Shown here in pieces: positions 1 to 64,000 of a stretch of 64,000 bases of DNA. The notes under the pieces were generated by a model. The model was given only the letters and a program-made list of their open reading frames with translations. It did no database searches and was not told the origin of the DNA. The translations under genes and the position numbers were made by a program. The number at the start of each line of letters is the position of its first letter. Positions within the stretch are counted from its first letter, which is position 1. Origin of the DNA: a virus; the IMG/VR virus record IMGVR_UViG_3300010412_000009, positions 5,770-69,769 of that record; one strand, written 5' to 3'.

Positions 1-440
1 TTAGCAATTTCAACCAATTGATCTAAAGGTAAACTATAATCTAATTTTTCTTTTGGTGATACCATTAATGTTTCCGCGATCTTATTTCTTGATTTTAATC
101 TTTCTTCAATTAATGATACTTTATTAGATAATGCAATGTCAATATGTTTATACTTATTTTCACACTTAACATCTGATACCCATTCTACTAATGGTTTTAA
201 ATTTAAATTACCTTTTATGTTAGTGTAAGTAATCATACATTCAGTAATAAATTCCTTCGCAAATTCTTTATCATACCCTTTGTTCTCAGATAATAAATTA
301 TATATATGATAAACTTTAGCGATAGTGTCGTTTTTTAAAACTAAGTTTTTAAATTCAACAATATTTCTATCAAAAGTTTTTGTTTTGTAAGACTCAACTA
401 ACTTACGTTCAATTTTAGATTTTAATTCACCAAATGTCAT
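1..440 (-). CDS. hypothetical protein, runs off window start (MTFGELKSKIERKLVESY...)
   Basis: ATG at 440 just downstream of portal stop; hand translation of the 5' part is open; ATATTTAT motif upstream at 457-464. Confidence 0.7.
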   Translation of the reverse strand, partial: MTFGELKSKIERKLVESYKTKTFDRNIVEFKNLVLKNDTIAKVYHIYNLLSENKGYDKEFAKEFITECMITYTNIKGNLNLKPLVEWVSDVKCENKYKHIDIALSNKVSLIEERLKSRNKIAETLMVSPKEKLDYSLPLDQLVEIA

Positions 441-463
441 TGTATTATATTTAATCATAAATA

Positions 464-2407
464 TTAGCTTTTTATAAGTTTTTCAATTTCAGTTGAGATT
501 TTATTTAAGTTTTTTGCTTTATTTAACCTATCTAAATTGTATTTTCGTCTCGTTGTTTCTAGAATTAAATTTTTTCTATCTTCTTCGGATTCAGGTGTTA
601 ATTCTTCGGTATTTTCTCCTTCACCGCCTAATTCTCCTTCACCGCCTAATTCTCCTTCACCACCAAGGTCACCACCTAATCCACCGCCTCCGCCAAATTC
701 ACCACCGCCAAATTCACCACCAAGGTCACCACCAAGGTCACCACCGCCAAATTCACCACCAAGGTCACCACCGAATCCACCGCCTCCGCCGAATCCACCG
801 CCTCCGCCAAATTCACCACCTTGTGTTTGTCCCGAAACAACACCTTTACCACCATAAATCCTATCAATGTCGTCAAATATTCCGGTACGTCCAATTACTG
901 ATGCGGTATTTTGAAGTTCGTTGGCAACTGCACGTTCAATTCTCTGTTGTTGTAAATCTAATTTAATGTCTTCATCTGACATATTTAGGAAATGTTTCTT
1001 AGCAAACGAATGTGATAAAGGTTGAATTCCTTCCACAGGTGATACAGCATCTCTATACAACATAATTTTTTCCTTCCATATGTCGTTTTTAAGAATCTCA
1101 GCTTGACTAGATGGGTTTGTTAATGTTAAAACAAAGTTATCCAACTCATCTTCGAATCCCAACAAGAACAAATGAATAATTGCTATTTTATTCAATTCCT
1201 GTAACATACTCTTCTGAATTCGATTGATAGTTCTCGCAAATCTAACGTCCTGTTGTGCCAAATTTTTACCATCACCAACACTTTCTTCCCAACCCAAATA
1301 AGGCTTAGGGATTCTAAGTGCAGTCAATAACTTCTTTTGAATATATTCAATATCGGCAATTTCGGACAAGTTACTAGCCCCTGGTAGTGTATCTATTGGA
1401 CTTGGTGCTCCCATATCTCTAACAGGAATAAAATAATCCTGATCAACTGCCATTTGATTAAATCTTAAATCAGTATTTCCATTTTCATCGACAATTTGAT
1501 CTCGTTTGAATTTATTTGCGACTTTTTGTACGTACTGTTCAGCATCTTTATCATCCATGTTCCCAACAAAGACTTTAAAAATACGTCTTTCAGGTGCTCT
1601 TGATGTACGATAGATTAACATTGCATCTTCTGCAAGTACTAATTGCTTCCATATTCTACGAACTTTTTCTAGCATTGAAGTACCGTATGGTAGTCGTCTA
1701 TCATCACCTAAAAGCCTAAAATGGGCAATTTCCCAAGTTTTAAAAGTCATATTTCTAGACTTCCAATTAAAATGCATTACATCAATATCCTGAGTCCCGC
1801 TAGCGGTCTTATCTGTCTTCATACCAGCCTCAACTCTTTCAATCTCAACTACGGGTAATTGTAAACATCCTGTAACACCATTCTTCTCATCTAATTTTAG
1901 AAACACAAAATTATCCCCATATTTGCAAGTATTTCTTACCCACATAGGTAAATTGGTATTAATATCTAACGCATTGTTAAATAAATCAGCCAAAATAGAT
2001 TTGATTCTTTTTGATTCCGAATATATTTGTAATATATGTCCATTATCATCAGCAGTAGTACTTTCTTCTGAATAGATATCTAAAGCCGCCCCTATTTCAG
2101 GAAAGTATTCCATCGACTCATAATCATAAAACGCAGCCAATCTATTCGGTTCATAATAAACCCCTTGTCCATACAAATTGGTCTCAACTTTAACCCATTG
2201 TTGAGCCATATAATGCGTTTGTTGGGCTTGTAATAACGCAAGTTCATATTCTTGCTTACTTCGTGTCTTTAAAATAACCTCTTTATCAAATGTCTTAAAC
2301 GTTGGGTATTCATCTCCAAGTTGAGAATTTGGACCAAACACACCTGACAATTTTTGCCATATTGTAAGCGGAGCCTGTTGATTATTATTCTGATTATTAT
2401 TTTCCAT
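464..2407 (-). CDS. portal protein, T4 gp20-like, with Gly/acidic low-complexity C-terminal tail
   Basis: motifs LAEDAMLIYRTSRAPERRIFKVFVGNM, DYFIPVR, IDTLPG, ALRIPK typical of gp20 portals; next to terminase. Confidence 0.92.
   Translation of the reverse strand: MENNNQNNNQQAPLTIWQKLSGVFGPNSQLGDEYPTFKTFDKEVILKTRSKQEYELALLQAQQTHYMAQQWVKVETNLYGQGVYYEPNRLAAFYDYESMEYFPEIGAALDIYSEESTTADDNGHILQIYSESKRIKSILADLFNNALDINTNLPMWVRNTCKYGDNFVFLKLDEKNGVTGCLQLPVVEIERVEAGMKTDKTASGTQDIDVMHFNWKSRNMTFKTWEIAHFRLLGDDRRLPYGTSMLEKVRRIWKQLVLAEDAMLIYRTSRAPERRIFKVFVGNMDDKDAEQYVQKVANKFKRDQIVDENGNTDLRFNQMAVDQDYFIPVRDMGAPSPIDTLPGASNLSEIADIEYIQKKLLTALRIPKPYLGWEESVGDGKNLAQQDVRFARTINRIQKSMLQELNKIAIIHLFLLGFEDELDNFVLTLTNPSSQAEILKNDIWKEKIMLYRDAVSPVEGIQPLSHSFAKKHFLNMSDEDIKLDLQQQRIERAVANELQNTASVIGRTGIFDDIDRIYGGKGVVSGQTQGGEFGGGGGFGGGGGFGGDLGGEFGGGDLGGDLGGEFGGGEFGGGGGLGGDLGGEGELGGEGELGGEGENTEELTPESEEDRKNLILETTRRKYNLDRLNKAKNLNKISTEIEKLIKS
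620..820 (-). repeat. GC-rich imperfect repeats encoding GG(E/D/G)(F/L)GG and GGEGEL units in portal tail
   Basis: repeated CCACCGCC/TCACCACC units visible in the DNA. Confidence 0.85.
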
Positions 2408-2444
2408 ACTAAAAAATATAGTTTAATTTAAAGAAAATTAAATA

Positions 2445-4208
2445 CTATTTAATTTTCCCGAATAACCATAAATAGTCTTGATAATCTTTTGGTGTCGTTG
2501 GTCTATTAACAGGTCTTCTCATATGATTTGGTACATATTGCTCAAAACTAGTTGGAGGTCTTAAATTATCATTATCATTGACTGTCCATAGATCGAGTAA
2601 TACTTTGGTTTGTTCATCAACTTTTTGTAATTTGGAGAATGAATTTTCTGCAACATAAGTTGCCATTGCCATACCCTGAATTAAATCGTCGTGATGTCCT
2701 TTTTGATGATCAGGCTTACCATTTCTATAAATAAATGTACCCATTTCATTATGAAGTCTTTGACTATATATCCTAAAACCGTTTCTAATAGCCTCCTCAA
2801 AAGATGCAATTATTTGAACCCTTTTATTGTTATATGAAATTCCGGGTATTTTATCTTGAATATTAGTATTCCACATCACGTCAACTGACTGATTATCGTA
2901 ATATAGGTTTTTATATCCTAACTCAACCAATTTTCGTGAAGTTGCAACACCCATACCACCAGTAATGTCAATAACGATAAAACAAGAATACATAGTAGCC
3001 CATTTATAGGCAATTTCTGCGATGACATCAGGGGGTACTTTGCCTAAATACTCAACAACTTGTTCTCGATTGTCAAAATCAATGATTTGAAATGTCGTAA
3101 AATCTTCACTATCTCCACGACTAACATCTATTGCCATAATGTATTTATGACCAGGAACGGGATCTTTCCAAATCCAAAGAGCATTTCCCATTAGTTTTGC
3201 TTCTGGTTCACATAACATTGTTTTATTAATTTCCTCCAATAATTTGGCATCAAAAACGTTATCACCTGATCCAATAAATGATGATTCTATCTCTTGAGCA
3301 ACTTTTCTCTTATCATATTTTAATTTTTTAACCATATTTTCAAACCAAGTTGAATATGGTGAGTACCCATCATCTATAAGTTTTTTAATCTGAGAAAAAT
3401 CCCTTTCTTCGTACTCTACATGACTAAAATCAATTATATCATATTTACTATCGTCATTAGTATGATGTTCTCTTATGAATTTAATAATATCGTCAGTTTT
3501 CACCATTTTTAAATCTGATGAATATCTAGGATCTTTCCACCATATCAATTCTGTAATCTTAAATTCATTCATATTACGAATTGCCTGGTTATATATCGTA
3601 TAGTATATTGGATCATAACCGTTAGGTGTTGAAATCACAATGATTTTACCTCCCGTAGATAATGACGCCATACAAGCAGCCCAAAAATCATCATCCGCCT
3701 CAATAAACGCCGCTTCATCCATAATAAGAACAGTCGGGGTAAACCCTCTTAACGCGTCTTTAGATGTTGCAACCGCCTTTACTTCTGAATTATTGTGCTT
3801 TAATTTGTAATGCTTTTGAGAGTTCTTCTTATCGTCAAATTCAACACCTAACCAATCAGGCCATTGTCTTGTGAATTCTTTGATTTTGTTCGCCATTTCA
3901 ATTGAAGTGTCCAATTTATTGGCAATTATCAAAATCTTTTCAGGTGATGTTGAACGAGCAAATGATATTTTTTTGGACGCCCAAGCTGCGGTTACCGTTG
4001 AAACACCAGCCTGTCTATATTTCTTAGCGATGTTTTCTTCATACTTTTCGTAATTACTAACTAATTCGATTTGGTCAGGAAATAATTTAAATGGGACATA
4101 CTGTGATATTGTATTATCGTAAGTCTGTAGATAGGTTTCTATTGCGTATATTGAACTTTTTTGACATTTAGCATACTCTAAAAGTATGCGCTCTTTCATG
4201 TTGTTCAT
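2445..4208 (-). CDS. terL: terminase large subunit (T4 gp17-like)
   Basis: Walker A KYRQAGVST, Walker B LIMDEAAFI, ISTPNG motif, nuclease MAIDVSRG and HDDL. Confidence 0.93.
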   Translation of the reverse strand: MNNMKERILLEYAKCQKSSIYAIETYLQTYDNTISQYVPFKLFPDQIELVSNYEKYEENIAKKYRQAGVSTVTAAWASKKISFARSTSPEKILIIANKLDTSIEMANKIKEFTRQWPDWLGVEFDDKKNSQKHYKLKHNNSEVKAVATSKDALRGFTPTVLIMDEAAFIEADDDFWAACMASLSTGGKIIVISTPNGYDPIYYTIYNQAIRNMNEFKITELIWWKDPRYSSDLKMVKTDDIIKFIREHHTNDDSKYDIIDFSHVEYEERDFSQIKKLIDDGYSPYSTWFENMVKKLKYDKRKVAQEIESSFIGSGDNVFDAKLLEEINKTMLCEPEAKLMGNALWIWKDPVPGHKYIMAIDVSRGDSEDFTTFQIIDFDNREQVVEYLGKVPPDVIAEIAYKWATMYSCFIVIDITGGMGVATSRKLVELGYKNLYYDNQSVDVMWNTNIQDKIPGISYNNKRVQIIASFEEAIRNGFRIYSQRLHNEMGTFIYRNGKPDHQKGHHDDLIQGMAMATYVAENSFSKLQKVDEQTKVLLDLWTVNDNDNLRPPTSFEQYVPNHMRRPVNRPTTPKDYQDYLWLFGKIK

Positions 4209-4218
4209 TTATCTCAAT

Positions 4219-5496
4219 TTAGGACAAATTAATACCTAAATCACCTAATAAATTATTAAATTCATCATCGTCATCATTATCCGATGAATATTCATCATGT
4301 TGTTGATTTAATTCTTGAACAATTTCATCAACCATACGATTTAAAATTTCAGTGCCTCTAGGATTTCCTCTCATAATCAATCTCGCCAATTGGAAAAACT
4401 CTTCAGTATCCAAGGCCGAAAATTTTGAAAATAAATAGGTTTGTATCCACTTTTTATCCTCATCATAAAGTTTATTAGGATATGCTTCTCTAAATTTCTC
4501 CCAAAATATTGGACCTAATCTAATATCCCATGTCTCATCTGCCATAGTATCAGTACTTGCCATTACCATCTTTGCTTGTTCAGGATCATCAGGAAGACCA
4601 TGAGTTCCCGCAACGTCCATAACTCCCTTAATAATTTCATGTACCAATATTGGGAATATTATCCCTTTTGCTTTAATTATTGTCTTATCATTTTCTTCAT
4701 CATAATCAACTTCTTCACTACCGGAAACCGATTGTCCCATCATCATAGATACTTGCTCATCAGAAAACATCCAATATGCAATATCTAGTAATGACATTAA
4801 ACTACCATACATATTAACAAGATTCGGATCAAGTCTATCTAGTTCATTTTTAACTAAATTGAACATGTAATGTCCTTTCTTTGCAGATCCTTGTATTAAT
4901 GAATTAATAAATCTTCTTTTTACTTTCTCAAGATTGAAATTATCAAGAGCATCATTTAATTGATCAATGTCAATGTCAGAACTCTGAAATGTATTCATAA
5001 TTTCTTCTTCATCAAAGTCCTCAGGTTCTTTTTTAAAGTTAGACGTATCTATTTCTCCAACACCAACTAATTTAGCGTCGATACTAAAAAACTCATTATC
5101 AACACCCATATCTTTTAATACCAAGTCTACCGCTAAACGTTCTAAATATTCTTTATGTCTAGACTCAATCTGTAAGATATTCATAAGTAGAGATTGTGTC
5201 ATTTGAACCATTTGAATTAATCCGTTCCTTGATGTTGTAAAATTTCTAAGCCCTGTATATTGACTAACTTTACTAACTAAATCCGCAAACCTCTTAGAAG
5301 CCGCCCTTTCTTCAAAGGACATACCACCTTCCCTTCCAGTAGGAATTGCAGGGTTATCTGAAAATGGAGTTTGACCTCTTTCTATCTTACTCTGTAATGA
5401 AGGCTCCATTCTCTCAGGACTATCCCCATAATCAATAGGAGCTTCCAATATTCTCCTATTTATAATATTATCAAGATTATTTTTACTTATTTTCAT
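4219..5496 (-). CDS. hypothetical protein, probably head-associated
   Basis: 425-aa ORF in the packaging operon; leader-like N-terminus ending ILE. Confidence 0.7.
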   Translation of the reverse strand: MKISKNNLDNIINRRILEAPIDYGDSPERMEPSLQSKIERGQTPFSDNPAIPTGREGGMSFEERAASKRFADLVSKVSQYTGLRNFTTSRNGLIQMVQMTQSLLMNILQIESRHKEYLERLAVDLVLKDMGVDNEFFSIDAKLVGVGEIDTSNFKKEPEDFDEEEIMNTFQSSDIDIDQLNDALDNFNLEKVKRRFINSLIQGSAKKGHYMFNLVKNELDRLDPNLVNMYGSLMSLLDIAYWMFSDEQVSMMMGQSVSGSEEVDYDEENDKTIIKAKGIIFPILVHEIIKGVMDVAGTHGLPDDPEQAKMVMASTDTMADETWDIRLGPIFWEKFREAYPNKLYDEDKKWIQTYLFSKFSALDTEEFFQLARLIMRGNPRGTEILNRMVDEIVQELNQQHDEYSSDNDDDDEFNNLLGDLGINLS

Positions 5497-5497
5497 A

Positions 5498-6169
5498 TTA
5501 TTTATTGAAAATTGACCCGTATCTTAACCAAGAAGGTAATGACGATTTAGGTTCTTGACCTGCCTTTGGGTTAGGTTTATGTTTAGGTTTGAAAGGATTT
5601 TTCTTATCTGGTTTTGGAGTAGTAATACCTGGCTTAACATCTGGTTTTGTTTTAGGCGGGGCAGGTGCAATTTCTTGTTCCATAGTCTCACTTTTTTTAC
5701 CCTTTATATAACTTTCCAGATCTTTCTTCTTAATTGAAGGTTTAATTTCTTTCTTAACCATTTCGACAATAAACTTTTCAATCATTAAATCCTCATTCAT
5801 CGTTTTCTTAACATCCTTCACACATCTCTCATATTTTCTTTTCTGAGCTTTAGTCCAATCACTTCGTTTAGATGTTCCAAATTCATCAGCCATTTGACTT
5901 GTACAAATTGCCCAAGGATTATTCTTATCCTTACCTTTTTTCTTTTCAGTCATTTCACCCTCATAAGTCATATAAGGACGTTTTTCTCTTTGAGCGATTT
6001 TTTCTGCATCTGAATTTGCAGGGACTTTAAGTACACCAGTTGTCTCATTCTCTGAAATCAATCTACTATGTAGTAGATTAATCTGATGTTCATTTAATTT
6101 GGATATAGATGTCTTTGACAATCCAAATTTTAATAACTCTTTACGTTTATTGTTTGTCATAATCAACAA
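5498..6169 (-). CDS. hypothetical protein with Lys/Pro-rich C-terminus
   Basis: ORF tightly packed in operon. Confidence 0.65.
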   Translation of the reverse strand: MLIMTNNKRKELLKFGLSKTSISKLNEHQINLLHSRLISENETTGVLKVPANSDAEKIAQREKRPYMTYEGEMTEKKKGKDKNNPWAICTSQMADEFGTSKRSDWTKAQKRKYERCVKDVKKTMNEDLMIEKFIVEMVKKEIKPSIKKKDLESYIKGKKSETMEQEIAPAPPKTKPDVKPGITTPKPDKKNPFKPKHKPNPKAGQEPKSSLPSWLRYGSIFNK

Positions 6170-6551
6170 TTTGTTTAAAAATTAAATCTCTTGCATATAA
6201 TTTATCGACAACCGAATCATACGGCTCTCCAAATCTAAAATACAATCTATCCTTATTTTCAGGACACGTATCATAACTCTCCCACGCTAACGCCACAATA
6301 CCATCCACAGCCTCATACATTGAAAACACATACGAATCCTGAATTAATTCCAGATCAACTTTTGGTGTTTGTAGTTCATATACTTTTGAAATGTATTTAA
6401 TATCTGGAGGTTCAGGGTTTGAATTCGCAGGAATTTCATCCCATCCTTCACCCCATATTTCAAGTTCAATACTATTATCACCAAATATAAATTCATAGGT
6501 ATACTCACCTTTATGATTAACACCCAATGAATTTACAAAAATTAATTTCAT
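6147..6551 (-). CDS. hypothetical protein
   Basis: ORF overlapping both neighbours. Confidence 0.65.
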   Translation of the reverse strand: MKLIFVNSLGVNHKGEYTYEFIFGDNSIELEIWGEGWDEIPANSNPEPPDIKYISKVYELQTPKVDLELIQDSYVFSMYEAVDGIVALAWESYDTCPENKDRLYFRFGEPYDSVVDKLYARDLIFKQIVDYDKQ

Positions 6552-7006
6552 TTTTTATTTAACCAATTTTTCATTAGACGATAAAATTTTATTGTTGTAT
6601 CAGGTTTTTTCTTATGATATAATGATGTTTCTTCAAAAGAATCAAAATCAATATCATCAGAATCAAATCCATCGGATACCAACATATCATAAACTTTATC
6701 GTAATTAATTTTACCATAATGATCCTCTTTTAGATCATTGGATTCATTTTGTTTAACTATAGAACCCTTACCTTTTGGCCAATTCTTTTTAGCTCTCAAA
6801 GCAAATAATATTTCACTTTCTTTTTCTTTTATTTTCTGAGGTACTTTTTTCCCCTCTTTCTGATATTTTTCACTTTCTCTCTTCAACTTAGAAAGTTCTT
6901 TTCTTAACTCACCAAGTGTTTTATCTGAATGCTCACCAGTTTTCTTAACCTCGACATCCTTATCCCATTTTTCTGTAATTTCTACCTTTTTTTTCGGACT
7001 TTTTTT
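6548..7006 (-). CDS. probable -1 frameshift C-terminal extension of the 6982..8052 protein
   Basis: frame is open from 7006 (after a TAA) through two A-runs; reads VEITEKWDKDVEVKKTGEH... well upstream of the weak TTG at 6886. Confidence 0.65.
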   Translation of the reverse strand, partial: KKSPKKKVEITEKWDKDVEVKKTGEHSDKTLGELRKELSKLKRESEKYQKEGKKVPQKIKEKESEILFALRAKKNWPKGKGSIVKQNESNDLKEDHYGKINYDKVYDMLVSDGFDSDDIDFDSFEETSLYHKKKPDTTIKFYRLMKNWLNKK

Positions 7007-8052
7007 TTACCGCCATCCTCCAAATAACTTAAAATTACTTGATCCACAGTACTTTCAATAAACAATTCATTCATAATTGATTCCAAAAATGCATCATCAT
7101 CATCATCACCTTCCTTAGGTTCTTCCACCTTCTTTTTTGGTTTGATATCAACATCTTCAATATCCGAATCAGATTCTAAGTCTGAATCAATATCTGCATC
7201 CATATCATCACCCATATCTGCATCCACATCTATGTTTTCAGAATTTTCGAAATTATCTAAAATTTCGTCTTTATCATCTTCATCTAAATTATTTAAATTA
7301 AGCGCAGATAAAATTGAATTTAGAACATATTTAATTTCTTTTGATTCAAGATTTTTACTTTCTTCGTAAGTTCTAATTTTTTGACCCAATTTTCCTACCA
7401 ATTTTTGAATTCCCTTATAGGTAACCATTTCATCATCCTCCATATCATCGGCAGGCATTTCATCACCCATATCACCTCCCATATCATCGGCAGGCATTTC
7501 ATCACCCATATCACCTCCCATATCATCGGCAGGCATTTCATCACCCATATCACCTCCTAAATCACCTCCCATATCATCAGCTGGCATTTCACCACCTGAC
7601 CCTTGTGGTTGTGGTGATGGAAGATCTAAATCAGGTAAATCCATATCTGAAGCATCTGCCGATGGTTCAGGTCTTGGTGTTTTAAGAACATATTTCTTTT
7701 GTTCGCCAAATAAAGAAACACCATCTTTATTCCCGTGAATCTCATTAAGTTCACGTGCCAATAAATTCAATTTTCTTAGTGCTTTTGAATATGATGACGA
7801 ATATTTTCTATTTTCGATAGGTGACAAATATTCTGTCTTACTTTCATCAACTCTTCTCTTTATAATATAACCCAACTTTTCATGAACAATTTCATACTCA
7901 CGCCCATCTGCCAATACTCTTGAGTATACATCTTTACTGGTTTCATTAACTGGTTGAGGAATTGTTTCCTTATATCTTGCAATTTCAAGAATTCTCTTTA
8001 TTTTTGCATCCCCAGTTAGTTTTTCACTACCAATAGGTTTTAAATCTGACAT
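6982..8052 (-). CDS. acidic repeat-containing protein, possibly prohead core/scaffold-like
   Basis: 356 aa, Asp/Met/Gly repeats, located in head module. Confidence 0.6.
   Translation of the reverse strand: MSDLKPIGSEKLTGDAKIKRILEIARYKETIPQPVNETSKDVYSRVLADGREYEIVHEKLGYIIKRRVDESKTEYLSPIENRKYSSSYSKALRKLNLLARELNEIHGNKDGVSLFGEQKKYVLKTPRPEPSADASDMDLPDLDLPSPQPQGSGGEMPADDMGGDLGGDMGDEMPADDMGGDMGDEMPADDMGGDMGDEMPADDMEDDEMVTYKGIQKLVGKLGQKIRTYEESKNLESKEIKYVLNSILSALNLNNLDEDDKDEILDNFENSENIDVDADMGDDMDADIDSDLESDSDIEDVDIKPKKKVEEPKEGDDDDDAFLESIMNELFIESTVDQVILSYLEDGGKKKVRKKR
7440..7556 (-). repeat. three 39-bp tandem repeats encoding a 13-aa MPADDMGGDMGDE unit, plus a degenerate further copy
   Basis: unit CCATATCATCGGCAGGCATTTCATCACCCATATCACCTC repeated on + strand. 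Confidence 0.9.
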
Positions 8053-8067
8053 AATCTATGTTTTTAA

Positions 8068-8247
8068 TTAAGAATTTAATCCGTTAAAGCCACCAAGAGT
8101 CACAGATGTTAATTGTACAATAGTATTACCACTACCATCCATCATTACAGGATGTGGTACAACTACCTCTCGTACAGTTTCAGTGCCACCGCTAACGCAC
8201 TTGACACACACTTTATAATCATAAGTCCCTGAGCTCAATGTTGACAT
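8068..8247 (-). CDS. small 59-aa protein missed by the ORF track (MSTLSSGTYDYKVCVKC...LGGFNGLNS)
   Basis: hand-translated; fills the gap; ATATTTAT motif at 8263-8270 upstream. Confidence 0.65.
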   Translation of the reverse strand: MSTLSSGTYDYKVCVKCVSGGTETVREVVVPHPVMMDGSGNTIVQLTSVTLGGFNGLNS

Positions 8248-8287
8248 AACTCATTTTTATATATAAATATTAATTATTCGTTATAAA

Positions 8288-9028
8288 TTATCCTAATGAC
8301 AAATTTTTATCTAAAATATTATTTTTATAATCAAACAGTTTTTGAATATATCCATTTCTTCTAAGTACCTTAAATGTTAGATTTTCATATGATGTTTCAC
8401 CACTTGTTTCCAAACCTTTTGACCTATAACTTTTAAGTTTATCTTTCAATCGTTGTATTCTATCAATAATAACATCAATATATTCAGGAGACAAGTCTTT
8501 TGTTTCCTGAATTAACTCATCAATTTTTTCCGTCCAAGATTTAACTTTATCTGATAATAATTTCTCATCAATGGTAAAATCACTTTGTTTTGATGGTTTT
8601 TTTACCCAAGTATCAAACACTAAAGAATATATTCCTGAACTATAATGCTCTTCATTAGAATCTTGAACATAAACTTCAACATCATGTTTGAAAATTTTTA
8701 TCTGATGATTTAAATTGAATAGGATTTTTTTTAGTCTAAAAATTTCCTCCAAAAGTTCCACTTGATCTTCGGGAAATTGTTGATAATTAATAACAATGTG
8801 AAGATCAACATCAGAATAATCAGACCAATTATAATTTACCAAAGATCCTGTTAATATCACATCATCAACAAAAACATCAAGTCCAATAAAATTAATGAAT
8901 TCATACGCAATTTCTAAAAGTCTATTACGTATTGAACCATTAATGGAATTACCTGTCTCATCCCAAAATTTAGGATAAAGATCAGATTTGAACTCAAGAC
9001 TTTGTATTATACTCGAATTATTTGGCAT
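8288..9028 (-). CDS. Pol-beta superfamily nucleotidyltransferase
   Basis: GS...SDVDLH (GSx10DxD) motif and downstream VEVYV strand. Confidence 0.75.
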   Translation of the reverse strand: MPNNSSIIQSLEFKSDLYPKFWDETGNSINGSIRNRLLEIAYEFINFIGLDVFVDDVILTGSLVNYNWSDYSDVDLHIVINYQQFPEDQVELLEEIFRLKKILFNLNHQIKIFKHDVEVYVQDSNEEHYSSGIYSLVFDTWVKKPSKQSDFTIDEKLLSDKVKSWTEKIDELIQETKDLSPEYIDVIIDRIQRLKDKLKSYRSKGLETSGETSYENLTFKVLRRNGYIQKLFDYKNNILDKNLSLG

Positions 9029-9051
9029 ACCTTATAAATATAAATACTTCC

Positions 9052-9294
9052 TTAAATCTTTTTGTATTTATACTTTTTGGAGATATTCTTATGGAAAAAA
9101 CTTCCCTGAGATTCAGACATTCTAAATTTTGTATACATACTGTGAGGGACATTATCATACTGATATCTTACACCAGTCTTGAATTCAACCACCAACTCGC
9201 TTGTACTTGTATCATACTCAGTCTTAACAATATTACTTGACTTAATCTCGTTAATGATTTTAGTACCTTCAATCTGTTCTTTTACAATACCCAT
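9052..9294 (-). CDS. KTSC domain protein
   Basis: SSNI...YD...LVVEF..G.RY.Y.NVP...S.GSFF pattern. Confidence 0.85.
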   Translation of the reverse strand: MGIVKEQIEGTKIINEIKSSNIVKTEYDTSTSELVVEFKTGVRYQYDNVPHSMYTKFRMSESQGSFFHKNISKKYKYKKI

Positions 9295-9382
9295 AATTGA
9301 AAAATTTTGATAATTTAATTATTTGTCGTACATTTGCTATATATATCACACAATATAATATTTATAAATACAATCTAATATT

Positions 9383-10297
9383 ATGAAGTTTATCATAAAG
9401 GAAAGTCAACTAAGTGTATTATTATCTGAAAATGAGGATATTGATAATATTAACTATAGCGACAAGGAATTGTCAGATATGATATTCTCAAAATTAAATG
9501 GATATCGTCAAGAATTGGTGGATGAAGTTAAGTATGGAATATATGATATCCTCAGATTAATTAAAATATATAGGAGGCAAACTAAATTAGACATAACCAC
9601 AACCAAATTCTATCAAAATAGTTTAAAGAGTTCCGATATTTTATTGAAATATGGTATTATTTCATATTCTGAACACAATTCCTTTGGTAAAAAACTTCTT
9701 ACCAGATCCTTAAATTTAGTTTATGATGATGAAGGAAATTGGGATATTATAAATAAATTGAATACTAACTACACTGCACTCGCCAGGATAATTACAGATA
9801 TATTAATGGAAAATCTATCCAAACCAAATACAAGTGAAAAATTTCAAAATTTTATTAACGATATCTTACATTCCGAAACTTTAAAAGAAAAAAACATAGG
9901 TTATAAGTTAAAAAAATTATTAAAATGGTACTTTACACCTAAAAGGTTGGGATTATTAAAAAATTATACCCATATGATTTCTGACACATCATCTAGTGGT
10001 GATAATAGTGAACATCACATATCAAATTTTTTAGAAAGTAAAGGTTATGAGATTTTAGACATTCCAGGTGAAGGTAATTTTGTTGACATGATGTATTCTA
10101 TTGATATGATAGTAAAAACACCAAAAGGTAATGTTGTCACAATTCAAATAAAAACAAGTGAATTTCAATTAAATAATTTTATACAAGATAAACTGAATAA
10201 TCCGAGCAGTAAAAAGTATAGATATGTTGATATTATATTAATACCATATAAAAATGGTATTAAAGGATATAATTTTAATTTAAATAAAGAGATATAA
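9383..10297 (+). CDS. leader-bearing protein with possible PD-(D/E)xK nuclease-like C-terminus
   Basis: N-terminus MKFIIKESQL..LLSE; C-terminal E...IDMIV...IQIK pattern. Confidence 0.5.
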   Translation: MKFIIKESQLSVLLSENEDIDNINYSDKELSDMIFSKLNGYRQELVDEVKYGIYDILRLIKIYRRQTKLDITTTKFYQNSLKSSDILLKYGIISYSEHNSFGKKLLTRSLNLVYDDEGNWDIINKLNTNYTALARIITDILMENLSKPNTSEKFQNFINDILHSETLKEKNIGYKLKKLLKWYFTPKRLGLLKNYTHMISDTSSSGDNSEHHISNFLESKGYEILDIPGEGNFVDMMYSIDMIVKTPKGNVVTIQIKTSEFQLNNFIQDKLNNPSSKKYRYVDIILIPYKNGIKGYNFNLNKEI

Positions 10298-10325
10298 AAA
10301 AACCCCTCAAATTTGAGGGGTTTTC
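10295..10325. terminator. bidirectional intrinsic terminator
   Basis: A-run, AAAACCCCTCAAA/TTTGAGGGGTTTT hairpin, T-run between convergent genes. Confidence 0.85.
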
Positions 10326-10328
10326 ATT

Positions 10329-10784
10329 TTAATTAATCTTAATTGTCGTTGATTTCTTTTTTGTTTCCTCATTTTTTTTCATTCCAGGGATAAATAACGT
10401 TAGAATCCCATCCGCAATTGTTGCTTCCACTTTATTGAAATCAATTTCACCTGTTGGAAGACTGAAATCAATGGATTCTGTTCTTTTTTCTGAACCCAAA
10501 TTAACTTCTCTTTCACCTGAAACTGTTATTTGTCGATTTTCACCTGAGATATTAAGATTTTCTTTGTTGAATCCAGGTACTTTTATCAAAAAGTAACACC
10601 CATCATCAAGACATACTGTCTCATAGGTAATATCTCTATTATCCTCACCTTTCATCATTGGAGTACGTTTTGTTTCGTAATACATCCAAACAGGGTTCAT
10701 AAATTCATTTCTGGAATAAAAATCATGCCCAAAAAATTGCTCAAAAATGTTGTCAAAAGATCCAAAATAATTTTTCCTTCTCAT
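10329..10784 (-). CDS. Hsp20/alpha-crystallin small heat-shock protein
   Basis: VPGF.KE.L.I...ITVSGER and A...DGILTL.IP motifs. Confidence 0.85.
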   Translation of the reverse strand: MRRKNYFGSFDNIFEQFFGHDFYSRNEFMNPVWMYYETKRTPMMKGEDNRDITYETVCLDDGCYFLIKVPGFNKENLNISGENRQITVSGEREVNLGSEKRTESIDFSLPTGEIDFNKVEATIADGILTLFIPGMKKNEETKKKSTTIKIN

Positions 10785-10858
10785 AATATTTTTATTTTAT
10801 TAGTTTATTGTTAATTTACAAAAAATATCAATCAAAGTCAATGCCGATATTAATTCAA

Positions 10859-10893
10859 TGACAAAATGTCATATACAATATGTCGTTTTGACA
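10859..10893. promoter_or_regulatory. paired TGACA-N3-TGTCA-type boxes between divergent hsp20 and clpC
   Basis: perfect inverted repeat TGACAAAATGTCA at 10859-10871 and variant TGTCGTTTTGACA at 10881-10893. Confidence 0.5.
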
Positions 10894-10955
10894 GATAAAT
10901 TAACCTATGGACTTTTGGTATGTTTTTTCCTATAATTTAAAAAAAACTGAAAATT

Positions 10956-12959
10956 ATGTTGGATTATATGGATGACGGACCAAGTAAAGTAAGAAGTTCA
11001 GGTGGACAATCACAAACTCCAGTTCTTGACAATTTTAGTCGGGATTTGATTAAACTAGCCGAAGAAGGTAAATTAGACCCTGTTATTGGTAGAGATGATG
11101 AGATTAAACGTATTGCCCAAATACTAAGTAGAAGAAAGAAAAACAACCCAATTATTATTGGAGATCCTGGATGTGGTAAAACTGCAATTGTTGAGGGTTT
11201 GGCGATTAAGATTCAGAAAGGTGAATGTCCTCGTAACTTGGCGGATAAACGTATCGTGACATTAGACATCACATCATTAGTGGCAGGTACAAAGTACCGA
11301 GGTCAATTTGAGGAACGAATGAAAATTATTATGGATGAACTTAGAGACGATCCAAACACCATCATCTTCATTGATGAAATTCATACAATTGTTGGTGCCG
11401 GTAATGCCTCAGGTTCTTTGGATGCTTCAAATATTTTTAAACCCGCATTGGCAAGAGGTGAATTACAATGTATTGGTGCGACAACACTTGATGAGTATAA
11501 AAAACACATCGAGAAAGATGGTGCTCTTGAGAGGAGATTTCAAAAAATTATTGTCGATGGTACAACAAAAGAACAGACACTAACGATTTTAAAGAATATC
11601 AGACAATATTATGAAGATTATCATAAAGTTTCTTATTCTGATGAAATATTAGAGAAATGTGTTGAGTTAGCAGACAGATATATCACGGATAGAGAATTTC
11701 CCGATAAGGCAATTGATATTTTGGATGAAGTTGGATCAAGATGCAAAGTAGACATTAAATCTCCAACAATTATTGACGAATTAAAGAAAGAGGCTCAAAA
11801 AATTAAAGACGAAAAAATCAATGTAGTTCGAGAACAGAGATATGAAGAGGCTGCCAACTTAAGAGATAAGGAAAAGAAAATTCTAATCAAGTTAAAAACT
11901 GAGAACGAGAAGTTTGAAGATTCTTTGACTAAAGAAAAGAAAAAAGTTACACTGGATGTACTATATGATGTAATTTCAGGGATATCCAAAATACCAGTTC
12001 AAAAACTTTCATCAAACGAAACAAAAAGACTTAAACATCTCAGTGATAAATTGAAAGAGAATGTGATTGGGCAAGATATTGCTATCGATAAAATATCAAG
12101 ATCAATTAGAAGACATAGATTAGGTATTAATAACCCAAACAAACCCATTGGGTCATATATCTTTTTGGGTTCAACAGGTGTGGGCAAAACATTAATGGCA
12201 AAGAAAATTGCCGAGGAAGTATTTGGTAGTTCTGATGCCCTAATCAGAGTTGATATGTCTGAATATCAAGAAAAGCATTCAATATCAAAATTAATTGGTT
12301 CTCCTCCTGGATATATTGGTTACGATGATGGAGGACAATTAACAGATAAGGTTAAGAATAATCCATACTCTGTTATTCTTTTTGATGAAATTGAAAAGGC
12401 AAATTCAGATGTATTCTCAACATTACTTCAAGTTCTTGATGATGGACATATGACAGATGGTTTGGGAAGAAAGGTTAATTTTAAGAATACCATAATCATA
12501 ATGACATCAAACTTAGGGATTAAAAAATTACAAGAGTTTGGTAAAGGTATTGGTTTTGATACAAATAACGGATCCTTTGTCGATGCTGACATTAGAGAAC
12601 GTGAATTGAAGAAAGAACTTAAAAAGTTTTTTGCTCCTGAATTTTTAAATCGTATCGATGATATTATAGTATTTAATAATTTAAATCAAAACGATATTAG
12701 TAAAATTGTTGAAATTGAACTTAAAATTTTATCTGACAGGATGGATTCCTTGGGTTATAAGATATCTTTTGATGAGAGTATTATCAATCACATATCTGAA
12801 GTCGGATTTGATGATGTATATGGAGCAAGACCTCTAAAACGAGCAATTCAAAGTGAAGTTGAAGACTATATTTCCGATATGATAATTGATAATAAAATTA
12901 AAAAATCAAAATCATATCAGGTTAAATACGACTCGGAATCCAAATCTTGTACTATATAA
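10956..12959 (+). CDS. clpC: ClpC-type AAA+ unfoldase lacking the N-terminal Clp domain
   Basis: two Walker A ([16 protein letters not shown]), two Walker B, UVR-like coil [11 protein letters not shown], ClpP-docking IGF loop (GIGF). Confidence 0.88.
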
Positions 12960-12989
12960 AAAAAAGCCGTCAAATGACGGCTTTTTTTT
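12957..12989. terminator. bidirectional intrinsic terminator
   Basis: A-run, GCCGTCA-AA-TGACGGC hairpin, T-run. Confidence 0.88.
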
Positions 12990-13848
12990 AATCCCAAAGA
13001 CTATAATATCGTCTTAACTTATTGTTATGGTTATATAAATTATCCCCCTCATACTCGTAGTTTGAATATCCCAAACTTTCAATCATTCTTCTACCCAATT
13101 CAACCCCATTGAAAGTATCCTTTACTACTACATATTCATCTCTTCTGTGCATATTATAATATCCTATTGATATATTAATACACGAAAAATTGAATAGTTT
13201 TTTTAATGAATAAACGTCAGTATATGGATGTCTCATATATTCAAGATGATTTCCAACACCCTCTTTCAATATTTGATCGCATGTTTTGAAGAAATCCGAA
13301 TTCCTATCAAATAATACCTCACCAAAACACACTTCAGTAACCATGTAATCTTCTGGTGCGTCAAATTGTATTGCATATCCGACATTCTTAAAAAAGGACG
13401 GATCGGCATTTTTAGAACCAATACAACCTACTTCCTCAGACACAAAAAACGCCGCCTTCAAATAGGGTAATTCCTTTAGTAGTGTGAGACATGCGAATAC
13501 ACCACACTTATCATCACCACCAATACCTACAGGATATCCTGCATCGTTATACGCCTTCAAGGATAGTGATAAATTACCTTGAGAATCTTTAAGAGTTTCC
13601 TCTCTTACGTTAATAGTGTCGATGTGATGTACGGTATCCGTATGCGACACAACACAAGGGTAATACTCAGGCTCATTGTCATCTATTTTTTTTGTTGCAT
13701 AAACATTCAAATAAGTATCGACATAATATTCAATATTATTATCTTTAAGCCATTGAGTAATATACTCAACCATTCGATGTTCTTCAAATGTTTTTGTGGG
13801 TATTGATAATACCTCTTTCAGGAAATCTAAATCATACATACTATTCAT
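12988..13848 (-). CDS. M20/M28-family metallopeptidase
   Basis: SHTDTV, GGDDKCG, SEEVG and late His metal-ligand motifs. Confidence 0.8.
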   Translation of the reverse strand: MNSMYDLDFLKEVLSIPTKTFEEHRMVEYITQWLKDNNIEYYVDTYLNVYATKKIDDNEPEYYPCVVSHTDTVHHIDTINVREETLKDSQGNLSLSLKAYNDAGYPVGIGGDDKCGVFACLTLLKELPYLKAAFFVSEEVGCIGSKNADPSFFKNVGYAIQFDAPEDYMVTEVCFGEVLFDRNSDFFKTCDQILKEGVGNHLEYMRHPYTDVYSLKKLFNFSCINISIGYYNMHRRDEYVVVKDTFNGVELGRRMIESLGYSNYEYEGDNLYNHNNKLRRYYSLWD

Positions 13849-13862
13849 ATTAAATATTTACA

Positions 13863-13911
13863 CAAAGATACGTTTTTTTTTTGACATTCACAAATATTTA
13901 TCGTATATTTG
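13863..13911. promoter_or_regulatory. divergent Bacteroidota-type promoters for peptidase (-) and tmRNA (+)
   Basis: TATCTTTG on - strand at 13863-13870; TTTG at 13880 plus TATATTTG at 13904-13911 on + strand. Confidence 0.7.
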
Positions 13912-13932
13912 TATTGTGTTCTTTGAAAATAT

Positions 13933-14357
13933 GGGCCTAAATGGAATCGACGTGGTATTGATGTAATTAAGGCAGCTCGCAGTGTAATTCTATCCTGCGT
14001 TAAAAAGGAGAATTAATCAATAAGTGGCAATATCGCTTCTTCTTTGGCAATCGAGGCTGTTTTAAACAGTGACGTAAATGGTGGTCGTGCTATCAGCATG
14101 GTTTCCGAGCCAGTGGCTTTTGCAGAGGCTATTTAATCAAAATCTGCAGACTGACCTACCATGTGTAGGAACAGTAACGAATCCGTGAAAGCGGATTCTG
14201 ATCCGGCCTTTACCTATGGTAAGGGACTAACAAAGGCTTTCTTCGTAGTGCCAGTAAACAACGAAGTGGTGGAGTTGTCGGGATTCAATCCCAAATGGCT
14301 GTAATTCCTTAATTGCTGATTTATTTACGGACGTGGGTTCGATACCCACTAGGTCCA
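13933..14357 (+). ncRNA. ssrA: tmRNA
   Basis: 5' GGGCCTAAATGGAATCGAC; 3' T-arm GTGGG-TTCGATA-CCCAC and TAGGTCCA; acceptor with G3:U70; resume ATAAGT-GGC, tag ORF 14026-14136. Confidence 0.92.
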
Positions 14358-14360
14358 CTA

Positions 14361-14606
14361 AAACTCGTTGCCGTTGTGTCCGACACTTACGAGGGTTGTA
14401 ATACATCGAAAGGTGAAAATTCAACTACAAGTGCAATGATAGATTACTTAGGTAATCAAATTCGGACAAACTCATTCCCTAAAGTCCCTGATGTAATGAC
14501 ATCAAACTTTAGGTGTTTTTAATAATGTTAACATACACGACCCGCTTCCCATAAGAACAGCGTGCTGAGGCTTTGATGGATACGCGTCCATTATTAATCG
14601 TGTATT
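14361..14606 (+). ncRNA. unidentified structured RNA(s) directly downstream of tmRNA
   Basis: nested helices TGTCCGA/TCGGACA, CACTT/AAGTG, CATC-GAAA-GGTG, GATTAC/GTAATC, CCTAAAGT/ACTTTAGG, TACACGA/TCGTGTA; no credible ORF. Confidence 0.5.
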
Positions 14607-14613
14607 TTAAATT

Positions 14614-14647
14614 AAAAAAGGTAAGGAGAAATCCTTACCTTTTTTTT
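14614..14647. terminator. bidirectional intrinsic terminator
   Basis: AAAAAGGTAAGGA-GAAA-TCCTTACCTTTTT. Confidence 0.88.
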
Positions 14648-17279
14648 ATCCACATTTAGATGAACCACAATCTATACATCGGACACATCCTTCCTCAAAT
14701 ATTACTCTATCTGAACCACAGTCATAACAAGTACCATTAATTTTAGTACCGTCTTTAATGTATTTTTTCAATGCTCTAACAACACCTGACTTCCATGTAT
14801 TGATAGTGTCCTCAGTGAACGACATATTTTCAATTGTTTCGGTTACATAATATATCGGCATCCCATGTCTCAACATAGAACTAATCAATCTGGCATAATT
14901 CCAATATTCTTTATGAAATGCCTTTGACAATCCCTCAACAATACACTTGCCTTCTTCACAATCATATTCAAAGTCATAAGACTTATTACCATCTATTTTT
15001 GTCTTAATGATAATACCATCATCAATGTTATTAGGTACTTTAAACATATCTGATGGTCCGGTAAAGATCTCATAAGGTCTACCGTTCAACAAACCAACAA
15101 AGGCAATCCATTTCTCATATTTATTTTGAAATCTAATTACTTTACACGGTAACCTTTTAGGTCTTTTTGGAGCATCCACATCACCAAATGTTCGTTCAGT
15201 ATCTTTAGCGTCGTTACTAACCAAAACACCTGTACGACAACCATCTCGATATACAGTAACTCCTTTAAGTCCGGCATCCCATGCTTTCTCATAAATTTTT
15301 GCAACATCTTCTTCTGTTACATCATTTGGTAAGTTTATGGTTGACGATATTGAATGTGTTACATATTTTTGAATAATACCTTGTAATTCAACTCTTTTCT
15401 CCCAATCAATATCATTTGCAATACTTTGATACCAAGGAGATACCTCAAATAATTTCTGAACCTCCTCACTTGACATTCTCATTACTTGTTCATCTCGACT
15501 AATACCTGATATCATATCCTCAATATGCATTATCGCCCAATTCCTAAACTTAGGATGCATAACTGGATATTCCTGCCAATTATCTCCATTCTGATCTGTG
15601 AAATCAACTCTAACACCTTTATCATTTGGATTAATCTTCTTTCTACGCATATAATATGGTGAAAATAAAGGTTCAATACCTGAGGTTGTTTGTGTCATAA
15701 TTGATACAGAACCCGTAGGTGCGACAGTACTAAACGATATATTACGTCTACCGTACTTTTGCATTCTTGCAAATTGTTCAGGATATATTTGCTGAACAAA
15801 ATTATACCATCGATTACCACTTTTTTCAATATTAGGATCCCACCCTTTAAACGATCCTTTTAATATTGACATATCAATAGTTGCATCCAATTCTGCCTTC
15901 ATTATTGTATAATAAACAGAATCTATTATTTTAAAACTTTCGTTGGAATCGTATTTAACATTTAACGCCGCCAACATATCACCCAAGGAAGTAATACCAT
16001 TTCCTGTTCTTCTACCTGAAGATGCGACATCATAAATTTTTTCCCATAATTCAAGTTCAGTTCTTTTGGTGGTTTCGTCTTCCGGGTCTGATTTTATTTT
16101 ATTAATAATATTTTTAATATAACCTAATTCAATATCAACTAAAATATCGCCAAGATATTGTTGTTCATAACTGATTTGATATAATTTACCATAATCAATT
16201 TCTGCATTAACATTAAATGGGTTCTTAACAAAACTAAATAAATTCTTTGCAATCAACCTACATGCATCAAATGGTTGCATGAAAATTTCACCACAAGGAT
16301 TAGTGGTAATTCCACGATATTGTGGATATACACCATCGGGAGAATAATCCCAGTGGTTGTCGATAAAAATGATACCAGGTTCGGCAGAATCCCAAGCACA
16401 GTGAATAATGGTATTCCAATAATCACGAGCTTTAATTCTCTTAAAATAATGTTTACCACCGTCCTTAGTCTCTCTTTCAACAAGGACATTATACTCTTCC
16501 TGATCCATTTGAGCCATATCGCAGGCTTCTTGTGGTAAATCAACAGGAAACCTCAAGATGTAATCATCGTCATTCCTAACAGCCTCCATAAAGTCATTGG
16601 TTATCATTACAGATATATTAGCACCAGTAACTTTACTTCTATCTTGTTTTGCAGTAATAAATCCTAACGAATCAGGATGACGAATACTTGTACTCAACAT
16701 CAAAGCCCCTCTTCTACCATCCTGAGCAACTTCTCTCGTTGTATTTGAATACCTTTCCATAAATGACGGCATACCAGTTGAAGTAATGGCAGCGTTTTTA
16801 ACTCTTGTTTTTTCTGGACGAATTGTACTTAAATCCAAACCAACACCACCACGTCTCTTCATTAGTTGAGCCATTTCCTCATCTTTCTTACAGATTCCAC
16901 CATAGGAATCTTCGGGCTGACCGATGACAAAACAATTGCTAAGCGATCCAACCGAGCTTGTATTACCTAATTGAGACATTACCGATCCTTGAGGGACAAT
17001 GTAGTTGAAGTTTTTAAACAACTCGTAAATCTCGTCTTCGGATAGAATATTATTTCTTAATTTACCGTAATCGGATAATTCAATGTCTTCCTTATCGTTT
17101 GGGGGGTTTATAAATTGCGCATCATAGAAATGTTTCGCCAACCTTCTATGCATTTCATCAGGTGTTTTTTCAAAAAAACCATCCTCAGTTTTAAGTTGGT
17201 ACTTATTCATCCACACATCAGTTGCCAACTCATCACCATTAAAATAATCTAAAACGATTTGCCTATACTTATCATTCAT
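14646..17279 (-). CDS. nrdJ: class II (adenosylcobalamin-dependent) ribonucleotide reductase
   Basis: SNCFV, TNPCGE, VAPTGS, SSTINLP, KGVTVYRDG, C-terminal CxxC...CxxC; start chosen at MNDKY. Confidence 0.9.
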   Translation of the reverse strand: MNDKYRQIVLDYFNGDELATDVWMNKYQLKTEDGFFEKTPDEMHRRLAKHFYDAQFINPPNDKEDIELSDYGKLRNNILSEDEIYELFKNFNYIVPQGSVMSQLGNTSSVGSLSNCFVIGQPEDSYGGICKKDEEMAQLMKRRGGVGLDLSTIRPEKTRVKNAAITSTGMPSFMERYSNTTREVAQDGRRGALMLSTSIRHPDSLGFITAKQDRSKVTGANISVMITNDFMEAVRNDDDYILRFPVDLPQEACDMAQMDQEEYNVLVERETKDGGKHYFKRIKARDYWNTIIHCAWDSAEPGIIFIDNHWDYSPDGVYPQYRGITTNPCGEIFMQPFDACRLIAKNLFSFVKNPFNVNAEIDYGKLYQISYEQQYLGDILVDIELGYIKNIINKIKSDPEDETTKRTELELWEKIYDVASSGRRTGNGITSLGDMLAALNVKYDSNESFKIIDSVYYTIMKAELDATIDMSILKGSFKGWDPNIEKSGNRWYNFVQQIYPEQFARMQKYGRRNISFSTVAPTGSVSIMTQTTSGIEPLFSPYYMRRKKINPNDKGVRVDFTDQNGDNWQEYPVMHPKFRNWAIMHIEDMISGISRDEQVMRMSSEEVQKLFEVSPWYQSIANDIDWEKRVELQGIIQKYVTHSISSTINLPNDVTEEDVAKIYEKAWDAGLKGVTVYRDGCRTGVLVSNDAKDTERTFGDVDAPKRPKRLPCKVIRFQNKYEKWIAFVGLLNGRPYEIFTGPSDMFKVPNNIDDGIIIKTKIDGNKSYDFEYDCEEGKCIVEGLSKAFHKEYWNYARLISSMLRHGMPIYYVTETIENMSFTEDTINTWKSGVVRALKKYIKDGTKINGTCYDCGSDRVIFEEGCVRCIDCGSSKCG

Positions 17280-17307
17280 TTTTATTTTAATGATACTAAT
17301 TATATCA

Positions 17308-17883
17308 TTACTTGTCAATTGGAAGGTTCAATCCTTTTGCTATTCTTTGACTAATAAAATTATTTACAGTCTGTTGAAGTGATGTTGGTTCAGAATCTCC
17401 TTTTAAATCTAATGTTGGGTTTTTTGTTGTAACACCTTGTTTTTTATATCCAATATGGAAATGACCTCCTGTCGATCTGGAACTAGGGTTCTGATATTCA
17501 TCAATAAAGTGAAAATTAGGATATTTTGGAATTACTTTACCGACACAGTATTTACCATTTTTATATGGTTCTGATGTGAAATCAATTGCAAGCCCCTTTG
17601 GGTGAAGACTTTTTGGATCTCTAGAATGATACTTGTCATTACCTGCGGTTATTCTAAATTTACATCTAGGACAACATTTTGACATATCCCTAATGAAAGA
17701 CTGAAACTCTCGTGAAAATTCATAATCAATATCACCATTATTATCTAACTCGCCACTAGTACCACCTTTAACTTCAACGTTTGGGAGAGAACTAACAACC
17801 CTTTCCAACTCATCTGAATTGACAGCCTCAATCAAATATTTTTGAATTTCTCCATATTGTCTTTCATTTATTATTATTTTCAT
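17308..17883 (-). CDS. peptidase M15-like (LAS family) Zn protein with N-terminal leader
   Basis: H..G.AIDF and GHFHI motifs; N-terminus MKIIINERQY...LIE. Confidence 0.65.
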   Translation of the reverse strand: MKIIINERQYGEIQKYLIEAVNSDELERVVSSLPNVEVKGGTSGELDNNGDIDYEFSREFQSFIRDMSKCCPRCKFRITAGNDKYHSRDPKSLHPKGLAIDFTSEPYKNGKYCVGKVIPKYPNFHFIDEYQNPSSRSTGGHFHIGYKKQGVTTKNPTLDLKGDSEPTSLQQTVNNFISQRIAKGLNLPIDK

Positions 17884-17901
17884 ATGACAAGATTATGATT
17901 A

Positions 17902-18513
17902 TCAGATATGAATCCCTAAAGATTCTGTTTCTTGTTTAATATCTTTCAATATAAGTTCATTAAAAGTACCATCTGTAATATAATCCTCAGGTATCTCACT
18001 ATAAGCCCATTCAATACCAAGGACAGCAATTAGGTTTTTATTTTTATCGTAAATAGGGCAAGTTACAATTGCATAACTACCATGTGATTGGATTGTTGCT
18101 CTTGTAAAGACATCAGGAATTTCTTCAGTATCAGAATAACACATTTTCATATCTATCGTATTTTTAATTAACCAAGTGTAATGACTAACTAAAATATTAC
18201 GATATCTACCCGATAATCTTTCCAATCCGCCAGATGCAACTTCATATGTCATCGTTGACTTTTGCATAGGTAGATCAGTATAAAAATTACCACCATTATG
18301 ATATTGTATAATATATACTCTATCGGAATTATATTTACGCTTAATTTCGTTTAAAACGAAATGAATTACTTGGTCTTTTTCGACTTGTCTGACCACAAAT
18401 TTATCTTTTTTCTTATATTCGGATACTTTTCTAAAATAACCAGCAGATATCAGGGCGACAATTATAGACGAAAATGATATTATGAAAGATTCAATGATAT
18501 TAGTTATGTCCAT
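17902..18513 (-). CDS. single-TM protein with GAF-like domain, possible T4 T-type holin
   Basis: N-terminal hydrophobic helix; DRVYI...CPI...LIAVLGIEW GAF-like pattern; lies between two peptidoglycan hydrolases. Confidence 0.5.
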   Translation of the reverse strand: MDITNIIESFIISFSSIIVALISAGYFRKVSEYKKKDKFVVRQVEKDQVIHFVLNEIKRKYNSDRVYIIQYHNGGNFYTDLPMQKSTMTYEVASGGLERLSGRYRNILVSHYTWLIKNTIDMKMCYSDTEEIPDVFTRATIQSHGSYAIVTCPIYDKNKNLIAVLGIEWAYSEIPEDYITDGTFNELILKDIKQETESLGIHI

Positions 18514-18585
18514 AATAAAAAAAATGTTTAAAATAAATATTACATAAAATAAATATCATTAAATTCAAACAATACCCATATCAAG

Positions 18586-18801
18586 TCATATTCCTTTTTC
18601 TTTTTTGATATAGAACTTATTACGATTTTCTATCCAATCTGTAGATGTTTTAAACTCATTCCACGCAATCTCATCTTTTAATTCAGATAAAACCTCCTCC
18701 CTAACCAAAATAAATCCCTCAGGAGCAATTCTTTTGTACTTTTCATAGTAATGTTCCTTAATCTTATTTTTAATCCACTCAGGTAACGCATTTGATTCCA
18801 T
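18586..18801 (-). CDS. hypothetical protein
   Basis: ORF in operon. Confidence 0.55.
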   Translation of the reverse strand: MESNALPEWIKNKIKEHYYEKYKRIAPEGFILVREEVLSELKDEIAWNEFKTSTDWIENRNKFYIKKEKGI

Positions 18802-18813
18802 AATATATTAATT

Positions 18814-19524
18814 TTAAAATATACAAAAATAACAAATATTATCAGGTAATATGACAAAAGTATCTCTTTTATAACCATCATACAATGGATTTAGTTCATA
18901 TACTAAAGTGGAATCCAAATTAGTACACTCCAATATCCTATCAATAGTGATATACCCTTTAATTAAAAACTTATCATATTTATAATCATCAGGACATTCA
19001 AAATTTAAAAAAAGTTTTGAGTATCTCTTTACCTTACTAACAAATTGTTTTGTCTCCCTTGGAGATTCTTCCAATATCTCTCGATAAGAAAGACCTTCTT
19101 TCATTAATTTAAAAACATTACCCTCACCCCAATTCCAAGCAATTAAAACGTAATTCCAATCTTTGAATTTATCGTGTAGATATCTTAAATATTGACATGC
19201 GACTTCCGTTGACTTTAAAATACACATCCTCTCATCCAACTCATCGTCATAACTGATTTCATACATTTTAGCCACAATAGGTGTGATTTGCCAAGGACCA
19301 ACAGCCCCAACACCTGATTTAGCATTCAAACTTAACCCTGATTCTACAATAGGAATTACTTTATATTTTTCAGGAATATCATACTCATCAAAATATATGG
19401 ACATCAAGTCTGAAAACTTACACAACTCACTTAGTAGTTGTTTTTCGTAATAATTTTGAGAGGATAGGGGTGTTGATAATGCAATTAAAAATACATAAAT
19501 TAATGTTCTAATCATAATCGTCAC
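18814..19524 (-). CDS. lytic transglycosylase (SLT/MltD-like) with signal peptide
   Basis: IVESG catalytic Glu, GAVGPWQI, AWNWGEG motifs. Confidence 0.85.
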   Translation of the reverse strand: MTIMIRTLIYVFLIALSTPLSSQNYYEKQLLSELCKFSDLMSIYFDEYDIPEKYKVIPIVESGLSLNAKSGVGAVGPWQITPIVAKMYEISYDDELDERMCILKSTEVACQYLRYLHDKFKDWNYVLIAWNWGEGNVFKLMKEGLSYREILEESPRETKQFVSKVKRYSKLFLNFECPDDYKYDKFLIKGYITIDRILECTNLDSTLVYELNPLYDGYKRDTFVILPDNICYFCIF

Positions 19525-19561
19525 TTTTTTTTAACAAATAAAAGATAAATATACAAAAAAT

Positions 19562-20239
19562 ATGGAAAATTGCAATTATTTAGGACGTGAATTTCAGAAC
19601 TATTATGTTAATCACTTGGGAAACGGATCACTGGATCTTCACTATTTTGAAAATTCGATGACGCCTTACATCTTAGAAGAGAGGGAATTACGAGCAACAC
19701 AGATTGATATTTTCTCTCGGTTAATGAGAGATAGGATTTTATGGGTTGCGGGTCCTGTCAACGACAGAATGTCAACAATAGTACAAGCACAATTAATGTA
19801 CTTGGATTCTGTAGATACTATGGATATAACAATGCACATTGATTCTCCTGGTGGTTCTGTAAAGTCAGGGTTGAGTATGGTAGATGTGATGCATTATATA
19901 AATTCAGATATCAAAACTGTGAATACAGGATTGGCGGCTTCTATGGGTTCTGTATTATTGGCGGCAGGGACTAAGGGTAAGAGATCATCTCTAAGATTTT
20001 CCAGAACAATGCTACATCACTCATCCGCAGGGTTTCAGGGAAATATACAAGATGCCACAATAACATATGAACAATGGCAAAGATATAATCAAATTTTATT
20101 TGAACTTCTAGGCGATTTTTGTGGTAAAGATCCCGAACAAGTAAAAAAAGACGCTGAAAGAGATTTTTGGTTGAGTAGTGAAGAGGCTCTTAATTACGGG
20201 TTAATAGATAATATCATTCAAAAAAAAGGAGGGAAATAA
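19562..20239 (+). CDS. clpP: ATP-dependent Clp protease proteolytic subunit
   Basis: DIFSRLMRDRI, DSPGGSV, GLAASMGS (catalytic Ser), MLHH, ERDFWL, YGLID. Confidence 0.95.
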   Translation: MENCNYLGREFQNYYVNHLGNGSLDLHYFENSMTPYILEERELRATQIDIFSRLMRDRILWVAGPVNDRMSTIVQAQLMYLDSVDTMDITMHIDSPGGSVKSGLSMVDVMHYINSDIKTVNTGLAASMGSVLLAAGTKGKRSSLRFSRTMLHHSSAGFQGNIQDATITYEQWQRYNQILFELLGDFCGKDPEQVKKDAERDFWLSSEEALNYGLIDNIIQKKGGK

Positions 20240-20292
20240 TTCCCTCCTTATCGGATTAATGATTAAGCCTCCATTTATTAGGATTAATTAAC

Positions 20293-21003
20293 TTATATTG
20301 ACGCAGTATTATTATTTCTCATTGCTCCAACGTATGATGAATATTTTTGAGTTGCCGCTTTGGACATGTTAGTTAAAAACCCACAAATCGCAGTGGCAAT
20401 CATATCTTCAATTTTGTTCATCATCTTACTATCATTTACAAATGTTGATGTTAGATAATTTCTCATCATGATAGCAATATTACCCAATAACCCGCCCTTA
20501 TCTTCATAATTTCCTGTTAATTTTTGGGATATAAGTGCCTCAGGTAATGATTCAGTAATTTTAGATGCGATAAACCTACAATCAAACAAATGTGGTAAAT
20601 CATTATAATCAATGTTACCAATAGTAACTGTAATGATTCTACCAAATGTTGATTTTGGGTTTATTTTTAACATTTTACATATTTTAGCCGCGATTTTTTC
20701 TTGTAAAGTATCCACAAACGAACCAAAAGCCCCATCACCTGCAATGGATTTTAAAATATTAAAAAAACCACCGACACTCTCACTAATAAGACTATTTCGA
20801 TACCCTTGTTCTTGAAGATAAGCAACTTCATTAATTAATGATGTTGACAATTCATCAACATTAATAGAATTATTCTTTAATGAAGATTCAAAAATAAACC
20901 CTAAACGATTTTTAATTATCTTTTCTTCTGTTAAGACTCTACTCTTAGTTTCCTTAAATTCGTTTAATTTATGTTGTATTTTTTTTCTTTTTTGATTTTT
21001 CAT
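20293..21003 (-). CDS. hypothetical protein
   Basis: 236-aa ORF, ATATTTAT upstream. Confidence 0.65.
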   Translation of the reverse strand: MKNQKRKKIQHKLNEFKETKSRVLTEEKIIKNRLGFIFESSLKNNSINVDELSTSLINEVAYLQEQGYRNSLISESVGGFFNILKSIAGDGAFGSFVDTLQEKIAAKICKMLKINPKSTFGRIITVTIGNIDYNDLPHLFDCRFIASKITESLPEALISQKLTGNYEDKGGLLGNIAIMMRNYLTSTFVNDSKMMNKIEDMIATAICGFLTNMSKAATQKYSSYVGAMRNNNTASI

Positions 21004-21034
21004 AATCCAAACACTTTATTATAAATATATTGAT

Positions 21035-21244
21035 TTACCATAATGGATTTGCCTTCCCTCTGGTAATATTATAAGAATCCGACCATTTTGTATTTCCAAT
21101 TTGATTTCCTGGACCTCTAGAAACTCCAGATTCCCATTTTTTCATAGGAGTTCCCCCACCACTACCACCAAAAGTATCCTGTTCAATAAATTCACCTTTA
21201 TTGTCCATATATTGATCCATAAATTTTATTAGATCAGGTAACAT
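21035..21244 (-). CDS. hypothetical protein (WESGVSRGPGNQ / RGKANPL internal repeat)
   Basis: ORF in operon. Confidence 0.6.
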   Translation of the reverse strand: MLPDLIKFMDQYMDNKGEFIEQDTFGGSGGGTPMKKWESGVSRGPGNQIGNTKWSDSYNITRGKANPLW

Positions 21245-21246
21245 AA

Positions 21247-21555
21247 TTAACTTTTTTTAGGTATCCTATCAGGAAACTCACGATAATATTCATTTAGCAT
21301 GTCAATTAGTTCTTCGGTTTCCAAAGAATAATCATCATCATAATCAACGTCATATTGATTATTTATTCTAAATAAATCATAAATCTTAGTTGTAATGGTG
21401 TTGTTAATATCATTAACATCCAAAATAGAAATGACATCCTCCCTAACCTCATCATCACCATCTTCTGAGGTTTTAAACACCACATCGATAATACCACTAT
21501 TGATATTAGTATCAAATACAATAATATCAACTACCTCAATCAAATTATTTTCCAT
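21247..21555 (-). CDS. hypothetical acidic protein
   Basis: ORF in operon. Confidence 0.6.
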   Translation of the reverse strand: MENNLIEVVDIIVFDTNINSGIIDVVFKTSEDGDDEVREDVISILDVNDINNTITTKIYDLFRINNQYDVDYDDDYSLETEELIDMLNEYYREFPDRIPKKS

Positions 21556-21766
21556 CTTGTTTATTTATATTATGATTTTTATATTGTGAAACTTCATTCT
21601 TATTATTAAGAGTTATTCCATTCTTATCATTTGCAAAATCCTGAACGTTTAATTCTTGTGTGTTCGGTGTATTTTGAAGTCTAACATTACCTTCATAGGG
21701 TTTAATATATTTTTTTAGAATATTATCTCTTTCCTCATCACTGATATTTAATTGTCTATACGGCAT
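21545..21766 (-). CDS. leader-family hypothetical protein
   Basis: LNISDEERDNILKKY N-terminal motif. Confidence 0.65.
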   Translation of the reverse strand: MPYRQLNISDEERDNILKKYIKPYEGNVRLQNTPNTQELNVQDFANDKNGITLNNKNEVSQYKNHNINKQDGK

Positions 21767-21836
21767 AACTAAAAGTATTTTTTTCAGACCATAAATATAT
21801 ATAAAATTATGAATATTTATGATAAATAGTAATTAT

Positions 21837-22439
21837 ATGAAAATAATAATATCAGAAACGCAATATAAACAAATTATATTAGAATCTGAAAAATCTAAAA
21901 TAATTTCTGATATTAAATCATTATTTTCAAAAGGAAATAAAATATATCACGATTTCCTTCATATGGCGAAGTTAGATTTTAAATTCGCTGCCACATATTC
22001 AAACGTTATCGGAGGACTTGGAGTTCCTTTATCTGCATACATTTTATCTCAAAGTGATAGTCTTGATGGTGTAGCCGCTAATTATTTAGCGTGCGCAATT
22101 GTTGTCTCTTTTTTGGTTAATAATAAGAAAACTAAAGATTTAATAGAAAAAGATATCTCCAATCACGGACTTGAGAATGAATATCAGAAGTATCGTAAAT
22201 ATTACAAAAAATATTTACATAAGTCGATAAAGTTTCTTAAAATTTTAGGTATGACAACTGCCGATATTACATCAATGGTAGCCTATTCATTTGTAATTCC
22301 AATATTACCTGAACTTATGAAAATATCCAACATGGAATACCCTGATATGGGAATTATTGTTAAAAGTCTTGTGATGTATACTGGACTTACAGGATTGACT
22401 GTTATTTTAAGAAATTTCCTACATAAAAGAAAACATTAA
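21837..22439 (+). CDS. leader-family membrane protein
   Basis: MKIIISETQYKQIILE then hydrophobic helices; start chosen at second Met. Confidence 0.65.
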   Translation: MKIIISETQYKQIILESEKSKIISDIKSLFSKGNKIYHDFLHMAKLDFKFAATYSNVIGGLGVPLSAYILSQSDSLDGVAANYLACAIVVSFLVNNKKTKDLIEKDISNHGLENEYQKYRKYYKKYLHKSIKFLKILGMTTADITSMVAYSFVIPILPELMKISNMEYPDMGIIVKSLVMYTGLTGLTVILRNFLHKRKH

Positions 22440-23480
22440 TCACCAATACCCACCATAACTACCACTCAAACCTAATTGTTTCGCATATCTAGGAACTCTA
22501 CACGCCCAATATCCTGGAGTTGTTTTGTCTTTCTTCTGAGAACAATTGTGTCTTTCAGAAAATGCCTTTCTCGCCTTAGGATCTTTTATTTTTACAGCCA
22601 AATTCTGTCCACCGCCCGCAGCCCCAAATGAAACTTTCTTAACTTTCTTGGTTTTAGGATCCATAACATACACATAAAATTTTTTACTCCCACCTCTCTT
22701 TGGTTTGTTGAGTTCAACTTGTTTCCCCTGATACTCCGTCTCAATTAATGGAAAATCTAAAGGTACTTGATTTGGAATCACCCTATAATCCTTATCCTTA
22801 GTATTTAGAATATTTCCATCAATTAATCTTACCGTATTATTTCCAACATTTTCAACAATCATTATTTTGTTAGAATCCCATTCACCATTTATTTTTCTCT
22901 CAACTAAAGATCCGATAGTATAATCATAATATTCACCAAACTTACCTAAATCAGTCGTTTTAATAATCTCCAAATCATCCTTAGCTAGAAATAATCTACC
23001 TTGAGTATGTAAATCTCTAGCCTCATTCCATAATTGAAAGAATTTATCTGATCCTGGTCGATAAACATTTTTAACTAGAGGTATTTTATTATCAATATGG
23101 TACTTCATACCTTTACTAACACTGATACTATCGGATTCTGATATTACTGGGTAGTTAAGTTTTTTCCGTTCATTTAAGAAATCATCAGACATTAAACTAA
23201 CAATAACTTTACCATTTTCAAGATCGGAGATTTCGTAATCTTCAATATTATATAATGAATTTCCCAACTTAACAATCTCATCCGCAAATTTCATTGCTAA
23301 ATCTTGTTTCTCACCATCTCGGCTTAATATAGTTTTCTTATCACCAAAAGAAGTAATTCCAGATGTTTTAGTATCGTCATATATCAAATAATATGTCTTT
23401 ACATTATTTAATTTATTTTTTTTCGGTATCTTAACTTCAATTTGGTATTTCCTTGATAATTTTCCTATCCTGTCGTTCAT
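22440..23480 (-). CDS. hypothetical multi-domain protein with basic C-terminal domain
   Basis: C-terminal KKFYVYV...KKVSFG...RHNC...YWAC motif; acidic-to-basic modular composition. Confidence 0.65.
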   Translation of the reverse strand: MNDRIGKLSRKYQIEVKIPKKNKLNNVKTYYLIYDDTKTSGITSFGDKKTILSRDGEKQDLAMKFADEIVKLGNSLYNIEDYEISDLENGKVIVSLMSDDFLNERKKLNYPVISESDSISVSKGMKYHIDNKIPLVKNVYRPGSDKFFQLWNEARDLHTQGRLFLAKDDLEIIKTTDLGKFGEYYDYTIGSLVERKINGEWDSNKIMIVENVGNNTVRLIDGNILNTKDKDYRVIPNQVPLDFPLIETEYQGKQVELNKPKRGGSKKFYVYVMDPKTKKVKKVSFGAAGGGQNLAVKIKDPKARKAFSERHNCSQKKDKTTPGYWACRVPRYAKQLGLSGSYGGYW

Positions 23481-23484
23481 TATG

Positions 23485-23661
23485 TTATTCTAAGAATGAA
23501 TGTTGTTTATTTAGTTCGGCAAATACTAGATCACTAATCTCATAATGAGTGAGATTGGTAACACTTTTATTAATTCTATCATACTCATTAAAAAAAACAT
23601 TTTGTAAATTGTGTCGATAAATATATGTCATAATCATCTCAAAACGACTTTCATTACTCAT
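23485..23661 (-). CDS. small 58-aa hypothetical protein missed by ORF track (MSNESRFEM...)
   Basis: hand-translated, fills gap between neighbours. Confidence 0.5.
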   Translation of the reverse strand: MSNESRFEMIMTYIYRHNLQNVFFNEYDRINKSVTNLTHYEISDLVFAELNKQHSFLE

Positions 23662-23667
23662 TTTACT

Positions 23668-23958
23668 CTATTTATTTAGGTTTGATTTTGTTATTTCCAA
23701 TTGAGCCGTGAAATCCCTGTCCACGTAAGTTAAAAAAGAATCCAAAGTAACACAATCTAATTTTTTTGCGGAAAAATCCCATTTTTTCCTAAAATTATAA
23801 AATAAATTTTCTGTCGTAATAATTTGATCAAATGAAGTACAAGAAATTAATGTCTCTATTACTTTGCGATACTCATTAAATATTTTCGAAAACTCAATAG
23901 ATTCTTTCTTTGTTTTCGAAAAAAAACTATCATTCAGTGTTAAAAGTTCTTGTATCAT
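23668..23958 (-). CDS. hypothetical protein
   Basis: ORF. Confidence 0.55.
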   Translation of the reverse strand: MIQELLTLNDSFFSKTKKESIEFSKIFNEYRKVIETLISCTSFDQIITTENLFYNFRKKWDFSAKKLDCVTLDSFLTYVDRDFTAQLEITKSNLNK

Positions 23959-24032
23959 ATTTTTTTGTTTCTAGTTATAAATATATAAAATATATATTAA
24001 ATTTTTAAATAAACCATTAATCCTATTTTTTT

Positions 24033-24308
24033 ATGAATAATAAGCTACCTTTTGTTGAAAAGATTTCAGGAGATACAAATATACGATTTTTTTCTGAAAC
24101 AACAAAGAAATCCGAATTTAAATGGCATAGAGATGGTGAAGATAGAATAATTACGTGTCGTCATGATACAGACTGGGAATTTCAAAAAGATAATGAACTA
24201 CCTCAAAAAATCATAAAAAATAAACCAATTAGAATAAAAAAAGATGAATGGCATAGACTAATCAAAGGGAGTAATGACCTTACTCTGGAAATTATAAAAC
24301 AATATTAA
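24033..24308 (+). CDS. small cupin-like protein
   Basis: WHRD..DR and WHRLIKG motifs. Confidence 0.55.
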   Translation: MNNKLPFVEKISGDTNIRFFSETTKKSEFKWHRDGEDRIITCRHDTDWEFQKDNELPQKIIKNKPIRIKKDEWHRLIKGSNDLTLEIIKQY

Positions 24309-24592
24309 GGGATATCTTCTTTTTCAGATATGGTATTATTATCATTTTGATCATCCTTTTTATTGGGTTTGCTTGAATATCTTCTAAATTTCTCAAAAAC
24401 ACCAAGACCCAATCCTGCAACAACAATCCAAGCTAATGTCTCAAACATAAATTCTGGCGCCATCCAATTATTTGACTTAAATACCGCCATAAATGTCATA
24501 ATTATTAGCGATATTAATGTTATTAATGCGGCAAACCTTTTGCTAGAAACATCCTCACTTGAGGACAATAGATTTTTAAAGAATTCAATCAT
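24305..24592 (-). CDS. two-TM membrane protein, holin-like
   Basis: SSKR followed by two hydrophobic helices and a charged tail. Confidence 0.5.
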   Translation of the reverse strand: MIEFFKNLLSSSEDVSSKRFAALITLISLIIMTFMAVFKSNNWMAPEFMFETLAWIVVAGLGLGVFEKFRRYSSKPNKKDDQNDNNTISEKEDIP

Positions 24593-24619
24593 ACTTATAA
24601 ATATCTAACAAATAACAAT

Positions 24620-25255
24620 ATGAGATATTTCTTAAGTTTTTTATTTTCATTAGTATTTACTTTTTCTTTTTGTCAAATACCCGATACGGTTATAACAACA
24701 GATATCTATAAATCATACTTTAGTTACGACATTAAATCAACTATATTCGTCAAATATAAACTATACCAAGGTGGTGGTGATTGTAGTAGATCAAACTATA
24801 AATTTAAGAATGATACCAAAATTAATATGATACATAATAAAGATTATCGTAAGTCTGGTTATGATAGAGGTCACTTGGCAAATGCAGAAGACTTTGCATT
24901 TGATTGTAATAAAATTGAACAAACATTTAGGTTATATAATTGTATCCCCCAAACACCAAATTTAAATAGAGGTAATTTTAAAAAAGACGAATCTTTAATT
25001 AGAAGATTATCAAAAACTGATTCATTATTAATAATGACTGGTGGTATTTTCATTAATAAAACCAGTCCGAATGGATTGATTATAGTCCCTGACTATTGTT
25101 TTAAAATAGTTAAAAACCTTAAAACAAATAACATCATATATGTCATTCTATATAAGAATGATGATGCCTCTACAAGGACTATAATCACAATTGATGAATT
25201 AAATTTAATTCATCACGAAGATATTGATTATTTAGAATACATCTCAGACTATTAA
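24620..25255 (+). CDS. DNA/RNA non-specific endonuclease (NucA/EndoG-like) with signal peptide
   Basis: SGYDRGHL, N..PQ...LNRG motifs. Confidence 0.88.
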   Translation: MRYFLSFLFSLVFTFSFCQIPDTVITTDIYKSYFSYDIKSTIFVKYKLYQGGGDCSRSNYKFKNDTKINMIHNKDYRKSGYDRGHLANAEDFAFDCNKIEQTFRLYNCIPQTPNLNRGNFKKDESLIRRLSKTDSLLIMTGGIFINKTSPNGLIIVPDYCFKIVKNLKTNNIIYVILYKNDDASTRTIITIDELNLIHHEDIDYLEYISDY

Positions 25256-25256
25256 A

Positions 25257-27152
25257 TTAGTCAAACTTAGGTGTAAACATCCCATTTTCAATTTCTTCAT
25301 AATAATCACTTAACCATTTTGAGTTCTTAATCAATCTATCATTACCCGTCAAATTCAAAATCTGTAGGTTAGGAATATTCACAATTGATTTTGGTAAAGA
25401 ATCTATTGTACTATCCTTCAGTAGTAAGTATCTCAAATTTCTCAATTCTGATATTGAGTCTGAAAGTGTTTTAACATTATTAATCGCTAATGTCTCCAAG
25501 TTAGGGAATGATTCAATAAACTTATCTGTAAGTTCAACAGGTATCTTATCTGACGGTTCATAAGATATCTTATTCACTGATTTACCATAGTTAGAATAAA
25601 TGTCAACAAATTTATCAAATCCAAACAAATTCACAACTCTAGCAGGTAATGAATTATCATTTAATTTAAGTTGATTTGAGACACTTCCTGAAAAATCAGA
25701 GCTACTTAATCTTGATATCAACTCCTTTTTAATCTGTATTAGTTTATTAATTACCGACTTTTCATTAGTAGTATTAATCAAATATCTCAAAACATCATAG
25801 TCAGATTGGTCAATAGTTTTTAATGATTTATTATTAGATAATATGTTAGACATTCTATTTGAGATATAATAATTAATTATATCATCTGATGACATTTTAA
25901 TTTGATTATAGGTTAAATTAAACCCTAATGCAATGTATTTCTTTCTTAGAGAATCTGTTAAGTTTGAATATACGATATTCCCCCAACTACTTGGATTATC
26001 ATTATCTCCAAGACTAGGACTATTAATTTCCAACCAGATCTCAGCAGCCTCTTCACTACCAAGCTCTTTTATTGGATCACTTTGTATTCTAACATTTTTG
26101 TATTTAGAAAATAATTCTTCTTCCTCAGGAGTTAGCGGCTTTGGTTTAAATATATGCTCTAATCCTTTCAATTTAGGACATTTACTATATGCAGTATCCC
26201 AACTAACAATATGACCGCCACCATACGTTGAGTTACCTCTATCGGCAATACGAATATCCCCATCTCTATCAACAAGAATAACTAAAGCATAATCCAAATC
26301 ATCATAAGGTAAATCCTCATTAATTACAAAATATATCGTCAGGGATTTATCAAACCTATAGTTATAATACATGTTACCAGATCCCTTTCGACTAATACAC
26401 CAACTCCTACCTTTTGCTAATTGAATACATGCGTTTTTACTTTCACTTAAGTAAATTTTTAAGTTATTTTTATCATATACAAGGTTTAACTCTTCATCCC
26501 AAACCTTCCTACTCTCTTCCTTAGAGACACCATGTTTGGAGTTATAACTATCCACCAGATGTTCAAGTTCGGTAAAACTCATTGATGTTAGAATTTTAGA
26601 ATTAACATCAATATCATCAACAATTCGTAAATATGAGTCAATGTAGAATTTTACAATAGTATTATCTAAATTAGGTGTCTTCTTTTGAAAATATTGTGGT
26701 GCGTTTCTACGAATCAAGTCTTCATAATCTTTTTCAAGCATTTCAACTAGATCATAATAACCAATATTTTTGATATTTTGAAATTCCTTTGGTAGAAATG
26801 GTCTCACTTCCAAATACTTTTTAATTACCAATGATAATTGAGTTTTGTCAACTCCTTCTGTTGTTTTTTTGAAGTAGTTAAATATATTCTTTATCGTCTT
26901 ACCTGATGATTTTGCATCAATAAGAGTTTTCAACTCATCATAACTATATTTAAAAATGTCTCGTTGTTCAGGAGGTAACCCATTTTTATATCTACCAAAA
27001 GCTTCGATGTATTTTAATATTACATCATCACCATCAGTAGTTTGTGTCTTAAATTTCCCAACCAACTGATCAATAATCTTTTGATTAACCTCAGACAATC
27101 GAACTTTTGTTCTCGATTTAACCGCATTACTTAAACTATCTAATACTTTCAC
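25257..27152 (-). CDS. large protein with WCIS motif and C-terminal leucine-rich repeats
   Basis: GRSWCIS motif; NLETLAI, NLRYLLL, NLQILNL LRR-like units. Confidence 0.65.
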   Translation of the reverse strand: MKVLDSLSNAVKSRTKVRLSEVNQKIIDQLVGKFKTQTTDGDDVILKYIEAFGRYKNGLPPEQRDIFKYSYDELKTLIDAKSSGKTIKNIFNYFKKTTEGVDKTQLSLVIKKYLEVRPFLPKEFQNIKNIGYYDLVEMLEKDYEDLIRRNAPQYFQKKTPNLDNTIVKFYIDSYLRIVDDIDVNSKILTSMSFTELEHLVDSYNSKHGVSKEESRKVWDEELNLVYDKNNLKIYLSESKNACIQLAKGRSWCISRKGSGNMYYNYRFDKSLTIYFVINEDLPYDDLDYALVILVDRDGDIRIADRGNSTYGGGHIVSWDTAYSKCPKLKGLEHIFKPKPLTPEEEELFSKYKNVRIQSDPIKELGSEEAAEIWLEINSPSLGDNDNPSSWGNIVYSNLTDSLRKKYIALGFNLTYNQIKMSSDDIINYYISNRMSNILSNNKSLKTIDQSDYDVLRYLINTTNEKSVINKLIQIKKELISRLSSSDFSGSVSNQLKLNDNSLPARVVNLFGFDKFVDIYSNYGKSVNKISYEPSDKIPVELTDKFIESFPNLETLAINNVKTLSDSISELRNLRYLLLKDSTIDSLPKSIVNIPNLQILNLTGNDRLIKNSKWLSDYYEEIENGMFTPKFD

Positions 27153-27180
27153 AATCTGTTATTTTATTTATTAATAAATA

Positions 27181-27657
27181 TTATGTTATAGAATCAAAAT
27201 CAATATACGTAACAAACACCTCCTCACCTGATAAAATTGCCTTACTAACAATAGAATAAATTCTTCGGTAAGCATCGGTAGATTCACCAATAAATCCGCC
27301 TTTTGTTATGTTTTGAGTAACACTATTCCCAAGTAATAAACAACCTGAAGTATCATCATCGTCATTCCCAATATGCCATAAGATATAATCAAAATTTGGG
27401 ACATTTAAAACCTGAATCATTCCTTTATGAATATCAGGAAATCTTGTCTTATATCTATTATGAAAACCACCCTCAGTTCTTAACCCTAAACGATATTTAC
27501 CAGCAGGTATCCTAGTTTCATGCATTACTTTTTTCTCCCTATACTCATCCTCCAAAGTAAAACATAAAAACTCCCTTCCGTTGGTAGTATCAAATAATAA
27601 ACCTAAAGTCGAATCTTTTTGTGATGAAAATCTAATAACTTCTAGTAACATAATCAA
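27181..27657 (-). CDS. DUF5675-like protein (L,D-transpeptidase-like, possible lysin)
   Basis: TLED...RIPAGKY...ILWHIGN...DTSGCLLLG. Confidence 0.7.
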   Translation of the reverse strand: MIMLLEVIRFSSQKDSTLGLLFDTTNGREFLCFTLEDEYREKKVMHETRIPAGKYRLGLRTEGGFHNRYKTRFPDIHKGMIQVLNVPNFDYILWHIGNDDDDTSGCLLLGNSVTQNITKGGFIGESTDAYRRIYSIVSKAILSGEEVFVTYIDFDSIT

Positions 27658-27687
27658 ATTTTACTATAAATATATTAGATATTAAAA

Positions 27688-28689
27688 TTAATCAGTCCTA
27701 ACTAAACAATACCATTTACCATCATAGTGATATTCATGTGTCTCATTATCATACGTACCTATAGAATACCCAATACCGCCATAATCGACATACTCTTTAG
27801 CTAATTTATCAAAATCAAAATAGTTCTCAAGTTTAATACCAAACATGTCAGAAATTGACTTATAATCACCATTACTAATATTGTATTCATACTCACTAAT
27901 TTCAGATGATATTCGTCGTTCAACATATTCATCAATTAAATCCTCATATTCAATGTCTGACATATCATCATCTCGCTCAACTTCATCATATGCCTCATCA
28001 CGATAATCAGATTCCCAATCACGTACATAAGCTTCAATATCAGATAAAAGTTTATCATTGTCAAAATAACTAGAGTTTCGAGACATCAATTCAATTAAAT
28101 CGTTACCAGAATATCCATCATTAAAAATTTCTTTTTGTCTATCAATTGCAAATTTCACCATATCATCATCAGTTCCCATCAAAAAATCCCCAACATCAAT
28201 ACCAATCTCAATACATCCATCATATTCATAATAAGATTTAACTTCAGCATATAATATAGTATGATCATAATTATCTTCACCATACTCTTCATCAAAATAA
28301 TCTTTAATATCGTATATATTATCTTCAAGGACTAGTTTTTCAAAAAAACCAATCATCATAGGCGTATCAAATGCCTTCTCATTTCTTAATTTTCTTTTAA
28401 GTAATTTATCTCTAATACGGTCCAATCTACGTCCATAAGGTGATCCACTAGTATAGATATATTTATAAGAATTAACATTAATTTTTTTTACGCTACTGTT
28501 CGATAAATCTAAAATACCCTGAAATATAAAATCACCTGTCAAGTACTCAATAGGAGTTCTAGATAAATCAGCCTTACTAGTAACAATTATCCTATCCGCT
28601 TTATAAACCTTAAACAATAAGTTAGATTTATAATTAACAGCATACATACTATCCTCAAATTCTTTCCCTGATATGCTAACTGTTCTCAT
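27688..28689 (-). CDS. hypothetical acidic protein
   Basis: 333-aa ORF. Confidence 0.65.
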   Translation of the reverse strand: MRTVSISGKEFEDSMYAVNYKSNLLFKVYKADRIIVTSKADLSRTPIEYLTGDFIFQGILDLSNSSVKKINVNSYKYIYTSGSPYGRRLDRIRDKLLKRKLRNEKAFDTPMMIGFFEKLVLEDNIYDIKDYFDEEYGEDNYDHTILYAEVKSYYEYDGCIEIGIDVGDFLMGTDDDMVKFAIDRQKEIFNDGYSGNDLIELMSRNSSYFDNDKLLSDIEAYVRDWESDYRDEAYDEVERDDDMSDIEYEDLIDEYVERRISSEISEYEYNISNGDYKSISDMFGIKLENYFDFDKLAKEYVDYGGIGYSIGTYDNETHEYHYDGKWYCLVRTD

Positions 28690-28718
28690 ATATTATATTT
28701 ACCATAAATATCATAATA

Positions 28719-29129
28719 TTAGTATTGAGATAACTCCCATACATTATCTGAATTTAATCTAACCGACATAATATGCGGTAAATCCCATTCAGATGGTTTT
28801 ATTATAGATAATATGACACCATTTTTATTACTATCATACAAATGATAAATATCACCAACTTTAGGGGTAAATGAATATTTTGAAGATAAAACCAATTTAT
28901 TTATCTCATACTGGTGATATAATTTTCTATATTCATCTATAATCTCCTTAAACTTAACATCAAATAATGTGTTGATTTTTGATATTGACTCTTGTTTCGA
29001 AATATCAGTAATTTCTTGAGTAATTACTGGTGACGATAAATTAGTTGGGTATGGTAAAAGATGTGAAATGAATTTATCATTTTCATAGTCATACACAACA
29101 TTATCAGGATATTTTCTATTTTTACCCAT
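28719..29129 (-). CDS. DUF2452-like protein
   Basis: F.PKVG.IYHLY...LSII.P.EW pattern. Confidence 0.55.
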   Translation of the reverse strand: MGKNRKYPDNVVYDYENDKFISHLLPYPTNLSSPVITQEITDISKQESISKINTLFDVKFKEIIDEYRKLYHQYEINKLVLSSKYSFTPKVGDIYHLYDSNKNGVILSIIKPSEWDLPHIMSVRLNSDNVWELSQY

Positions 29130-29135
29130 AAAAGA

Positions 29136-29462
29136 TTAAAGAGAAAATGATTCTCCACAACCACAAGTTCTTGTTGCTTGTGGATTGTTAAATATGAATC
29201 CTTTACCATTTAAACCATCACTAAAATCAAGTGTGGTTTCGAACAAATATAAAAAACTTTTATTATCAACAACAATGGAAACATCTCCATGATCAAATTT
29301 TTGATCGAAATCCATCATCTCATTATCAAATTCTAATTTATATGTCAAACCAGAACAACCGCCACTAGTTACTTTAACACGCAAAAAATGAGAGTCATCA
29401 AGGTTATCAGACTCTCTTAAATGTAGAATTCTTTTTTTTGCATTTTCCGTTATGTATATCAT
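29136..29462 (-). CDS. iscA: A-type iron-sulfur cluster carrier (IscA/HesB)
   Basis: GGCSGL.Y and NP.A..TCGCGESF. Confidence 0.93.
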   Translation of the reverse strand: MIYITENAKKRILHLRESDNLDDSHFLRVKVTSGGCSGLTYKLEFDNEMMDFDQKFDHGDVSIVVDNKSFLYLFETTLDFSDGLNGKGFIFNNPQATRTCGCGESFSL

Positions 29463-29503
29463 GCAAGTATAATTTACTTACAAATATAAGGAAAGTTATT
29501 CAT

Positions 29504-29896
29504 TTAAACAATAGGCTTGTTTTGATTGAAAAATAAACTAACTTTTTCCCTATTTGAGGTTACTATAAAGTTAGTTAAAATTCCTGAATCTTTATATTCT
29601 TTAAGAGTTTTAACTACTTTTTTTAAATTTTCCTTATCTCTGAGAGAATTGTTTGTTTTGGACAATGAAATCAATGCCATGTTAACATTCTCTTTTAGAT
29701 TAGATACTTTAACTATACTATCAACAGGACCTAATACTTGTTTGATATAATTCTCATTCAAAACAATTTTATTATTCCTTGTAGATTCCTTAATCAAGGA
29801 ATCAGTTGTATTTTTTTTAGATTTAACAACCCCTTGAAGTTTATTTTTTATTATATCTTTCAATTGGTTTTCTGTAATTAAAAATAACTTCCCCAT
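29504..29896 (-). CDS. leader-family hypothetical protein
   Basis: LITENQLKDII N-terminal motif. Confidence 0.6.
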   Translation of the reverse strand: MGKLFLITENQLKDIIKNKLQGVVKSKKNTTDSLIKESTRNNKIVLNENYIKQVLGPVDSIVKVSNLKENVNMALISLSKTNNSLRDKENLKKVVKTLKEYKDSGILTNFIVTSNREKVSLFFNQNKPIV

Positions 29897-29935
29897 TGCT
29901 TATATTTTATTATAAATATACTGGTCTAAGGAAAA

Positions 29936-30958
29936 TTACTCTCCAAGAGTCGTAATTATTTTATCTACCACCAAATACGGATTTGCATTTGCTGCAGGTC
30001 TCCTATCTTCTAAATACCCTTTCCATCCGTGATTTATAGTATATACTGGTATTCTAATTGACGCTCCACGATCTGAAACACCATAAGAAAATTTATCAAT
30101 ATGTTGAGTTTCGTGTTTTCCTGTTAACCTTTTATCGTTTTCACTACCATACACCGCAATATGTTCTTTATGTTTTTTACGCAATTTTTCACATATATCA
30201 ATAAACAACTCTTGACCGCCGACTTCTCTTGTTTCATAATTTGAAAAGTTAACATGTAATCCTGCACCATTCCAATCACCATCAAGAGGTTTAGGTTTAA
30301 GTGTTATTCTAACTTTAAATTTTTCAGATATTTCAAATAAAAGATATCTTGATACAATAAGATCATCCGCGGCTTTCTTAGGTGTAACCCCAAAAACTTG
30401 ATATTCCCACTGTCCTTTTAATACCTCAGCATTTGTACCTGTTAAATTAATACCAACTTGGAAACATCTTGTAGCGTGAACTTCAACAAGATCTCTTAAA
30501 CTAACTTCATCATAACCAACGCCACAATAATATTCACCTTGTTCTTTTGCACGTCCAGTTTCATCAAATAATCCGTAAGGATGTCCCTTACTATCCAATA
30601 TTGTATATTCTTGTTCAAACCCAAACCAAAACGAATTCGTAAATTCAGATTCTATAATACGATTCCTATGATTGGATTTGTGAGGAGTCCCATCTGCATT
30701 ATATACTTCACATAATACAATGTAGGTGTTATAACTTCCAGTATCTTGATAAACACGAACAGGTTTTAATATACAATCAGAATCATTTCCTTCTGCTTGC
30801 TTTGTTGATGACCCGTCAAAAGACCACTCAGGTACGGTAGATAACATAAAAGGTTTAAAATCATCTGACGGATAATATTTAGTTTTAGATCTAATATTTG
30901 GTTCTGTTCCATATCCGTCCAACCAAATATACTTCAAAGTTACAACTCTATCATTCAT
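29936..30958 (-). CDS. glnII: glutamine synthetase type II
   Basis: YIWLDG, WSFDGSST.QA.G.DSD, GFEQEY, NAEV..GQWEYQ, WNGAG.H.NFS, RGASIRIP, YLEDRRP. Confidence 0.93.
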   Translation of the reverse strand: MNDRVVTLKYIWLDGYGTEPNIRSKTKYYPSDDFKPFMLSTVPEWSFDGSSTKQAEGNDSDCILKPVRVYQDTGSYNTYIVLCEVYNADGTPHKSNHRNRIIESEFTNSFWFGFEQEYTILDSKGHPYGLFDETGRAKEQGEYYCGVGYDEVSLRDLVEVHATRCFQVGINLTGTNAEVLKGQWEYQVFGVTPKKAADDLIVSRYLLFEISEKFKVRITLKPKPLDGDWNGAGLHVNFSNYETREVGGQELFIDICEKLRKKHKEHIAVYGSENDKRLTGKHETQHIDKFSYGVSDRGASIRIPVYTINHGWKGYLEDRRPAANANPYLVVDKIITTLGE

Positions 30959-30961
30959 ATT

Positions 30962-31336
30962 TTACAATTTTTCTTTCCCGAATAATATGCCGTGAAAATA
31001 AAAACTGTCACAATGCGTTATTTGAAATACTATATCGTGAGCGTAATTTAATGTATCTTTAAATTCTTCAAAATGAATGACACCATCATAATCACTAACA
31101 TATTTATTATTATAGTATAAAATAAATTGCCTGTCAACTACAATTCGATAAGTACTATCAACACTACGATAACTTGGGAGAACTAATCTTTTTGTATCCA
31201 AAGAATAACCAATATAATCTTCAAGACAGGTTTTACCTTGAACATCACCCATCACATCAAGAGATATTATCTCAATCAAAGGTTCTTTAGTACATGAAAT
31301 AAATAATACCAAGAAAATAGCATATAGAATTCTCAT
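30962..31336 (-). CDS. putative lipoprotein
   Basis: signal peptide with lipobox-like FISC. Confidence 0.55.
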   Translation of the reverse strand: MRILYAIFLVLFISCTKEPLIEIISLDVMGDVQGKTCLEDYIGYSLDTKRLVLPSYRSVDSTYRIVVDRQFILYYNNKYVSDYDGVIHFEEFKDTLNYAHDIVFQITHCDSFYFHGILFGKEKL

Positions 31337-31384
31337 ATCAATTAATTTTACTCAAAGATAGGTTAAAAAAATGAAATAACAAAA

Positions 31385-31825
31385 TTATTTCTTTTTACTT
31401 TTCTTACATTTAAATGGATCACGACTCCAAGATCCAATATTATCAGCCAAATACAATCTACCTAATTGAACATCTTCACCCTCATTGAAATTGAGATTAT
31501 ATTTCATCACAATATGAGAATATACGTGATTATCGTTGTTTTTATATGTTTTGGGTGAATTTACTTTAGTGTTGAATACTTTGAACATCGTTGAATTTCT
31601 AAAACTACCATCAGTATCAAACATAAATTGAGCGGCAATTCCAGGATAATAACAATTTATCCATTCTCTAAATCCGTTACCCTCATTTTTAGACCTGAAT
31701 GGTGGGTTGTAGTTTTTAGTTGTTGATTCCGGTAAATAATGATTTTGACTAGCAGAGATATGCTGAGTTAATATATTTCTTTTTTCTTCCTCCGAAATAT
31801 TATACACGTTAGTTTTGATTGGCAT
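31385..31825 (-). CDS. leader-family hypothetical protein
   Basis: NISEEEKRNILTQH; start chosen at MPIK. Confidence 0.6.
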   Translation of the reverse strand: MPIKTNVYNISEEEKRNILTQHISASQNHYLPESTTKNYNPPFRSKNEGNGFREWINCYYPGIAAQFMFDTDGSFRNSTMFKVFNTKVNSPKTYKNNDNHVYSHIVMKYNLNFNEGEDVQLGRLYLADNIGSWSRDPFKCKKSKKK

Positions 31826-32228
31826 TTCTCTGAATATTTCTTTCAATCGATGGTTTTATTTGGTTTTGGAGAACATTTAGCGCCTCTATAATTGATCTAG
31901 ATGATTTAAAGTCGCCACGAAAAACTGGACCACTTAACAATGGATTTAAGAAATCGTGATAATTAACTTTTCTACCTAAATTCGCAAACTTCCTAGTGAA
32001 GAATTCTTGAATATCAAAAATCATCTCACCACCATCACCCATTATAAAATATTTAAGAGTTTTATTTGATAAATCAGGTTTAACTCCAACTTGAATCGAC
32101 CCATACGGACCTAATTTTATTGTAACTAAATCAGTGGCACTTCTTATTTGCTCACTAATATCATTTTTAGTGATATTATATAATCCGAGTATTCTACTTT
32201 TCTCACTCTCAGATATTCTTGTTCTCAT
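31809..32228 (-). CDS. leader-family hypothetical protein
   Basis: MRTRISESEKSRILGLY...ISEQ; start chosen at MRTR. Confidence 0.65.
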   Translation of the reverse strand: MRTRISESEKSRILGLYNITKNDISEQIRSATDLVTIKLGPYGSIQVGVKPDLSNKTLKYFIMGDGGEMIFDIQEFFTRKFANLGRKVNYHDFLNPLLSGPVFRGDFKSSRSIIEALNVLQNQIKPSIERNIQRNANQN

Positions 32229-32279
32229 AACAATCCTTTCCAATAAATATATCATAAACACAAAAAAAAAAATGGGTGA

Positions 32280-33137
32280 CTAACCACCCATTTCTTTTTC
32301 AAATAAATCTAACCTCTCTTTAAGATTACCAATAGTATCTGTAACATCTGTTAATAATTTTTTATCAACAAAATCAGTAAGACTATACCCCATAGATTTA
32401 AATGTTGCTATGTCATTATCACAAATCCCAATAATTTCGATAAATTTATTGTTAATAGTTTTAATTTTGGTTTCAACCTTATCTATTTTGGAAACAGCAT
32501 TTGCATGTTTTCTAATAGTATTTATAAGATTGAATAAATTTTCATCCAAGTAAAATAAGTTTTTACTTACTGCACTTGGACTAATATTAGTATCCTTTTC
32601 ATTATAAAAATCAAATTCACCATACAAAGGATCTGACTTATCAATTAAAATCACAAATTTAGTTTTTTTAGATATTATAAAATATATGTAGTGACTATTA
32701 TTATAACTATTAAATAAATTATTATTTTTACCTGAAATGCACCATCTAGTCCCTGAACCATATTTTATAGAACCTGCTTCAGTTTTAATGTGTAAGACAA
32801 ATAAATTTTCGTCTTTATAAATTTCAGTAACATTATCTTCTTTGATAAAACTTTTCTCAAATTTAATATCCTCAGCCTCTCTAATAATAGTCGTTAAGAC
32901 TGCAAAGTCTTTATATTGTTCTGAGTATATATCTTTATTTTTAATATAGGGTAAAAGACTATCAAATTTTTTAACTACATCTTTAATAATTTTAGTTGAT
33001 ATTTTTAGAGTGGATGATAAATAGCACATATAGTCCAGGTACTTTTTAGTTGGTGTAGTATCAGCTGCATTAAGAGAGTTAAAAGTCCTAGCATTAATAC
33101 CGGAGTACTTCTTTCTAATATCATCCACTTTAGACAT
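32280..33137 (-). CDS. WCIS-motif protein
   Basis: YGSGTRWCIS...F.SY...IYFII, similar to part of 25257..27152. Confidence 0.65.
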   Translation of the reverse strand: MSKVDDIRKKYSGINARTFNSLNAADTTPTKKYLDYMCYLSSTLKISTKIIKDVVKKFDSLLPYIKNKDIYSEQYKDFAVLTTIIREAEDIKFEKSFIKEDNVTEIYKDENLFVLHIKTEAGSIKYGSGTRWCISGKNNNLFNSYNNSHYIYFIISKKTKFVILIDKSDPLYGEFDFYNEKDTNISPSAVSKNLFYLDENLFNLINTIRKHANAVSKIDKVETKIKTINNKFIEIIGICDNDIATFKSMGYSLTDFVDKKLLTDVTDTIGNLKERLDLFEKEMGG

Positions 33138-33188
33138 AATAATATTTTTTTATTGTTAGACAACAAAGATAACACTTTTTTCTCAAAT

Positions 33189-33223
33189 AAAAAAAAGAGG
33201 CAAACAAATTTACCTCTTTTTTT
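33189..33223. terminator. intrinsic terminator
   Basis: A-run, GAGG...CCTC hairpin, T-run. Confidence 0.65.
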
Positions 33224-33252
33224 GTAAAAAATAACAAATTAAATAACACTAC

Positions 33253-33840
33253 TTATTGTTTCTGAATATTATCATCAATCAATACGTTCATTGGAATTTG
33301 TCCATTATACAAACTATCCACCTTTTCATCATGATCAAGTAAAAATGTTAATATTTTATCCTTAATACCTGTTTGCTTAATCCCCTCAGACACTTTTGGA
33401 CAATGAACAAAGTTTTCTAAGTTAGAAAGATTTAGATCATCGACACAAACCCAAGATGTTACATCATTCGACTCCAAAAATTGTTTAATTTCAATAACTC
33501 TAATGTCTTCAAGGTTATTACCATTCTTAACATCATTAAGTGATGGAGTGTATTCCAAGGGCATTTTTACCACACCCTGAGATTTATAATACTCTCTCAT
33601 CTCTTCAAGAGTTGCATGTTTTTTCCAATCCGAACTAATTACAATTTCTGCATTTGTTTTGATTAGAATTTCATTAAGAATTGCAACTGCCTTTCTATCA
33701 AAATTATCAAAACGGTGTAATACACTTAATTCAGACGAACTTTGTCCTCGTTTTCTTCGATGTCTTTGTTTAGTAAATCTACTTCCAAACTGTCTGGATG
33801 TTACGATTACCCCATCATGATCCAAAAAAATTACTTTCAT
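33253..33840 (-). CDS. HAD phosphatase (RNA-repair associated type)
   Basis: MKVIFLDHDGV, VISSDW, CVDD. Confidence 0.8.
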   Translation of the reverse strand: MKVIFLDHDGVIVTSRQFGSRFTKQRHRRKRGQSSSELSVLHRFDNFDRKAVAILNEILIKTNAEIVISSDWKKHATLEEMREYYKSQGVVKMPLEYTPSLNDVKNGNNLEDIRVIEIKQFLESNDVTSWVCVDDLNLSNLENFVHCPKVSEGIKQTGIKDKILTFLLDHDEKVDSLYNGQIPMNVLIDDNIQKQ

Positions 33841-34865
33841 AGTTTAGTAAATTCAGGTCTAATTGAATTCCATATCATATTATCAATATTATGTCCATTT
33901 CTAAGAGCGAAAAAATATCTCTTATTTGGATTATTGATTATTGATAATGCAAACTCTTTTTGTGTTACATCACCAAGTAGTTCATTAACGTTTTCATATT
34001 CAAAGATAATGCCTTTTTTCTTAGTATCAAAGTGATTTCTAAGATTATTCTCATAATCTTTTATTTTTGAATAGAATTCGTCTGGCACATCTTCAAGAAG
34101 TTGAGACATACTACCTCCATTAGATAACACCTCCCAAACTGCGGTTGTCGAGATATTTGTCATTATCTTGTGTAACCTTAAGTACTCGTCACTCTTAATC
34201 TTAACCCTATCGTTATTTGAGAACTTAATAACAAATCCTTCAAAATTAGATCCTATCATATCCTTAAGTGTGGAATAGTCAGAAATTCCATCATATTTCC
34301 TAACAACATCCACTTTTGATTCTTTAGATATATCTACAATATGAGAATATGAGTGTTCTGTACCACAAATAGTCTTAACAGCACCAAGTAACACTAGTTT
34401 TTCAACATCGCCATAATTAACAACAATCCTATTCCAAGGAGCAATAAACTCATATAGATATGTTGTATTTACATCCAAAATAGAAGTATTCATACTATCT
34501 ATAATTTGTTGAGCTGCAATTGCTTGATCTGAAGTAAAAGAACCTCTAGATGCTACAACCCACCTATCATTGTAATTAAATACAATAATTAACGATCCGT
34601 CCATTTTCTCATAAACTTCAAAATCTGACGTTGGTGAGTGCATATTTTCACTAAGGTTGAAAAACTTTCTAAATGGACGACCAACAATTTCACCTGTTAT
34701 TTCATTAATAACTAAGCCACGAGCCATTAATGTGATTTCATCCCATTTACCTTCGTATTGAGTATTCACACTATAATTCCATATACTTAAAGGAAAAGAT
34801 GGGTGAAATTGTGATATCACCCATCCTTCTTCTTTATATTCCCGTAATCTATTTAATAATTCCAT
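33837..34865 (-). CDS. T4 Rnl1-like RNA ligase
   Basis: ARGLV, PFRKFFN, EKMDGS (adenylated Lys), EGFV, KIKS..Y. Confidence 0.88.
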   Translation of the reverse strand: MELLNRLREYKEEGWVISQFHPSFPLSIWNYSVNTQYEGKWDEITLMARGLVINEITGEIVGRPFRKFFNLSENMHSPTSDFEVYEKMDGSLIIVFNYNDRWVVASRGSFTSDQAIAAQQIIDSMNTSILDVNTTYLYEFIAPWNRIVVNYGDVEKLVLLGAVKTICGTEHSYSHIVDISKESKVDVVRKYDGISDYSTLKDMIGSNFEGFVIKFSNNDRVKIKSDEYLRLHKIMTNISTTAVWEVLSNGGSMSQLLEDVPDEFYSKIKDYENNLRNHFDTKKKGIIFEYENVNELLGDVTQKEFALSIINNPNKRYFFALRNGHNIDNMIWNSIRPEFTKL

Positions 34866-34869
34866 AGTC

Positions 34870-35301
34870 TTATAATTTTACTGAAAAACGATTTCTCATC
34901 TTTTCAATATGTTCATCAGGAACATTATGGGTATTGATTCCATTATGTCGGTTCTCAACAATTATTGAAAATACCATATACCCATAAGTTTCAGCCAATT
35001 CAAAATACTTATCCATTTCCCATTCCATAGTAAATGTATTGGACACACCAATCTTAGGTACACCCCATTTCATAGCATCCTCAACACCTTTTTGACAATC
35101 AATATGAGCCTCTTTCAACAATGAAGAATCAAACTCATATACGCCATCATATTGATGTCTATTAAGTATTTCACCTGTTTCAGGATCTTTACTAACATAA
35201 AAATAACTATCAGCCTCAAACATCAAATCTGATATTGTTGATACCAATGTTGATTTGCCAGATCCTGGTAATCCTCTTACAATGTATAATATTTTTTTCA
35301 T
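34870..35301 (-). CDS. P-loop kinase, polynucleotide kinase-like
   Basis: RGLPGSGKST, SNTF, HNVP...EKM..RF. Confidence 0.8.
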   Translation of the reverse strand: MKKILYIVRGLPGSGKSTLVSTISDLMFEADSYFYVSKDPETGEILNRHQYDGVYEFDSSLLKEAHIDCQKGVEDAMKWGVPKIGVSNTFTMEWEMDKYFELAETYGYMVFSIIVENRHNGINTHNVPDEHIEKMRNRFSVKL

Positions 35302-35302
35302 G

Positions 35303-36040
35303 TTATTTCTTTTTCATCGTTGGTGATAGCCACAAATTTTTACCAAACACCGCTTCCATAAATTTAGGTTCAATAGAATCAATTTCTGAAAACAATCTAA
35401 GTGTTTTTATTGTGTCAGCACGCATCATTTTATCAACTTCCTCTCGAATTCTTTCAACACTAACAACCAATTCAAGTTTTTCAATCAAATTCGGTTGAAA
35501 CATTGCAATCCAAACTTTAGGGTCAATTCTAAATCCTTTAGTTACTGAGAACCTCAGGGCTCTCAACATTCTAAGAGGATCATCCATAAAAGTAACCTTA
35601 GGGTCCAATGGAGTGATTAGAACTTTATCTTTAAGAGCGAATTTCCCATCAAAAGGGTCGATAATATTACCATCAACATCCTCTGCCATTGCGTTTACTG
35701 TGAAATCTCTACGAATCAAATCATCTTCAAGAGTTCCAAGCTCCAAAATAGGTCTTCGTGTCCCTTCAACATACCCAACCTCTTTTCTAGCCATAACAAA
35801 ATCCGCAGTAGTTCCTTCAAATTTACTACCTTTAGGGAATTTTGCTCTGATTGTGAACATATCAGGTGTTGATAAGAATATTTCAAACCCTTCAGATTCC
35901 ATCCAAGATTTCATCTCAAAGAATCCTTCTTCAACAGATTTACTACAATCGTCAAGAACAAATGTAAAATCAATATCTTTAGAATCAATACCTAACAATT
36001 TGTCCCTAACACATCCACCGACTTTAAATAATTTTGGCAT
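35303..36040 (-). CDS. cca: CCA-adding tRNA nucleotidyltransferase / poly(A) polymerase family
   Basis: VGGCVRD.LLG...KDIDF, DL.RRDFTVNAMA, DDPLRMLRALRF. Confidence 0.88.
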   Translation of the reverse strand: MPKLFKVGGCVRDKLLGIDSKDIDFTFVLDDCSKSVEEGFFEMKSWMESEGFEIFLSTPDMFTIRAKFPKGSKFEGTTADFVMARKEVGYVEGTRRPILELGTLEDDLIRRDFTVNAMAEDVDGNIIDPFDGKFALKDKVLITPLDPKVTFMDDPLRMLRALRFSVTKGFRIDPKVWIAMFQPNLIEKLELVVSVERIREEVDKMMRADTIKTLRLFSEIDSIEPKFMEAVFGKNLWLSPTMKKK

Positions 36041-36112
36041 ATCTTAATTTCTTTGTATTACAAAGATACTATAATTTATTAGTACTAAAAAATATTATGA
36101 GGTAATTTTCAA

Positions 36113-36364
36113 TTAAAATTTATTCGCAATTTTAGTAATAAATTCAATTTCTTCATTTGATAAGAATAATCTGTTTTTACTCAATTTACTTAATAACTCT
36201 GAAAACATCTTATCATTAAGATTCTGATTATCTTTAACATAAAATAATTCAGGATATTCCTCCTTCAATATATCAACAAGTTCACGTAGTTCAGACGTAC
36301 TACAACTATCAATATACTCACTAGGATCAATATCAATATCACTACAAAGTTCAAAATTAGCCAT
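36113..36364 (-). CDS. hypothetical protein
   Basis: ORF. Confidence 0.55.
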   Translation of the reverse strand: MANFELCSDIDIDPSEYIDSCSTSELRELVDILKEEYPELFYVKDNQNLNDKMFSELLSKLSKNRLFLSNEEIEFITKIANKF

Positions 36365-36374
36365 AATTTCTATT

Positions 36375-37268
36375 TTATACTGTTACCAATTTATTATGTT
36401 CATTATATTCATTAATTAGATACTCAGGATCTGGAATCGCTCTATTATATTTACCAGTGCTAGACATAACCGAGTTAATAAAATCTTCAACTACTGTCAT
36501 CCGAGCTTTTTCACGAATCCAAGTTTTACCAGATTCCATATATGATGGAGTATATTCGATATCACATGTTTTACCAGTAGAACTAATACTTATGACTTTA
36601 ATGAACTTAAGGTAAGTACTATCTTTTTTACGAGAACTAAAATAAATTGTCGGATATGTATACCTATTCTCTTCATGTTTTTCAAACATAACACCATCGG
36701 TTGTGATCCGATCCCAAAAATCATTCCTCAAAATTGATTTAATTTGAGCTTTAATTTCACTTCTACGATTATGATATGGTTTAACCGTATTCGAAATAAT
36801 GTTATTTACATGATTTGATTTGGAAACTACATTAATAACTTCAGAAATCAAGCTATGTTTTCTGTCTAAAATACATTCAACAAAGTCAACAATTTTTCGG
36901 AGAATAGTGATGTCAGACGACTGGACTTCTTTAAAACGATTAATTGTTATTTCAAAATCATTTTTCCTAATATGAAAAAGAGTCTCTTCACCCCTAAACC
37001 TAAGATCAACATAATGTTTAACCTCAATAATTGGAACATAATAATCTCCCCAATCTTTTACTGTAAATCTAGTAGAATACTGTGAATATTCAACATTGAA
37101 AACACTATTTTGATTAACAAATTCAGGGAATACCCTTTCCCAAATAGACGTAAGTTCTTTTATTACATTAACCCTACTAACACCGTTACCAACAACTTCT
37201 AACTCAACACCAAGTTTATTGTACTCTTCAATGAGACTTACAATTTGGAGATTCATAACTTCATTCAT
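36375..37268 (-). CDS. hypothetical protein
   Basis: 297-aa ORF behind TATATTTG promoter. Confidence 0.65.
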   Translation of the reverse strand: MNEVMNLQIVSLIEEYNKLGVELEVVGNGVSRVNVIKELTSIWERVFPEFVNQNSVFNVEYSQYSTRFTVKDWGDYYVPIIEVKHYVDLRFRGEETLFHIRKNDFEITINRFKEVQSSDITILRKIVDFVECILDRKHSLISEVINVVSKSNHVNNIISNTVKPYHNRRSEIKAQIKSILRNDFWDRITTDGVMFEKHEENRYTYPTIYFSSRKKDSTYLKFIKVISISSTGKTCDIEYTPSYMESGKTWIREKARMTVVEDFINSVMSSTGKYNRAIPDPEYLINEYNEHNKLVTV

Positions 37269-37342
37269 TTTGTAGTGTTATAATTGATTAGACTACAAAT
37301 ATACAACATTATTTTCTATCCACAAAATATCAAGAAAAAAAA

Positions 37343-37759
37343 TTACAATAATAAATTCTTATTATCCAATGTCTCAAAATAGAATACACCTGAAAATGGC
37401 TTATCTTCCGTTATATCAAAATATTCCGCTATTTTTAATAAATATTGTTTTCTCTTTATTGATGTTTCAACTTTCGGATTTTTAGGTAGTTTCTTTAATC
37501 TTTCATGTAAACCACCTAAAAACCAATCACGAAATGTCTCCAAGGGTAACCCACCTTTATAATGGTTAATTAATCTTTGGGCTGGCATCAAATTATTAAT
37601 ATGATTCATTTCCAACAAATTAAGTTGATAACTTCTAACTTCAAATTCTATTTTTGGGATTAAATGATCAACTTGCCAATCATCCTCTAATAACGTTCCT
37701 GAATATGCACATCTCCCATCAAACTTATTATATACTAAATCCCTATCAATTTTCTTCAT
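37343..37759 (-). CDS. HNH endonuclease-like protein
   Basis: GRCAYSG...QVDHLIP...NL.PA...N.YK; start chosen at MKKID. Confidence 0.75.
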   Translation of the reverse strand: MKKIDRDLVYNKFDGRCAYSGTLLEDDWQVDHLIPKIEFEVRSYQLNLLEMNHINNLMPAQRLINHYKGGLPLETFRDWFLGGLHERLKKLPKNPKVETSIKRKQYLLKIAEYFDITEDKPFSGVFYFETLDNKNLLL

Positions 37760-38318
37760 AATATAAATCAAGAACAGATTTATTGAGAATGTCAATACAT
37801 TTGTTGGCAATTTCTTTCGTCAAACCAAATTTTCTACTAACCAAAATGAAATGTTCTCTTTGTCCATACAACATATCACTATCATCATCAAGAATAACAT
37901 AGTTTTCAACATCAGATTTATCTATCCATTCCTTTTGCCGATCCTTAGACCAATTAATTCTCTGAAAACCTTTATCCTTTAACCAATGTTTAATTTCAAC
38001 ACCTCTATCTATTACATAAGTACTATCGTTATGCTTATAAATAATTCTAGGCGTTTTATCTATCACTTCACCGACAAACCCACATTCTTTTAAGATATTA
38101 CCCAATTCTTCAGTTGTATGTCCAAGTCTCCACGTTGACGATACCACAACTTTAGCCCCTGTCTCACGAATGATATAATTTAAATTCTCGACAGATTCAG
38201 GATCTATATCACTTTCTGTACTAGCCTCACATTCACCACTCTTTATACTTTTATACCGCCTCTCATACCAATTTTCGTGATTTAAAACGCCATCAAAATC
38301 TAAAAATATTACTTTCAT
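37746..38318 (-). CDS. HAD phosphatase, paralogue of 33253..33840
   Basis: MKVIFLDFDGV, VVSSTWR, ILDDD. Confidence 0.8.
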   Translation of the reverse strand: MKVIFLDFDGVLNHENWYERRYKSIKSGECEASTESDIDPESVENLNYIIRETGAKVVVSSTWRLGHTTEELGNILKECGFVGEVIDKTPRIIYKHNDSTYVIDRGVEIKHWLKDKGFQRINWSKDRQKEWIDKSDVENYVILDDDSDMLYGQREHFILVSRKFGLTKEIANKCIDILNKSVLDLYYEEN

Positions 38319-38324
38319 TATTTA

Positions 38325-38672
38325 CTATTCAATAGGGTTGTCTTTCTCATATTCCAGTAACTTGAATTTCAACTCGCGGTTCTCTTCAATAATATTAATT
38401 ACAGATTTCAACATCACATACATAGCTGCATTATCAAACACAATAGGACGATTATCACCCACTAACTTATAGAGACTGTTTAATGTAATAAAATCAATAT
38501 CTTTAGAGATGCTTTTAGATATATAATTTCCCATATCCGCACTATGAGTAATGACTATAGGTATATTATCACCATCAAAATTCTCCAGACCTTCTTTTAT
38601 CAATTTAGTATGTCCTTTTTGTCTTGTTGAGATGTAGTACTCATACAATAATTTAAAATCACTATGTTTCAT
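38325..38672 (-). CDS. hypothetical protein
   Basis: ORF. Confidence 0.55.
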   Translation of the reverse strand: MKHSDFKLLYEYYISTRQKGHTKLIKEGLENFDGDNIPIVITHSADMGNYISKSISKDIDFITLNSLYKLVGDNRPIVFDNAAMYVMLKSVINIIEENRELKFKLLEYEKDNPIE

Positions 38673-38723
38673 AATTTATTCTTTTTTATTCCTAAAAAAA
38701 ATGTAAAATTATTTGATACCATA

Positions 38724-39140
38724 TTATAATGTATGATTTTCCCATTTTCCTTCAGGATATGAAGGATTTATATAACAAGATAGTTTATACCACCCCTTAT
38801 TATCTTTCTTTTTCCAATAACCACGATATGCATCTTCATCGTGAAATGGTGTTAAGTTTATTTGCTGGAATGTTTCAACGATTTTGTCTAAAAACATATT
38901 AGGAATATCATCACCTTCAAACTCAAACTCGCAACAAATCCAAACCTCACATTTCTCAGTTTTCCCATAACCATATGACAATAATTCAGGATAAAAAACA
39001 AGATAATAATCTTTGTTATTATATTTACACGTTAAACAAAAAGTATCCTGTTGTTTGAATTTATTAGGGAATGTCTTTAACAATAAATCTTGGATTTCCT
39101 CAATCTCTTTATTAGTCTCAACGGCTAAATTAATATCCAT
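38724..39140 (-). CDS. hypothetical protein
   Basis: ORF. Confidence 0.55.
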   Translation of the reverse strand: MDINLAVETNKEIEEIQDLLLKTFPNKFKQQDTFCLTCKYNNKDYYLVFYPELLSYGYGKTEKCEVWICCEFEFEGDDIPNMFLDKIVETFQQINLTPFHDEDAYRGYWKKKDNKGWYKLSCYINPSYPEGKWENHTL

Positions 39141-39186
39141 TCTTTTTTCTTTAAATATAGATAAAAATATTTAAACTATCAAATAG

Positions 39187-39269
39187 TACCGAAGGAGGGT
39201 CTCGAACCCCCACGTCATTATGACAACACCTTTTGAGGATGCCGTGTCTACCAATTCCACCACTCCGGC
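39187..39269 (-). tRNA. tRNA-Leu(CAA)
   Basis: cloverleaf with variable arm; anticodon loop CT-CAA-AA. Confidence 0.9.
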
Positions 39270-39270
39270 A

Positions 39271-39346
39271 TGGAGCGAATGATGGGATTCGAACCCACAA
39301 CCATCTGCATGGCAAGCAGATACTCTACCAATTGAGCTACATTCGC
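39271..39346 (-). tRNA. tRNA-Gly(GCC)
   Basis: cloverleaf, loop TT-GCC-AT, encoded CCA. Confidence 0.92.
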
Positions 39347-39359
39347 AAATGAAACCTAA

Positions 39360-39572
39360 CTACTTAGGTTTCCATTGAGTATTTCTGTTATGCTTCCAAG
39401 TTTTGTACATTCGTACCTGATATGGTAACAGAAATTTTTTCTTTCGTTTATATCCTTTTGGATAGTAGTACCCCCAACCTTCATCATAATAGATTGGGAA
39501 TCTTTTTTTGAGACAGATTCTATTGTATGTTCTACTATCTGTCGTCGTCTTTAAAACAATAACATCTTTCAT
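39360..39572 (-). CDS. small basic hypothetical protein
   Basis: ORF between tRNAs. Confidence 0.5.
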   Translation of the reverse strand: MKDVIVLKTTTDSRTYNRICLKKRFPIYYDEGWGYYYPKGYKRKKKFLLPYQVRMYKTWKHNRNTQWKPK

Positions 39573-39640
39573 TTTAATTAGGTTTTAGTAAACCTAACTA
39601 AATGTACCTCTATTTCTGAACTTCATATTTACAAGTTTTG

Positions 39641-39714
39641 TGGGCCCTGTAGGACTTGAACCTACGACTTTTTGATTATGAGTCAAACGTTCTGACCAAC
39701 TGAACTAAGAGCCC
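39641..39714 (-). tRNA. tRNA with CAT anticodon, probably Ile2 (or elongator Met)
   Basis: canonical cloverleaf, GGGCTCT acceptor, loop CT-CAT-AA. Confidence 0.88.
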
Positions 39715-39756
39715 TGTTTGTTCTACAAAGATATTAAAAAAGATGGAGAGTTCAAA

Positions 39757-40812
39757 CTATTCTCCACCTTCAATTAAAAATTTATTTGAAATAACCTTAA
39801 AACTAATACTGTTATCTCGACTTCTAACAACAATACCCTCCCTTTCTTTATTCGGATTTAATTGAGACTTACCCTCAGCGAATGATAAGATTTCATCAAT
39901 CGCTTTAGGTAATTCAAATTCACCTGATTGAAAAAGAACTGGAACTGTCTCAAGTTTAAGTTCATCTCTTACGATCTTAATAAATTTGTCATACTTAACT
40001 TTTGTTTGAGTGTCAATATCAAACAAGTTGAAAATTCTGACAGTTTGTCCTTTAATCTTATATGGATTACCTTGAATACCCTCACCAATAAGTTCACCTT
40101 GAACTGCAACATTAAAATTCAAAGATGCTAATTTATCCTTAAGGTTTAATTGTTTCGCGACAGACCAAAAAGAGTTTGTATCTTCTTCAAGAAGTTCCAA
40201 ATTTCGAGAGCATACACCAAACTCACCATTATTGTAATAATAAGTCGCAGATGTACCATCCAGTTTTTCAGTCACATAAAACTCAAATGGAATTGACGTA
40301 TTTACCCATTCTTTATATTCCTCAACAAGATTCTGAACTCTTTCTTCATCTGTTTTTGGAATAAATGACGGAAACCATCCCTTAATTTTTCCAGACAACT
40401 GAGCAGGAATTGGTTTTTCATATTTGATAATTCCCAACATATCGGTAACGTCCAAACCTTCAAACCAATCCATTGTCAAATTATTCGTTTTCCTCTCGTA
40501 GATAGAATATCCATCTTTAAGAGGAATAATCAATCCTTGACTAATCTGACCTCTCAATCTAATAGTCTTCAATCTAAAGCCCTCAGTTCCATCTGCTAGT
40601 TTAATATACGATGTTTTTCTCAGGAACTCAAATTCAGGTTCAATCGGAAGAAGACTATCAATCTCACAATAAACAACCAAATCGCCCACTTTATGTCCAA
40701 CATTTTTTGCAACAACAACTTTCCACCCATCAACAGTAGCCACTTCAATCATATCCGCATTTGGAATAGGTTGAATATCTTTAATTCTTCTAATTTTTGC
40801 TAATTCTCTCAT
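39757..40812 (-). CDS. RNA ligase, DRB0094-like family
   Basis: N-terminal OB-like IPNAD.IE...GW.VV, PKTDEERVQN, TEKLDGTS, QGELIG.GIQGN, EGIV, FKVISNKFL. Confidence 0.85.
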   Translation of the reverse strand: MRELAKIRRIKDIQPIPNADMIEVATVDGWKVVVAKNVGHKVGDLVVYCEIDSLLPIEPEFEFLRKTSYIKLADGTEGFRLKTIRLRGQISQGLIIPLKDGYSIYERKTNNLTMDWFEGLDVTDMLGIIKYEKPIPAQLSGKIKGWFPSFIPKTDEERVQNLVEEYKEWVNTSIPFEFYVTEKLDGTSATYYYNNGEFGVCSRNLELLEEDTNSFWSVAKQLNLKDKLASLNFNVAVQGELIGEGIQGNPYKIKGQTVRIFNLFDIDTQTKVKYDKFIKIVRDELKLETVPVLFQSGEFELPKAIDEILSFAEGKSQLNPNKEREGIVVRSRDNSISFKVISNKFLIEGGE

Positions 40813-40829
40813 AATACTATTATTTTTTA

Positions 40830-41327
40830 TTACCGACTTAAAAACCCATCAACAAACCCTTCTTCATATATCTCACGAGAATCTTTGAAAAAATATTTTG
40901 AGTTTCTCTTTTCAGCCAACATCATCGCATACCTTTCACTTTGTTTCATATCATCAATGATATTCATAAATTTATCAAAAGTATTCGGAAGTCGTTTCAA
41001 TTCTTTTCGAATCCCATAAGCACTAATAACTGCCTTATCATATCTTTTAATAATCTTACCTGATATACGTTTTCCTCTAAGTGTACGATCATAAATTGAT
41101 ACCTCATTCAAATTCGTCATCCAAGAAACATAACGAATTTTACCTTCATTATGAAAAAGTAACTTGGCAAAGTAAACCCCTTGTCTCCTCGATTTTAGAT
41201 AATTCTCAACTTCGCGATGATACCCTTTAACTACAAAATTTTCATTTTTAGTTAAAACAAATGCGGTAACATATGCACCACCAAACATACCTCGTTCACC
41301 TGAATTTGGAACAATAATCTCCACCAT
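40830..41327 (-). CDS. hypothetical protein
   Basis: ORF. Confidence 0.55.
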   Translation of the reverse strand: MVEIIVPNSGERGMFGGAYVTAFVLTKNENFVVKGYHREVENYLKSRRQGVYFAKLLFHNEGKIRYVSWMTNLNEVSIYDRTLRGKRISGKIIKRYDKAVISAYGIRKELKRLPNTFDKFMNIIDDMKQSERYAMMLAEKRNSKYFFKDSREIYEEGFVDGFLSR

Positions 41328-41477
41328 TTTATTATAAATTTATTATGTTAATAAAAAAAGTAGTCCGTATTGGGTATTATAAGCGGCCTAATTATACATT
41401 TACCACAACGGACTACATAAAACGGGTCGTTTAAGCCTTCAAATACTCGTTGACCACCAAAATCTTTAAGTTCAATA

Positions 41478-41744
41478 TTATTTGTTTTTTTCAAACATCT
41501 GCTCCAAAGCATTTCTAAGTCTAACGTGATTCTCTTTACCACGTTCAACCGCAGCGCCACCTGTACCACCTTTACTATTAACCCCCAACAATTCACCATC
41601 TTTCTCCAAAACAGCAACAATATAATTTCTGTTATTTACGGTAACATTTCTAATATTACCGTATTTATATCCTTCCATAAGATACTTTACAATTACGTCA
41701 AGTTGCTTTTCTGAGTAAAAATCTTTGTGTATTTGAGGTATCAT
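41478..41744 (-). CDS. hypothetical protein
   Basis: ORF behind TATCTTTG promoter. Confidence 0.55.
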   Translation of the reverse strand: MIPQIHKDFYSEKQLDVIVKYLMEGYKYGNIRNVTVNNRNYIVAVLEKDGELLGVNSKGGTGGAAVERGKENHVRLRNALEQMFEKNK

Positions 41745-41797
41745 ATTCTGTTATTGTTATACAAAGATAAGACATGTTTTTTAAACTACCAAATTTT

Positions 41798-42637
41798 TTA
41801 AGATAAATCTTCTCTCGATCCACCATTTGTTCCTGATGTTAATCTAACAGCAACAATATCAGTAATATTTAATTTTGGTATTGCCTCTCTTAAAGATACC
41901 GCACATCTAAAATCAGAAGAGCTCCATTCATCCCAATACGTATAATCCATATATTTTGAGTGAAATAACATACTAACACTACTAATTTGTCGATGAACAA
42001 AAGGAAACCCTACTTTATAGACTTGTCTTCTATTTAAATCAGGTATTTGAGATCCGTCAGGATACTCAAAAGTGTTAATATGAAAAGTATCTTCATCATG
42101 ATCTAATATCACTTTAGATAATCTATCCAATACTTCGTTGTTATATAAAACATCATCATCATCTAAATACATAATCCACCCGCCCTTAACAGCACGTTCC
42201 GCTATTTTCAAATAACTGTCATATGGAAAATGTATTGCATGTTCCCTCCAAGTCTCATTAGGTACTGATGATTCAATTCCCGTAATAGGATTTATAAAAA
42301 TTATCGGATCAACAGGTAAATGAATATCTTTATAGTCTTCAACTTCATCGTACTGATAATCTAAATAGTCATGATCAGGATTTAAATAACTTTCGGTTTG
42401 TGGATTATGATTCCAACTAACCTTTAGATTTGGGATTCTTCTTTTATTAGGTACTCTAACCAAAGTCATCCTACCATTTTTATCGAACTCTTTTAAATAA
42501 TCATACATCTCTTGAGTTTCATAGGTGACAATATGATTAAATTTACCATAAGTTTGACTATGTATGGATTCGTAGTTTAATTTAAAATAGTTAGGTCTAG
42601 ATGCTCTTGTGATTATATTAATCAAAGGATATTCCAT
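41798..42637 (-). CDS. glycosyltransferase, GT-A/family 2-like
   Basis: PLINIITR..RP N-terminus; WIMYLDDDD DxD motif. Confidence 0.7.
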   Translation of the reverse strand: MEYPLINIITRASRPNYFKLNYESIHSQTYGKFNHIVTYETQEMYDYLKEFDKNGRMTLVRVPNKRRIPNLKVSWNHNPQTESYLNPDHDYLDYQYDEVEDYKDIHLPVDPIIFINPITGIESSVPNETWREHAIHFPYDSYLKIAERAVKGGWIMYLDDDDVLYNNEVLDRLSKVILDHDEDTFHINTFEYPDGSQIPDLNRRQVYKVGFPFVHRQISSVSMLFHSKYMDYTYWDEWSSSDFRCAVSLREAIPKLNITDIVAVRLTSGTNGGSREDLS

Positions 42638-42682
42638 ATATTTATTTTGTTAAATAATATGGAACTATCAACTAAATGTAAA

Positions 42683-42964
42683 TTATTTTGGAATATTATT
42701 ATAGATACTAACAAGAACATTAAAGGCTTTTAATGTCTTATCACCAAAAATCCCATCAATATTACCAGGATCCAAATTAGGATTACCTATTTCAGTTGAC
42801 AATTGTTTCAATTTAGTCTGAATTTCATTGACAGCAGGTAATCTTCTATACATTCGCTTACCACTATTTGTATTTTGGTTCTGGACTTTATTTACAGAAC
42901 CTCGTTGTTCCAATATATTATATTTGGACAATATTTCCCTTTTTTCAGATTCACTTATTTTCAT
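42683..42964 (-). CDS. leader-family protein with peptidoglycan-binding domain
   Basis: MKISESEKREILSKY..LEQ; IQ..L...DPGNIDGIFGDKT. Confidence 0.7.
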   Translation of the reverse strand: MKISESEKREILSKYNILEQRGSVNKVQNQNTNSGKRMYRRLPAVNEIQTKLKQLSTEIGNPNLDPGNIDGIFGDKTLKAFNVLVSIYNNIPK

Positions 42965-43824
42965 TTCTTAACAACATTTAAATGAAACCCACCATCAACG
43001 CAATGGAAACTACCAGTTCGTTGTAATTTATTATTAACATATTCCTCAAATCTTCCCGTAGGATATAAATTGTATATCTTTTTGGAAAAAGTATTTCTAA
43101 CTTGAATTGCAATATCGTTTTGTTGTAACAATTCAAATTGATCTGTTGATACGCAAGGGTATTGTTTAATCCATTCAACCTCATCAAGAGATTGTGATTG
43201 GACTGATTTAGGTTGAATAGTTTGAATCTTCTCCAAATTATCAACTTTAGGATTTTGATTAGATTGTGTTGTTGATTTATAATTTGCCTTGACAAAATCA
43301 AATAAAGCATTGAACGACAATAATGTTTGTTTCCCAACAACACCATCAATCGGGCCTGGTGATGGTATTCCATTCTGTGATAAAGTCGTTAATGTTTGTT
43401 GCATTTGCTTTGCCTGTGGTGTACTACTAATATATTGATTTTGTTTATTAGTATTAGACTTTACCTTATTCATTATTGAGGTGGATACATTACCTGTATC
43501 TGTATACTTGATATTGTTGGTTTGTTGACTTCTATCACAAGTGAACGTATAAATTTTAGCATTCTCCAAGTTAAATGCATATCCATCTGCCGTATGTAAT
43601 AAATTATCAATTAGTATTGCATAATCAGACCCACCAATTTCACTAACACTACCAATCCCAAGTGAAGGTAATTCATTGACACTAACTTTTCTAACATATT
43701 TTCCTTGATCATTATTAATCATCCATAGAACACAAGGTTGTGATAACCAAGGATCACCATTTACATTAGTTGGATTTTTTCTTTTATTTCCCCATCTTCT
43801 TATTTGTTCTATAATACCTCCCAT
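42961..43824 (-). CDS. protein with peptidoglycan-binding domain
   Basis: MQQ.L...PGPIDGVVGKQT; repeated W...PCV modules. Confidence 0.6.
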   Translation of the reverse strand: MGGIIEQIRRWGNKRKNPTNVNGDPWLSQPCVLWMINNDQGKYVRKVSVNELPSLGIGSVSEIGGSDYAILIDNLLHTADGYAFNLENAKIYTFTCDRSQQTNNIKYTDTGNVSTSIMNKVKSNTNKQNQYISSTPQAKQMQQTLTTLSQNGIPSPGPIDGVVGKQTLLSFNALFDFVKANYKSTTQSNQNPKVDNLEKIQTIQPKSVQSQSLDEVEWIKQYPCVSTDQFELLQQNDIAIQVRNTFSKKIYNLYPTGRFEEYVNNKLQRTGSFHCVDGGFHLNVVKK

Positions 43825-43825
43825 C

Positions 43826-44992
43826 TTATTTCAATAAATCATTTTGTGGTTGAGTTCGTTGTTTTGGTTGTGTCTGTTGAGTTGATTGAGAATTACTAGT
43901 CTGTTTTTGAGTTGTTTGCGATGGGTAATTACTTTTTTCAAGCCTTCTACCACCCACAAGTGCTGACTTGTAGCCTGAAGTCATAAGATGTCTTAAAGTC
44001 CCTTTAACCTCAACAACAACTTTTGGATCCATACTTCTAATAAAAGTATTGAACCACCCTTTAAATCCTGACCCACCAATAAAGTCGTTAATGTACTTAG
44101 TATAATTTAATATTAATAAATTAGTAAATTCACGAGAATATAAATCATAATTATCGGCTTGCCCTATCTTATCAATATTAGATTTTGCCTGCTTATGAAT
44201 AGCATCTCGAATATCTTTAGGTAATTTGGACATTCCGCCTTGCTTAAATAAGTAAGATTTAAACGAGTCCTGAATTGAATATAAAAATCTTTTTTTACCC
44301 GGAGATGTCCAAGAATTTCCCAATCTTAATCTTCCTTGTCTTGTTAAATATGCCTGAGGAATTTCACTAACCACTAATTTACCTACAACTCTCCCTGCGG
44401 TACTCACAACATTACCACCTGCTTTAGTTAAAAAATCCCCTATCGATACCACCAGTTTTATAATAAAATCAATAATTTTATCGTCTATTTGTCCTGGAAT
44501 CAGTCGTTTAATTGGTACTAAAGTGTTTATTATCATTTTCACACCTTTACTAATCCCAGACTTGTTATTCGCAATTGTTTGCAACATCTTTGATGTATTT
44601 GGGTTATTCGCAACTGATTGAACTAAAGTGTTTGCGGCTGCGGAGGAATTACCATCACCGATCTTTCTGATAATATCTGCAGTGACATTAACAGGTAATC
44701 CCTTAAAAAGAGTTCGAAGACTAAGTGTAACAGTCGAACCAACAACAGGAATAATACCAACGAATGAAAGTAGTCCATTAAGTCCGTGAGGATGGAAGTT
44801 ACCTTGATTTATTGCTCTTGCAAAATATACAATACCATTAATAAAATCAACAGCATCTCCAATACCAGGAACAAGTCCAACATAATCAGCGATTTGCTGA
44901 GCCTTATCCAACCAATTTTGTTCCGAAATTATATTATATTTCTCTAATATTTGATTCTTCTCTTCCTCAGAAACAATAATTCTTTGTCCCAT
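43826..44992 (-). CDS. leader-family protein with pre-toxin TG (PT-TG)-like domain
   Basis: VSEEEKNQILEKY..ISEQ then D.VGLVPGIGDAVD..NG..Y...LSFVGIIPVVG. Confidence 0.65.
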   Translation of the reverse strand: MGQRIIVSEEEKNQILEKYNIISEQNWLDKAQQIADYVGLVPGIGDAVDFINGIVYFARAINQGNFHPHGLNGLLSFVGIIPVVGSTVTLSLRTLFKGLPVNVTADIIRKIGDGNSSAAANTLVQSVANNPNTSKMLQTIANNKSGISKGVKMIINTLVPIKRLIPGQIDDKIIDFIIKLVVSIGDFLTKAGGNVVSTAGRVVGKLVVSEIPQAYLTRQGRLRLGNSWTSPGKKRFLYSIQDSFKSYLFKQGGMSKLPKDIRDAIHKQAKSNIDKIGQADNYDLYSREFTNLLILNYTKYINDFIGGSGFKGWFNTFIRSMDPKVVVEVKGTLRHLMTSGYKSALVGGRRLEKSNYPSQTTQKQTSNSQSTQQTQPKQRTQPQNDLLK

Positions 44993-45061
44993 TAATGTAG
45001 GGTTTTTTTATAAATATCCTACAATAAGAAAAGAACCATATTAATATTAGAATTAATTTAG

Positions 45062-45133
45062 TACCCCCACCCCGATTCGAACAGGGATCTTTTGGTCCGT
45101 AGCCAAATATTCTCTCCATTAAACTACAGGGGC
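45062..45133 (-). tRNA. tRNA-Arg(ACG)
   Basis: cloverleaf, loop CT-ACG-GA. Confidence 0.85.
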
Positions 45134-45137
45134 GACT

Positions 45138-45635
45138 TTAATAGTCAAATTTTAATTTTACAATTCTATCGTATCCTCTAGGTGGTAATATGTCAATATC
45201 TTCGGGCTTTACACTATAAGCACATCTATCACAGTCCCAAAGAGCCCTTGATATCCCTTCTTTAAAATCTTCTTCATTGTTGTAGATAAAAAAAGGTAAT
45301 CTCAATACTAATGGATTTGGTAAATATTTTTTATGTAGTTCATGTGAGAATTGAATAAATTTATCATTTTCACCATTATTTACGGACTCCTCATATGCTT
45401 TCATTCTAGCATCGTCGAGTTCATAAAATTTTATCTCATCCTCATCACTAACTTGTACTACATTTGAACCTTTTAAATAGTCGCAAGATAGATTAGGTAA
45501 TTGTTTAACAATTTCCTCTCCAACATATGTGCCAAAATAAAAATCGATACTATGTTCTTTACTGACAAATTTTGTCATTCTTTTTCTATATCTTTTTCGA
45601 CTACGATTATTTAAAAGTTTCTTTAATATTCCCAT
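45138..45635 (-). CDS. hypothetical protein
   Basis: ORF. Confidence 0.55.
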   Translation of the reverse strand: MGILKKLLNNRSRKRYRKRMTKFVSKEHSIDFYFGTYVGEEIVKQLPNLSCDYLKGSNVVQVSDEDEIKFYELDDARMKAYEESVNNGENDKFIQFSHELHKKYLPNPLVLRLPFFIYNNEEDFKEGISRALWDCDRCAYSVKPEDIDILPPRGYDRIVKLKFDY

Positions 45636-45648
45636 AACAAAAATTTAA

Positions 45649-45981
45649 TTAGTCCAATCCTAGTGATCTGAACCAGTTAACTACCCGCAACATAAATTTA
45701 CTTTTCATCGAATAACGCCATTCTCCAGTAAGAATGAATTTAATTGGCATCGATAGTGTAAGTAATACGAACAGAATCAATGCGAACGGAAGAGTTAATC
45801 TAATCCACCAAGGCCCATAACACTTCTCTTCTGTATAGAAGTTAAGGTTTAATTTAATGAACCTATCGGCTAGTTCCTCACTAGAAACCATATTCAATTC
45901 AGGAAACTGCTCTTTAAACTTTGGAATATAGTTCAAATAACCATGACTCCAAGTTCTTTTTAATTTACGAAAAATACCCAT
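45649..45981 (-). CDS. hypothetical membrane protein
   Basis: ORF with one hydrophobic helix. Confidence 0.55.
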   Translation of the reverse strand: MGIFRKLKRTWSHGYLNYIPKFKEQFPELNMVSSEELADRFIKLNLNFYTEEKCYGPWWIRLTLPFALILFVLLTLSMPIKFILTGEWRYSMKSKFMLRVVNWFRSLGLD

Positions 45982-45999
45982 TTTAAAAAATTTAATTTG

Positions 46000-46090
46000 T
46001 TCCCCCGGTGAGACTCGAACTCACATCCAATACGTTAAAAGCGTATGGCTTGTTCCCTTTCGGTACTAATTCCAATTCAGCTACGGAGGA
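46000..46090 (-). tRNA. tRNA-Lys(TTT) with enlarged D-loop (91 nt)
   Basis: acceptor TCCTCCG/CGGGGGA, anticodon ATACG-CTTTTAA-CGTAT, normal T arm; 28 nt between D-stem strands including CC-GAAA-GG. Confidence 0.8.
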
Positions 46091-46098
46091 ATGAAACT

Positions 46099-46284
46099 TT
46101 AATCCATTATTTGAATACATAACCATACAAGTAGAGTACTAATTAACCACCAATCCGGTGCTAAGTACGATATCAATGATGTTGGTCTTTCAACCCACTT
46201 TCCATAGTACTTAAAGCTTAGTACAATGCGGATAAAAAATACCATTACTAAAGCAAACGCAATTAATCCGACAACAATCTTCAT
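46099..46284 (-). CDS. small membrane protein
   Basis: two hydrophobic segments. Confidence 0.5.
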   Translation of the reverse strand: MKIVVGLIAFALVMVFFIRIVLSFKYYGKWVERPTSLISYLAPDWWLISTLLVWLCIQIMD

Positions 46285-46487
46285 TCGTCAAAAAATTTAA
46301 ATCTATTGGAATCAATTTGTATCCATTGCCCATCTCTTGCTCCAAAACGTAAAATTTTACGACCTATCCAAGATGCACTTGAAAAAGTGCCATCATCGTT
46401 TTTCTGATATTTAATAACTCGATTCATTATAAATGGTGATAAAAAATCAAGTACAAACCAATGAGCAAATCGTTCAAATATTCTCAT
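46281..46487 (-). CDS. hypothetical protein
   Basis: ORF. Confidence 0.5.
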   Translation of the reverse strand: MRIFERFAHWFVLDFLSPFIMNRVIKYQKNDDGTFSSASWIGRKILRFGARDGQWIQIDSNRFKFFDE

Positions 46488-46647
46488 AATATTTAATTAT
46501 TTAAGACGCAATTAACTGAAGAAAAAAGAATGCAATTACAATAACAAATAATAATACATCACCTATACCACTAACAGGTTCTCTATCTTCTTTTGTGTAT
46601 GGATCAATTTCAGGATGATTATCTTTCATTATTAATTATTTTTGTTG

Positions 46648-46722
46648 AAGCGCGGACGGGTCTCGAACCCGCGACCTCCGCCTTGAAAGAGCGACGACTT
46701 GAGCCACTTCGTCCTCCGCGCC
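46648..46722 (-). tRNA. tRNA-Glu(TTC)
   Basis: cloverleaf, loop CT-TTC-AA. Confidence 0.88.
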
Positions 46723-46746
46723 AATTAAAACATATATTTAAAACAA

Positions 46747-46818
46747 AAACATGTACACCAGCGTTCCACTGGATCTCCGTTTCTAGTGTTTTATTACCGT
46801 TAAACTATGTACATGTTT
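46747..46818 (-). ncRNA. tRNA-like element lacking an anticodon stem
   Basis: 11-bp terminal stem AAACATGTACA/TGTACATGTTT, D-arm TAGTTTAACGGTAATAAAAC, T-like hairpin CCAG-TGGAACG-CTGG. Confidence 0.45.
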
Positions 46819-46837
46819 CACAACGTTGTCAAATACA

Positions 46838-47146
46838 CTATTCGGATAACTTAAGTTCCATCAATTTAAAATTACCCATTATTGTTTTGAAATTATCATT
46901 CAACCATTGACGACATTCGTTCACATCATTAAATTCTTTTTTAAGTGTTACCCACATCCAGCTACAATTTGGATTGTTATCATCAAACTTATCACCATCT
47001 TTAACCACCATAAATCTAACCTTAAATTTATCTAGCTCTATTTGATCAATAAAACCAACGATATTTTTCTTTAGTTTAATGTCATGAATGTCGTGATAAT
47101 GTGGAAAAGTTCCTTTATTTTTCTTAAATGTGAATTTAGTTGCCAT
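46838..47146 (-). CDS. hypothetical protein
   Basis: ORF behind TATCTTTG promoter. Confidence 0.6.
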   Translation of the reverse strand: MATKFTFKKNKGTFPHYHDIHDIKLKKNIVGFIDQIELDKFKVRFMVVKDGDKFDDNNPNCSWMWVTLKKEFNDVNECRQWLNDNFKTIMGNFKLMELKLSE

Positions 47147-47212
47147 AGTTGTGATTGTTTGTGTTACAAAGATACGGCAAATAATCTAAAATAAAAAAAA
47201 TTCAGAGAAAAA

Positions 47213-47575
47213 TTATGACCAATTTTCAAACCCACATATTCGACAAGTGTAATAATCTTTATGTGAATCATGTCCTGTATATGTCATTTTATGGGAACAA
47301 GACTCTTGATATGCCAAAATCGATTTCGACAGTCTTTCTTTTTCCAATTTCAATTCCGCCCTTAAGTTATGTAATTTTTCAAACACATCATTATTATCAA
47401 CACCAAGACTATGTTTATCGTATATTCCATATAATTTATTTATCATTGTCTTGAGATTATCAATCTCATTTTTCAATTCAACCCATTTCGACAATTGAGA
47501 ATATATTGAACTATTCTTATCAACGTCTTTAAGGGTAAACTCATTTATATAAAAATAGGATTTTGTCTCTTCCAT
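47213..47575 (-). CDS. coiled-coil protein with C-terminal Zn-ribbon-like motif
   Basis: C.H...C..CG at C-terminus. Confidence 0.55.
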   Translation of the reverse strand: MEETKSYFYINEFTLKDVDKNSSIYSQLSKWVELKNEIDNLKTMINKLYGIYDKHSLGVDNNDVFEKLHNLRAELKLEKERLSKSILAYQESCSHKMTYTGHDSHKDYYTCRICGFENWS

Positions 47576-47589
47576 ATTACATCATTTTA

Positions 47590-47868
47590 TTATTGTTCGT
47601 CTCTAACATATTTTTCATAAAAAATTATCTTACCCTCCATCACCCCCAAAGAAGATTTTTCTTGGAATGTCTTAGTTGTTGGTTGATATCCTTCAGGCAT
47701 TTTTTGAGTTAAATACCACAACTGAGATTCTTTCCAAGTCGCATTAATCAACATTTCATTATCGGGTAGATAAATTCTCATTGTACCACCAAAATTTTTC
47801 GATCTACTGTTCTCAGTACACGAAAACAATCCAATTACTAATAGAACTACAATCAATATTTTTTTCAT
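47590..47868 (-). CDS. putative lipoprotein
   Basis: signal peptide with LFSC lipobox. Confidence 0.6.
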   Translation of the reverse strand: MKKILIVVLLVIGLFSCTENSRSKNFGGTMRIYLPDNEMLINATWKESQLWYLTQKMPEGYQPTTKTFQEKSSLGVMEGKIIFYEKYVRDEQ

Positions 47869-47875
47869 CTTTTCA

Positions 47876-48133
47876 TTATTTTTGTTTCCTTCCCATCATT
47901 TTAAAAACTGTTACTTTTCTGGTACTATCTAATCTGTATCTAAAATCTTTTAGTACCACATCAAGACTATCTGACAATCTCTCTTGTTGTTTCCATTCAG
48001 GAAATTCTTCGTAGAACTTGCGAGTAGTATTTACATAATCTGAATACCAAAACCCAAACAACAATCCAATTACTACGAAAGCAAGAAAAATCACCCATCT
48101 AACACCATTAAAAAATCTATCCAACATATTCAT
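47876..48133 (-). CDS. small membrane protein
   Basis: N-terminal TM helix. Confidence 0.5.
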   Translation of the reverse strand: MNMLDRFFNGVRWVIFLAFVVIGLLFGFWYSDYVNTTRKFYEEFPEWKQQERLSDSLDVVLKDFRYRLDSTRKVTVFKMMGRKQK

Positions 48134-48136
48134 ATT

Positions 48137-48874
48137 TTATTGATTTTGAATTTCATTCCATCTAACTTTTAACAAATCAAAATACACATCTTCGGGGCAT
48201 CCGTAAGGTCCGATAGCCCACATATCATTTAACTCTACTACTTCACAGTTACCATTTGATAAAACGGCAATATCAATAGTGTAAGAATGTGGTAAATGTA
48301 GACTATTTGTAATTACTTTTGTCATTACATAATTAATGAATGATGGATTGGGTAATTCCTGATAATCTCCACCATATATTGAAATGTTTACCAAATCAAC
48401 CCCTTTAATGAACATTCTCCATTCACTAACAATTTCGTGCTTGAATGGTTTTGAACATAAAAGTGGCCCATACCAATCATCAAGTTCAGGATATAAATCC
48501 CAATCACTTTTTTTTGTGGATACAAATCCTGTGAATTTCTTAACATCTCTTAAAGGTTTGACGAAGACAGGTGATGAATAATCAAGATTTCTCAAATCTT
48601 CAACAACCCAAGTATCTCTACCGAATATTGACATATACTTACCAATATGTAATGGCATTGGTTTTTCAATTCCATACAGATCAAAAAAATATTCCATATA
48701 CTCAACAGATCCTATTGGCATCGGTCTTTCTTCAATCAATCTATCTCTCACAATCGCAGCCTTAGATAATGACATTTTCTCAACATCATGACCAGCATTA
48801 GTAGCTCCAATCCAACCTTTAAAACAATAGTCAGATATTATTTCATTACCAAGAGATTCAACAACAACTTTCAT
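48137..48874 (-). CDS. ATP-grasp protein (DUF4343/R2K-like)
   Basis: PVFVKP...K.FTG, SEWR.FI, YTIDIA, VVELND. Confidence 0.72.
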   Translation of the reverse strand: MKVVVESLGNEIISDYCFKGWIGATNAGHDVEKMSLSKAAIVRDRLIEERPMPIGSVEYMEYFFDLYGIEKPMPLHIGKYMSIFGRDTWVVEDLRNLDYSSPVFVKPLRDVKKFTGFVSTKKSDWDLYPELDDWYGPLLCSKPFKHEIVSEWRMFIKGVDLVNISIYGGDYQELPNPSFINYVMTKVITNSLHLPHSYTIDIAVLSNGNCEVVELNDMWAIGPYGCPEDVYFDLLKVRWNEIQNQ

Positions 48875-48890
48875 TATTTATCAATTTTTA

Positions 48891-49166
48891 TTAAAATTCA
48901 AAATCAATATGATTATGTTCATCACAATCAAAAAAATCACCTTCACCTCTAACAAATGGAATCCATTTACCCATACCATCCTCATCTTCAACCATAACCA
49001 TAATTTCACCTTTATTATTTTTACCAATAGAAGACAATCCACACCCTTCACAAAGATACGGACCAATTTGAAATCCGGGTTCCAATTCAGATGCAATCTC
49101 TTCTATATCAAAATCAGGTTTACAGAAACCCAACTCAAGTGCACAATTTGTACAAAATTCTGCCAT
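48891..49166 (-). CDS. small Cys-containing hypothetical protein
   Basis: FCTNC and LCEGCG motifs. Confidence 0.55.
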   Translation of the reverse strand: MAEFCTNCALELGFCKPDFDIEEIASELEPGFQIGPYLCEGCGLSSIGKNNKGEIMVMVEDEDGMGKWIPFVRGEGDFFDCDEHNHIDFEF

Positions 49167-49690
49167 TACACTAATTTTATTTTAAGTTTATATTCATCTC
49201 TCAACCGAAGTATCACTTCCGCATTCCCTTTAGCGTCATCAAGTGGGTGATGAGTATGTTTGGTTATTCTTAGATATTTCCACTGTGCTCGTGTATCACC
49301 CTTAATTCCTGCAAACATATCACCAATTCGTCTAGATGACCATCCAAATGGATTCGACCCAACAAACTTATGAAAATAATATGACATAAACATACCATCG
49401 AACTGATTATTGTCAGATATTAATATCGGTTTATTAACACAAACATTTTTTATCCAATCATTAAATTCTTTCATAACCTCTTGAGGATCCCTACCATTCA
49501 ACATATCCTCTCTTCCATAACCAGAAACCGCCAAAGAATCTGGTATCCAATCATCTGAAATTGGTTTCATCACACCACTATAATAAGTGTCTTCCAACCC
49601 ATCTCTAACAACCACCGCACCAAAATTAACCATTGAGTATAACCCTGGTACTGGCCCATCGGATTCCACATCTACAACTATAAAACTCAT
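49166..49690 (-). CDS. DEDDh 3'-5' exonuclease (Rv2179c-like)
   Basis: VDVESDG, FD, HHPLDDA; start chosen at MSFIV. Confidence 0.8.
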   Translation of the reverse strand: MSFIVVDVESDGPVPGLYSMVNFGAVVVRDGLEDTYYSGVMKPISDDWIPDSLAVSGYGREDMLNGRDPQEVMKEFNDWIKNVCVNKPILISDNNQFDGMFMSYYFHKFVGSNPFGWSSRRIGDMFAGIKGDTRAQWKYLRITKHTHHPLDDAKGNAEVILRLRDEYKLKIKLV

Positions 49691-49694
49691 TTTA

Positions 49695-50030
49695 CTATAT
49701 TTCTTTTTTAATTTTATTAATAGCATCAATATCGTAATCAATATACTTATTCACCTCAACCACTATCCACGCAATTAAAGTCGAGTACTTAACTCTATCC
49801 AAAAGAATCGCATCATTATCTTTCCACCAACCTGCAAATAATCCAAATGCGCCATTTTCAAAATTATTAGATTGTGGAGGTAATGTAAATCTTCGTATTT
49901 GTTTAGACTCATTCACTGTGAAACGGTCAATCTCATCCTTAGTGAAATATTGATCCATAACATAATCAGGGACTCTAATTTTTAATTCAATCGTCCCACC
50001 ATCTCTATATCTTTCAAAATTATAGCTCAT
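49695..50030 (-). CDS. hypothetical protein
   Basis: ORF. Confidence 0.55.
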   Translation of the reverse strand: MSYNFERYRDGGTIELKIRVPDYVMDQYFTKDEIDRFTVNESKQIRRFTLPPQSNNFENGAFGLFAGWWKDNDAILLDRVKYSTLIAWIVVEVNKYIDYDIDAINKIKKEI

Positions 50031-50698
50031 TTTTTTTCTTCTATTTTTGGATTAAATACGGATTCTACTTCCAACAAAATAATACAACTACCGTCTTCCA
50101 AATAGTTGTGACAGACCTTAGAAACCGTTCCACCAATAGAAGAACCATCAAGATAAGGTCTTGATAATACAATAGTTTCTCCTACCCTTGGAATATGGGT
50201 CAAATTTTCAAATCGTTTAAATATCAAACTACCATCTTCGTCGTAAATACTAATCAATACTTTAGTTCGTTTCACTAAACATGTGGCACTCGTATAATCT
50301 AGCCTACCCATTATTTCTTTTCGAGACAGTACAATCTTTTCAGGTAACAAATCCACTTCATTATCTATCCTACACCCATCACAAATTTCATTACAATTTC
50401 CTGTCATATAATTCAAACAATTTTCACCTAATCTAACATCCACATCGTTTTTAACATTAAGTTCAATAGAATCTTTAATTGAAAAATCAATAAATGAATC
50501 TAAATAATATCGATTACCATCATTCCATATTACTATCGCCTCATTAATCCGATCTTTAGGAACTAATTTCAATAATTTTTTTAATTTTCGAACTGTCAAT
50601 ATTCCATTTTTCATAAATAAAATTTTAATCCCACCAAGAATCAATATTTTTTCCAATAAAATCCCACAATAGTTTTTTGGCTTTATTGTGCTTCGCAA
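50027..50698 (-). CDS. hypothetical protein (start uncertain)
   Basis: ORF. Confidence 0.55.
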   Translation of the reverse strand: MRSTIKPKNYCGILLEKILILGGIKILFMKNGILTVRKLKKLLKLVPKDRINEAIVIWNDGNRYYLDSFIDFSIKDSIELNVKNDVDVRLGENCLNYMTGNCNEICDGCRIDNEVDLLPEKIVLSRKEIMGRLDYTSATCLVKRTKVLISIYDEDGSLIFKRFENLTHIPRVGETIVLSRPYLDGSSIGGTVSKVCHNYLEDGSCIILLEVESVFNPKIEEKK

Positions 50699-51104
50699 CT
50701 GATTTATCTAATTCTACTTTCAACTTATTATAAATTTCTTCAGAGTTTTCCCATTTCTCAAATTCAAATTGAATATTAAAATCATCAAAACACAAATCAA
50801 AAGCGTTTTTACCATATAATGATTCAATAACATTCTGATATTCCATCAGATATTTTTCAGTTTCATAAACATTATCAATCAACTTAATTGCCGTTCTAAT
50901 TCTACTCGCCCTATCTTTCGCAGAAACAGTCATCGCAGATTCACTTTCCATACGAGTCGCAAGATCTTCAAGATACATTTGAAATAAACGTATACCATAT
51001 ATCACATCAAAATCATACATTTTCCATATAAATGGTACGTATTTTATCAAATTCTTTATTTGATATCGTTTTCTTTTTACCCAATATTGTAAATTATTCA
51101 TCAT
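50625..51104 (-). CDS. hypothetical protein
   Basis: ORF. Confidence 0.6.
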   Translation of the reverse strand: MMNNLQYWVKRKRYQIKNLIKYVPFIWKMYDFDVIYGIRLFQMYLEDLATRMESESAMTVSAKDRASRIRTAIKLIDNVYETEKYLMEYQNVIESLYGKNAFDLCFDDFNIQFEFEKWENSEEIYNKLKVELDKSVAKHNKAKKLLWDFIGKNIDSWWD

Positions 51105-51245
51105 TTCTTTTTATTATATATGTTTTACCGTTCACATCAACTTTAATATTATGCAATGATATACCTTTTTCTCGACATTCACGAATTTTTCGTAAATTTT
51201 CTTTATTTTTTAACATTTCCCTAACTAAAGTACTTAATGGTGCTT

Positions 51246-52100
51246 TCATAATTCTTCTACAGCATAAATTTCAGTAACTCTTAAACCACTAGAATTCCAA
51301 CCATCATAAAGTTTCCCATCAATAACCGCGCAAACATGTCCCCTAACACTAACCACATATTTACCTTTCTTAAGTGATTTAACTGCGGTTGCAACAGTCA
51401 TACCATTCTTATTAGCGATTGATTCAGGACAATCATTAGGATTCTTAACACCATACTTAATATTGCATTTACTCCAAATTCTCTTCTTTTGAACCCCAAA
51501 ATACTCAAGAACTTCATCCCATCTACTTTTTTTATAACCTCTAGTGTATTCATTACCAGTACTCAAAGGACTCCATCCTCTATCTGCCATTTGTTTATGA
51601 ACATCAAAATAATCCGCACCTGTCACTGCAGCAAGGGTAAGGATCTGACAATTATTACTATGAGTATTACCTTTAGACCTATTAATATTGATATGATGAA
51701 CTTCAACGCTATTCCTTCTCCTTTTTCTAATAGGAGTTTCTCCGTCCTCATAATATCTTTTAAACACCATCCTATCACTAACCGTTACACTCCAATAACT
51801 TGAATAAGGACGATTAATACCAATGGCGTAACTTCTTCCTTTCAATCTAACTTTCCAAAGTTCATGATCCTCTACGTCACGATACTGATTCCCAAACAAA
51901 TAACTATCATTCTCGAAAGCATCACAACCACCAACAATTTCGGCATCTTCAAATCTTGGGTTCTTTTTAAGAAAGTCCTCAAATAACTCATAAGTCCCAT
52001 AAGTTACTTCTTGCCCTGTTAGGTTATTAAATGCTGTATTAACATCATATCCCCAAAAATCTTTAGTTGTTTTTTGAACAAACAGGTCTTTGAATTTCAT
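51246..52100 (-). CDS. hypothetical protein with possible Cys-His-Asp peptidase-like C-terminal domain
   Basis: NC...LA...G and GHVCAVIDG.LYD motifs. Confidence 0.5.
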   Translation of the reverse strand: MKFKDLFVQKTTKDFWGYDVNTAFNNLTGQEVTYGTYELFEDFLKKNPRFEDAEIVGGCDAFENDSYLFGNQYRDVEDHELWKVRLKGRSYAIGINRPYSSYWSVTVSDRMVFKRYYEDGETPIRKRRRNSVEVHHININRSKGNTHSNNCQILTLAAVTGADYFDVHKQMADRGWSPLSTGNEYTRGYKKSRWDEVLEYFGVQKKRIWSKCNIKYGVKNPNDCPESIANKNGMTVATAVKSLKKGKYVVSVRGHVCAVIDGKLYDGWNSSGLRVTEIYAVEEL

Positions 52101-52166
52101 AGTTGACTAGTTTTTATTCTTTGATAACACAAAGATACTAAAAAATTTTTAAACCACAAAAAAAAA

Positions 52167-52243
52167 TGGTAGGGGATGTTGGACTCGAACCAACGACACC
52201 TAGTATGTAACACTAGTGCTCTACTCTACTGAGCTAATCCCCC
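52167..52243 (-). tRNA. tRNA-Val(TAC)
   Basis: cloverleaf, loop GT-TAC-AT, encoded CCA. Confidence 0.88.
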
Positions 52244-52274
52244 ATAAAAACATTGAATTTAGAAGTCTTTAATA

Positions 52275-52826
52275 TCACTTTGATACATAACCCCTAACGT
52301 TTAATGATCGTTCAACACGTTCAATCTCAGGTATGTCATTTCTCAATTTAGCCTCTTCCAAGGTTTCCAACAAGTCAACAATATCTGGTGATGGTAATTC
52401 TTTAACTACCGTTGGGTTTACCTCTTCTTTTTCAATTTTCTTAGGTTTTGACAATCCATTAAGATTATTAAGAGCCTTAAATTTTCGTTTAATATCATGT
52501 AATGTTCTATTACCCTCACTATGATTGTAAATCTTTGCATCACTAACATCTTGTTCAATATGAACCGTAAATTCCGAACTAAAATTATAACTAACAAACC
52601 CAACTTGACCAGTATCAAACCAAAGTTTAATAATATACTGATTGTCACCAATTTCAATCATTCTGACATCCTCACAATGACGAGCAATGTCACTAGTTGT
52701 CAAATATGAAAAATTAAGATTTCCATTTGCACCATCATCGAATACAATCGATTTTATCAATAGTATCAAATAACCTATAAGAAACCCAAGAATTAGAAAT
52801 AATAATACCAACATTAGTTTAATCAT
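52275..52826 (-). CDS. hypothetical membrane-anchored protein
   Basis: N-terminal TM helix. Confidence 0.55.
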   Translation of the reverse strand: MIKLMLVLLFLILGFLIGYLILLIKSIVFDDGANGNLNFSYLTTSDIARHCEDVRMIEIGDNQYIIKLWFDTGQVGFVSYNFSSEFTVHIEQDVSDAKIYNHSEGNRTLHDIKRKFKALNNLNGLSKPKKIEKEEVNPTVVKELPSPDIVDLLETLEEAKLRNDIPEIERVERSLNVRGYVSK

Positions 52827-52855
52827 ACTATCAATATGTTTTTAACAAAAAAAAA

Positions 52856-53137
52856 TTATTCTTCTTCTTCAATACATTTATCTAAAAAATGAACTACCGC
52901 ATCCTCAATACTATCCCTCCAATCTTCTTTATACGCAATAAATGTCGTATGTAGATCCTGAGGTTCAAATTCTATACCTTCAGGTATTTGTTGAAAACCA
53001 TCAGTACACACTTGCCATCTTCCAAAATCATCGTTGATGATTGCAGGACTAATACCATTTTTTTGAAATTCATCAAGAAGAATCTCAAGAGTAATTATTT
53101 TACTCAAATACTCGTACTTTAGTTCTTTTAGGTTCAT
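52856..53137 (-). CDS. hypothetical protein
   Basis: ORF. Confidence 0.55.
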   Translation of the reverse strand: MNLKELKYEYLSKIITLEILLDEFQKNGISPAIINDDFGRWQVCTDGFQQIPEGIEFEPQDLHTTFIAYKEDWRDSIEDAVVHFLDKCIEEEE

Positions 53138-53153
53138 TTTTTTATAGTTTTAG

Positions 53154-53223
53154 TTGCGTCAATCGGATTCGAACCGATCGACCTGTGGATATGAGCCACT
53201 GGTGTACACCTAGTACTGACGCA
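53154..53223 (-). tRNA. atypical tRNA-like RNA, CAT anticodon, minimal D-arm (70 nt)
   Basis: acceptor TGCGTCA/TGACGCA, D hairpin GTAC-TAGGT-GTAC with no 8-9 linker, GTGG-CTCATAT-CCAC, T arm ATCGG-TTCGAAT-CCGAT. Confidence 0.7.
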
Positions 53224-53317
53224 ATGTAATTGATAACAAAGATACTAAAAAATTTTTAAATCACAAAAAAAAAATGGTAGGGAACGTATTTCCATCCCAA
53301 ATCACGTAATCTATCCA

Positions 53318-53764
53318 TTATTTTCGTTTAACATATAATATCTTAGGATAATATCCAAAAGTGTAAACAGTAACGGGACATAACCAAATTACCATATCTG
53401 GAATTCCTGTTGTGTCAGTCCAAACATAATCCCTACCAATATCATTATAACCATCAACTCGTTCTAATTTATGGTATGGTGTAGGAAATATTGATTTACT
53501 AACAACGACAGTAAATTCTCTTTCTTCATTTGGATTCTCATTGAATATGGTTTCACACATTGTTTCTGCACCTGAAACCATTGCCAAATGTTCCACAGGT
53601 CCAGGATATTCGTCAAATTTAACAAACCATTCATATGGTCTAGGACTACGGAATATAATTTCAATCCTTCCTGTGAATAGGAATTTAATCATCCTACCCA
53701 ACATAATAAAAATAAATTTTATATTTTTCATAATATTAATATCTCCATTTATGATAATCATCAT
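53318..53764 (-). CDS. hypothetical protein (DUF6717-like)
   Basis: MV.GA..M and IWLCP....FG.YP..LY motifs. Confidence 0.5.
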   Translation of the reverse strand: MMIIINGDINIMKNIKFIFIMLGRMIKFLFTGRIEIIFRSPRPYEWFVKFDEYPGPVEHLAMVSGAETMCETIFNENPNEEREFTVVVSKSIFPTPYHKLERVDGYNDIGRDYVWTDTTGIPDMVIWLCPVTVYTFGYYPKILYVKRK

Positions 53765-53845
53765 TATTCATACCACCTAACGCAAAAATAATAAATAAAA
53801 ATATCCCAAGGATAATTAATGCTGTTTTCATTTTTAATTATTTTG

Positions 53846-53983
53846 TTAATCCAAATAACTTTTTACATCACTGAACTTATATTTGTCACCAATAAGAAAT
53901 TTACCATCTTTGAACACGCTATAAGATTGAGTATTCGCATTAAAGTAAATTGAAAACCCGTTTTTTTGTTTTACTAATAACAT
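53846..53983 (-). CDS. small hypothetical protein
   Basis: start moved to MLLVK because the track's longer ORF overlaps a tRNA. Confidence 0.45.
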   Translation of the reverse strand: MLLVKQKNGFSIYFNANTQSYSVFKDGKFLIGDKYKFSDVKSYLD

Positions 53984-53997
53984 AATGTTTATTTTAG

Positions 53998-54071
53998 TAC
54001 CCCCATCAGGACTCGAACCTGAAACCTCGTGATTAAGAGTCACGAGCTCTAACCAATTGAGCTATGAGGGT
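53998..54071 (-). tRNA. tRNA-Lys(CTT)
   Basis: cloverleaf, loop CT-CTT-AA. Confidence 0.9.
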
Positions 54072-54087
54072 ATGTTAATCCAATTTT

Positions 54088-54369
54088 CTAATTCCCAACT
54101 CTTTTAATGTGATACAATTTTCCATTAATATCTAACCACCATTCATTCCTATTTGGATTATTTCGACATATATTCAATATATGTTGTTTTATTTCATTAT
54201 CTGTTAATATATCATAATGTTCAATATGAAAAATGTCGTCAGGTGATGGTTTTTGTCTACTTATACCATACAATTTGTCCATTTTAGACATGTGACGAAG
54301 AGAAGCATTGAACAATATAATAACAAATATTATAACTACAATAATTCCAAAAATCAATTCACCACTCAT
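54088..54369 (-). CDS. small membrane protein
   Basis: N-terminal TM helix, TATCTTTG upstream. Confidence 0.55.
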   Translation of the reverse strand: MSGELIFGIIVVIIFVIILFNASLRHMSKMDKLYGISRQKPSPDDIFHIEHYDILTDNEIKQHILNICRNNPNRNEWWLDINGKLYHIKRVGN

Positions 54370-54405
54370 ACAACAAAGATAATGAAAAATTTCAGCATAT
54401 CAAAT

Positions 54406-54933
54406 TTATGCAAATTTAAATTGTTTCAACCATTTGCGAAGTTTTACTTGTGTCTCACCACCTATCATTTCTTCCCACTCATCATACACACCATCCACAC
54501 CTGGAAAATCATAATCTTCATTTCTCAACTCAAGATAATCTTCAAAGTCAGGAAAATTTTCCTTGTCCCAAATTCTATCATCAACCAGGAATACTACCGC
54601 AGTAAGTTGATTACCCAAGTCAGGTTCAACAAATTCAGCACATCGTATCTTATTATCCAATAACCAATCTCGGTGTTGATTTAGTGTTCCTTGAGCAATT
54701 CCTGAAAAATCTCGGTTGTGATTAGTCGTACCACCGTTCAGGATGATGAATGTTTTATCATTTGTCGCCCAATCATAATAAACAGATTCATATTCGGATT
54801 GTTCCAAACTAGTAATGTCTGTACAATATTTGAGTTGATATTCCACAACAGCGTGACCGAATTGGATGCCTTGCTGAATTGGTGATAAGTTATAAGGGAC
54901 TAACCCATACATTCTATACCTTCTTTGTTCCAT
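54406..54933 (-). CDS. peptidyl-tRNA hydrolase type 2-like protein
   Basis: L...Q..IQ.GHA, K..I.L, F.EPDL.NQLTA motifs; start moved to MEQRR. Confidence 0.65.
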   Translation of the reverse strand: MEQRRYRMYGLVPYNLSPIQQGIQFGHAVVEYQLKYCTDITSLEQSEYESVYYDWATNDKTFIILNGGTTNHNRDFSGIAQGTLNQHRDWLLDNKIRCAEFVEPDLGNQLTAVVFLVDDRIWDKENFPDFEDYLELRNEDYDFPGVDGVYDEWEEMIGGETQVKLRKWLKQFKFA

Positions 54934-54963
54934 ATTTATTTTGTGTTTTAATAAAAAAAATTG

Positions 54964-55037
54964 TTCCCCCGCTGGGGCTCGAACCCAGGACCCCCACTTT
55001 AAAAGAGTGGTGCATCTACCAACTGAGCTACGGAGGA
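54964..55037 (-). tRNA. tRNA-Lys(TTT), canonical size
   Basis: cloverleaf, loop CT-TTT-AA; same acceptor stem as 46000..46090. Confidence 0.9.
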
Positions 55038-55049
55038 ATATCACTACAA

Positions 55050-55526
55050 TTACCTTGGTTTACCACCGAAATATTTTTCGGCGGCTTCCACAAAGTATTC
55101 CCTAAATTCAGGAGAATTATTAAACAACTCCCAAACTTTATCTTTATCAAAGACAACCTCATCCACTTTAACCGCTTCAGGATCTTCTCTTTGTGTAACA
55201 TCTTGAAATCCAAGATCTAGTAACATTTGTTTGACCGCATCAGGACTATAATTCCAATACTTATCACTCTCACCGATTTCGATATCATAAATTTCCTTAA
55301 ACAAATCAGTACAAGCCAACATACCTTGTATTGATTCTGGAAACACTTCTATTTTGGGACAGTCTAAAAACTTCCAGCTAATACAAAATTCCACAAAATC
55401 ATCATCATCGTCACCAACCATTATCCAAATTTCGGGATCACAGTTTCTATTATAAAACCAAGATTCATGATATACAACAAAACTTCTTTTCATGTCATTT
55501 ATTTTAATCTGATTACAAAGATACAA
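55050..55526 (-). CDS. hypothetical protein (start probably downstream of the promoter at 55516)
   Basis: ORF. Confidence 0.55.
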   Translation of the reverse strand: MYLCNQIKINDMKRSFVVYHESWFYNRNCDPEIWIMVGDDDDDFVEFCISWKFLDCPKIEVFPESIQGMLACTDLFKEIYDIEIGESDKYWNYSPDAVKQMLLDLGFQDVTQREDPEAVKVDEVVFDKDKVWELFNNSPEFREYFVEAAEKYFGGKPR

Positions 55527-55570
55527 AATATTTTTGAGTTATCAAAAGATTATATAATTATTGTTAAATT

Positions 55571-55756
55571 TTAATATTCAGGAAACCATTCTAATATTGT
55601 CACACCATATTCAGGCTCAATACCAAGAGCATGCTGACAATGATATTTCGCCTCATTATATCTAATAAAAACACTATCGTCAGGAGTACTATATATACTT
55701 AACAATTGAATACCTATCTCGGTATCAAAAATCTTATTAACCATTTCTTGTGTCAT
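55571..55756 (-). CDS. small hypothetical protein
   Basis: start moved to MTQEM to avoid the tRNA. Confidence 0.5.
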   Translation of the reverse strand: MTQEMVNKIFDTEIGIQLLSIYSTPDDSVFIRYNEAKYHCQHALGIEPEYGVTILEWFPEY

Positions 55757-55770
55757 AGTATTATATTTAG

Positions 55771-55842
55771 AGGTCGGGGTGGGATTTGAACCCACGTACA
55801 GAGTTTTGCAGACTCGCTTCTAACCCCTCGAAGCACCCGACC
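55771..55842 (-). tRNA. tRNA-Cys(GCA)
   Basis: cloverleaf, loop CT-GCA-AA, U discriminator. Confidence 0.88.
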
Positions 55843-55849
55843 TAATTAA

Positions 55850-56173
55850 TTATCCCTTAACAATAAGTTCCACAGGTTCAGCACCTTCTTCAAGCCAATG
55901 TTCAACCAAACCTTCTGTTTCAGATGTGAGATAATAGATGTGAGTATAAGGATCTCTCCAGTTAACACTCGTATCACCTTCCCTATTCCAAACACTAATA
56001 AGCCCTTTTTTCACCAAAGAACCGACAACACCTCTAACAACTCTAGGACTCAAGTTTGTTTCTGCACAAACTTCACCGAGTCCAACATCACTAAATCCAC
56101 GTTCTGCATACATTTCATTAACAAGAGCATCAATTACTTGTTTTTCCATCGGAGTGACTGTTACTTGTTTCAT
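55850..56173 (-). CDS. winged helix-turn-helix-like protein
   Basis: EVCAETNLSPRVVRGVVGSLVKKGLI pattern. Confidence 0.6.
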   Translation of the reverse strand: MKQVTVTPMEKQVIDALVNEMYAERGFSDVGLGEVCAETNLSPRVVRGVVGSLVKKGLISVWNREGDTSVNWRDPYTHIYYLTSETEGLVEHWLEEGAEPVELIVKG

Positions 56174-56260
56174 AATCGTGTTTTTTTGTATTGTTATGAC
56201 ACAAAGATAAGAACTTATTACAAAATAACCAAATTATCTAAGAATTAATTTATCGCATCA

Positions 56261-56455
56261 TTATACGATATTATCATTAGCACGAAGTAAAGTTTCCATA
56301 AATTGACAAACACGAGTAGTTGCCCAATCATCAGGAACTTTACAATCAATTTCGACACCATGTCTTGTTGTCATCTCAACAATTCTCTTATCACTGAAAT
56401 AAGTGGCAATTGATGAATTTCTTTGGAAAACGATTTTAATAATATCTTCTTTCAT
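56261..56455 (-). CDS. hypothetical protein
   Basis: ORF behind TATCTTTG promoter. Confidence 0.5.
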   Translation of the reverse strand: MKEDIIKIVFQRNSSIATYFSDKRIVEMTTRHGVEIDCKVPDDWATTRVCQFMETLLRANDNIV

Positions 56456-56505
56456 ATGTGTAAATTATTTAGGTATCAAAGATACAAAAAAAAAAGAAAT
56501 GGTAA

Positions 56506-57396
56506 CTATTTTTTTCTCCTTTTTAACACTTCGTCTCTAGAGACAAGAAAACTTAATTTAGGATTTGGATTATCCTCAGAATAAGGTAACACATTCTCCA
56601 ATCGTCTTTCACAAAGATTAACATATTCTTCATTAATATCAATTCCAATATAATGTCTTTTATTCATCTTTGCCATTTTTAGAGTTGTCCCGCTACCTGC
56701 CATCGGATCCAAAACAACGTCACCTACATCCGACCAACTTAAAATATGATCTTCAGCCAAACTTTCAGGAAATATTGCGGGATGTTGATGAGCATAATCA
56801 TCTTTGGATGAAAATCCTTTGCCGTTATTAATATACCACACATTATATCTTGTACCATATTCACCAACCACGAACTTATCTGATTTCTTCAAATCACCAT
56901 CTTTTGTTCTTGCAGATGGTGTCCCAAAATTAGTATGTCCAGCCCATCTATTTGGTTTATCTTTTAAAAGGTTAACAGTCTTTGGCTTTCCTTTGGAAAA
57001 GACAAACATGTACTCAAATACTTGAGAATATCTACCAACCTCAGGAAATGGAGCACCATTTTTATGATATATCATTGTATCATATAATGTGAATCCAATC
57101 TCCATAAACTTAAGTGCTTGTTTAAAAGAACTCCCCGTCTCACCTCCGTTCTTAACCTGGTCATTTACCACCCAAACAACAACACCACCATTTTTTGTGA
57201 CTCGATATAACTCACGAGCCATTTCTACAAATGGAAAACTGAAACCATCTTCATAGACAATCTCATCTTTAATCTTACCATTATAACTTCTTAAATTATC
57301 ATATGGCGGTGATGTTACTGTTAAGTCAATAACATTATCATCGAAAGTCTTTAATACCTTTACGGCATCCCCTAAATATGTTTTGTTGTATTTCAT
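56506..57396 (-). CDS. DNA N4-cytosine/N6-adenine methyltransferase (beta class)
   Basis: TSPPY, HPA.FP, VLDPM.GSGTT; start chosen at MKYNK. Confidence 0.9.
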   Translation of the reverse strand: MKYNKTYLGDAVKVLKTFDDNVIDLTVTSPPYDNLRSYNGKIKDEIVYEDGFSFPFVEMARELYRVTKNGGVVVWVVNDQVKNGGETGSSFKQALKFMEIGFTLYDTMIYHKNGAPFPEVGRYSQVFEYMFVFSKGKPKTVNLLKDKPNRWAGHTNFGTPSARTKDGDLKKSDKFVVGEYGTRYNVWYINNGKGFSSKDDYAHQHPAIFPESLAEDHILSWSDVGDVVLDPMAGSGTTLKMAKMNKRHYIGIDINEEYVNLCERRLENVLPYSEDNPNPKLSFLVSRDEVLKRRKK

Positions 57397-57411
57397 GTTA
57401 TATATTATATA

Positions 57412-57600
57412 AAAAAAATGGGGTCGGGACAAGGCATCCCGAACACCCTTCTTTCTATCATTTGTAGTTTCTATTTTACGTCTAAAAACACGTTAGGTAA
57501 CAAAAGAGACGCTTCACATTCGGTGTTGCCCGTCCAAAATCGCCATTGTCTTTTAAGTTTTAGACTAAACTATGTTGTCTTCATTTGGCAGAACCCCAAT
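57412..57600 (-). ncRNA. candidate ~185-nt structured RNA ending in a terminator-like hairpin
   Basis: TGGGGT/ACCCCA ends, TAGTTT/AAACTA and GTCTAAAA/TTTTAGAC helices, TCGGGA/TCCCGA hairpin then T-run. Confidence 0.4.
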
Positions 57601-57613
57601 CAAAAAATCACCT

Positions 57614-57695
57614 TGGTTGCGTTTGGAAGATTCGAACTTCCCCCGGATCCGTCGATCAACACGGCTCATGAGACCGTCAGTACACCATTAACGCA
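57614..57695 (-). tRNA. atypical tRNA-like RNA, CAT anticodon, no D-stem, long variable region, encoded CCA
   Basis: TGCGTT/AACGCA acceptor, ACGGT-CTCATGA-GCCGT, T arm GGAAG-TTCGAAT-CTTCC, ACCA end. Confidence 0.7.
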
Positions 57696-57795
57696 TGATA
57701 CTTCTGTTCATTTAAATAGCGATTGGAAGAGTACCCACTCAATTACTGCCATCAGACAAACCAACCCCTCTTACGGAAAAACTATTTTTTATTAG

Positions 57796-57937
57796 TGGTG
57801 TAATTAGGACTCGAACCTAAATTTTCCTCGGACATGCACCGAGACGATGTAGATTATCCTCAAGTAATAACTTTAGTGGAACGTTACTCACCTATAACTT
57901 ACTCTCATAGGACAATACCCAATTCATCTTTTACACC
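57796..57937 (-). tRNA. 142-nt tRNA-like RNA with a 75-nt structured D-loop
   Basis: acceptor GGTGTAA/TTACACC, D-stem GATG/CATC, CTCGG-TGCATGT-CCGAG, T arm TTAGG-TTCGAGT-CCTAA. Confidence 0.75.
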
Positions 57938-57950
57938 ATAAGTTAATTAG

Positions 57951-58037
57951 TGGCGAGAGGGAGATTCGAACTCCCACACCTTTCGGTTCTTGGGTTATGA
58001 GCCCAAGGAGGCATCGCCAGCAGCCTTCATTCTCGCA
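57951..58037 (-). tRNA. initiator-like tRNA-Met(CAT) with long variable arm
   Basis: 1:72 T/C mismatch, anticodon stem CTTGGG/CCCAAG with three G-C pairs, variable hairpin ACC-GAAA-GGT. Confidence 0.75.
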
Positions 58038-58045
58038 ATTTATTG

Positions 58046-58117
58046 ATCCTCTGTGGAGAATCGAACTCCATTATCCGGTTTACAAGACCGGCGCATCACC
58101 TTTTATGCTTCAGAGGA
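58046..58117 (-). tRNA. tRNA-Thr(TGT)
   Basis: cloverleaf, loop CT-TGT-AA. Confidence 0.85.
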
Positions 58118-58415
58118 AGATAATTCCTTGTTATTTAGTTTAAAACAAACTACCTATCAAACTACCTAACAAATATAAGAAAGGATAGAATAATAAACAA
58201 GCAATAGCAATTATTTTTTTATATTTTTCCATCCTTATAAATACATAGGAATTACCAAGGAATTCCTTTTTTCTTTGAAGTTTCATGCAATAGTTGTTTA
58301 ACCATCTTTTTTGCCAAGGTATTTAGTTTTTGTCCTTCAACAACTTCACCTTGTTTGAATGCTCGTTCAACAACAAGTTCATTCTTTTCATTAAAATACT
58401 CAACTTCGTGTGATT

Positions 58416-58664
58416 TCATCTTTTTTTAGTTTTTATTAGTTTTTTAATTTCAATTGAATACCTCTCACTTGGATGTTTTTCATCCGTTAATACAAACAAT
58501 ACTTGATCTTGATCAGGATTAGTCAATTGTATAACACTAAACCTATCATCAATATCGTGTAACCCTTTTTGTACCGTTTCAACTATTTTTTTAGGAATAT
58601 CTATCTCAACACTCAAAGGGTTATAAGAGTCTGGAGACAATACCGATGTTTTAAATTTCTTCAT
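58416..58664 (-). CDS. hypothetical protein
   Basis: ORF. Confidence 0.5.
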   Translation of the reverse strand: MKKFKTSVLSPDSYNPLSVEIDIPKKIVETVQKGLHDIDDRFSVIQLTNPDQDQVLFVLTDEKHPSERYSIEIKKLIKTKKR

Positions 58665-58666
58665 GA

Positions 58667-59803
58667 TCAGAGTCTATCGTCATATTTTAATTCATTTTTA
58701 GTAAATACAATCGTCAAAATAATATTCAGGATAATATTGATAATATACCCAAAAATATAACTACCTGACGATGGCTCAACATTAATAACTCTATTAAGTT
58801 GAGTAAATTCTTTCCGAACCCAAGATTCTTTAGTTGATGAAATAATATTATTAACCAACTCTGTCATCGTATAGTTCCTACCAAACAAAATTGTTCTGAT
58901 ATAATTGGTAATACTTTCATTATCAAAAGCATAAACCTCATAAAAATTAGGACCAATAACCACCATTAATTCGTTTTTGTTAACACCACCAATATAATGA
59001 ATATGGTTTCTGGCTTTATCGTCCTCTTTATAAATAAAAACAAACACCCTTACTTGACCATGTTCATCTCTACTTTTCTCACCGTAGATTGAATTAAAAT
59101 TCGACAATTTACGATTGGCATTTTCAATATCAGAAACATCAAACCCAAGAGAAACTCCGTTGTCCTTACCAACAATAGCATCTTGAATCATACCCACTTT
59201 TATTTTGGGATATCCCAACATACCCACTTTTTCTTTATCAGTTAGGGTTCTTGTTTTATATACCGAAGAAAACCTAACTTTATTCTTATATGATGATTTG
59301 ATAGTTAATGGATGAAACTTTGATGTGTCACCATCCCATTTTGCCATAAGAATATTACCACTTCGACAATTACCTTGTACCCCTATGACTTGCTCATTAC
59401 CAAATTTGTTCTTGATATAATAATAATCATCACTATTAATACTTCTTGTATTATACGTAGTTATAGCATAATACTTATTAGGGACATCCTCACAACAAGG
59501 ATAATATCTCGTACAATACTCGGTATTTCCTTTATCATCAGTACCACAAGGATATGTTTCAGAACAAGTTGTCCAATATTCATAATCCTCTTCGTGTATA
59601 ACCTTTCGTGTCACCTCACCCAAATACTCGGTATCATAATATCTACTTTCTTCAGAAATGAGAAAAACACCAATGGATACAATAATAGGAATAATTCCCT
59701 GACCAACTAATTCAATCAAATGATATTCCTTAGAATATATTTTATGAACTACAACAACTGAAATAATATTCAGTATGAATAGTATGATTATAAATTGTAT
59801 CAT
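58667..59803 (-). CDS. membrane protein with Cys-rich extracytoplasmic domain
   Basis: two N-terminal and one C-terminal TM helices; C....C......C....CC cluster. Confidence 0.6.
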   Translation of the reverse strand: MIQFIIILFILNIISVVVVHKIYSKEYHLIELVGQGIIPIIVSIGVFLISEESRYYDTEYLGEVTRKVIHEEDYEYWTTCSETYPCGTDDKGNTEYCTRYYPCCEDVPNKYYAITTYNTRSINSDDYYYIKNKFGNEQVIGVQGNCRSGNILMAKWDGDTSKFHPLTIKSSYKNKVRFSSVYKTRTLTDKEKVGMLGYPKIKVGMIQDAIVGKDNGVSLGFDVSDIENANRKLSNFNSIYGEKSRDEHGQVRVFVFIYKEDDKARNHIHYIGGVNKNELMVVIGPNFYEVYAFDNESITNYIRTILFGRNYTMTELVNNIISSTKESWVRKEFTQLNRVINVEPSSGSYIFGYIINIILNIILTIVFTKNELKYDDRL

Positions 59804-60351
59804 TGAAATACTTTTACATCATCATCAATACCCGTTTCTGCAGCATTTTCTGTCCTTGAAGATGTAATAACGTTCGCCTTTATTTCAGAAAAACCACTAG
59901 ACAACGCCCAAGTTCTCCAAGGATCTTTAATGTACTTATTATATTCATTAACCACCAATATAAGTTCATCCTGAACATTAACAATACGATCCCTACCTTC
60001 TGAAATGGCTCTCAATAGTTCATCTGTTGTCTTAGAATTAAGATTAGTCTCCAAATTAGGATAAGTTTGTTTAAGCCAAGTCCACGTACTTTGACTAACA
60101 TCCATACCCGAACTTGTCGCCTTGTCAAGATATGTCATATAATCCTGACGATCCCTTTCATTTACTTGAGCAATCTGAGAAATACGCTTCCACATTGCAT
60201 CATAGTTAGTTTTTTGTTGATTTTCTTTAGCCACAATATCCTCCTTGAGAAATGTCGCCTTTTGGTTAATGTTAATGTAGGTAACTATAACCGAAAAAGA
60301 AAATAGTGCAAACATTGCAATTAGCGAAATGAGAAAAATTTGTTTTGTCAT
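59800..60351 (-). CDS. LemA-like membrane-anchored coiled-coil protein
   Basis: N-terminal TM, YPNL, I..GR......Q...YN pattern. Confidence 0.55.
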   Translation of the reverse strand: MTKQIFLISLIAMFALFSFSVIVTYININQKATFLKEDIVAKENQQKTNYDAMWKRISQIAQVNERDRQDYMTYLDKATSSGMDVSQSTWTWLKQTYPNLETNLNSKTTDELLRAISEGRDRIVNVQDELILVVNEYNKYIKDPWRTWALSSGFSEIKANVITSSRTENAAETGIDDDVKVFQ

Positions 60352-60459
60352 AATTGTTTTTTTTTTGTTATCTAATTAGAATGTAAAAATACAATTTAAT
60401 TCCGATATAACAAAATAAATCATAAAATATTTTTTAAAATATAATCAATAAATTTAAAA

Positions 60460-60534
60460 TGGCGGCTCAGGGGAATTACGATATCCCGACCCTTCGCTTA
60501 ACAGGCGAGAGCTCTGCCTCTGAGCTACTGAGCC
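60460..60534 (-). tRNA. tRNA-Asn(GTT), atypical T-loop
   Basis: cloverleaf, loop CT-GTT-AA, T-loop ATCGTAA, encoded CCA. Confidence 0.82.
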
Positions 60535-60547
60535 ATAAAATAGTTAA

Positions 60548-60648
60548 AAACCCCCCACCTGCCAACCAAGGAATACGCCGCGCAACGTACGTCTGTCCAA
60601 ACTGCACAATATGACAGAACTTAGGATTCGAACCTAACGGTGGAGTTT
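60548..60648 (-). ncRNA. circularly permuted tRNA-like RNA (YrlA/Y RNA-like)
   Basis: order: closing strand AAACTCCACC, T arm TTAGG-TTCGAAT-CCTAA, looped stem TCTGTC/GACAGA, hairpin TACGT/GCGTA, closing strand GGTGGGGGGTTT. Confidence 0.6.
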
Positions 60649-60656
60649 CTTAATTG

Positions 60657-60738
60657 CGGTAGGTACTGGATTCGAACCAGTGCATCCTTTCAGATGACAG
60701 TTTAGCAAACTGCTGCATTACCGCTCTGCCAACCTACC
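60657..60738 (-). tRNA. tRNA-Ser(GCT)
   Basis: cloverleaf with variable arm, loop TT-GCT-AA. Confidence 0.9.
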
Positions 60739-60780
60739 AATCATTTTTATTTAGACGATTTAATCGCCTGAGTATTATTA

Positions 60781-61233
60781 TTAAATTAATTGTAAAACTT
60801 TAAATCTAAAATCGTCTGTCTTATGTCTAAACACTAATAGTTTATAACCATCTTCAATTTTTTTAGGATAATTTCTACATGTATCCACAGTTATAACCTC
60901 ATTACCGTTTTTAATCTGTAATTTATTATTTTTAATTTCCCAATAATCACTAAAATTGTATAATATTTTTTTCTCATCCGAATTATATATTACTGACGGA
61001 ACATCTATTATCTCAATTTTATTTTTTGGTATGTTTGAGTACTTTTCAAAAACTTCCTCATCTGTCATCATTTGATATTCTGTATTATCACCAGATGTAA
61101 CAGTTTTATATACCTTATCACTCCGTAAGTATTTTATAAACTTACTGATTAATGGTGGAACATATATTTTAGACGCCACCGATTCAACCACTTGTCTTAT
61201 AATAGGATTAACTTCATTATTCATATTACTCAA
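60781..61233 (-). CDS. hypothetical protein
   Basis: ORF. Confidence 0.55.
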   Translation of the reverse strand: MSNMNNEVNPIIRQVVESVASKIYVPPLISKFIKYLRSDKVYKTVTSGDNTEYQMMTDEEVFEKYSNIPKNKIEIIDVPSVIYNSDEKKILYNFSDYWEIKNNKLQIKNGNEVITVDTCRNYPKKIEDGYKLLVFRHKTDDFRFKVLQLI

Positions 61234-61408
61234 TTATTTTATGTGTTTTTTTATTTGCGTTAACAAATTTCTGAACCTCATTATCATCACCAGGATCTGA
61301 AACTTTAGAATTTTTAACAAGTTCCATAAGTCGTTTCCTTTCTTCCTCACCCATATTTGGTTGATATTCATCCCAACCTAATCGTTCTCCTTTTGTTTTC
61401 ATCACCAA
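61226..61408 (-). CDS. hypothetical protein
   Basis: ORF. Confidence 0.45.
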   Translation of the reverse strand: MVMKTKGERLGWDEYQPNMGEEERKRLMELVKNSKVSDPGDDNEVQKFVNANKKTHKIIE

Positions 61409-61668
61409 TTATCTTTAGATATCTTCCTAAGTTTAAAATCAAATTCCAATAGGTCTCTTTTGAGATCATATAATTCATTAATATGTTCTTCAGTAAATTC
61501 ATCAAAGTTACTAATACGATTATCAATACTTTTATTCAAATCCATAATACCACCCAAAATTTGACTGATACCTGGTCTTAATTCTTGTTCGTAAGGTCTA
61601 TAACTCATATTATTTCTGTTTTTCAAAAATGTTTTCAACTTCAATACCAAACCAGTCGCAAATTTCAC
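61402..61668 (-). CDS. hypothetical protein (start uncertain)
   Basis: ORF. Confidence 0.5.
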   Translation of the reverse strand: MKFATGLVLKLKTFLKNRNNMSYRPYEQELRPGISQILGGIMDLNKSIDNRISNFDEFTEEHINELYDLKRDLLEFDFKLRKISKDNW

Positions 61669-61671
61669 CCA

Positions 61672-62133
61672 CTACTTATCGAGCATTTTAATCAATTCAT
61701 CCTTACTCATTTCCATAAGGCTATCTCGTCTATTTTTGATATTCAAGGACGATTTAATATCATCAGACATGTTCACCGTCGCTTCAAGAATCTCAGCCCT
61801 TAAAAATCGGGTAATATCCGCAGGTAATGCCTTTGCATTATCATCATTCATAATAAACTGACCCACAGCACCACCCGCAACAATCAATGTCATATCTTGC
61901 CTGTTGGGAATAAATGTCCAAATAAACCAACACACCAATGTAGGAATCCATGTTCTTTTAAACATTCCCCATGATATTGGAAGTTGGTCATGTGTCATTC
62001 TATCCGATCTACCAATAGCATAAGCAAGTATACCAATTAAACATACTGCCGAAAATATAATCGATAGTATCAACATTGTCGTAGATATCTTATCTGCCAA
62101 GGAAAATAAATAAAAAATCTTATACCAGTTCAT
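61672..62133 (-). CDS. membrane protein
   Basis: two hydrophobic helices. Confidence 0.6.
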   Translation of the reverse strand: MNWYKIFYLFSLADKISTTMLILSIIFSAVCLIGILAYAIGRSDRMTHDQLPISWGMFKRTWIPTLVCWFIWTFIPNRQDMTLIVAGGAVGQFIMNDDNAKALPADITRFLRAEILEATVNMSDDIKSSLNIKNRRDSLMEMSKDELIKMLDK

Positions 62134-62158
62134 AATTTATTGTTTTTATTTTTTTTAG

Positions 62159-62242
62159 TGCCCCAAGCGGGACTCGAACCCGCACTTCCGCCTGGAAACA
62201 AGATTTTAAGTCTTGCGTGTCTACCGATTCCACCATCGGGGC
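62159..62242 (-). tRNA. tRNA-Leu(TAA)
   Basis: cloverleaf with variable arm, loop CT-TAA-AA. Confidence 0.92.
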
Positions 62243-62296
62243 AAATACACTAATATTTAAAGATCCCAACCCCAAATACCATTTTAATTAATTTAG

Positions 62297-62370
62297 TCGG
62301 CATGGTAGGGGTCGAACCTACGTACTCCTGAATATCAGTCAGGCGCTTGAACCATCTCAGCTACATGCCG
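62297..62370 (-). tRNA. tRNA-Ile(GAT)
   Basis: cloverleaf, loop CT-GAT-AT. Confidence 0.88.
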
Positions 62371-62540
62371 TAACTACTTTTTGGGGTTTCTTTTTTTAAT
62401 CCCAATTTCACTTTCGATCATTTTTGGTGGTGTTTTTGATGTGTCATAAGTATAAACATCTACAGTACCATCGCTATTCACCACCTCATACTTCAGAATT
62501 TTATTGTTTTTTTCCTTCATTTAATAATAATCTATTATTG

Positions 62541-62810
62541 TTATGTGATTTTATCTGAATAATCGCTGAATTTTTGTTTCAATCTAAGATATTCATCATA
62601 TTCTGGATCCGATTTAATCAGATAACTTTCCCATGTTGGTGGAATCAATTGTTTTCTACCCAAATCATAATACATCAAGTTATTAAGAAGTTCAGTAGCT
62701 CCACCATCACCCCATTCACCCGAATATGCAGCATTTTTTCTAAGTTCTTCGGCGTTTTTTCTTATCTGATCACTTATTTTTTCAAAAAATTCATCTGTCA
62801 TTTTTTTCAT
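62541..62810 (-). CDS. hypothetical protein
   Basis: ORF. Confidence 0.55.
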   Translation of the reverse strand: MKKMTDEFFEKISDQIRKNAEELRKNAAYSGEWGDGGATELLNNLMYYDLGRKQLIPPTWESYLIKSDPEYDEYLRLKQKFSDYSDKIT

Positions 62811-62821
62811 AACGATATTAA

Positions 62822-63280
62822 TTATTTTGTCAAAAGAAAAATTTTATTTTCGAGCCATTTAACATATGACTTATCAGTATTTTCATTCAAGTATTCAAAA
62901 AACAATTTTAATGCACCATTGTTTGAGTTATCATCCAACAAAAAGAATTCATCATTTTCCATAACCCAAGTTTCTTCAATCCCGTTTGATGGAGCCGCAT
63001 TTGCCTCAAGATAAGTCAATGTAGGATTTCCATAATCATCATAGTATTCTCGCTTCATAAATTCTTCATTAATTACCCTGAAAATGTCTTCACGAATATT
63101 AAGAACATACACCCCTTGTCCAGTATCCTCATCAACCATTTCAATCTTAGCATCTTCAACGCGACCAATCATCCCTTCATCCCAAATGGTTTCATCAAAT
63201 ACTCTATTAGTCATTTTAACCAAAGGGTTAACTCCTGATTTAACAAGTTCAAAAATTTGTTTTGCAGTTACTTTATTCAT
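62822..63280 (-). CDS. hypothetical protein
   Basis: ORF behind TATCTTTG promoter. Confidence 0.6.
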   Translation of the reverse strand: MNKVTAKQIFELVKSGVNPLVKMTNRVFDETIWDEGMIGRVEDAKIEMVDEDTGQGVYVLNIREDIFRVINEEFMKREYYDDYGNPTLTYLEANAAPSNGIEETWVMENDEFFLLDDNSNNGALKLFFEYLNENTDKSYVKWLENKIFLLTK

Positions 63281-63368
63281 TTTTATTTGTTTTTTGTTTG
63301 TTATACAAAGATAAGAAATATTATCTATTATACCAAACGATATGTGAAAAATTTTTAGGAAAAAATAG

Positions 63369-63441
63369 TAGAGATGGAAGGACTCGAACCCTCACTCCAG
63401 GGGTAGAAACCCTGTATCCTGTCCAGTTAGATGACATCTCC
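63369..63441 (-). tRNA. tRNA-Arg(TCT)
   Basis: cloverleaf, loop TT-TCT-AC. Confidence 0.88.
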
Positions 63442-63457
63442 AAGAAAAAAATGTGAT

Positions 63458-63533
63458 TGGAGCGAATGACGAGGATCGAACTCGCAACTTTCAGCTTGGA
63501 AGGCTGACGCTCTACCAATTGAGCTACATTCGC
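63458..63533 (-). tRNA. tRNA-Gly(TCC)
   Basis: cloverleaf, loop CT-TCC-AA, encoded CCA. Confidence 0.92.
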
Positions 63534-63611
63534 GTGAATTAAAAAGAAAGTGGGTAATGTGAAGAATATCACACTACCCAAAGTATTAATTAAATGTATT
63601 TTAAATTAAAA

Positions 63612-63950
63612 TAAACGCTGAGATTACACGTTATATATACCCACTTTCGTTGCATTATCCCTAAAGTGCGACCTCAAGGGTTCTCAACTTATCCACCATC
63701 CAGAGGACGGTATGAGTACACGACTGCCTGTTTTAAAGTGTGGCGTTTCACTTATCCGACTTAGCTTACTCTACCATTTGATTCCTCTCTACCTTGCGGG
63801 CAGTTCAGTTCCGCTAAGAACTTAGACTCACCTCCTGATAAAACTACTCGACCTTGCGGGTGTTGTAGTCCATGATTGTACCGAAGTACTCACAGATTAA
63901 GCCGTTTTTCAACTAAGCCGTGGGACGGACTTTGCGTTTACATAAAGTCT
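63612..63950 (-). ncRNA. compact large structured RNA, GOLLD 3'-domain-like
   Basis: closing stem TAAACGC/GCGTTTA, GCAA, GAAA and UUCG tetraloops, 3' GTAATCTCAGC, located among tRNAs. Confidence 0.6.
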
Positions 63951-63957
63951 ACTATTA

Positions 63958-64000
63958 TACATATAGTATGGGAATCGAACCCATGACACTCTGTGTGATA
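63958..64000 (-). tRNA. partial tRNA-like sequence (3' half only, identity undetermined)
   Basis: T arm ATGGG-TTCGATT-CCCAT; cut by window end. Confidence 0.55.

Follow-up and report, generated by a model that had tools for sequence, protein, structure and literature searches.

A 64,000-nucleotide stretch of a viral record (hereafter the window) encodes a one-piece tmRNA beside a ClpC-type unfoldase and a small zinc exopeptidase, and the clpC-peptidase-tmRNA block is conserved among related viral loci, whose tags are under coding selection. We propose that the phage runs its own trans-translation, with tagged fragments passing to phage ClpC-ClpP and possibly to host ClpXP, and then to the exopeptidase. 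We hold this reading with evenly divided confidence. That the tmRNA and the Clp genes form one private tag-and-degrade pathway, as first predicted, is plausible but unproven. The features under discussion are as follows.

10329-10784, minus strand: Hsp20/alpha-crystallin small heat-shock protein, divergent from clpC
10956-12959, plus strand: ClpC-type double-ring AAA+ unfoldase without N-domain, 667 aa
12988-13848, minus strand: clan MH (M20/M42-like) zinc exopeptidase, single-domain, 286 aa
13881-13911, plus strand: promoter-like site for the tmRNA
13933-14360, plus strand: one-piece tmRNA gene
14026-14136, plus strand: tag reading frame, 36 codons and a UAA stop at 14134-14136
14120-14149, plus strand: helix 5 hairpin with the stop codon in its loop
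14620-14647, no strand assigned: hairpin with a T-run, and an A-run on the other side
19562-20239, plus strand: ClpP proteolytic subunit of 225 aa, extended at the N-terminus by about 30 residues
54406-54933, minus strand: candidate distant Pth2-like hydrolase

The source genome is a T4-like jumbo phage of about 320 kb, of which the 69.8-kb record represents about 21%. Its host is probably a member of the Bacteroidota, and the runs holding the window's tmRNA are labelled marine sediment. Comparisons were made with 80 related viral ClpC loci, 66 of them long enough to judge tmRNA linkage, and with three complete relatives (G006, G050 and G051) for the gene content of whole genomes.

The tmRNA anticipated by the original prediction was recovered by the Rfam covariance model RF00023 at 71.3 bits (gathering 47; E 1e-27) across model positions 1-374, while ARAGORN missed it. 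Its acceptor stem (GGGCCUA/UAGGUCC) places G3 opposite U70, the alanine identity pair, and a T-arm (GUGGGUUCGAUACCCAC) is visible in the sequence. The 3' end reads ACUA, so CCA is not encoded. Upstream lies the strong promoter-like site, TTGACA-17-TATATT (11 of 12 matches), overlapped at 13904-13911 by a TAnnTTTG motif. Of 67 tmRNAs, 54 have this motif in the 80 nt before them, compared with 267 of 4000 random 80-nt windows. Downstream, the hairpin at 14620-14647, read from the sequence and absent from the output of a terminator scan, is likely a terminator acting both ways, set between the tmRNA unit and a convergent ribonucleotide reductase (RNR) gene. A sub-threshold Rfam match to 'Termite-leu' (14585-14646) corresponds to this hairpin. 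An array of 18 tRNAs lies about 25 kb from the tmRNA.

The tag frame was found exactly as first written, with translation GNIASSLAIEAVLNSDVNGGRAISMVSEPVAFAEAI running from GGC 14026 to AUU 14133. Its resume codon had been assigned by analogy; the Rfam consensus resume codon aligns to GGC 14026, and the GGCAAY start and frame are common to the window and 66 relatives, all of which supports the same frame. Folding of 63 nt around the stop (RNAfold) placed the stop codon in the loop of helix 5, formed by 7 bp (14120-14126 with 14143-14149), and the same layout was obtained for seven of seven relatives folded. Run X5, from a separate study, yielded contigs spanning 13911-14128 and 14105-14431 that show 0 differences from the window. 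The tag region is therefore no assembly artefact.

Tags of the relatives share one common pattern and span 21 or 22 codons in all 66. Their column entropy by codon position was 17.2/12.6/25.6. Synonymous to non-synonymous codon differences were 3117:6694 in frame, whereas the two shifted frames gave 1785:8822 and 787:9996. These tags are thus under coding selection. In 65 of 66 the C-terminus is Ala following apolar residues and looks canonical. Five Bacteroidota tmRNAs that we examined encode 9-residue tags ending in ...YALAA or ...YAMAA. Against both sets the 36-codon tag is a lineage-specific outlier: it is the sole tmRNA of 67 with more than 22 codons, it ends in Glu-Ala-Ile (...AEAI), and the Gly-Leu that the clade conserves at positions 11-12 is missing from it. 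A search for a close relative of this tag that could be used for a selection test found none.

The predicted ClpC-type ATPase with an IGF loop stands with one qualification, which concerns its N-terminus. The best PDB match was S. aureus ClpC (6em9; E 8.8e-212), aligned over ClpC residues 155-798. The phage protein carries two Walker A/B pairs (Walker A at 69 and 405), KYRG and GYIG pore loops, and a ClpP-docking IGF loop at 532-534. Indeed, [IVL]GF, KYRG, GY[VI]G and both Walker B motifs were present in 80 of 80 relatives. By these motifs, phage ClpC is built to work with ClpP. Its M-domain is a short coiled-coil, not the long ClpB type, that aligns continuously to S. aureus ClpC and includes a weak Pfam UVR match at 277-309. 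Within it Tyr296 lies opposite S. aureus F436, a position occupied by Tyr or Phe in the eight commonest variants (75 of 80 loci). In contrast to full ClpC, Pfam returned no Clp_N match in the phage protein, and the alignment begins only at S. aureus residue 155. The space between the clpC start and hsp20 is only 171 nt. Likewise, clpC ORFs of the relatives encode 664-719 aa, and in 78 of 78 no more than 44 codons are open upstream. As the N-domain, with its adaptor and phospho-arginine site, is absent, we describe the protein as ClpC-like rather than as a full ClpC.

Work on S. aureus ClpC gives this architecture a possible meaning. According to the available portions of PMC12583610, it is the ClpC pore, not the N-domain, that reads the SsrA degron, and in a background with disrupted M-domain contacts (F436A) GFP-SsrA is degraded more when the N-domain is deleted. 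A link between tmRNA and ClpC is mechanistically reasonable on these grounds, as the pore reads SsrA and N-domain loss favours degradation. The same portions report that S. aureus ClpC lacking only the N-domain is proteolytically inactive. Since the phage proteins keep an aromatic residue at the F436 position, an activator may be needed.

The predicted ClpP was confirmed by Pfam (CLP_protease, 3.5e-57, 193.6 bits) and by a Ser-His-Asp triad that aligns with PDB 8r04. It also carries an N-terminal motif common to Bacteroidota ClpP. NCBIfam ClpP models scored 225 bits, below their equivalog cut-off of 361. Assignment of 19562-20239 as a head-maturation protease was rejected, the corresponding NCBIfam model reaching only 67.8 bits (cut-off 120). 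ClpP was present in G050, G051 and G038 as well as the window, and absent from the complete genome G006.

The peptidase, correctly described at the outset as divergent from the tmRNA, is separated from it by 85 nt. It matched PHROG 4191 ('peptidase', 1.8e-38). An AF2 model (pLDDT 89.9) resembled PepT (3gb0; Foldseek 5e-14) and TET/M42 aminopeptidases (about 1e-13). Eight residues (H68, D70, H73, D111, E137, E138, D162 and H233) were invariant among 39 sequences. A putative clan MH co-catalytic metal site comprises H68, D70, D111, E137-E138, D162 and H233, with per-residue metal roles inferred from the motif pattern. Fold and invariant residues fit M20/M42, though Pfam matches fell below their cut-offs (Peptidase_M42, 21.3 versus 23.2; Peptidase_M20, 19.0 versus 24.6). 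The PepT lid segment, corresponding to the lid/dimerisation domain of M20, is absent from the phage protein.

Hsp20 likewise proved to be as predicted (Pfam HSP20, 1.2e-10, residues 65-150; PHROG 432, 2.4e-4). The Pth2-like gene at 54406, by comparison, is a weaker assignment. It gave no PDB sequence match and no Pfam match, PF01981 included, at E up to 1. It did match PHROG 3668 ('hydrolase', 8.4e-18), and in the Atlas it neighbours viral clusters, 21% of whose members carry PF01981, at TM 0.57-0.60 to PTH2 clusters. For its start we followed the Atlas record, since the longer ORF runs into tRNA-Lys 54963-55037. We treat this candidate as only a lead, outside any demonstrated membership of the module. 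The suggested search for smpB returned none in the 69.8-kb record (21% complete), but the clade does encode SmpB: it occurs in two of three complete relatives (G006 and G050, not G051) and in a more distant 254-kb contig (G056:C291).

Our own tmRNA profile, run over the 80 ClpC loci, detected tmRNA in 66, in every case on the same strand as clpC and at 1101-4020 nt beyond the peptidase. The 14 loci without it all end within 1450 nt past the peptidase, or at clpC. At the Rfam cut-off, tmRNA was found in 38 of 49 whole records. The peptidase adjoins clpC in 78 of 80 loci, and the complete clpC-peptidase-tmRNA arrangement was kept in 66 of 66 evaluable loci. The arrangement does not extend to more distant huge phages: LR756502 and LR745206 encode ClpC lacking the N-domain (headless ClpC) with no tmRNA over the Rfam cut-off, and in LR756508 the two genes are about 360 kb apart.

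Altogether, these data are consistent with the following pathway. The tmRNA would be transcribed from its own promoter, trimmed, and given CCA, after which host AlaRS would charge it via G3:U70. With SmpB, encoded elsewhere in the phage genome or supplied by the host, it would enter ribosomes stalled on broken mRNAs. Resumption at GGC 14026 would then add Ala and 36 residues. Tagged fragments may be unfolded by the N-domain-less ClpC on phage or host ClpP, and possibly by host ClpXP too, and the small M20/M42-like exopeptidase would trim the resulting peptides down to amino acids. Overall, ribosomes would be freed and amino acids recycled during infection. That the tag acts as a degron, which protease reads it, and the role in salvage are all inferred. 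The patchy occurrence of SmpB and ClpP among complete relatives counts against the pathway.

The alternative that survives best, although we consider it doubtful, is that these genes are neighbours and nothing more. The tmRNA would perform ribosome rescue alone, with its tag left to the host, and ClpC, ClpP, Hsp20 and the peptidase would be a tag-independent set for proteostasis or amino-acid salvage. This is what the huge phages with headless ClpC and an absent or distant tmRNA suggest, as does contig G056:C291, where tmRNA (15 kb) and ClpC (150 kb) are unlinked. Phage G (available portions of PMC12484599) and Sinorhizobium phage AP-J-162 (PMC11242549) have tmRNA and Clp genes for which no link is proposed in those sources. 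Furthermore, an Hsp20 homologue occupies the same slot beside clpC in just 18 of 79 related loci. Mere adjacency sits poorly with a block that stays together while its flanks change, with both RNR and ClpP found within 10 kb in 0 of 80 related loci. Gene order conserved within one clade may nevertheless be inherited rather than selected. The relatives' tags also argue against this alternative, as their length and protein-level conservation suggest a reader of more than the last three residues.

The original prediction went further than the pathway that we favour, and in that stronger form we consider it improbable. It suggested that the ...AEAI tag may escape host ClpXP and either stabilise products or be read by phage ClpC/P in an orthogonal circuit; in the strict form of this reading the tag would be invisible to host ClpXP and read only by phage ClpC-ClpP, leaving the phage alone to decide the fate of rescued chains. 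The length of the tag and its Glu-Ala-Ile end, set against the short ...YALAA/...YAMAA tags of Bacteroidota, agree with this, as does the presence of both ClpC and ClpP in the window. A precedent exists in the long Mesoplasma ssrA tag, which switched to Lon (available portions of PMC9382460). Yet with Ala behind apolar residues at the end of 65 of the 66 relatives' tags, the clade overall does not look insulated. Moreover, G006 has kept the IGF loop without a ClpP of its own and must therefore use that of its host. We are similarly sceptical of a private degron threaded directly into the headless ClpC pore on phage or host ClpP, with the ...AEAI end of this lineage no longer fitting host ClpXP. 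Were it true, every step between stalled ribosome and free amino acids would belong to the phage, and the orthogonal Mesoplasma ssrA/Lon pair would have a natural counterpart among viruses.

It is very unlikely that the tag simply drifted, its frame extended through an insertion, a duplication or the loss of a stop, with rescue intact and the extra residues neutral: the tag's exceptional length, its missing clade motif, a weak repeat within it (GAGGCTGTTT at 14053, GAGGCTATTT at 14125; local self-alignment score matched by 26 of 1000 shuffles) and the absence from the window of a 348-461-aa gene that in relatives lies between peptidase and tmRNA would all fit, but the stop still sits within the helix-5 loop as in relatives, the tRNA-like domain and Rfam score are intact, the tag of the 254-kb sister-group contig is also longer (24 codons), and the sequence is identical in two studies.

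Compared with the 66 relatives, then, the window differs in tag length (36 rather than 21-22 codons), in having ClpP 5 kb from the tmRNA, and in missing the gene between peptidase and tmRNA. With bacterial trans-translation and Clp proteolysis the proposed pathway shares a one-piece tmRNA, G3:U70, a resume codon, a helix-5 stop and an apolar tag end, together with a double-ring Clp ATPase with an IGF loop, ClpP, and SsrA reading through the ClpC pore (as described in the available portions of PMC12583610). It departs from the bacterial system in being phage-encoded, in a tag of 36 codons ending in Ile rather than the 9 residues of the Bacteroidota tmRNAs examined, in a ClpC that naturally lacks the N-domain, and in having no SmpB on the phage fragment.

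Like the phage tag, that of Mesoplasma florum is longer than E. coli's, and it is read by Lon rather than ClpXP. The available portions of PMC9382460 indicate that co-evolution can set a tag and its protease apart as a pair of their own. That system is cellular, uses Lon and was shown by experiment, whereas the phage pairing is drawn from gene neighbourhood alone. Among viruses, large phages with many tRNAs (the mycobacteriophage Bxz1 group, Bacillus phage G and huge phages) carry tmRNA and some carry SmpB (PMC4131195, PMC7162821), and phage G has ClpP and ClpX besides its tmRNA (PMC12484599). In their available portions these three sources list the genes and propose no tmRNA-Clp link; the word 'Clp' has 0 occurrences in that of PMC7162821. 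The window's 36-codon tag is much longer than the 13 residues of phage G. Unlike these known phage tmRNAs, the tmRNA described here occupies, throughout a large clade, a fixed place next to genes for headless ClpC and a small exopeptidase.

Phage tmRNAs are, to our knowledge, entries in genome papers without a known purpose. That purpose is made testable by four features of the window and its clade of ClpC-related viral loci: a tmRNA fixed to an unfoldase and an exopeptidase throughout a large clade, tags two to four times the length of those of the likely hosts, protein-level conservation of the relatives' tags, and an unfoldase that naturally lacks the domain hindering SsrA degradation in S. 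aureus ClpC. They raise the question of whether products of ribosome rescue are re-addressed by the virus to its own protease. The features concerned in the window are as follows.

10329-10784, minus strand: Hsp20 (Pfam 1.2e-10)
10956-12959, plus strand: Clp ATPase of 667 aa, aligned to residues 155-798 of S. aureus ClpC (E 8.8e-212)
12988-13848, minus strand: peptidase of 286 aa, under Pfam cut-offs
upstream of the tmRNA: promoter-like site TTGACA-17-TATATT (11/12 matches), its last base 24 nt ahead of the tmRNA 5' end
13933-14360, plus strand: tmRNA, full length by Rfam (71.3 bits against a gathering score of 47, model 1-374)
14026 to UAA 14134-14136, plus strand: tag frame of 36 codons, reading GNIASSLAIEAVLNSDVNGGRAISMVSEPVAFAEAI
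14646-17318, minus strand: ribonucleotide reductase large subunit (Pfam 2.7e-80), convergent with the tmRNA
19562-20239, plus strand: ClpP with a Ser-His-Asp triad
39186-63533, minus strand: array of 18 tRNA genes interspersed with small ORFs, all on the minus strand

Read in the sequence, the tmRNA has a standard T-arm and an acceptor stem of GGGCCUA/UAGGUCC with G3:U70, the pair required by alanyl-tRNA synthetase. Its 3' end is ACUA, so CCA has to be added. The promoter-like site is overlapped by the motif TAnnTTTG, which we take to be the Bacteroidota -7 box. Of 67 clade tmRNAs, 54 have this motif in the 80 nt upstream; of 4000 random 80-nt windows, 267 contain it. About 260 nt (14361-14619) separate the tmRNA 3' end from a two-way terminator hairpin at 14620-14647. 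This interval holds neither a convincing ORF nor an Rfam match, and could be a 3' trailer or a further small RNA. The window encodes a T4-type portal and terminase; a full-length tmRNA on such a T4-like, lytic-type contig is not an integration-site remnant.

By distant-mode blastn, the window tmRNA had no match among 50,697 phage records, and ARAGORN run on the window did not call it. Over the window and loci L086-L115, ARAGORN called 4 of 31 clade tmRNAs, one of the four with a wrongly placed tag, while Rfam detected all 31. According to the available text of the huge-phage survey PMC7162821, tmRNAs were sought there with ARAGORN. Because this program misses most clade tmRNAs, counts in huge-phage surveys relying on it may be too low.

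The original prediction described a 36-codon tag, with a resume codon chosen by analogy. We obtained the same reading, and Rfam alignment of the consensus resume codon places it at GGC 14026. The GGC frame is upheld by this alignment and by a GGCAAY shared with relatives, and the +1 frame (GCA 14027, 12 codons) is ruled out because Rfam picks GGC and relatives conserve both GGCAAY and the frame. ARAGORN, too, begins the tag of a related tmRNA at GGC, within an identical CAAUAAGU context. The stop codon of a tmRNA tag is usually located in helix 5; here a hairpin of 7 bp (14120-14126 paired with 14143-14149) holds it in its loop, and the same layout was found in all seven relatives folded. A short direct repeat occurs within the frame, GAGGCTGTTT at 14053-14062 and GAGGCTATTT at 14125-14134, spaced 72 nt. 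DNA contigs from a second study's run cover 13911-14128 and 14105-14431 with 0 differences from the window, so the long frame is not an assembly error. No RNA data set carrying the sequence was listed among 20 runs. Internal duplication as the source of the tag's length is weakly suggested by the direct repeat, 26 of 1000 shuffles reaching the alignment score.

The context of this tag was examined in relatives. A ClpC search matched at least 598 viral contigs, of which the best 80 (63-69% identity) were retained; complete genomes of 309-321 kb are among these 80. In the same best 80 of at least 598, a custom profile found a tmRNA in 66, on the clpC strand every time and starting 1101-4020 nt beyond the peptidase. 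All 14 loci lacking one stop at clpC or no more than 1450 nt beyond the peptidase. The peptidase itself is present in 78 of the best 80, the remaining two stopping at clpC. Hsp20 lies upstream of clpC in just 18 of 79 of these loci, and ClpP and ribonucleotide reductase were found within 10 kb of clpC in none of the 80. As clpC-peptidase-tmRNA is kept while its flanks vary, this block is the conserved core, and the 0/80 result for ribonucleotide reductase implies a rearrangement of the module's right flank in the window lineage. Relatives also carry a spacer gene of 348-461 aa between peptidase and tmRNA, for example:

L016:12887-14272, minus strand: spacer gene
L061:13529-14575, minus strand: spacer gene

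Two tblastn queries with this gene gave 75 and 58 hit rows over the best 80 of at least 598 loci. It belongs to no Pfam or PHROG family, and no homologue was found within the window, where the tag is also aberrant. Its product is a candidate partner of the module.

Tags of the 66 relatives with a tmRNA (from the best 80 of at least 598 contigs) are 21 codons long in 48 loci and 22 in 18, with 45 distinct tags among them. They open with Gly/Asp followed by Asn/Glu/Asp, carry Gly-Leu at positions 11-12, and end in Ala in 65 of 66 and Ile in one, so that their ends look canonical. Column entropy by codon position was 17.2, 12.6, and 25.6, the third position being most variable. The ratio of synonymous to non-synonymous differences was higher in the tag frame (3117:6694) than in either shifted frame (1785:8822 and 787:9996). 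Together, these two patterns indicate that the relatives' tags are translated and selected as peptides. The window's 36-codon tag is the outlier of the clade. It aligns securely with the relatives' tags over the first three residues only, with no stable alignment beyond. Searches for a closer relative found none: the back-translated tag end had 0 matches in viral contigs, and the exact 3' tRNA-like end of the tmRNA had 0 in viral and 0 in metagenome contigs. The window peptidase gave 69 pattern matches in metagenome contigs, with no relative among them.

The neighboring proteins were largely as first described. Hsp20 and ClpP stood on their Pfam match and catalytic triad, respectively, and a PHROG label of prohead protease for ClpP was ruled out by NCBIfam scores and a Bacteroidota-type N-terminus. 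The predicted ClpC-type ATPase with an IGF loop aligns as ClpC and has two AAA+ rings, a short M-domain (Tyr296 opposite S. aureus F436), and the ClpP-docking loop IGF at 532-534. It lacks the N-domain, and the gap to hsp20 is just 171 nt. In 80 of the best 80 of at least 598 loci, the unfoldase keeps all its catalytic motifs, its pore motifs, and the ClpP-docking loop; in at least 75 of these 80, the F436 equivalent is Tyr or Phe. For the proposed M20/M28 peptidase, H68, D70, H73, D111, E137-E138, D162, and H233 are invariant in 39 sequences, and the predicted fold (pLDDT 89.9) matches peptidase T and TET/M42 aminopeptidases without their lid domain; a Pfam assignment was not obtained. The suggested Pth2-like gene (54406-54933) is a lead only, with no Pfam or PDB match. 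It is located within the tRNA array, which contains three tRNA-Met(CAT)-type genes. Elsewhere, weak leucine-rich-repeat matches, under Pfam cut-offs, lie near the C-terminus of a 631-aa protein (25257-27152, minus strand). Such repeats are unusual in a phage protein.

The window covers 64 kb of a parent viral record of 69.8 kb with a CheckV completeness of 21%. A ClpP-alignment scan of one genome per species returned 39 loci (41-73% identity), 37 of them Bacteroidota by title and mostly Flavobacteriales; as it detects only sequences sharing two N-terminal patterns, it is a pointer rather than a survey. The top match was G056:C291, a phage-like contig of 254 kb assigned by binning to a Bacteroidetes MAG, with a ClpP 73% identical to that of the window. 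It carries its own tmRNA with a 24-residue tag, SmpB, ClpP, and a 661-aa headless ClpC (lacking the N-domain), all four far apart (loci L132, L176, L177, and L181). The MAG's own tmRNA has a 9-residue tag. By binning, the two may be a phage-host pair. The host phylum is probably Bacteroidota.

We infer a pathway linking the phage tmRNA, its tag, Clp unfoldases, and the exopeptidase. The tmRNA would free ribosomes stalled in infection, and the tag would direct rescued fragments to Clp unfoldases, including the headless phage ClpC working with phage or host ClpP, ClpC and ClpP being a textbook pair. The exopeptidase would then complete the breakdown of released peptides. The original prediction went further, to a possible dedicated circuit orthogonal to the host in which the tag would be read by phage ClpC-ClpP and not by host ClpXP. 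We consider this unlikely. Among complete relatives, the occurrence of SmpB and ClpP is patchy (SmpB without ClpP in G006, ClpP without SmpB in G051, and both in G050), and the genes are unlinked in G056:C291 and the huge phage LR756508. In two further huge phages, LR756502 and LR745206, a headless ClpC (55% identity) occurs with no tmRNA over the cut-off. The canonical look of the relatives' tag ends also speaks against it, and escape of an ...AEAI end from ClpX would be an extrapolation from E. coli work. The original observation is confirmed and its interpretation partly supported. Should rescue products be re-addressed to the virus's own protease, host takeover would gain a new layer, and synthetic biology a source of new tag/protease pairs.

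Parts of this gene set occur in other phages. tmRNAs are known in Bxz1-like mycobacteriophages and phage G (PMC4131195), which also encodes ClpP and ClpX (PMC12484599); some huge phages carry tmRNA with SmpB (PMC7162821), and in Sinorhizobium phage AP-J-162 a tmRNA is accompanied by six Clp genes and Hsp20 (PMC11242549). In their available text, these four sources are gene lists that do not tie the tag to a protease. Our literature search of article texts found no published proposal of a phage tmRNA-ClpC pathway. The window is new in having a tag of 36 codons and a ClpP close by, and in lacking the spacer gene. Five Bacteroidota tmRNAs examined have 9-residue tags ending ...YALAA or ...YAMAA, in contrast to the 36 codons of the window. 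As described in the available text of PMC12583610, S. aureus ClpC reads the SsrA degron by its pore and not its N-domain. Deletion of the N-domain alone leaves that enzyme inactive, and the N-domain-less F436A variant matches MecA-activated wild type in GFP-SsrA degradation (PMC12583610). Since at least 75 of the 80 loci keep Tyr or Phe opposite F436, the phage ClpC may still need an activator.

What the first reader, a model, noticed from the sequence alone, without database searches (positions are those of the whole stretch)
46000..46090. Second D-loop insertion: tRNA-Lys(UUU) with a GAAA mini-hairpin, next to a canonical paralogue
Seen: about 17 extra nt (containing CC-GAAA-GG) are inserted after AATTGG of the D-loop, the same site as in the 57796 RNA. 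A normal-sized tRNA-Lys(UUU) at 54964 has the identical acceptor stem, and a Lys(CUU) sits at 53998. Known: tRNA-Lys(UUU) is the target of PrrC-type anticodon nucleases. Inference: D-loop position ~20 is reused as an expansion site in this phage; the insert might block host nucleases or modification enzymes while leaving the G18G19 elbow intact.
Basis: partly seen in the sequence, partly recalled or inferred. Interest (0 to 1): 0.75.

Follow-up and report, generated by a model that had tools for sequence, protein, structure and literature searches.

The report
Phage lysine tRNA with extra D-loop hairpin
This phage gene is a real lysine tRNA carrying a small extra hairpin on its elbow, a design that recurs in dozens of unrelated uncultured phages almost only in this one tRNA type, and may shield it from bacterial enzymes that cut lysine tRNA.

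Summary
Window 46000-46090 (minus strand) is a 91-nt cloverleaf with anticodon UUU, discriminator A and about 19 extra nt between D-loop positions 20 and 21. ARAGORN and Rfam's tRNA model both miss it.

It is not a one-off. Pattern scans of viral contigs found the same kind of insert in 29 IMG/VR contigs (23 distinct sequences with the window's, a lower bound). The insert is a 2-4 bp stem capped by a GNRA tetraloop just after G18G19. With anticodon-free patterns, every true hit was Lys(UUU).

The window's insert is more than a GAAA mini-hairpin. It reads AGUA-CC-GAAA-GG-GAAC, the sarcin-ricin (bulged-G) signature. Two other phages share this form, with a near-invariant D arm and compensatory changes in the other stems.

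The host is bacterial (a tmRNA is present), so archaeal-type splicing is unlikely.

Most likely the hairpin stays in the mature tRNA, giving a spare Lys(UUU) decoder that lysine-tRNA-cutting defence nucleases recognise poorly. That role is inferred; there is no expression or charging data.

Earlier notes of this scan describe other phage tRNAs rebuilt with extra hairpins on other DNA. Eight literature searches found no paper describing this D-loop class.

The parts
46000..46090 (-). tRNA-Lys(UUU) gene with expanded D-loop: 90-nt body plus discriminator A at 46000; no encoded CCA
   Evidence: Sequence. T-arm/acceptor scan. Compensatory changes in the three-sequence alignment A3. Not called by ARAGORN or by Rfam at E<=1.
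46052..46070 (-). Insert between D-loop positions 20 and 21 (tRNA nt 21-39). Core 46052-46067 reads AGUA-CC-GAAA-GG-GAAC, a sarcin-ricin-like (bulged-G) hairpin with a GNRA cap; GAAA loop at 46058-46061
   Evidence: Pattern AGTACNGNRANGGAAC: 1 match in the window, 0.01 expected. The same core is in L142 and L394, differing only by C-G to U.G and GAAA to GUAA. RNAfold predicts the CC/GG pairs. The rRNA counterpart AGTACGAGAGGACC lies in 23S rRNA genes.
46072..46073 (-). G18 G19 of the D-loop, left unpaired; partners for U55/C56 of the T-loop UUCGAGU
   Evidence: Read from the sequence. Invariant in A1 and A3. The tertiary contact itself is inferred from general tRNA knowledge.
46030..46046 (-). 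Anticodon arm AUACG-CUUUUAA-CGUAU; anticodon UUU at 46037-46039
   Evidence: Sequence. 4 of 5 stem pairs show changes on both sides among the three subtype members.
46008..46024 (-). T arm GUGAG-UUCGAGU-CUCAC
54963..55037 (-). Normal-size paralogue tRNA-Lys(UUU) with the identical acceptor stem UCCUCCG/CGGGGGA
   Evidence: ARAGORN. Rfam RF00005 at 55.7 bits. Sequence.
53997..54071 (-). tRNA-Lys(CUU)
   Evidence: ARAGORN. Rfam at 69.6 bits.
57797..57937 (-). Second tRNA-shaped gene of this phage, expanded at the same D-loop site (AAUUGG followed by about 70 nt). Its anticodon loop UGCAUGU lacks U33
   Evidence: Fold has z = -2.89. Followed up separately in this scan (e1-6177295).

Best explanation
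Window 46000-46090 (minus strand) encodes a genuine phage tRNA-Lys(UUU) isodecoder. It has a hairpin of about 19 nt inserted between D-loop positions 20 and 21, the naturally variable, solvent-facing part of the D-loop.

Shown:
- It has the cloverleaf, U8/A14, G18G19, a standard T-loop, the ordinary Lys anticodon loop CUUUUAA and discriminator A73.
- Its helices co-vary with two relatives.
- It belongs to a class of phage Lys(UUU) genes with a GNRA-capped hairpin at this site.
- The window's hairpin has the AGUA...GAA sarcin-ricin (bulged-G) signature.

Inferred:
- The gene is transcribed with its neighbours and cut out by the host's RNase P and 3' processing.
- The hairpin is not removed. The host is bacterial, no BHB motif can form, and the insert is far too small to self-splice.
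- It stays as a rigid knob beside nucleotides 16, 17 and 20 at the outer corner of the L.
- LysRS, which reads the anticodon and A73 (recalled), still charges it, and it decodes AAA/AAG.
- The knob denies access to host defence nucleases that must grip the D-loop/elbow of tRNA-Lys(UUU) while cutting the anticodon arm (AriB-like). The phage therefore keeps a Lys decoder when the host's, or its own plain copy, is destroyed.

I put about 0.9 on 'real tRNA-Lys gene of a conserved D-insert class', about 0.6 on 'hairpin retained and tRNA used in translation', and about 0.4-0.45 on the nuclease-shield role.
For: (1) Anatomy and covariation. 22 pairs are 98.5% paired in window/L142/L394. 8 pairs changed on both sides, with 0 of 500 shuffles as high, and slid controls collapse to 35-48% paired.

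(2) The insert is conserved while helices drift. D arm plus insert is 32 of 35 identical between window and L142, against 19 of 34 in the helices, by approximate region bounds. Among the three, only the N of GNRA and one C-G to U.G change.

(3) Class size. 29 IMG/VR contigs plus the window carry the insert: 23 distinct sequences in the hand tally, 22 of which, two of them from MAGs labelled bacterial, are tabulated (89/90).
- 19 of 22 tabulated members have a stem of at least 2 bp closing a GNRA loop. Shuffled inserts give a mean of 0.8 and a maximum of 5 in 2000 shuffles.
- By my reading of the and 67 sequences, at least 10 different complementary stems occur: CC/GG, CU/GG, GCG/CGC, GAUG/CAUC, GGA/UCC, GGC/GCC, GAC/GUC, GUC/GAC, GC/GC, UC/GA.

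(4) Isoacceptor specificity.
- The anticodon-free pattern TAGCTCAGTTGGTT..GNRA..TAGAGC gave 13 of 13 stretches as Lys(UUU), 8 distinct sequences.
- The looser anticodon-free pattern gave 10 of 10 parsed, plus 2 read by eye.
- Only 8 of 96 normal tRNAs with the same D-arm motif are Lys(UUU).

(5) It looks functional.
- All 22 have discriminator A.
- In L107 (38 tRNAs) and L071 (37 tRNAs), the D-insert gene is the only Lys(UUU) in a near-complete set.
- Rfam's tRNA model scores 6 of 15 relatives full-length at 56-67 bits.

(6) Spare-copy layout. All 3 sarcin-ricin-type genes share a contig with a plain Lys(UUU) and a Lys(CUU). In L142 and L394 the plain Lys(UUU) lies directly beside the D-insert gene; Lys(CUU) is adjacent in L394 and about 2.7 kb away in L142.

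(7) Conflict context.
- Among the window's tRNA genes lie an RNA ligase (PF09414), a HAD_SAK_2 'RNA repair' domain protein, an R2K ATP-grasp protein and an RNase T-like exonuclease.
- In L311 the D-insert gene lies about 220 nt from a T4 Rnl1-family ligase.
- Published: AriB cuts E. coli tRNA-Lys at 40/41 and T5's own tRNA-Lys resists it. An AlphaFold 3 model puts AriB's second site on D-loop U16-U17, and U16->C impairs cleavage. RorSlfn5 prefers tRNA-Lys(UUU).

(8) Not a host feature. The pattern was found in 0 of 400 and 0 of 200 other sampled genomes of two bacterial phyla.

(9) Bacterial host. tmRNA at 13933-14360, 71.3 bits.
Against: - There are no expression, processing, charging or cleavage data for any member.
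- The class members are related, so the 'all Lys' counts are not independent events. A single old insertion inherited by descent would give the same tally.
- The insert is not strictly Lys-only. L197 has a tRNA-Gly(UCC) with GGG-GAAA-CCC at the same site. The window's own CAU-type RNA at 57797 is expanded there too.
- RNA-repair genes are not enriched near other members. tblastn with four such proteins against 261 loci (258 viral loci plus L311, L334 and L313) hit no other member locus.
- U16 and U17, the bases AriB is modelled to read, are kept in most members.
- A knob at the elbow might clash with the ribosome (L1 stalk, uL5, A-site finger). This is untested.
- The window's helix has only two Watson-Crick pairs, and its fold energy is not better than shuffles (z = -1.17).
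- One member, L182, has a flawed acceptor stem by my reading of the sequence, and may be decaying.
Confidence: 0.45

Rival explanations
1. Non-decoding decoy. The RNA is made and keeps the insert, but works as a tRNA-shaped sponge rather than in translation. It would soak up a tRNA-Lys-directed nuclease. Alternatively, through its sarcin-ricin-like hairpin, it would soak up a toxin or factor that recognises the 23S sarcin-ricin loop.
For: - The insert copies the AGUA...GAAC signature of the 23S loop.
- VapC-type toxins cut either tRNA anticodon loops or that rRNA loop, which is described as mimicking an anticodon stem-loop (review passage).
- The same phage has other tRNA-shaped RNAs that can hardly decode, such as 57797-57937 without U33.
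- Plain Lys(UUU) copies sit beside the sarcin-ricin-type genes.
Against: - A decoy does not need A73, a perfect 7-nt Lys anticodon loop, or co-varying acceptor and T stems, yet all are kept.
- In L107 and L071 the D-insert gene is the only Lys(UUU) of a near-complete tRNA set.
- The loop is GAAA/GUAA rather than the GAGA of the rRNA loop, and the helix is one pair longer.
Confidence: 0.17
2. Structural or recognition module unrelated to defence. The hairpin would stiffen the elbow of a hastily made, under-modified phage tRNA. Or it would be the handle for a phage protein (repair ligase, modification enzyme or processing factor) that tells phage tRNA-Lys from host tRNA-Lys.
For: - GNRA loops and bulged-G motifs are classic tertiary-contact and protein-binding modules (general knowledge, recalled).
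- The sequence of the sarcin-ricin-type insert is conserved, not just its pairing. That suits a specific partner.
- RNA ligase genes lie nearby in the window and in L311.
Against: - There is no conserved neighbouring protein across members.
- The mini-hairpin members vary freely in stem sequence. That argues against a sequence-specific partner for the class as a whole.
- It does not explain why Lys(UUU) in particular carries the insert.
Confidence: 0.18
3. Intervening sequence removed after transcription, that is, an intron-like element. The D-loop inserts found in archaeal tRNA-Lys(UUU) genes are probably of this kind.
For: - About 110 of the first 120 cellular hits to the D-insert Lys(UUU) pattern are archaeal genes with 8-30 nt hairpins at the same site, often with further introns.
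- A 2026 preprint reports hidden Asgard tRNA introns that appear as an 'enlarged D-loop' (passage).
Against: - The window phage and L170 carry tmRNA, a bacterial feature.
- Bacteria have no known BHB-splicing endonuclease (review passages).
- A 2-4 bp stem plus tetraloop cannot form two 3-nt bulges separated by 4 bp.
- Bacterial and phage tRNA introns are large self-splicing group I elements in the anticodon loop (recalled).
- Rfam's tRNA model accepts several members full-length as simple D-loop insertions.
Confidence: 0.08
4. Decaying duplicate: a pseudogene of the plain Lys(UUU) gene that picked up junk in its D-loop.
For: - Standard finders reject it.
- D stem of only 3 pairs with a G.A mismatch.
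- A plain paralogue exists.
- One class member, L182, has a flawed acceptor stem (my reading of the sequence).
Against: - Compensatory changes occur in three helices.
- The insert is near-invariant across phages of 70, 128 and 362 kb.
- The gene is tightly packed between ORFs.
- An identical copy is present in a metagenome of another study.
- The design recurs in 29 contigs.
Confidence: 0.04

Closest known systems
Nuclease-resistant phage tRNA-Lys(UUU) of phage T5, which neutralises PARIS/AriB (PMC11464382, PMC12409363; passages read)
   Same: A phage-encoded extra Lys(UUU) decoder that differs from the cellular tRNA at places a defence nuclease reads. The D-loop is one of those places (U16->C impairs AriB).
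   Different: T5 uses base substitutions in a normal-size tRNA. Here a whole hairpin is added at position 20/21. Resistance has not been tested for this gene.
Sarcin-ricin loop of 23S/28S rRNA (bulged-G motif capped by a GNRA-type loop)
   Same: The AGUAC...GGAAC signature flanks a short helix with a GNRA cap. Variation among the three phage copies falls only on the helix pair and on the N of GNRA.
   Different: One extra C-G (or U.G) pair, and GAAA/GUAA instead of GAGA. It sits in a tRNA D-loop rather than in rRNA. The three-dimensional fold is not shown.
Archaeal non-canonical tRNA introns and 'enlarged D-loop' intervening sequences (PMC4033280; bioRxiv 10.64898/2026.10.13.758758; passages read)
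   Same: Extra sequence in the D-loop of a tRNA gene. My scan shows many archaeal Lys(UUU) genes interrupted at the very same site.
   Different: Those are cut out by the BHB endonuclease. The phage host is bacterial, the inserts are tiny GNRA hairpins with no BHB, and removal is unlikely.
Phage tRNAs with an added long variable arm (earlier notes of this scan: e1-175791, e1-2012544, e1-249385, e1-5790495), and L002's long-armed Ile and Val tRNAs
   Same: Phage isodecoders that keep identity marks but gain an extra hairpin. They are often beside a plain paralogue and recur in unrelated phages.
   Different: The added arm there is at the variable region. Here it is in the D-loop and is almost confined to Lys(UUU).
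Phage T4 tRNA-Lys repair by Pnkp and Rnl1 against PrrC (abstract of PMC2610378 seen in the search listing; remainder recalled)
   Same: The same conflict over tRNA-Lys(UUU). RNA ligase genes accompany the D-insert gene in the window and in L311.
   Different: Repair mends a cut tRNA, whereas the insert would prevent recognition. No Pnkp was identified here.

Membership tests
tRNA (Rfam RF00005), isoacceptor Lys(UUU) | Cloverleaf of four helices supported by covariation | tested here: met
   98.5% of cells paired, 8 pairs changed on both sides, 0 of 500 shuffles as high. Slid controls give 35-48% paired.
tRNA (Rfam RF00005), isoacceptor Lys(UUU) | Conserved tertiary nucleotides: U8, A14, G18G19, T-loop UUCRA, R15-Y48 | tested here: met
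   Read from the sequence: U8, A14, A15/U48, G18G19, UUCGAGU.
tRNA (Rfam RF00005), isoacceptor Lys(UUU) | Score at or above the family's gathering threshold | tested here: not met
   No RF00005 hit for the window gene at E<=1. Among 15 relatives: 6 full-length hits at 56-67 bits, 8 truncated hits, 1 with none.
tRNA (Rfam RF00005), isoacceptor Lys(UUU) | Lysine identity set: anticodon U34 U35 U36 and discriminator A73 (identity set recalled) | tested here: met
   Loop CUUUUAA and A73 in the window and in all 22 tabulated members. Note that CUUUUAA was part of most search patterns.
tRNA (Rfam RF00005), isoacceptor Lys(UUU) | Expressed, processed and aminoacylated | not testable with these tools
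   No RNA run was listed.
Archaeal BHB intron | Two 3-nt bulges separated by a 4-bp helix at the exon-intron borders | tested here: not met
   The insert folds as a 2-4 bp stem plus tetraloop. No second bulge or 4-bp central helix can be drawn.
Archaeal BHB intron | Host possesses the EndA splicing endonuclease (archaea or eukaryotes) | tested here: not met
   tmRNA in the window and beside the member in L170 points to bacterial hosts. EndA itself was not searched for.
Group I intron in a bacterial or phage tRNA gene | Self-splicing core of 200 nt or more, inserted in the anticodon loop | tested here: not met
   The insert is about 19 nt and lies in the D-loop. No intron family was reported in the region.
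Sarcin-ricin / bulged-G motif | AGUA on the 5' strand opposite GAA on the 3' strand, next to a Watson-Crick helix | tested here: met
   AGUA-CC-GAAA-GG-GAAC at 46052-46067. Invariant in L142 and L394.
Sarcin-ricin / bulged-G motif | Exact rRNA loop: a single C-G pair closing a GAGA tetraloop | tested here: not met
   Two pairs and a GAAA/GUAA loop, against AGTACGAGAGGACC in 23S genes.
Sarcin-ricin / bulged-G motif | S-turn fold with bulged G and cross-strand stack | not testable with these tools
   No RNA three-dimensional tool is available. Thermodynamic folding only shows the CC/GG pairs.
Nuclease-evading phage tRNA (T5 tRNA-Lys type) | Resists a defence nuclease that cuts the host counterpart, and rescues infection | not testable with these tools
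   Only context is available: papers; repair genes.

The most novel reading that the evidence does not exclude
Phages have repeatedly grafted a fifth arm onto the elbow of tRNA-Lys(UUU). In one lineage, which includes this window, that arm is a working copy of the ribosome's sarcin-ricin loop. Such a tRNA would carry on its own body the RNA element that translational GTPases and ribosome-inactivating or PIN-type toxins recognise. It could therefore act both as a lysine decoder and as bait or shield against translation-targeting defence effectors. This would be a new kind of counter-defence RNA, and the first natural five-armed elongator tRNA used on bacterial ribosomes.
Probability: 0.12. Interest if true: 0.9.

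Novelty: new variant of a known kind. Interest (0 to 1): 0.72.

Why it matters
Several bacterial defence systems stop phages by cutting tRNA-Lys(UUU), and phages answer with their own tRNAs. So far the known escapes are point changes in a normal-size tRNA.

A whole extra hairpin on the elbow, recurring in dozens of uncultured phages and almost only in Lys(UUU), would be a new structural route of escape. It would also be a natural test of how much extra RNA the synthetase, EF-Tu and the ribosome tolerate at D-loop position 20.

There is a practical side. ARAGORN missed or mis-called all 22 tabulated members (8 not called, 6 given another identity, 8 with shortened bounds). Phage tRNA inventories and codon-usage arguments therefore undercount Lys decoders.

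The sarcin-ricin-like version offers a compact, testable RNA module. The parallel inserts in archaeal Lys(UUU) genes raise the question of why this tRNA and this site are hit in two domains.

Tried and rejected
- blastn of the region and of the gene against GenBank phages found no relative of the locus; the short tRNA query matched only T-arm pieces.
- blastn with three mini-hairpin members returned only normal-size tRNAs or partial matches. This cannot show that cultured phages lack the class, because BLAST handles the gap poorly.
- The 165-aa neighbour has no relatives in viral contigs.
- My first wide pattern had a wrong second gap and returned noise.
- The looser anticodon-free pattern was swamped by ordinary tRNAs in which AGAGC recurs downstream.
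- The metagenome scan for the window subtype returned only the 362-kb contig already held as L142.
I sampled two bacterial phyla instead.
- Sequencing runs: no RNA holder was listed. Of the four DNA runs laid, only X4 covered the gene, and it was identical. X5, X13 and X14 matched only T-arm-sized pieces, so they say nothing about variants.
- Promoter and terminator scan: nothing relevant next to the gene.
- Fold energies are no better than shuffles for most members, as is usual for tRNAs.
- The MAFFT alignment A1 mis-registers the hairpins, so I did not use it for pair counts. A4 likewise.
- My longest-stem hairpin picker preferred U-A/G.U alternatives and was replaced by the GNRA-closure test.
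- tblastn for RNA-repair genes near other members was negative.
- The rRNA-loop motif was not found in two MAGs, which lack rRNA genes.
- Literature searches found no paper describing a hairpin in the D-loop of phage tRNA-Lys. The review of non-canonical tRNAs (PMC7609411) has no occurrence of 'phage'.
Full report
**What is there.**

Read on the minus strand, window 46090 to 46000 is a 91-nt cloverleaf:
- acceptor UCCUCCG/CGGGGGA
- U8 A9
- D stem GCU/AGC
- D loop AAUUGG, followed by about 19 extra nt
- anticodon stem AUACG/CGUAU with loop CUUUUAA (anticodon UUU)
- variable loop UGGAU
- T arm GUGAG-UUCGAGU-CUCAC
- discriminator A; no encoded CCA

It fills a 117-nt gap between two minus-strand ORFs. 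ARAGORN reports 18 tRNAs in the window but not this one. Rfam's tRNA model gives nothing here even at E<=1. My own scan for a T arm followed by a strand complementary to an upstream 7-mer recovered it as a 90-nt unit, together with the 141-nt RNA at 57797-57937.

The plain Lys(UUU) at 54963-55037 has the identical acceptor stem. Lys(CUU) lies at 53997-54071. The 57797 RNA is also expanded just after AAUUGG.

**The genome.**

The window is 64 kb of a single 69.8-kb virus record. It encodes:
- a T4-type portal and large terminase, a ClpB-like ATPase and ribonucleotide reductase
- a tmRNA at 13933-14360 (71.3 bits), so the host is a bacterium
- a GOLLD-like RNA at 63615-63991 (137.8 bits, below the gathering score of 150)

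Among the tRNA genes lie an RNA ligase (PF09414 with the PHA02142 OB fold), a 'Swiss Army Knife RNA repair' HAD domain protein, an R2K ATP-grasp protein and an RNase T-like exonuclease.

**Relatives and the class.**

No DNA relative exists in GenBank phages. Pattern scans of IMG/VR found many tRNA-Lys(UUU) genes with extra sequence at the same place:
- The usual layout is G18G19, one to three U, a 2-4 bp stem closed by a tetraloop, one to three more nt, then A21 and the 3' D-stem strand.
- Counting all scans, 29 IMG/VR contigs plus the window carry such a gene. That is 23 distinct sequences in my hand tally. Two more lie in MAGs labelled bacterial (L311, L334).
- Of 22 tabulated members, 19 have a stem of at least 2 bp closing a GNRA loop. 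Shuffled inserts give 0.8 on average and at most 5 in 2000 shuffles.
- By my reading of the listed sequences, the closing stems differ while staying complementary: CC/GG, CU/GG, GCG/CGC, GAUG/CAUC, GGA/UCC, GGC/GCC, GAC/GUC, GUC/GAC, GC/GC, UC/GA.
- All 22 have discriminator A.
- Larger or shifted variants exist. Inserts of about 37 nt occur in L066, L074 and L101. L127 has a hairpin before GG. L057 and L122 have 4-5 extra nt.

**Specificity for Lys(UUU).**

Most patterns contained CUUUUAA, so I ran two anticodon-free ones.
- The loose one was swamped by ordinary tRNAs. Every true D-loop hairpin in it was Lys(UUU): 10 of 10 parsed, plus 2 read by eye.
- The strict one (TAGCTCAGTTGGTT, 2-5 nt, GNRA, 2-6 nt, TAGAGC) gave 13 stretches, all Lys(UUU), with 8 distinct sequences.
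- Among normal-size tRNAs in my loci with the same D-arm motif, only 8 of 96 are Lys(UUU).

Two caveats apply. The members are kin, so this is not a count of independent events. And exceptions exist: L197 has a tRNA-Gly(UCC) with GGG-GAAA-CCC at the same site, directly upstream of its D-insert Lys gene.

**Signs of function.**

- In L107 (38 tRNAs) and L071 (37 tRNAs), near-complete sets, the D-insert gene is the only Lys(UUU) in the fetched locus.
- In 8 of 22 loci another normal-size Lys(UUU) is present.
- ARAGORN handles none of the 22 correctly: 8 are not called, 6 are given another identity and 8 are called Lys with shortened bounds.
- Rfam's model does better. Of 15 relatives it gives 6 full-length hits at 56-67 bits, 8 truncated hits and 1 with none.

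**The window's subtype.**

The window insert is longer than the common form and reads AGUA-CC-GAAA-GG-GAAC. AGUA opposite GAA beside a helix capped by a GNRA-type loop is the signature of the sarcin-ricin (bulged-G) motif.
- The generalised motif occurs once in the window against 0.01 expected.
- A viral scan for it behind TTGG returned 11 stretches. Only two are tRNAs: L142 (a 362-kb contig) and L394 (a 128-kb contig). Both are Lys(UUU).

The three genes align without gaps.
- The D arm and insert are invariant except for two linker bases, one helix pair (C-G to U.G) and the N of GNRA (GAAA to GUAA).
- The acceptor, anticodon and T stems differ by compensatory changes: 98.5% of cells paired, 8 pairs changed on both sides, 0 of 500 shuffles as high, and slid controls at 35-48%.
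- Between window and L142, the D arm plus insert is 32 of 35 identical against 19 of 34 in the helices, by approximate region bounds.
- All three share a contig with a plain Lys(UUU) and a Lys(CUU). In L142 and L394 the plain Lys(UUU) is directly adjacent to the D-insert gene; Lys(CUU) is adjacent in L394 and about 2.7 kb away in L142.
- An identical copy of the window locus sits on a contig from a run of another study (X4).

**Is it an intron?**

About 110 of 120 stretches are archaeal Lys(UUU) genes with 8-30 nt hairpins at the same D-loop site, often with further intervening sequences after nt 37 or in the T-loop. Archaeal non-canonical introns are known. A 2026 preprint notes that hidden ones appear as an enlarged D-loop.

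For the phage genes this reading is unlikely:
- The hosts are bacterial.
- A 2-4 bp stem with a tetraloop cannot form a bulge-helix-bulge.
- The insert is far too small to self-splice.

In sampled bacterial genomes the pattern was found in 0 of 400 and 0 of 200 other genomes of two phyla. It is therefore not a host tRNA trait copied by the phage.

**Likely mechanism.**

Position 20/20a/20b is the naturally variable part of the D-loop and faces outward (established tRNA knowledge, recalled). A hairpin there leaves G18G19, the anticodon loop and A73 untouched, so folding and lysine identity should survive. These steps are inferred.

Why Lys(UUU)? Three sources bear on this:
- PARIS AriB cuts E. 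coli tRNA-Lys between 40 and 41, and T5's own tRNA-Lys resists it.
- An AlphaFold 3 model places AriB's second active site on D-loop U16-U17, and U16->C impairs cleavage.
- A bacterial Schlafen nuclease prefers tRNA-Lys(UUU), and PrrC is the classical tRNA-Lys anticodon nuclease (abstract in the listing).

A knob next to nucleotides 16, 17 and 20 would plausibly deny such enzymes their grip. The RNA-repair genes in the window, and the T4 Rnl1-type ligase 220 nt from the D-insert gene in L311, fit the same conflict. However, such genes are not found near other members.

**Rivals.**

- a non-decoding decoy, attractive for the sarcin-ricin-like form because some PIN toxins cut either anticodon loops or that rRNA loop
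- a stabilising or protein-handle module
- an excised intervening sequence
- a pseudogene

The last two are poorly supported.

**Novelty.**

Eight full-text searches and a review of non-canonical tRNAs gave no description of a D-loop hairpin in phage tRNA-Lys. Supplements were closed.

Earlier notes of this scan describe other phage tRNAs rebuilt with extra hairpins, mostly long variable arms, and the sister RNA at 57797. The general theme is therefore not new to the scan. The Lys-specific D-loop class and its sarcin-ricin-like form are new. I rate it a new variant of a known kind, with interest 0.72.

Noticed in passing
L258-L377 (genome-contig loci): Many archaeal tRNA-Lys(UUU) genes carry a variable 8-30 nt hairpin in the D-loop right after G18G19. 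The lineages are Woesearchaeota, Nanoarchaeota, Methanomassiliicoccales/Thermoplasmata, MAGs labelled Methanosarcinales, Thaumarchaeota and Helarchaeota. Further inserts often lie after nt 37 or in the T-loop. This is the same site and isoacceptor as the phage class. They are probably non-canonical introns, but many do not draw as a clean BHB.
   Followed up: partly
window 39757-40812, 37746-38318, 48137-48874, 49166-49741 (all minus strand): RNA-repair-type genes lie among the tRNA genes: an RNA ligase (PF09414 with PHA02142 OB fold), HAD_SAK_2, an R2K ATP-grasp protein and an RNase T-like exonuclease.
   Followed up: partly
window 63615-63991 (-): GOLLD-like RNA at the end of the tRNA array: RF02032 at 137.8 bits, just under the gathering score of 150.
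   Followed up: no
window 13933-14360 (+): Phage-encoded tmRNA: RF00023 at 71.3 bits. ARAGORN did not report it.
   Followed up: no
window 57797-57937 (-): A tRNA-shaped RNA with about 70 extra nt in the D-loop after AAUUGG, and an anticodon loop UGCAUGU without U33. Fold z = -2.89.
   Followed up: partly
window 57952-58036 (-): An 85-nt CAU tRNA with a long variable arm and an irregular acceptor stem. Rfam scores it best as tRNA-Sec at 31 bits, below threshold.
   Followed up: no
window 60614-60640 (-): A perfect T-arm-like hairpin (UUAGG-UUCGAAU-CCUAA) in the gap between tRNA-Ser and tRNA-Asn that no finder assigns to a tRNA.
   Followed up: no
L002 509-592 and 3063-3146 (+): tRNA-Ile(GAU) and tRNA-Val(UAC) with long variable arms (84 nt), in the same contig as the D-insert Lys. 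A plain Ile(GAU) lies at 3757-3831.
   Followed up: no
L197 3603-3685 (+): tRNA-Gly(UCC) with a GGG-GAAA-CCC hairpin in its D-loop, directly upstream of the D-insert Lys(UUU) at 3694-3780. This shows the insert type is not strictly confined to Lys.
   Followed up: partly
L311 824-1960 (-): A T4 Rnl1-family RNA ligase (PF09511) lies 220 nt from a D-insert tRNA-Lys(UUU) on a 286-kb contig of a MAG labelled Bacteroidales. An InPase-domain protein is nearby.
   Followed up: partly
L236 507-544 and L255 3509-3546 (-): abiF RNA motif (RF03085, 50.1 bits) in two contigs that carry the CC-GUAA-GG type of D-insert Lys(UUU).
   Followed up: no
L313 about 1692-1790 (+): A Lys(UUU)-like gene in a MAG labelled Erysipelotrichaceae. 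It has a GC-GUAU-GC D-loop hairpin, and unrelated sequence runs on directly after the anticodon loop. This may be a large intron or a broken gene.
   Followed up: no

What the first reader, a model, noticed from the sequence alone, without database searches (positions are those of the whole stretch)
53154..58037. Cluster of four architecturally aberrant CAU-anticodon RNAs
Seen: besides a canonical CAU tRNA at 39641 there are four odd ones: 53154 (70 nt, tiny D hairpin), 57614 (no D-stem, long variable region, encoded CCA), 57796 (giant D-loop) and 57951 (1:72 mismatch, three G-C anticodon pairs, class II-type variable arm). Three start TGCG; 53154 and 57614 also share GGTGTAC and GT(C/T)GATCG. 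Known: weak 1:72, G2-C71 and C3-G70 are initiator/formylation determinants, and initiator tRNA is a target of VapC and some GNAT toxins; initiator tRNAs normally lack a long variable arm. Inference: a diversified set of initiator-tRNA mimics, acting as anti-defence decoys or alternative initiators.
Basis: partly seen in the sequence, partly recalled or inferred. Interest (0 to 1): 0.8.

Follow-up and report, generated by a model that had tools for sequence, protein, structure and literature searches.

The report
Four odd-shaped phage methionine-type tRNAs
A large T4-like phage from sediment carries four differently rebuilt tRNA-like genes with the methionine anticodon; three belong to conserved phage-only designs that standard tRNA finders miss or score low, so they are real genes, but their use is untested.

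Summary
All four RNAs are on the minus strand at the stated places, inside the tRNA array of a T4-like jumbo-phage fragment. They are four different things, not one set of initiator mimics.

- 57951-58037 has every sequence mark of a bacterial initiator tRNA, plus an extra variable-arm hairpin. This design occurs in 49 viral contigs and in the cultured phage crAss001. None of the 6 hits in 185,579 cellular species genomes was a clean case.
- 57617-57695 has no D-arm. A covarying 3-bp long-range helix brackets the anticodon arm and variable hairpin. It matches a model built from six other phage and metagenome sequences at 79.7 bits.
- 53154-53223 is a compact 70-nt tRNA. Its relatives have a paired 1:72 and either CAU or UAU, so it is elongator type (Met, or Ile-AUA).
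- 57797-57937 is tRNA-shaped with about 75 nt inside the D-loop and G33. No homologue was found. Its layout recalls T4 species 1 RNA.

The decoy idea is untested. I think working tRNAs reshaped under tRNA-targeting defence are more likely. This scan has already found the extra-arm initiator and the rewired CAU designs on other DNA. I found no paper describing them.

The parts
57951..58037 (-). cand4: initiator-type tRNA(CAU) with an extra variable-arm hairpin. It has U1.C72, G2-C71, C3-G70, a 4-nt connector before a 4-bp D stem, three G-C pairs in the anticodon stem, and a 3-bp variable stem with a GAAA loop. No CCA is encoded.
   Evidence: ARAGORN. Model R2, built from 3 other phages, scores 51.4 bits, E 1.5e-12, full length.
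57797..57937 (-). cand3: 141-nt tRNA-shaped RNA. It has the acceptor GGTGTAA/TTACACC, the D stem GATG/CATC enclosing about 75 nt that start AATTGG, the anticodon-like arm CTCGG-TGCATGT-CCGAG (G33), and the T arm TTAGG-TTCGAGT-CCTAA.
   Evidence: Sequence. Fold z -2.13. Layout scans. No Rfam match. No analogue was found by pattern.
57614..57695 (-). cand2: tRNA(CAU)-like RNA with no D-arm; core 57617-57695 plus an encoded CCA. It has a 6-bp acceptor with an A7.A66 mismatch, an 11-nt connector, the anticodon arm ACGGT-CTCATGA-GCCGT (U31.G39, G37), the variable hairpin GATC-GACG-GATC, and a T arm.
   Evidence: Model R1, built from 6 other sequences, scores 79.7 bits, E 7e-18.
57678..57680 (-). 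cand2: 5' strand (CUG) of the 3-bp long-range helix that stands where the D stem would be.
   Evidence: Columns 16-18 pair with columns 52-54 of alignment A2. All 3 pairs change on both sides and 91.7% of cells are paired.
57643..57645 (-). cand2: 3' strand (CGG) of the same long-range helix, lying after the variable hairpin.
53154..53223 (-). cand1: compact 70-nt elongator-type tRNA(CAU). It has a 7-bp acceptor (U1-A72), the D hairpin GTAC-TAGGT-GTAC, an 8-bp anticodon helix, the loop CTCATAT, a 2-nt variable region and a T arm.
   Evidence: ARAGORN. Model R3, built from 4 other phage sequences, scores 73.2 bits, E 8.5e-22, with no indels.
39640..39714 (-). Canonical CAU tRNA, most like tRNA-Ile2 (read as AUA after lysidine modification).
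   Evidence: Rfam 75.4 bits. The best E. coli matches are genes annotated tRNA-Ile, at 74.7% identity over the full length with a weak E of 0.01.
58045..58117 (-). tRNA-Thr(UGU), 7 nt upstream of cand4 on the same strand; probably the same transcript.
57424..57442 (-). Terminator-like hairpin plus T run at the end of the non-coding block 58117-57415 (weak evidence).
   Evidence: 1 found, against 2.4 expected from shuffles.
33253..36040 (-). Context: RNA-repair and tRNA-maturation genes. HAD phosphatase (33253-33840), Rnl1-type RNA ligase (33837-34865), P-loop kinase (34870-35301) and CCA-adding enzyme (35303-36040). A second HAD lies at 37746-38318 and a second RNA ligase at 39757-40812.
   Evidence: Pfam.

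Best explanation
The four RNAs are genuine tRNA-derived genes of four different designs in the tRNA array of a T4-like jumbo phage. Three are members of conserved, phage-borne, non-cloverleaf or decorated tRNA families. They most likely work in translation.

(1) cand4 is the phage's initiator tRNA. The CAU anticodon and A73 should let the host MetRS charge it. The U1.C72 mismatch with G2-C71 and C3-G70 should allow formylation and exclude EF-Tu. The three G-C pairs should direct it to the P site. An extra hairpin projects from the variable region.

(2) cand1 is a compact elongator tRNA. It reads AUG as Met or, if its C34 is lysidinylated, AUA as Ile.

(3) cand2 is a rewired CAU tRNA. Its D stem is replaced by a 3-bp helix that brackets the anticodon arm and the variable hairpin. 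Its acceptor copies that of the phage's own elongator-type CAU tRNA.

(4) cand3 is a tRNA-shaped stable RNA with a large D-loop insertion and G33. It probably does not decode, and it is laid out like T4 species 1 RNA.

Shown here: the anatomy, membership of the families, covariation, and restriction to phages. Inferred: charging, formylation and use on the ribosome. Also inferred: the reshaped bodies persist because they keep the synthetase and ribosome determinants while changing the surfaces that tRNA-cutting defence nucleases or toxins grip.
For: Family membership was tested with models that exclude the window. R1 finds cand2 at 79.7 bits. R2 finds cand4 at 51.4 bits, against 37 for the next hit, a tRNA-Ser. 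R3 finds cand1 at 73.2 bits, against 38.6 for the next hit, a tRNA-Ile(GAU).

The extra-arm initiator class gave 52 matches and 43 distinct sequences from 49 viral loci plus the window. In the 36 I aligned, 1:72 is unpaired in 28, U-A in 6, A-U in 2 and never G-C. G2-C71 holds in 35/36 and C3-G70 in 36/36. 90.6% of cells are paired and the covariation score is 0.618 against 0.174 for shuffles, 0/500 reaching it. Variable stems differ in sequence between lineages.

The same pattern in 185,579 cellular species genomes gave 6 hits, none a clean case. The cultured phage crAss001 carries one: R2 36.2 bits and an ARAGORN tRNA-Met of 88 nt.

In the D-armless family (8 sequences, about 5 lineages), 93.1% of cells are paired and 15 of 24 pairs change on both sides. 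7:66 is never paired (8/8). All 3 pairs of the long-range helix covary.

Three of the 5 D-armless lineages also carry an extra-arm initiator in the same record. In the L060 lineage the D-armless RNA starts a few bases after an initiator-like tRNA.

The phage encodes a CCA-adding enzyme, two RNA ligases, a kinase and two phosphatases. These fit tRNAs that lack an encoded CCA and an arms race over tRNA cleavage.

A bacterial Schlafen defence nuclease cuts the anticodon arms of tRNA-Met(CAU), tRNA-Ile(CAU) and tRNA-Lys(UUU) (PMC13056530, passages read).

AUA is used at 22.9 per 1000 codons, against 25.8 for AUG, so both need decoders.
Against: There are no expression, processing, charging or modification data of any kind.

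Rfam's tRNA model reaches its cut-off for none of the four.

cand2's own MFE is no better than shuffles (z -0.05).

G37 after CAU in cand2 and cand3 is not what AUG-reading tRNAs normally carry (recalled). G33 in cand3 argues against decoding.

cand3 has no homologue, so selection on it is not shown.

The families were fished with patterns taken from the window's own motifs. The GGG/CCC and T-loop invariance is therefore by construction. The family samples are small: the effective sequence numbers of the models are 1.25, 1.02 and 2.3.

In 15 of the 43 extra-arm sequences the variable region shows no hairpin of 3 bp or more in its MFE.

The Ile2 call for 39640 rests on a blastn E of 0.01.

Nothing links the shape changes to any particular nuclease.
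Confidence: 0.5

Rival explanations
1. The four are initiator-tRNA mimics that act as decoys, soaking up initiator-targeting toxins such as VapC-type nucleases or GNAT acetyltransferases, or they serve as alternative initiators.
For: cand4 has all the initiator marks. cand1 and cand2 share the TGCG...CGCA-A acceptor. Model R1 ranks cand4 and cand1 directly after cand2 and above all ordinary tRNAs of the window. Several other phages carry two to five CAU tRNAs, including both normal-size and extra-arm initiator types. The phage has RNA-repair genes.
Against: cand1's relatives have a paired 1:72, C-G in one lineage, and UAU in two lineages. cand3 has G1-C72 and G33. A decoy need not keep every charging, formylation and P-site determinant, as cand4's class does. 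No toxin or antitoxin gene was identified beside them among the ORFs I scanned (30 proteins). That initiator tRNA is a VapC or GNAT target is recalled and was not checked here.
Confidence: 0.15
2. Relaxed selection. The odd shapes are decaying or neutrally drifting tRNA duplicates in an array whose functions the host can cover, and they have no adaptive meaning.
For: Phage arrays hold many irregular tRNAs. In the 49 fetched loci plus the window, ARAGORN calls class I tRNAs of 80 nt or more for Asn 5/26, Trp 4/17, Cys 3/13, Lys 3/31 and Thr 3/26. cand3 has no homologue and a non-standard anticodon loop. cand2 has no thermodynamic signal.
Against: Three of the four keep their exact architecture in unrelated contigs through compensatory changes, including the unusual parts: the variable stem, the long-range helix and the 7:66 mismatch. 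All 5 compact sequences, including cand1, are exactly 70 nt. The extra-arm initiators keep G2-C71 and C3-G70 almost invariantly.
Confidence: 0.15
3. A role outside translation. Some of them, cand2 and cand3 above all, are stable tRNA-like RNAs. They might bind or titrate a protein such as a processing, modification, repair or defence enzyme. They might pair through their CAUG-containing loops; cand2's loop holds the 6-nt palindrome TCATGA. The role of T4 species 1 and 2 RNAs is likewise unknown.
For: T4 carries two small stable RNAs, rnaC of 139 nt and rnaD of 119 nt, at the end of its tRNA cluster. The rnaC MFE shows a terminal stem, a hairpin of about 60 nt in the 5' half, another hairpin and a T arm, which is the layout of cand3. 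The loop TCATGA with its flanking GG/CC is kept in all D-armless lineages, although the viral pattern fixed only part of it.
Against: There is no sequence similarity between cand3 and rnaC beyond the T loop. cand2 keeps an acceptor, A73, an encoded CCA and a 7-nt CAU loop, which is what a chargeable tRNA needs. The loop-pairing idea is my own speculation.
Confidence: 0.15

Closest known systems
Bacterial initiator tRNA-fMet (E. coli metZWV/metY type)
   Same: cand4 and its class have the CAU anticodon, a mismatched or weak 1:72, G2-C71, C3-G70, A73 in most members, and three G-C pairs next to the anticodon loop.
   Different: They carry a base-paired extra arm of 11-22 nt where cellular initiators have 4-5 nt. 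cand4's subfamily also has 4 nt instead of 2 between the acceptor and the D stem. None of the 6 hits in cellular genomes was a clean case.
Class II tRNAs (Leu, Ser, Tyr, Sec) of bacteria
   Same: They have a hairpin in the variable region. tRNA-Ser and tRNA-Leu are the next-best hits of model R2, and Rfam's tRNA-Sec model gives cand4 its best, sub-threshold, score.
   Different: The anticodon and the acceptor marks are those of an initiator. The 8/4 or 9/3 acceptor/T layout of Sec-like tRNAs does not fit: the Rfam alignment needs six mismatched pairs.
D-armless mitochondrial tRNA-Ser(AGY) of animals
   Same: cand2 lacks a D stem-loop and keeps the acceptor, anticodon and T arms.
   Different: cand2 belongs to a phage of bacteria. 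It has a variable hairpin and a covarying 3-bp helix bracketing the anticodon arm and that hairpin. It also keeps a GG-containing connector.
Phage T4 species 1 RNA (rnaC), a small stable RNA at the end of the T4 tRNA cluster
   Same: The size is similar (139 nt against 141 nt). Both lie inside the tRNA array of a T4-like phage. Both have a terminal stem, a long hairpin in the 5' half, a further hairpin and a canonical T arm.
   Different: There is no sequence similarity beyond the T loop. cand3 has a cleaner cloverleaf frame. The function of rnaC is itself unknown (recalled).
allo-tRNAs and other natural non-canonical tRNAs (review PMC7609411, passages read)
   Same: They are natural tRNAs, found in metagenomes, that depart from the 7/5 cloverleaf.
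   Different: allo-tRNAs are 8/4 or 9/3 Sec-like Ser acceptors. The review does not contain the words phage, virus, initiator or fMet.
Phage tRNAs that escape anticodon nucleases by anticodon-loop substitutions (PMC10264068; search listing and start of the abstract only)
   Same: The proposed logic is the same: keep decoding and change what the nuclease recognises.
   Different: Here whole arms are added, lost or rewired, not single loop bases. No nuclease is identified.

Membership tests
Bacterial initiator tRNA (cand4) | CAU anticodon in a 7-nt loop with U33 | tested here: met
   The loop is CTCATAA.
Bacterial initiator tRNA (cand4) | Mismatched or weak 1:72 pair, with G2-C71 and C3-G70 (the role of these marks as formylation determinants is recalled) | tested here: met
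   cand4 has U1.C72, G2-C71 and C3-G70. In the class, 28/36 are unpaired at 1:72, 35/36 have G2-C71 and 36/36 have C3-G70.
Bacterial initiator tRNA (cand4) | Three consecutive G-C pairs closing the anticodon stem | tested here: met
   GGG/CCC is present. Across the class it was fixed by the search pattern, so it is not informative there.
Bacterial initiator tRNA (cand4) | Short (4-5 nt) variable loop | tested here: not met
   The variable region is 14 nt with a 3-bp stem and a GAAA loop.
Bacterial initiator tRNA (cand4) | Charged by MetRS, formylated, and bound by IF2 in the P site | not testable with these tools
   This needs biochemistry.
Phage extra-arm initiator class (cand4) | Full-length match to a structure model built from other phages, variable stem included | tested here: met
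   R2 scores 51.4 bits, E 1.5e-12. Every modelled pair is standard except 1:72.
Phage rewired (D-armless) tRNA(CAU) family (cand2) | Full-length match to a model built from six other sequences | tested here: met
   R1 scores 79.7 bits, E 7e-18.
Phage rewired (D-armless) tRNA(CAU) family (cand2) | A 3-bp long-range helix in place of the D stem, a variable hairpin, and an unpaired 7:66 | tested here: met
   Columns 16-18 with 52-54: all 3 pairs change on both sides. 7:66 is unpaired in 8/8. The variable stem changes on both sides in 3 of 4 pairs.
Compact 70-nt NAU tRNA family (cand1) | Same length and architecture: a 4-bp D stem with a 5-nt loop, an 8-bp anticodon helix, and the loop CT-N-ATAT | tested here: met
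   R3 scores 73.2 bits, E 8.5e-22, with no indels. All 5 distinct sequences, cand1 included, are 70 nt.
Initiator tRNA (cand1) | Mismatched 1:72 and three G-C pairs in the anticodon stem | tested here: not met
   cand1 has U1-A72 paired and only two G-C pairs followed by U-A. Its relatives have C1-G72 or U1-A72, and two lineages have UAU.
Rfam tRNA RF00005 (all four) | Score at or above the gathering cut-off of 29 bits | tested here: not met
   None of the four is listed at the gathering threshold. cand2 scores 18 bits. cand3 has no match. cand4's best score is 31.1 bits to tRNA-Sec, against a cut-off of 47.
T4 species 1 RNA, rnaC (cand3) | Sequence homology | tested here: not met
   The MAFFT pair aligns only at the T loop.
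T4 species 1 RNA, rnaC (cand3) | Same layout and the same place in a T4-like tRNA array | tested here: inconclusive
   The MFE layouts are alike and the T4 annotation was checked, but this compares two single folds.
Decoy for initiator-targeting toxins | Binds or is cut by the toxin and spares host tRNA-fMet | not testable with these tools
   No toxin partner was identified. This needs an assay.

The most novel reading that the evidence does not exclude
Phages have evolved a parallel set of re-engineered CAU tRNAs: an initiator with a grafted arm, a tRNA whose D stem is rebuilt around the anticodon arm, and a compact 70-nt form. These keep the determinants for MetRS, formyltransferase and the ribosome but are invisible to, or uncuttable by, host nucleases and toxins that shut down initiation and AUG/AUA decoding. 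One T4-like phage that stacks three such designs plus a species-1-like RNA, next to its own CCA enzyme and RNA-repair kit, would then be a snapshot of an arms race over the start of translation. The rewired form would be the first working non-cloverleaf tRNA used on bacterial ribosomes.
Probability: 0.3. Interest if true: 0.85.

Novelty: new variant of a known kind. Interest (0 to 1): 0.68.

Why it matters
Textbooks reserve the long variable arm for Leu, Ser, Tyr and Sec tRNAs and treat the loss of the D-arm as a mitochondrial oddity. Here both appear on methionine-type tRNAs of phages. They are conserved through compensatory changes, and they are missed or under-scored by ARAGORN and Rfam, so phage tRNA inventories are systematically incomplete.

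If these RNAs are charged and used, they show how far a tRNA body can be rebuilt and still serve bacterial synthetases and ribosomes. That matters for tRNA engineering. They would also point to initiator and Met/Ile tRNAs as a battleground between phages and tRNA-cutting defences. The cultured phage crAss001 carries the extra-arm initiator, so the question is testable at the bench.

Tried and rejected
**Looking for close relatives of this phage**
- blastn of both regions against 50,697 phage records gave no match.
- The single RNAs gave only partial hits of 26-43% of the query.
- The search for related loci with the neighbouring 378-aa and 93-aa proteins found no relative in viral contigs.
- The search for homologous proteins with the 378-aa protein returned only itself.
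- The listing of cluster members for 10 neighbouring ORF translations: 6 were found, and all were clusters of one.

**Patterns that led nowhere**
- My first pattern joining the cand1 and cand2 motifs gave 0 hits.
- The cand3 pattern gave 2 loci with one identical, non-tRNA sequence, which I take as chance.
- The metagenome scan for the D-armless motif gave 9 loci. Six repeated known sequences and 3 were new variants. None was a relative of this phage.

**Expression**
- No RNA holder was listed.
- Read laying on 4 DNA runs (contigs) showed an 854-nt contig of run X12 covering 57696-58300 with 17 differences and 1 insertion. Its first 25 letters are unlike the window beyond 57695. The table did not list the positions of those differences, so they could not be used for covariation.

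**Promoter and terminator scan**
- 39 promoter-like sites were found against 29.2 +/- 4.8 in shuffles, and 1 terminator-like site against 2.4. This is not informative.

**Considered and rejected**
- cand4 as a Sec-like or allo-tRNA: the 9-bp acceptor alignment needs mismatches.
- cand4 as a Leu, Ser or Tyr tRNA: the anticodon and acceptor are wrong for that.
- The 6 cellular hits as true extra-arm initiators: 2 are archaeal with longer inserts, 3 contain runs of N, and 1 has a disrupted T arm.
- L049:2644-2776 and L036:126-232 as cand3 analogues: their interiors differ and the second has z -0.36.

**Literature**
- Paper searches for the designs returned no paper describing an initiator tRNA with a long variable arm or a D-armless tRNA in phages.
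Those of large phage-genome or tRNA surveys might list such genes.

**Rows dropped**
- 7 of the 43 distinct extra-arm sequences were left out of alignment A1. L014 and L040 have D-loop inserts. L019 and L028 have irregular T arms. L020 and L035 have uncertain 5' ends. L033 is nearly identical to L004.
- Of the 22 loci, I judged 7 to be family members by eye. The other 15 are ordinary tRNAs with the motif elsewhere, or non-tRNA DNA.

Full report
**Setting.** The window is 64 kb of a 69.8-kb viral record that CheckV rates about 21% complete. It encodes a T4-type portal protein and a T4-type large terminase. G+C is 31%. ARAGORN finds 18 tRNAs, all on the minus strand, and Rfam finds 16 tRNAs and a tmRNA. 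The phage also encodes a CCA-adding enzyme, an Rnl1-type and a second RNA ligase, a P-loop kinase and two HAD phosphatases of the RNA-repair type. Laid contigs from public metagenome runs labelled marine sediment, lagoon and soil cover parts of the stretch at high identity. No RNA run was listed.

**Checking the observation.**
- ARAGORN calls cand1 (53153-53223) and cand4 (57952-58036) as tRNA-Met. It misses cand2 and cand3.
- Rfam's tRNA model reaches its cut-off for none of the four.
- cand1, cand3 and cand4 fold better than shuffles (z -3.05, -2.13 and -2.44). cand2 does not (z -0.05).
- A scan for a T arm followed by a closing 7-bp acceptor recovers cand1, cand3 and cand4 along with the ordinary tRNAs. 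It gave 40 hits, against 0-12 in 20 shuffles.

**cand4 is an initiator-type tRNA with an extra arm.** I scanned viral contigs for an initiator anticodon arm followed 17-32 nt later by the T loop. This gave 49 contigs and, with the window, 52 matches and 43 distinct sequences. They lie in tRNA arrays of large phages, several of which also carry a tmRNA.

In an alignment of 36 of the 43 (7 dropped, listed under Tried and rejected):
- the 1:72 position is unpaired in 28, U-A in 6, A-U in 2 and never G-C;
- G2-C71 holds in 35/36 and C3-G70 in 36/36;
- the four standard stems are 90.6% paired, with a covariation score of 0.618 against 0.174 in shuffles, 0/500 reaching it.

The GGG/CCC pairs and the T loop were fixed by the pattern and carry no weight. 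The variable region folds into a hairpin of at least 3 bp in 28 of the 43, with different stem sequences and often a GNRA loop. The other 15 have 2 bp or none.

cand4 is closest to L010, L022 and one L031 sequence. Those share its unusual 4-nt connector, its 4-bp D stem (all four pairs exchanged) and its 3-bp variable stem. A model built from those three alone finds cand4 as the best hit in the window, at 51.4 bits and E 1.5e-12. The next hits are tRNA-Ser at 37 bits and tRNA-Leu at 34.9 bits.

The same pattern in one genome of each of 185,579 bacterial and archaeal species gave 6 hits. Two are archaeal genes with longer inserts, three contain runs of N, and one has a disrupted T arm. None is a clean extra-arm initiator.

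I checked. Model R2 hits its record at 5720-5806 with 36.2 bits. ARAGORN calls an 88-nt tRNA-Met there, with C1.A72 and a 4-bp variable hairpin, though only two G-C pairs next to the loop.

**cand2 is a rewired, D-armless tRNA(CAU).** A pattern taken from cand2 and from an odd ARAGORN call in L030 found 22 viral loci. Seven of them share the whole architecture. A tighter pattern found 9 metagenome loci, which added 3 new variants. That makes 8 distinct sequences in about five lineages.

The shared features are:
- a 6-bp acceptor starting TG(C/T)G;
- an unpaired 7:66 in 8/8;
- an 11-nt connector containing ATGGTGTA;
- an anticodon arm with a U.G closing pair and a loop of the form (C/T)TCATGA;
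- a 4-bp variable hairpin;
- a T arm and A73.

Prompted by earlier notes of this scan on other genomes, I tested a helix between the three bases just before the anticodon arm and three bases after the variable hairpin. All three pairs change on both sides (CUG/CGG, GGA/UCC, AGG/CCU, GGG/CCC). 91.7% of cells are paired, and the misses come from the poorly aligned L030 row. For the whole structure, 93.1% of cells are paired and 15 of 24 pairs change on both sides. Sliding the partners drops pairing to 34-51%.

A model built from the six non-window, non-L030 sequences finds cand2 at 79.7 bits and E 7e-18. cand4 (23.2 bits) and cand1 (20.6 bits) rank next, ahead of every ordinary tRNA.

The D-armless RNA tends to travel with initiator-type genes. 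In three of the five lineages an extra-arm initiator lies in the same record: the window, L030, and L069 with L001. In the L060 lineage the D-armless RNA begins a few bases after an initiator-like tRNA.

Its acceptor resembles that of the same phage's elongator-type CAU tRNA: TGCGTTA against cand1's TGCGTCA here, and TGCGATA against TGCGATG in L060 and L065.

The same model also picks up a 64-nt CAU mini-tRNA with no D arm and no variable arm at L025:6616-6679, and 70-nt tiny-D forms in L077 and L080.

**cand1 is a compact elongator-type tRNA.** A pattern from its D loop and anticodon loop found 6 viral loci with 4 distinct sequences. All 5 sequences, cand1 included, are exactly 70 nt with the same partition. 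Two lineages carry CAU and two carry UAU. The 1:72 pair is C-G or U-A.

A model built from those four finds cand1 at 73.2 bits and E 8.5e-22 without indels. The runner-up is the phage's own tRNA-Ile(GAU) at 38.6 bits, which has the same ATAT on the 3' side of the loop. That model contains two UAU sequences, which favours Ile-like hits.

These features argue against an initiator role. They fit Met or AUA-Ile decoding.

The canonical CAU tRNA at 39640 best matches E. coli genes annotated tRNA-Ile, at 74.7% identity over its full length with a weak E of 0.01. It may therefore be the lysidine-dependent AUA reader, which would leave cand1 as elongator Met. AUA codons are nearly as common as AUG, at 22.9 against 25.8 per 1000.

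**cand3 remains a singleton.** It has a perfect acceptor, D stem, anticodon-like arm and T arm. About 75 nt are folded inside the D loop after AATTGG. Its loop TGCATGT puts G where U33 is nearly universal (recalled). I found no analogue and no Rfam match.

T4's own record annotates two small stable RNAs at the end of its tRNA cluster. The 139-nt rnaC folds into a terminal stem, a long 5' hairpin, a second hairpin and a canonical T arm. That is the same layout as cand3, but there is no sequence similarity beyond the T loop.

**Interpretation.** The anatomy and family membership are shown. Function is inferred. Because cand4's class keeps each initiator determinant, and cand2 keeps an acceptor, A73, CCA and a CAU loop, I think working tRNAs are more likely than pure decoys. 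cand1's family looks like ordinary elongators in a smaller body.

Why the bodies are rebuilt is open. The phage's repair genes fit selection by tRNA-cutting defences. So does the published cleavage of Met(CAU), Ile(CAU) and Lys(UUU) anticodon arms by a phage-activated Schlafen nuclease (PMC13056530, passages). No nuclease is tied to these RNAs.

Points against my reading:
- there are no expression data;
- Rfam scores are sub-threshold;
- G37 in cand2 and cand3, and G33 in cand3, are unusual;
- the family samples are small and were ascertained with the window's own motifs;
- E-values from the short calibration are rough.

**Comparison with what is known.** The review of non-canonical natural tRNAs that I could read by passages never mentions phages or initiators (PMC7609411). 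Seven paper searches returned no description of these designs. Supplements could not be opened.

Within this scan, the extra-arm initiator has been reported on many other genomes: 23 notes in at least 21 genomes hold all the words I searched. The rewired CAU or UAU tRNAs have also been reported on several genomes. My results agree with those notes. For this window they add the compact family, the co-occurrence of the designs, and the T4 species-1 parallel.

Noticed in passing
window 46001-46090 (-): A 90-nt tRNA-Lys(UUU)-like gene with about 17 extra nt, including a CC-GAAA-GG mini-hairpin, in the D loop. It has the same acceptor (TCCTCCG/CGGGGGA) as the normal tRNA-Lys(UUU) at 54965-55037. 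ARAGORN and Rfam at the gathering threshold do not call it. My scan and models R2 and R3 pick it up at 22-24 bits.
   Followed up: partly
window 13933-14360 (+): A phage-encoded tmRNA (Rfam 71.3 bits). ARAGORN did not call it. Several of the other phages with extra-arm initiators also carry a tmRNA.
   Followed up: no
window 33253-40812 (-): An RNA-repair and tRNA-maturation gene set: two HAD_SAK_2 phosphatases, an Rnl1-type ligase, an AAA_33 kinase, a CCA-adding enzyme and a second RNA ligase with a PHA02142 OB domain.
   Followed up: partly
L014:5696-5794 and L040:1944-2044: Extra-arm initiator tRNAs that also carry a GNRA-capped mini-hairpin inside the D loop, so two insertions in one tRNA. 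ARAGORN misses both.
   Followed up: no
49 viral loci L001-L049 plus the window: Many tRNAs that normally have short variable loops are 80 nt or longer in these phage arrays: Asn 5/26, Trp 4/17, Cys 3/13, Lys 3/31, Thr 3/26, and 2 each for Asp, Glu, Gly, Ile, Pro and Val. Extra arms are therefore not confined to CAU tRNAs.
   Followed up: no
L025:6616-6679 (-): A 64-nt CAU mini-tRNA with no D arm and no variable arm, but with GGG/CCC next to the loop and an unpaired 7:66. It lies in a phage that also has an extra-arm initiator.
   Followed up: no
L060:about 10200-10285, and the same in L067 and L068: An initiator-like CAU gene with a reduced D region lies directly upstream of the D-armless RNA and is not called by ARAGORN. 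The sister lineage L065 has a normal initiator-like tRNA at that place.
   Followed up: no
L049:2644-2776 (-): A 133-nt RNA with a perfect 7-bp acceptor and a T arm but a non-tRNA interior (z -3.01), in a phage with five CAU tRNAs.
   Followed up: partly
window 57696-58300 against run X12: A contig about 97% identical to the window covers cand3, cand4 and tRNA-Thr. Its first 25 letters stop matching exactly where cand2 begins (57695), so the relative may lack cand2 or have a diverged copy.
   Followed up: no
window 60614-60729 (-): A second T arm (TTAGG-TTCGAAT-CCTAA) with a possible closing stem lies between tRNA-Ser and tRNA-Asn. Models R1 and R3 give it weak partial hits.
   Followed up: no
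L049:884-958 (-): A normal-size CAU tRNA whose loop has G at position 37 (TTCATGC). CAU followed by G37 therefore also occurs in canonical phage tRNA frames.
   Followed up: no
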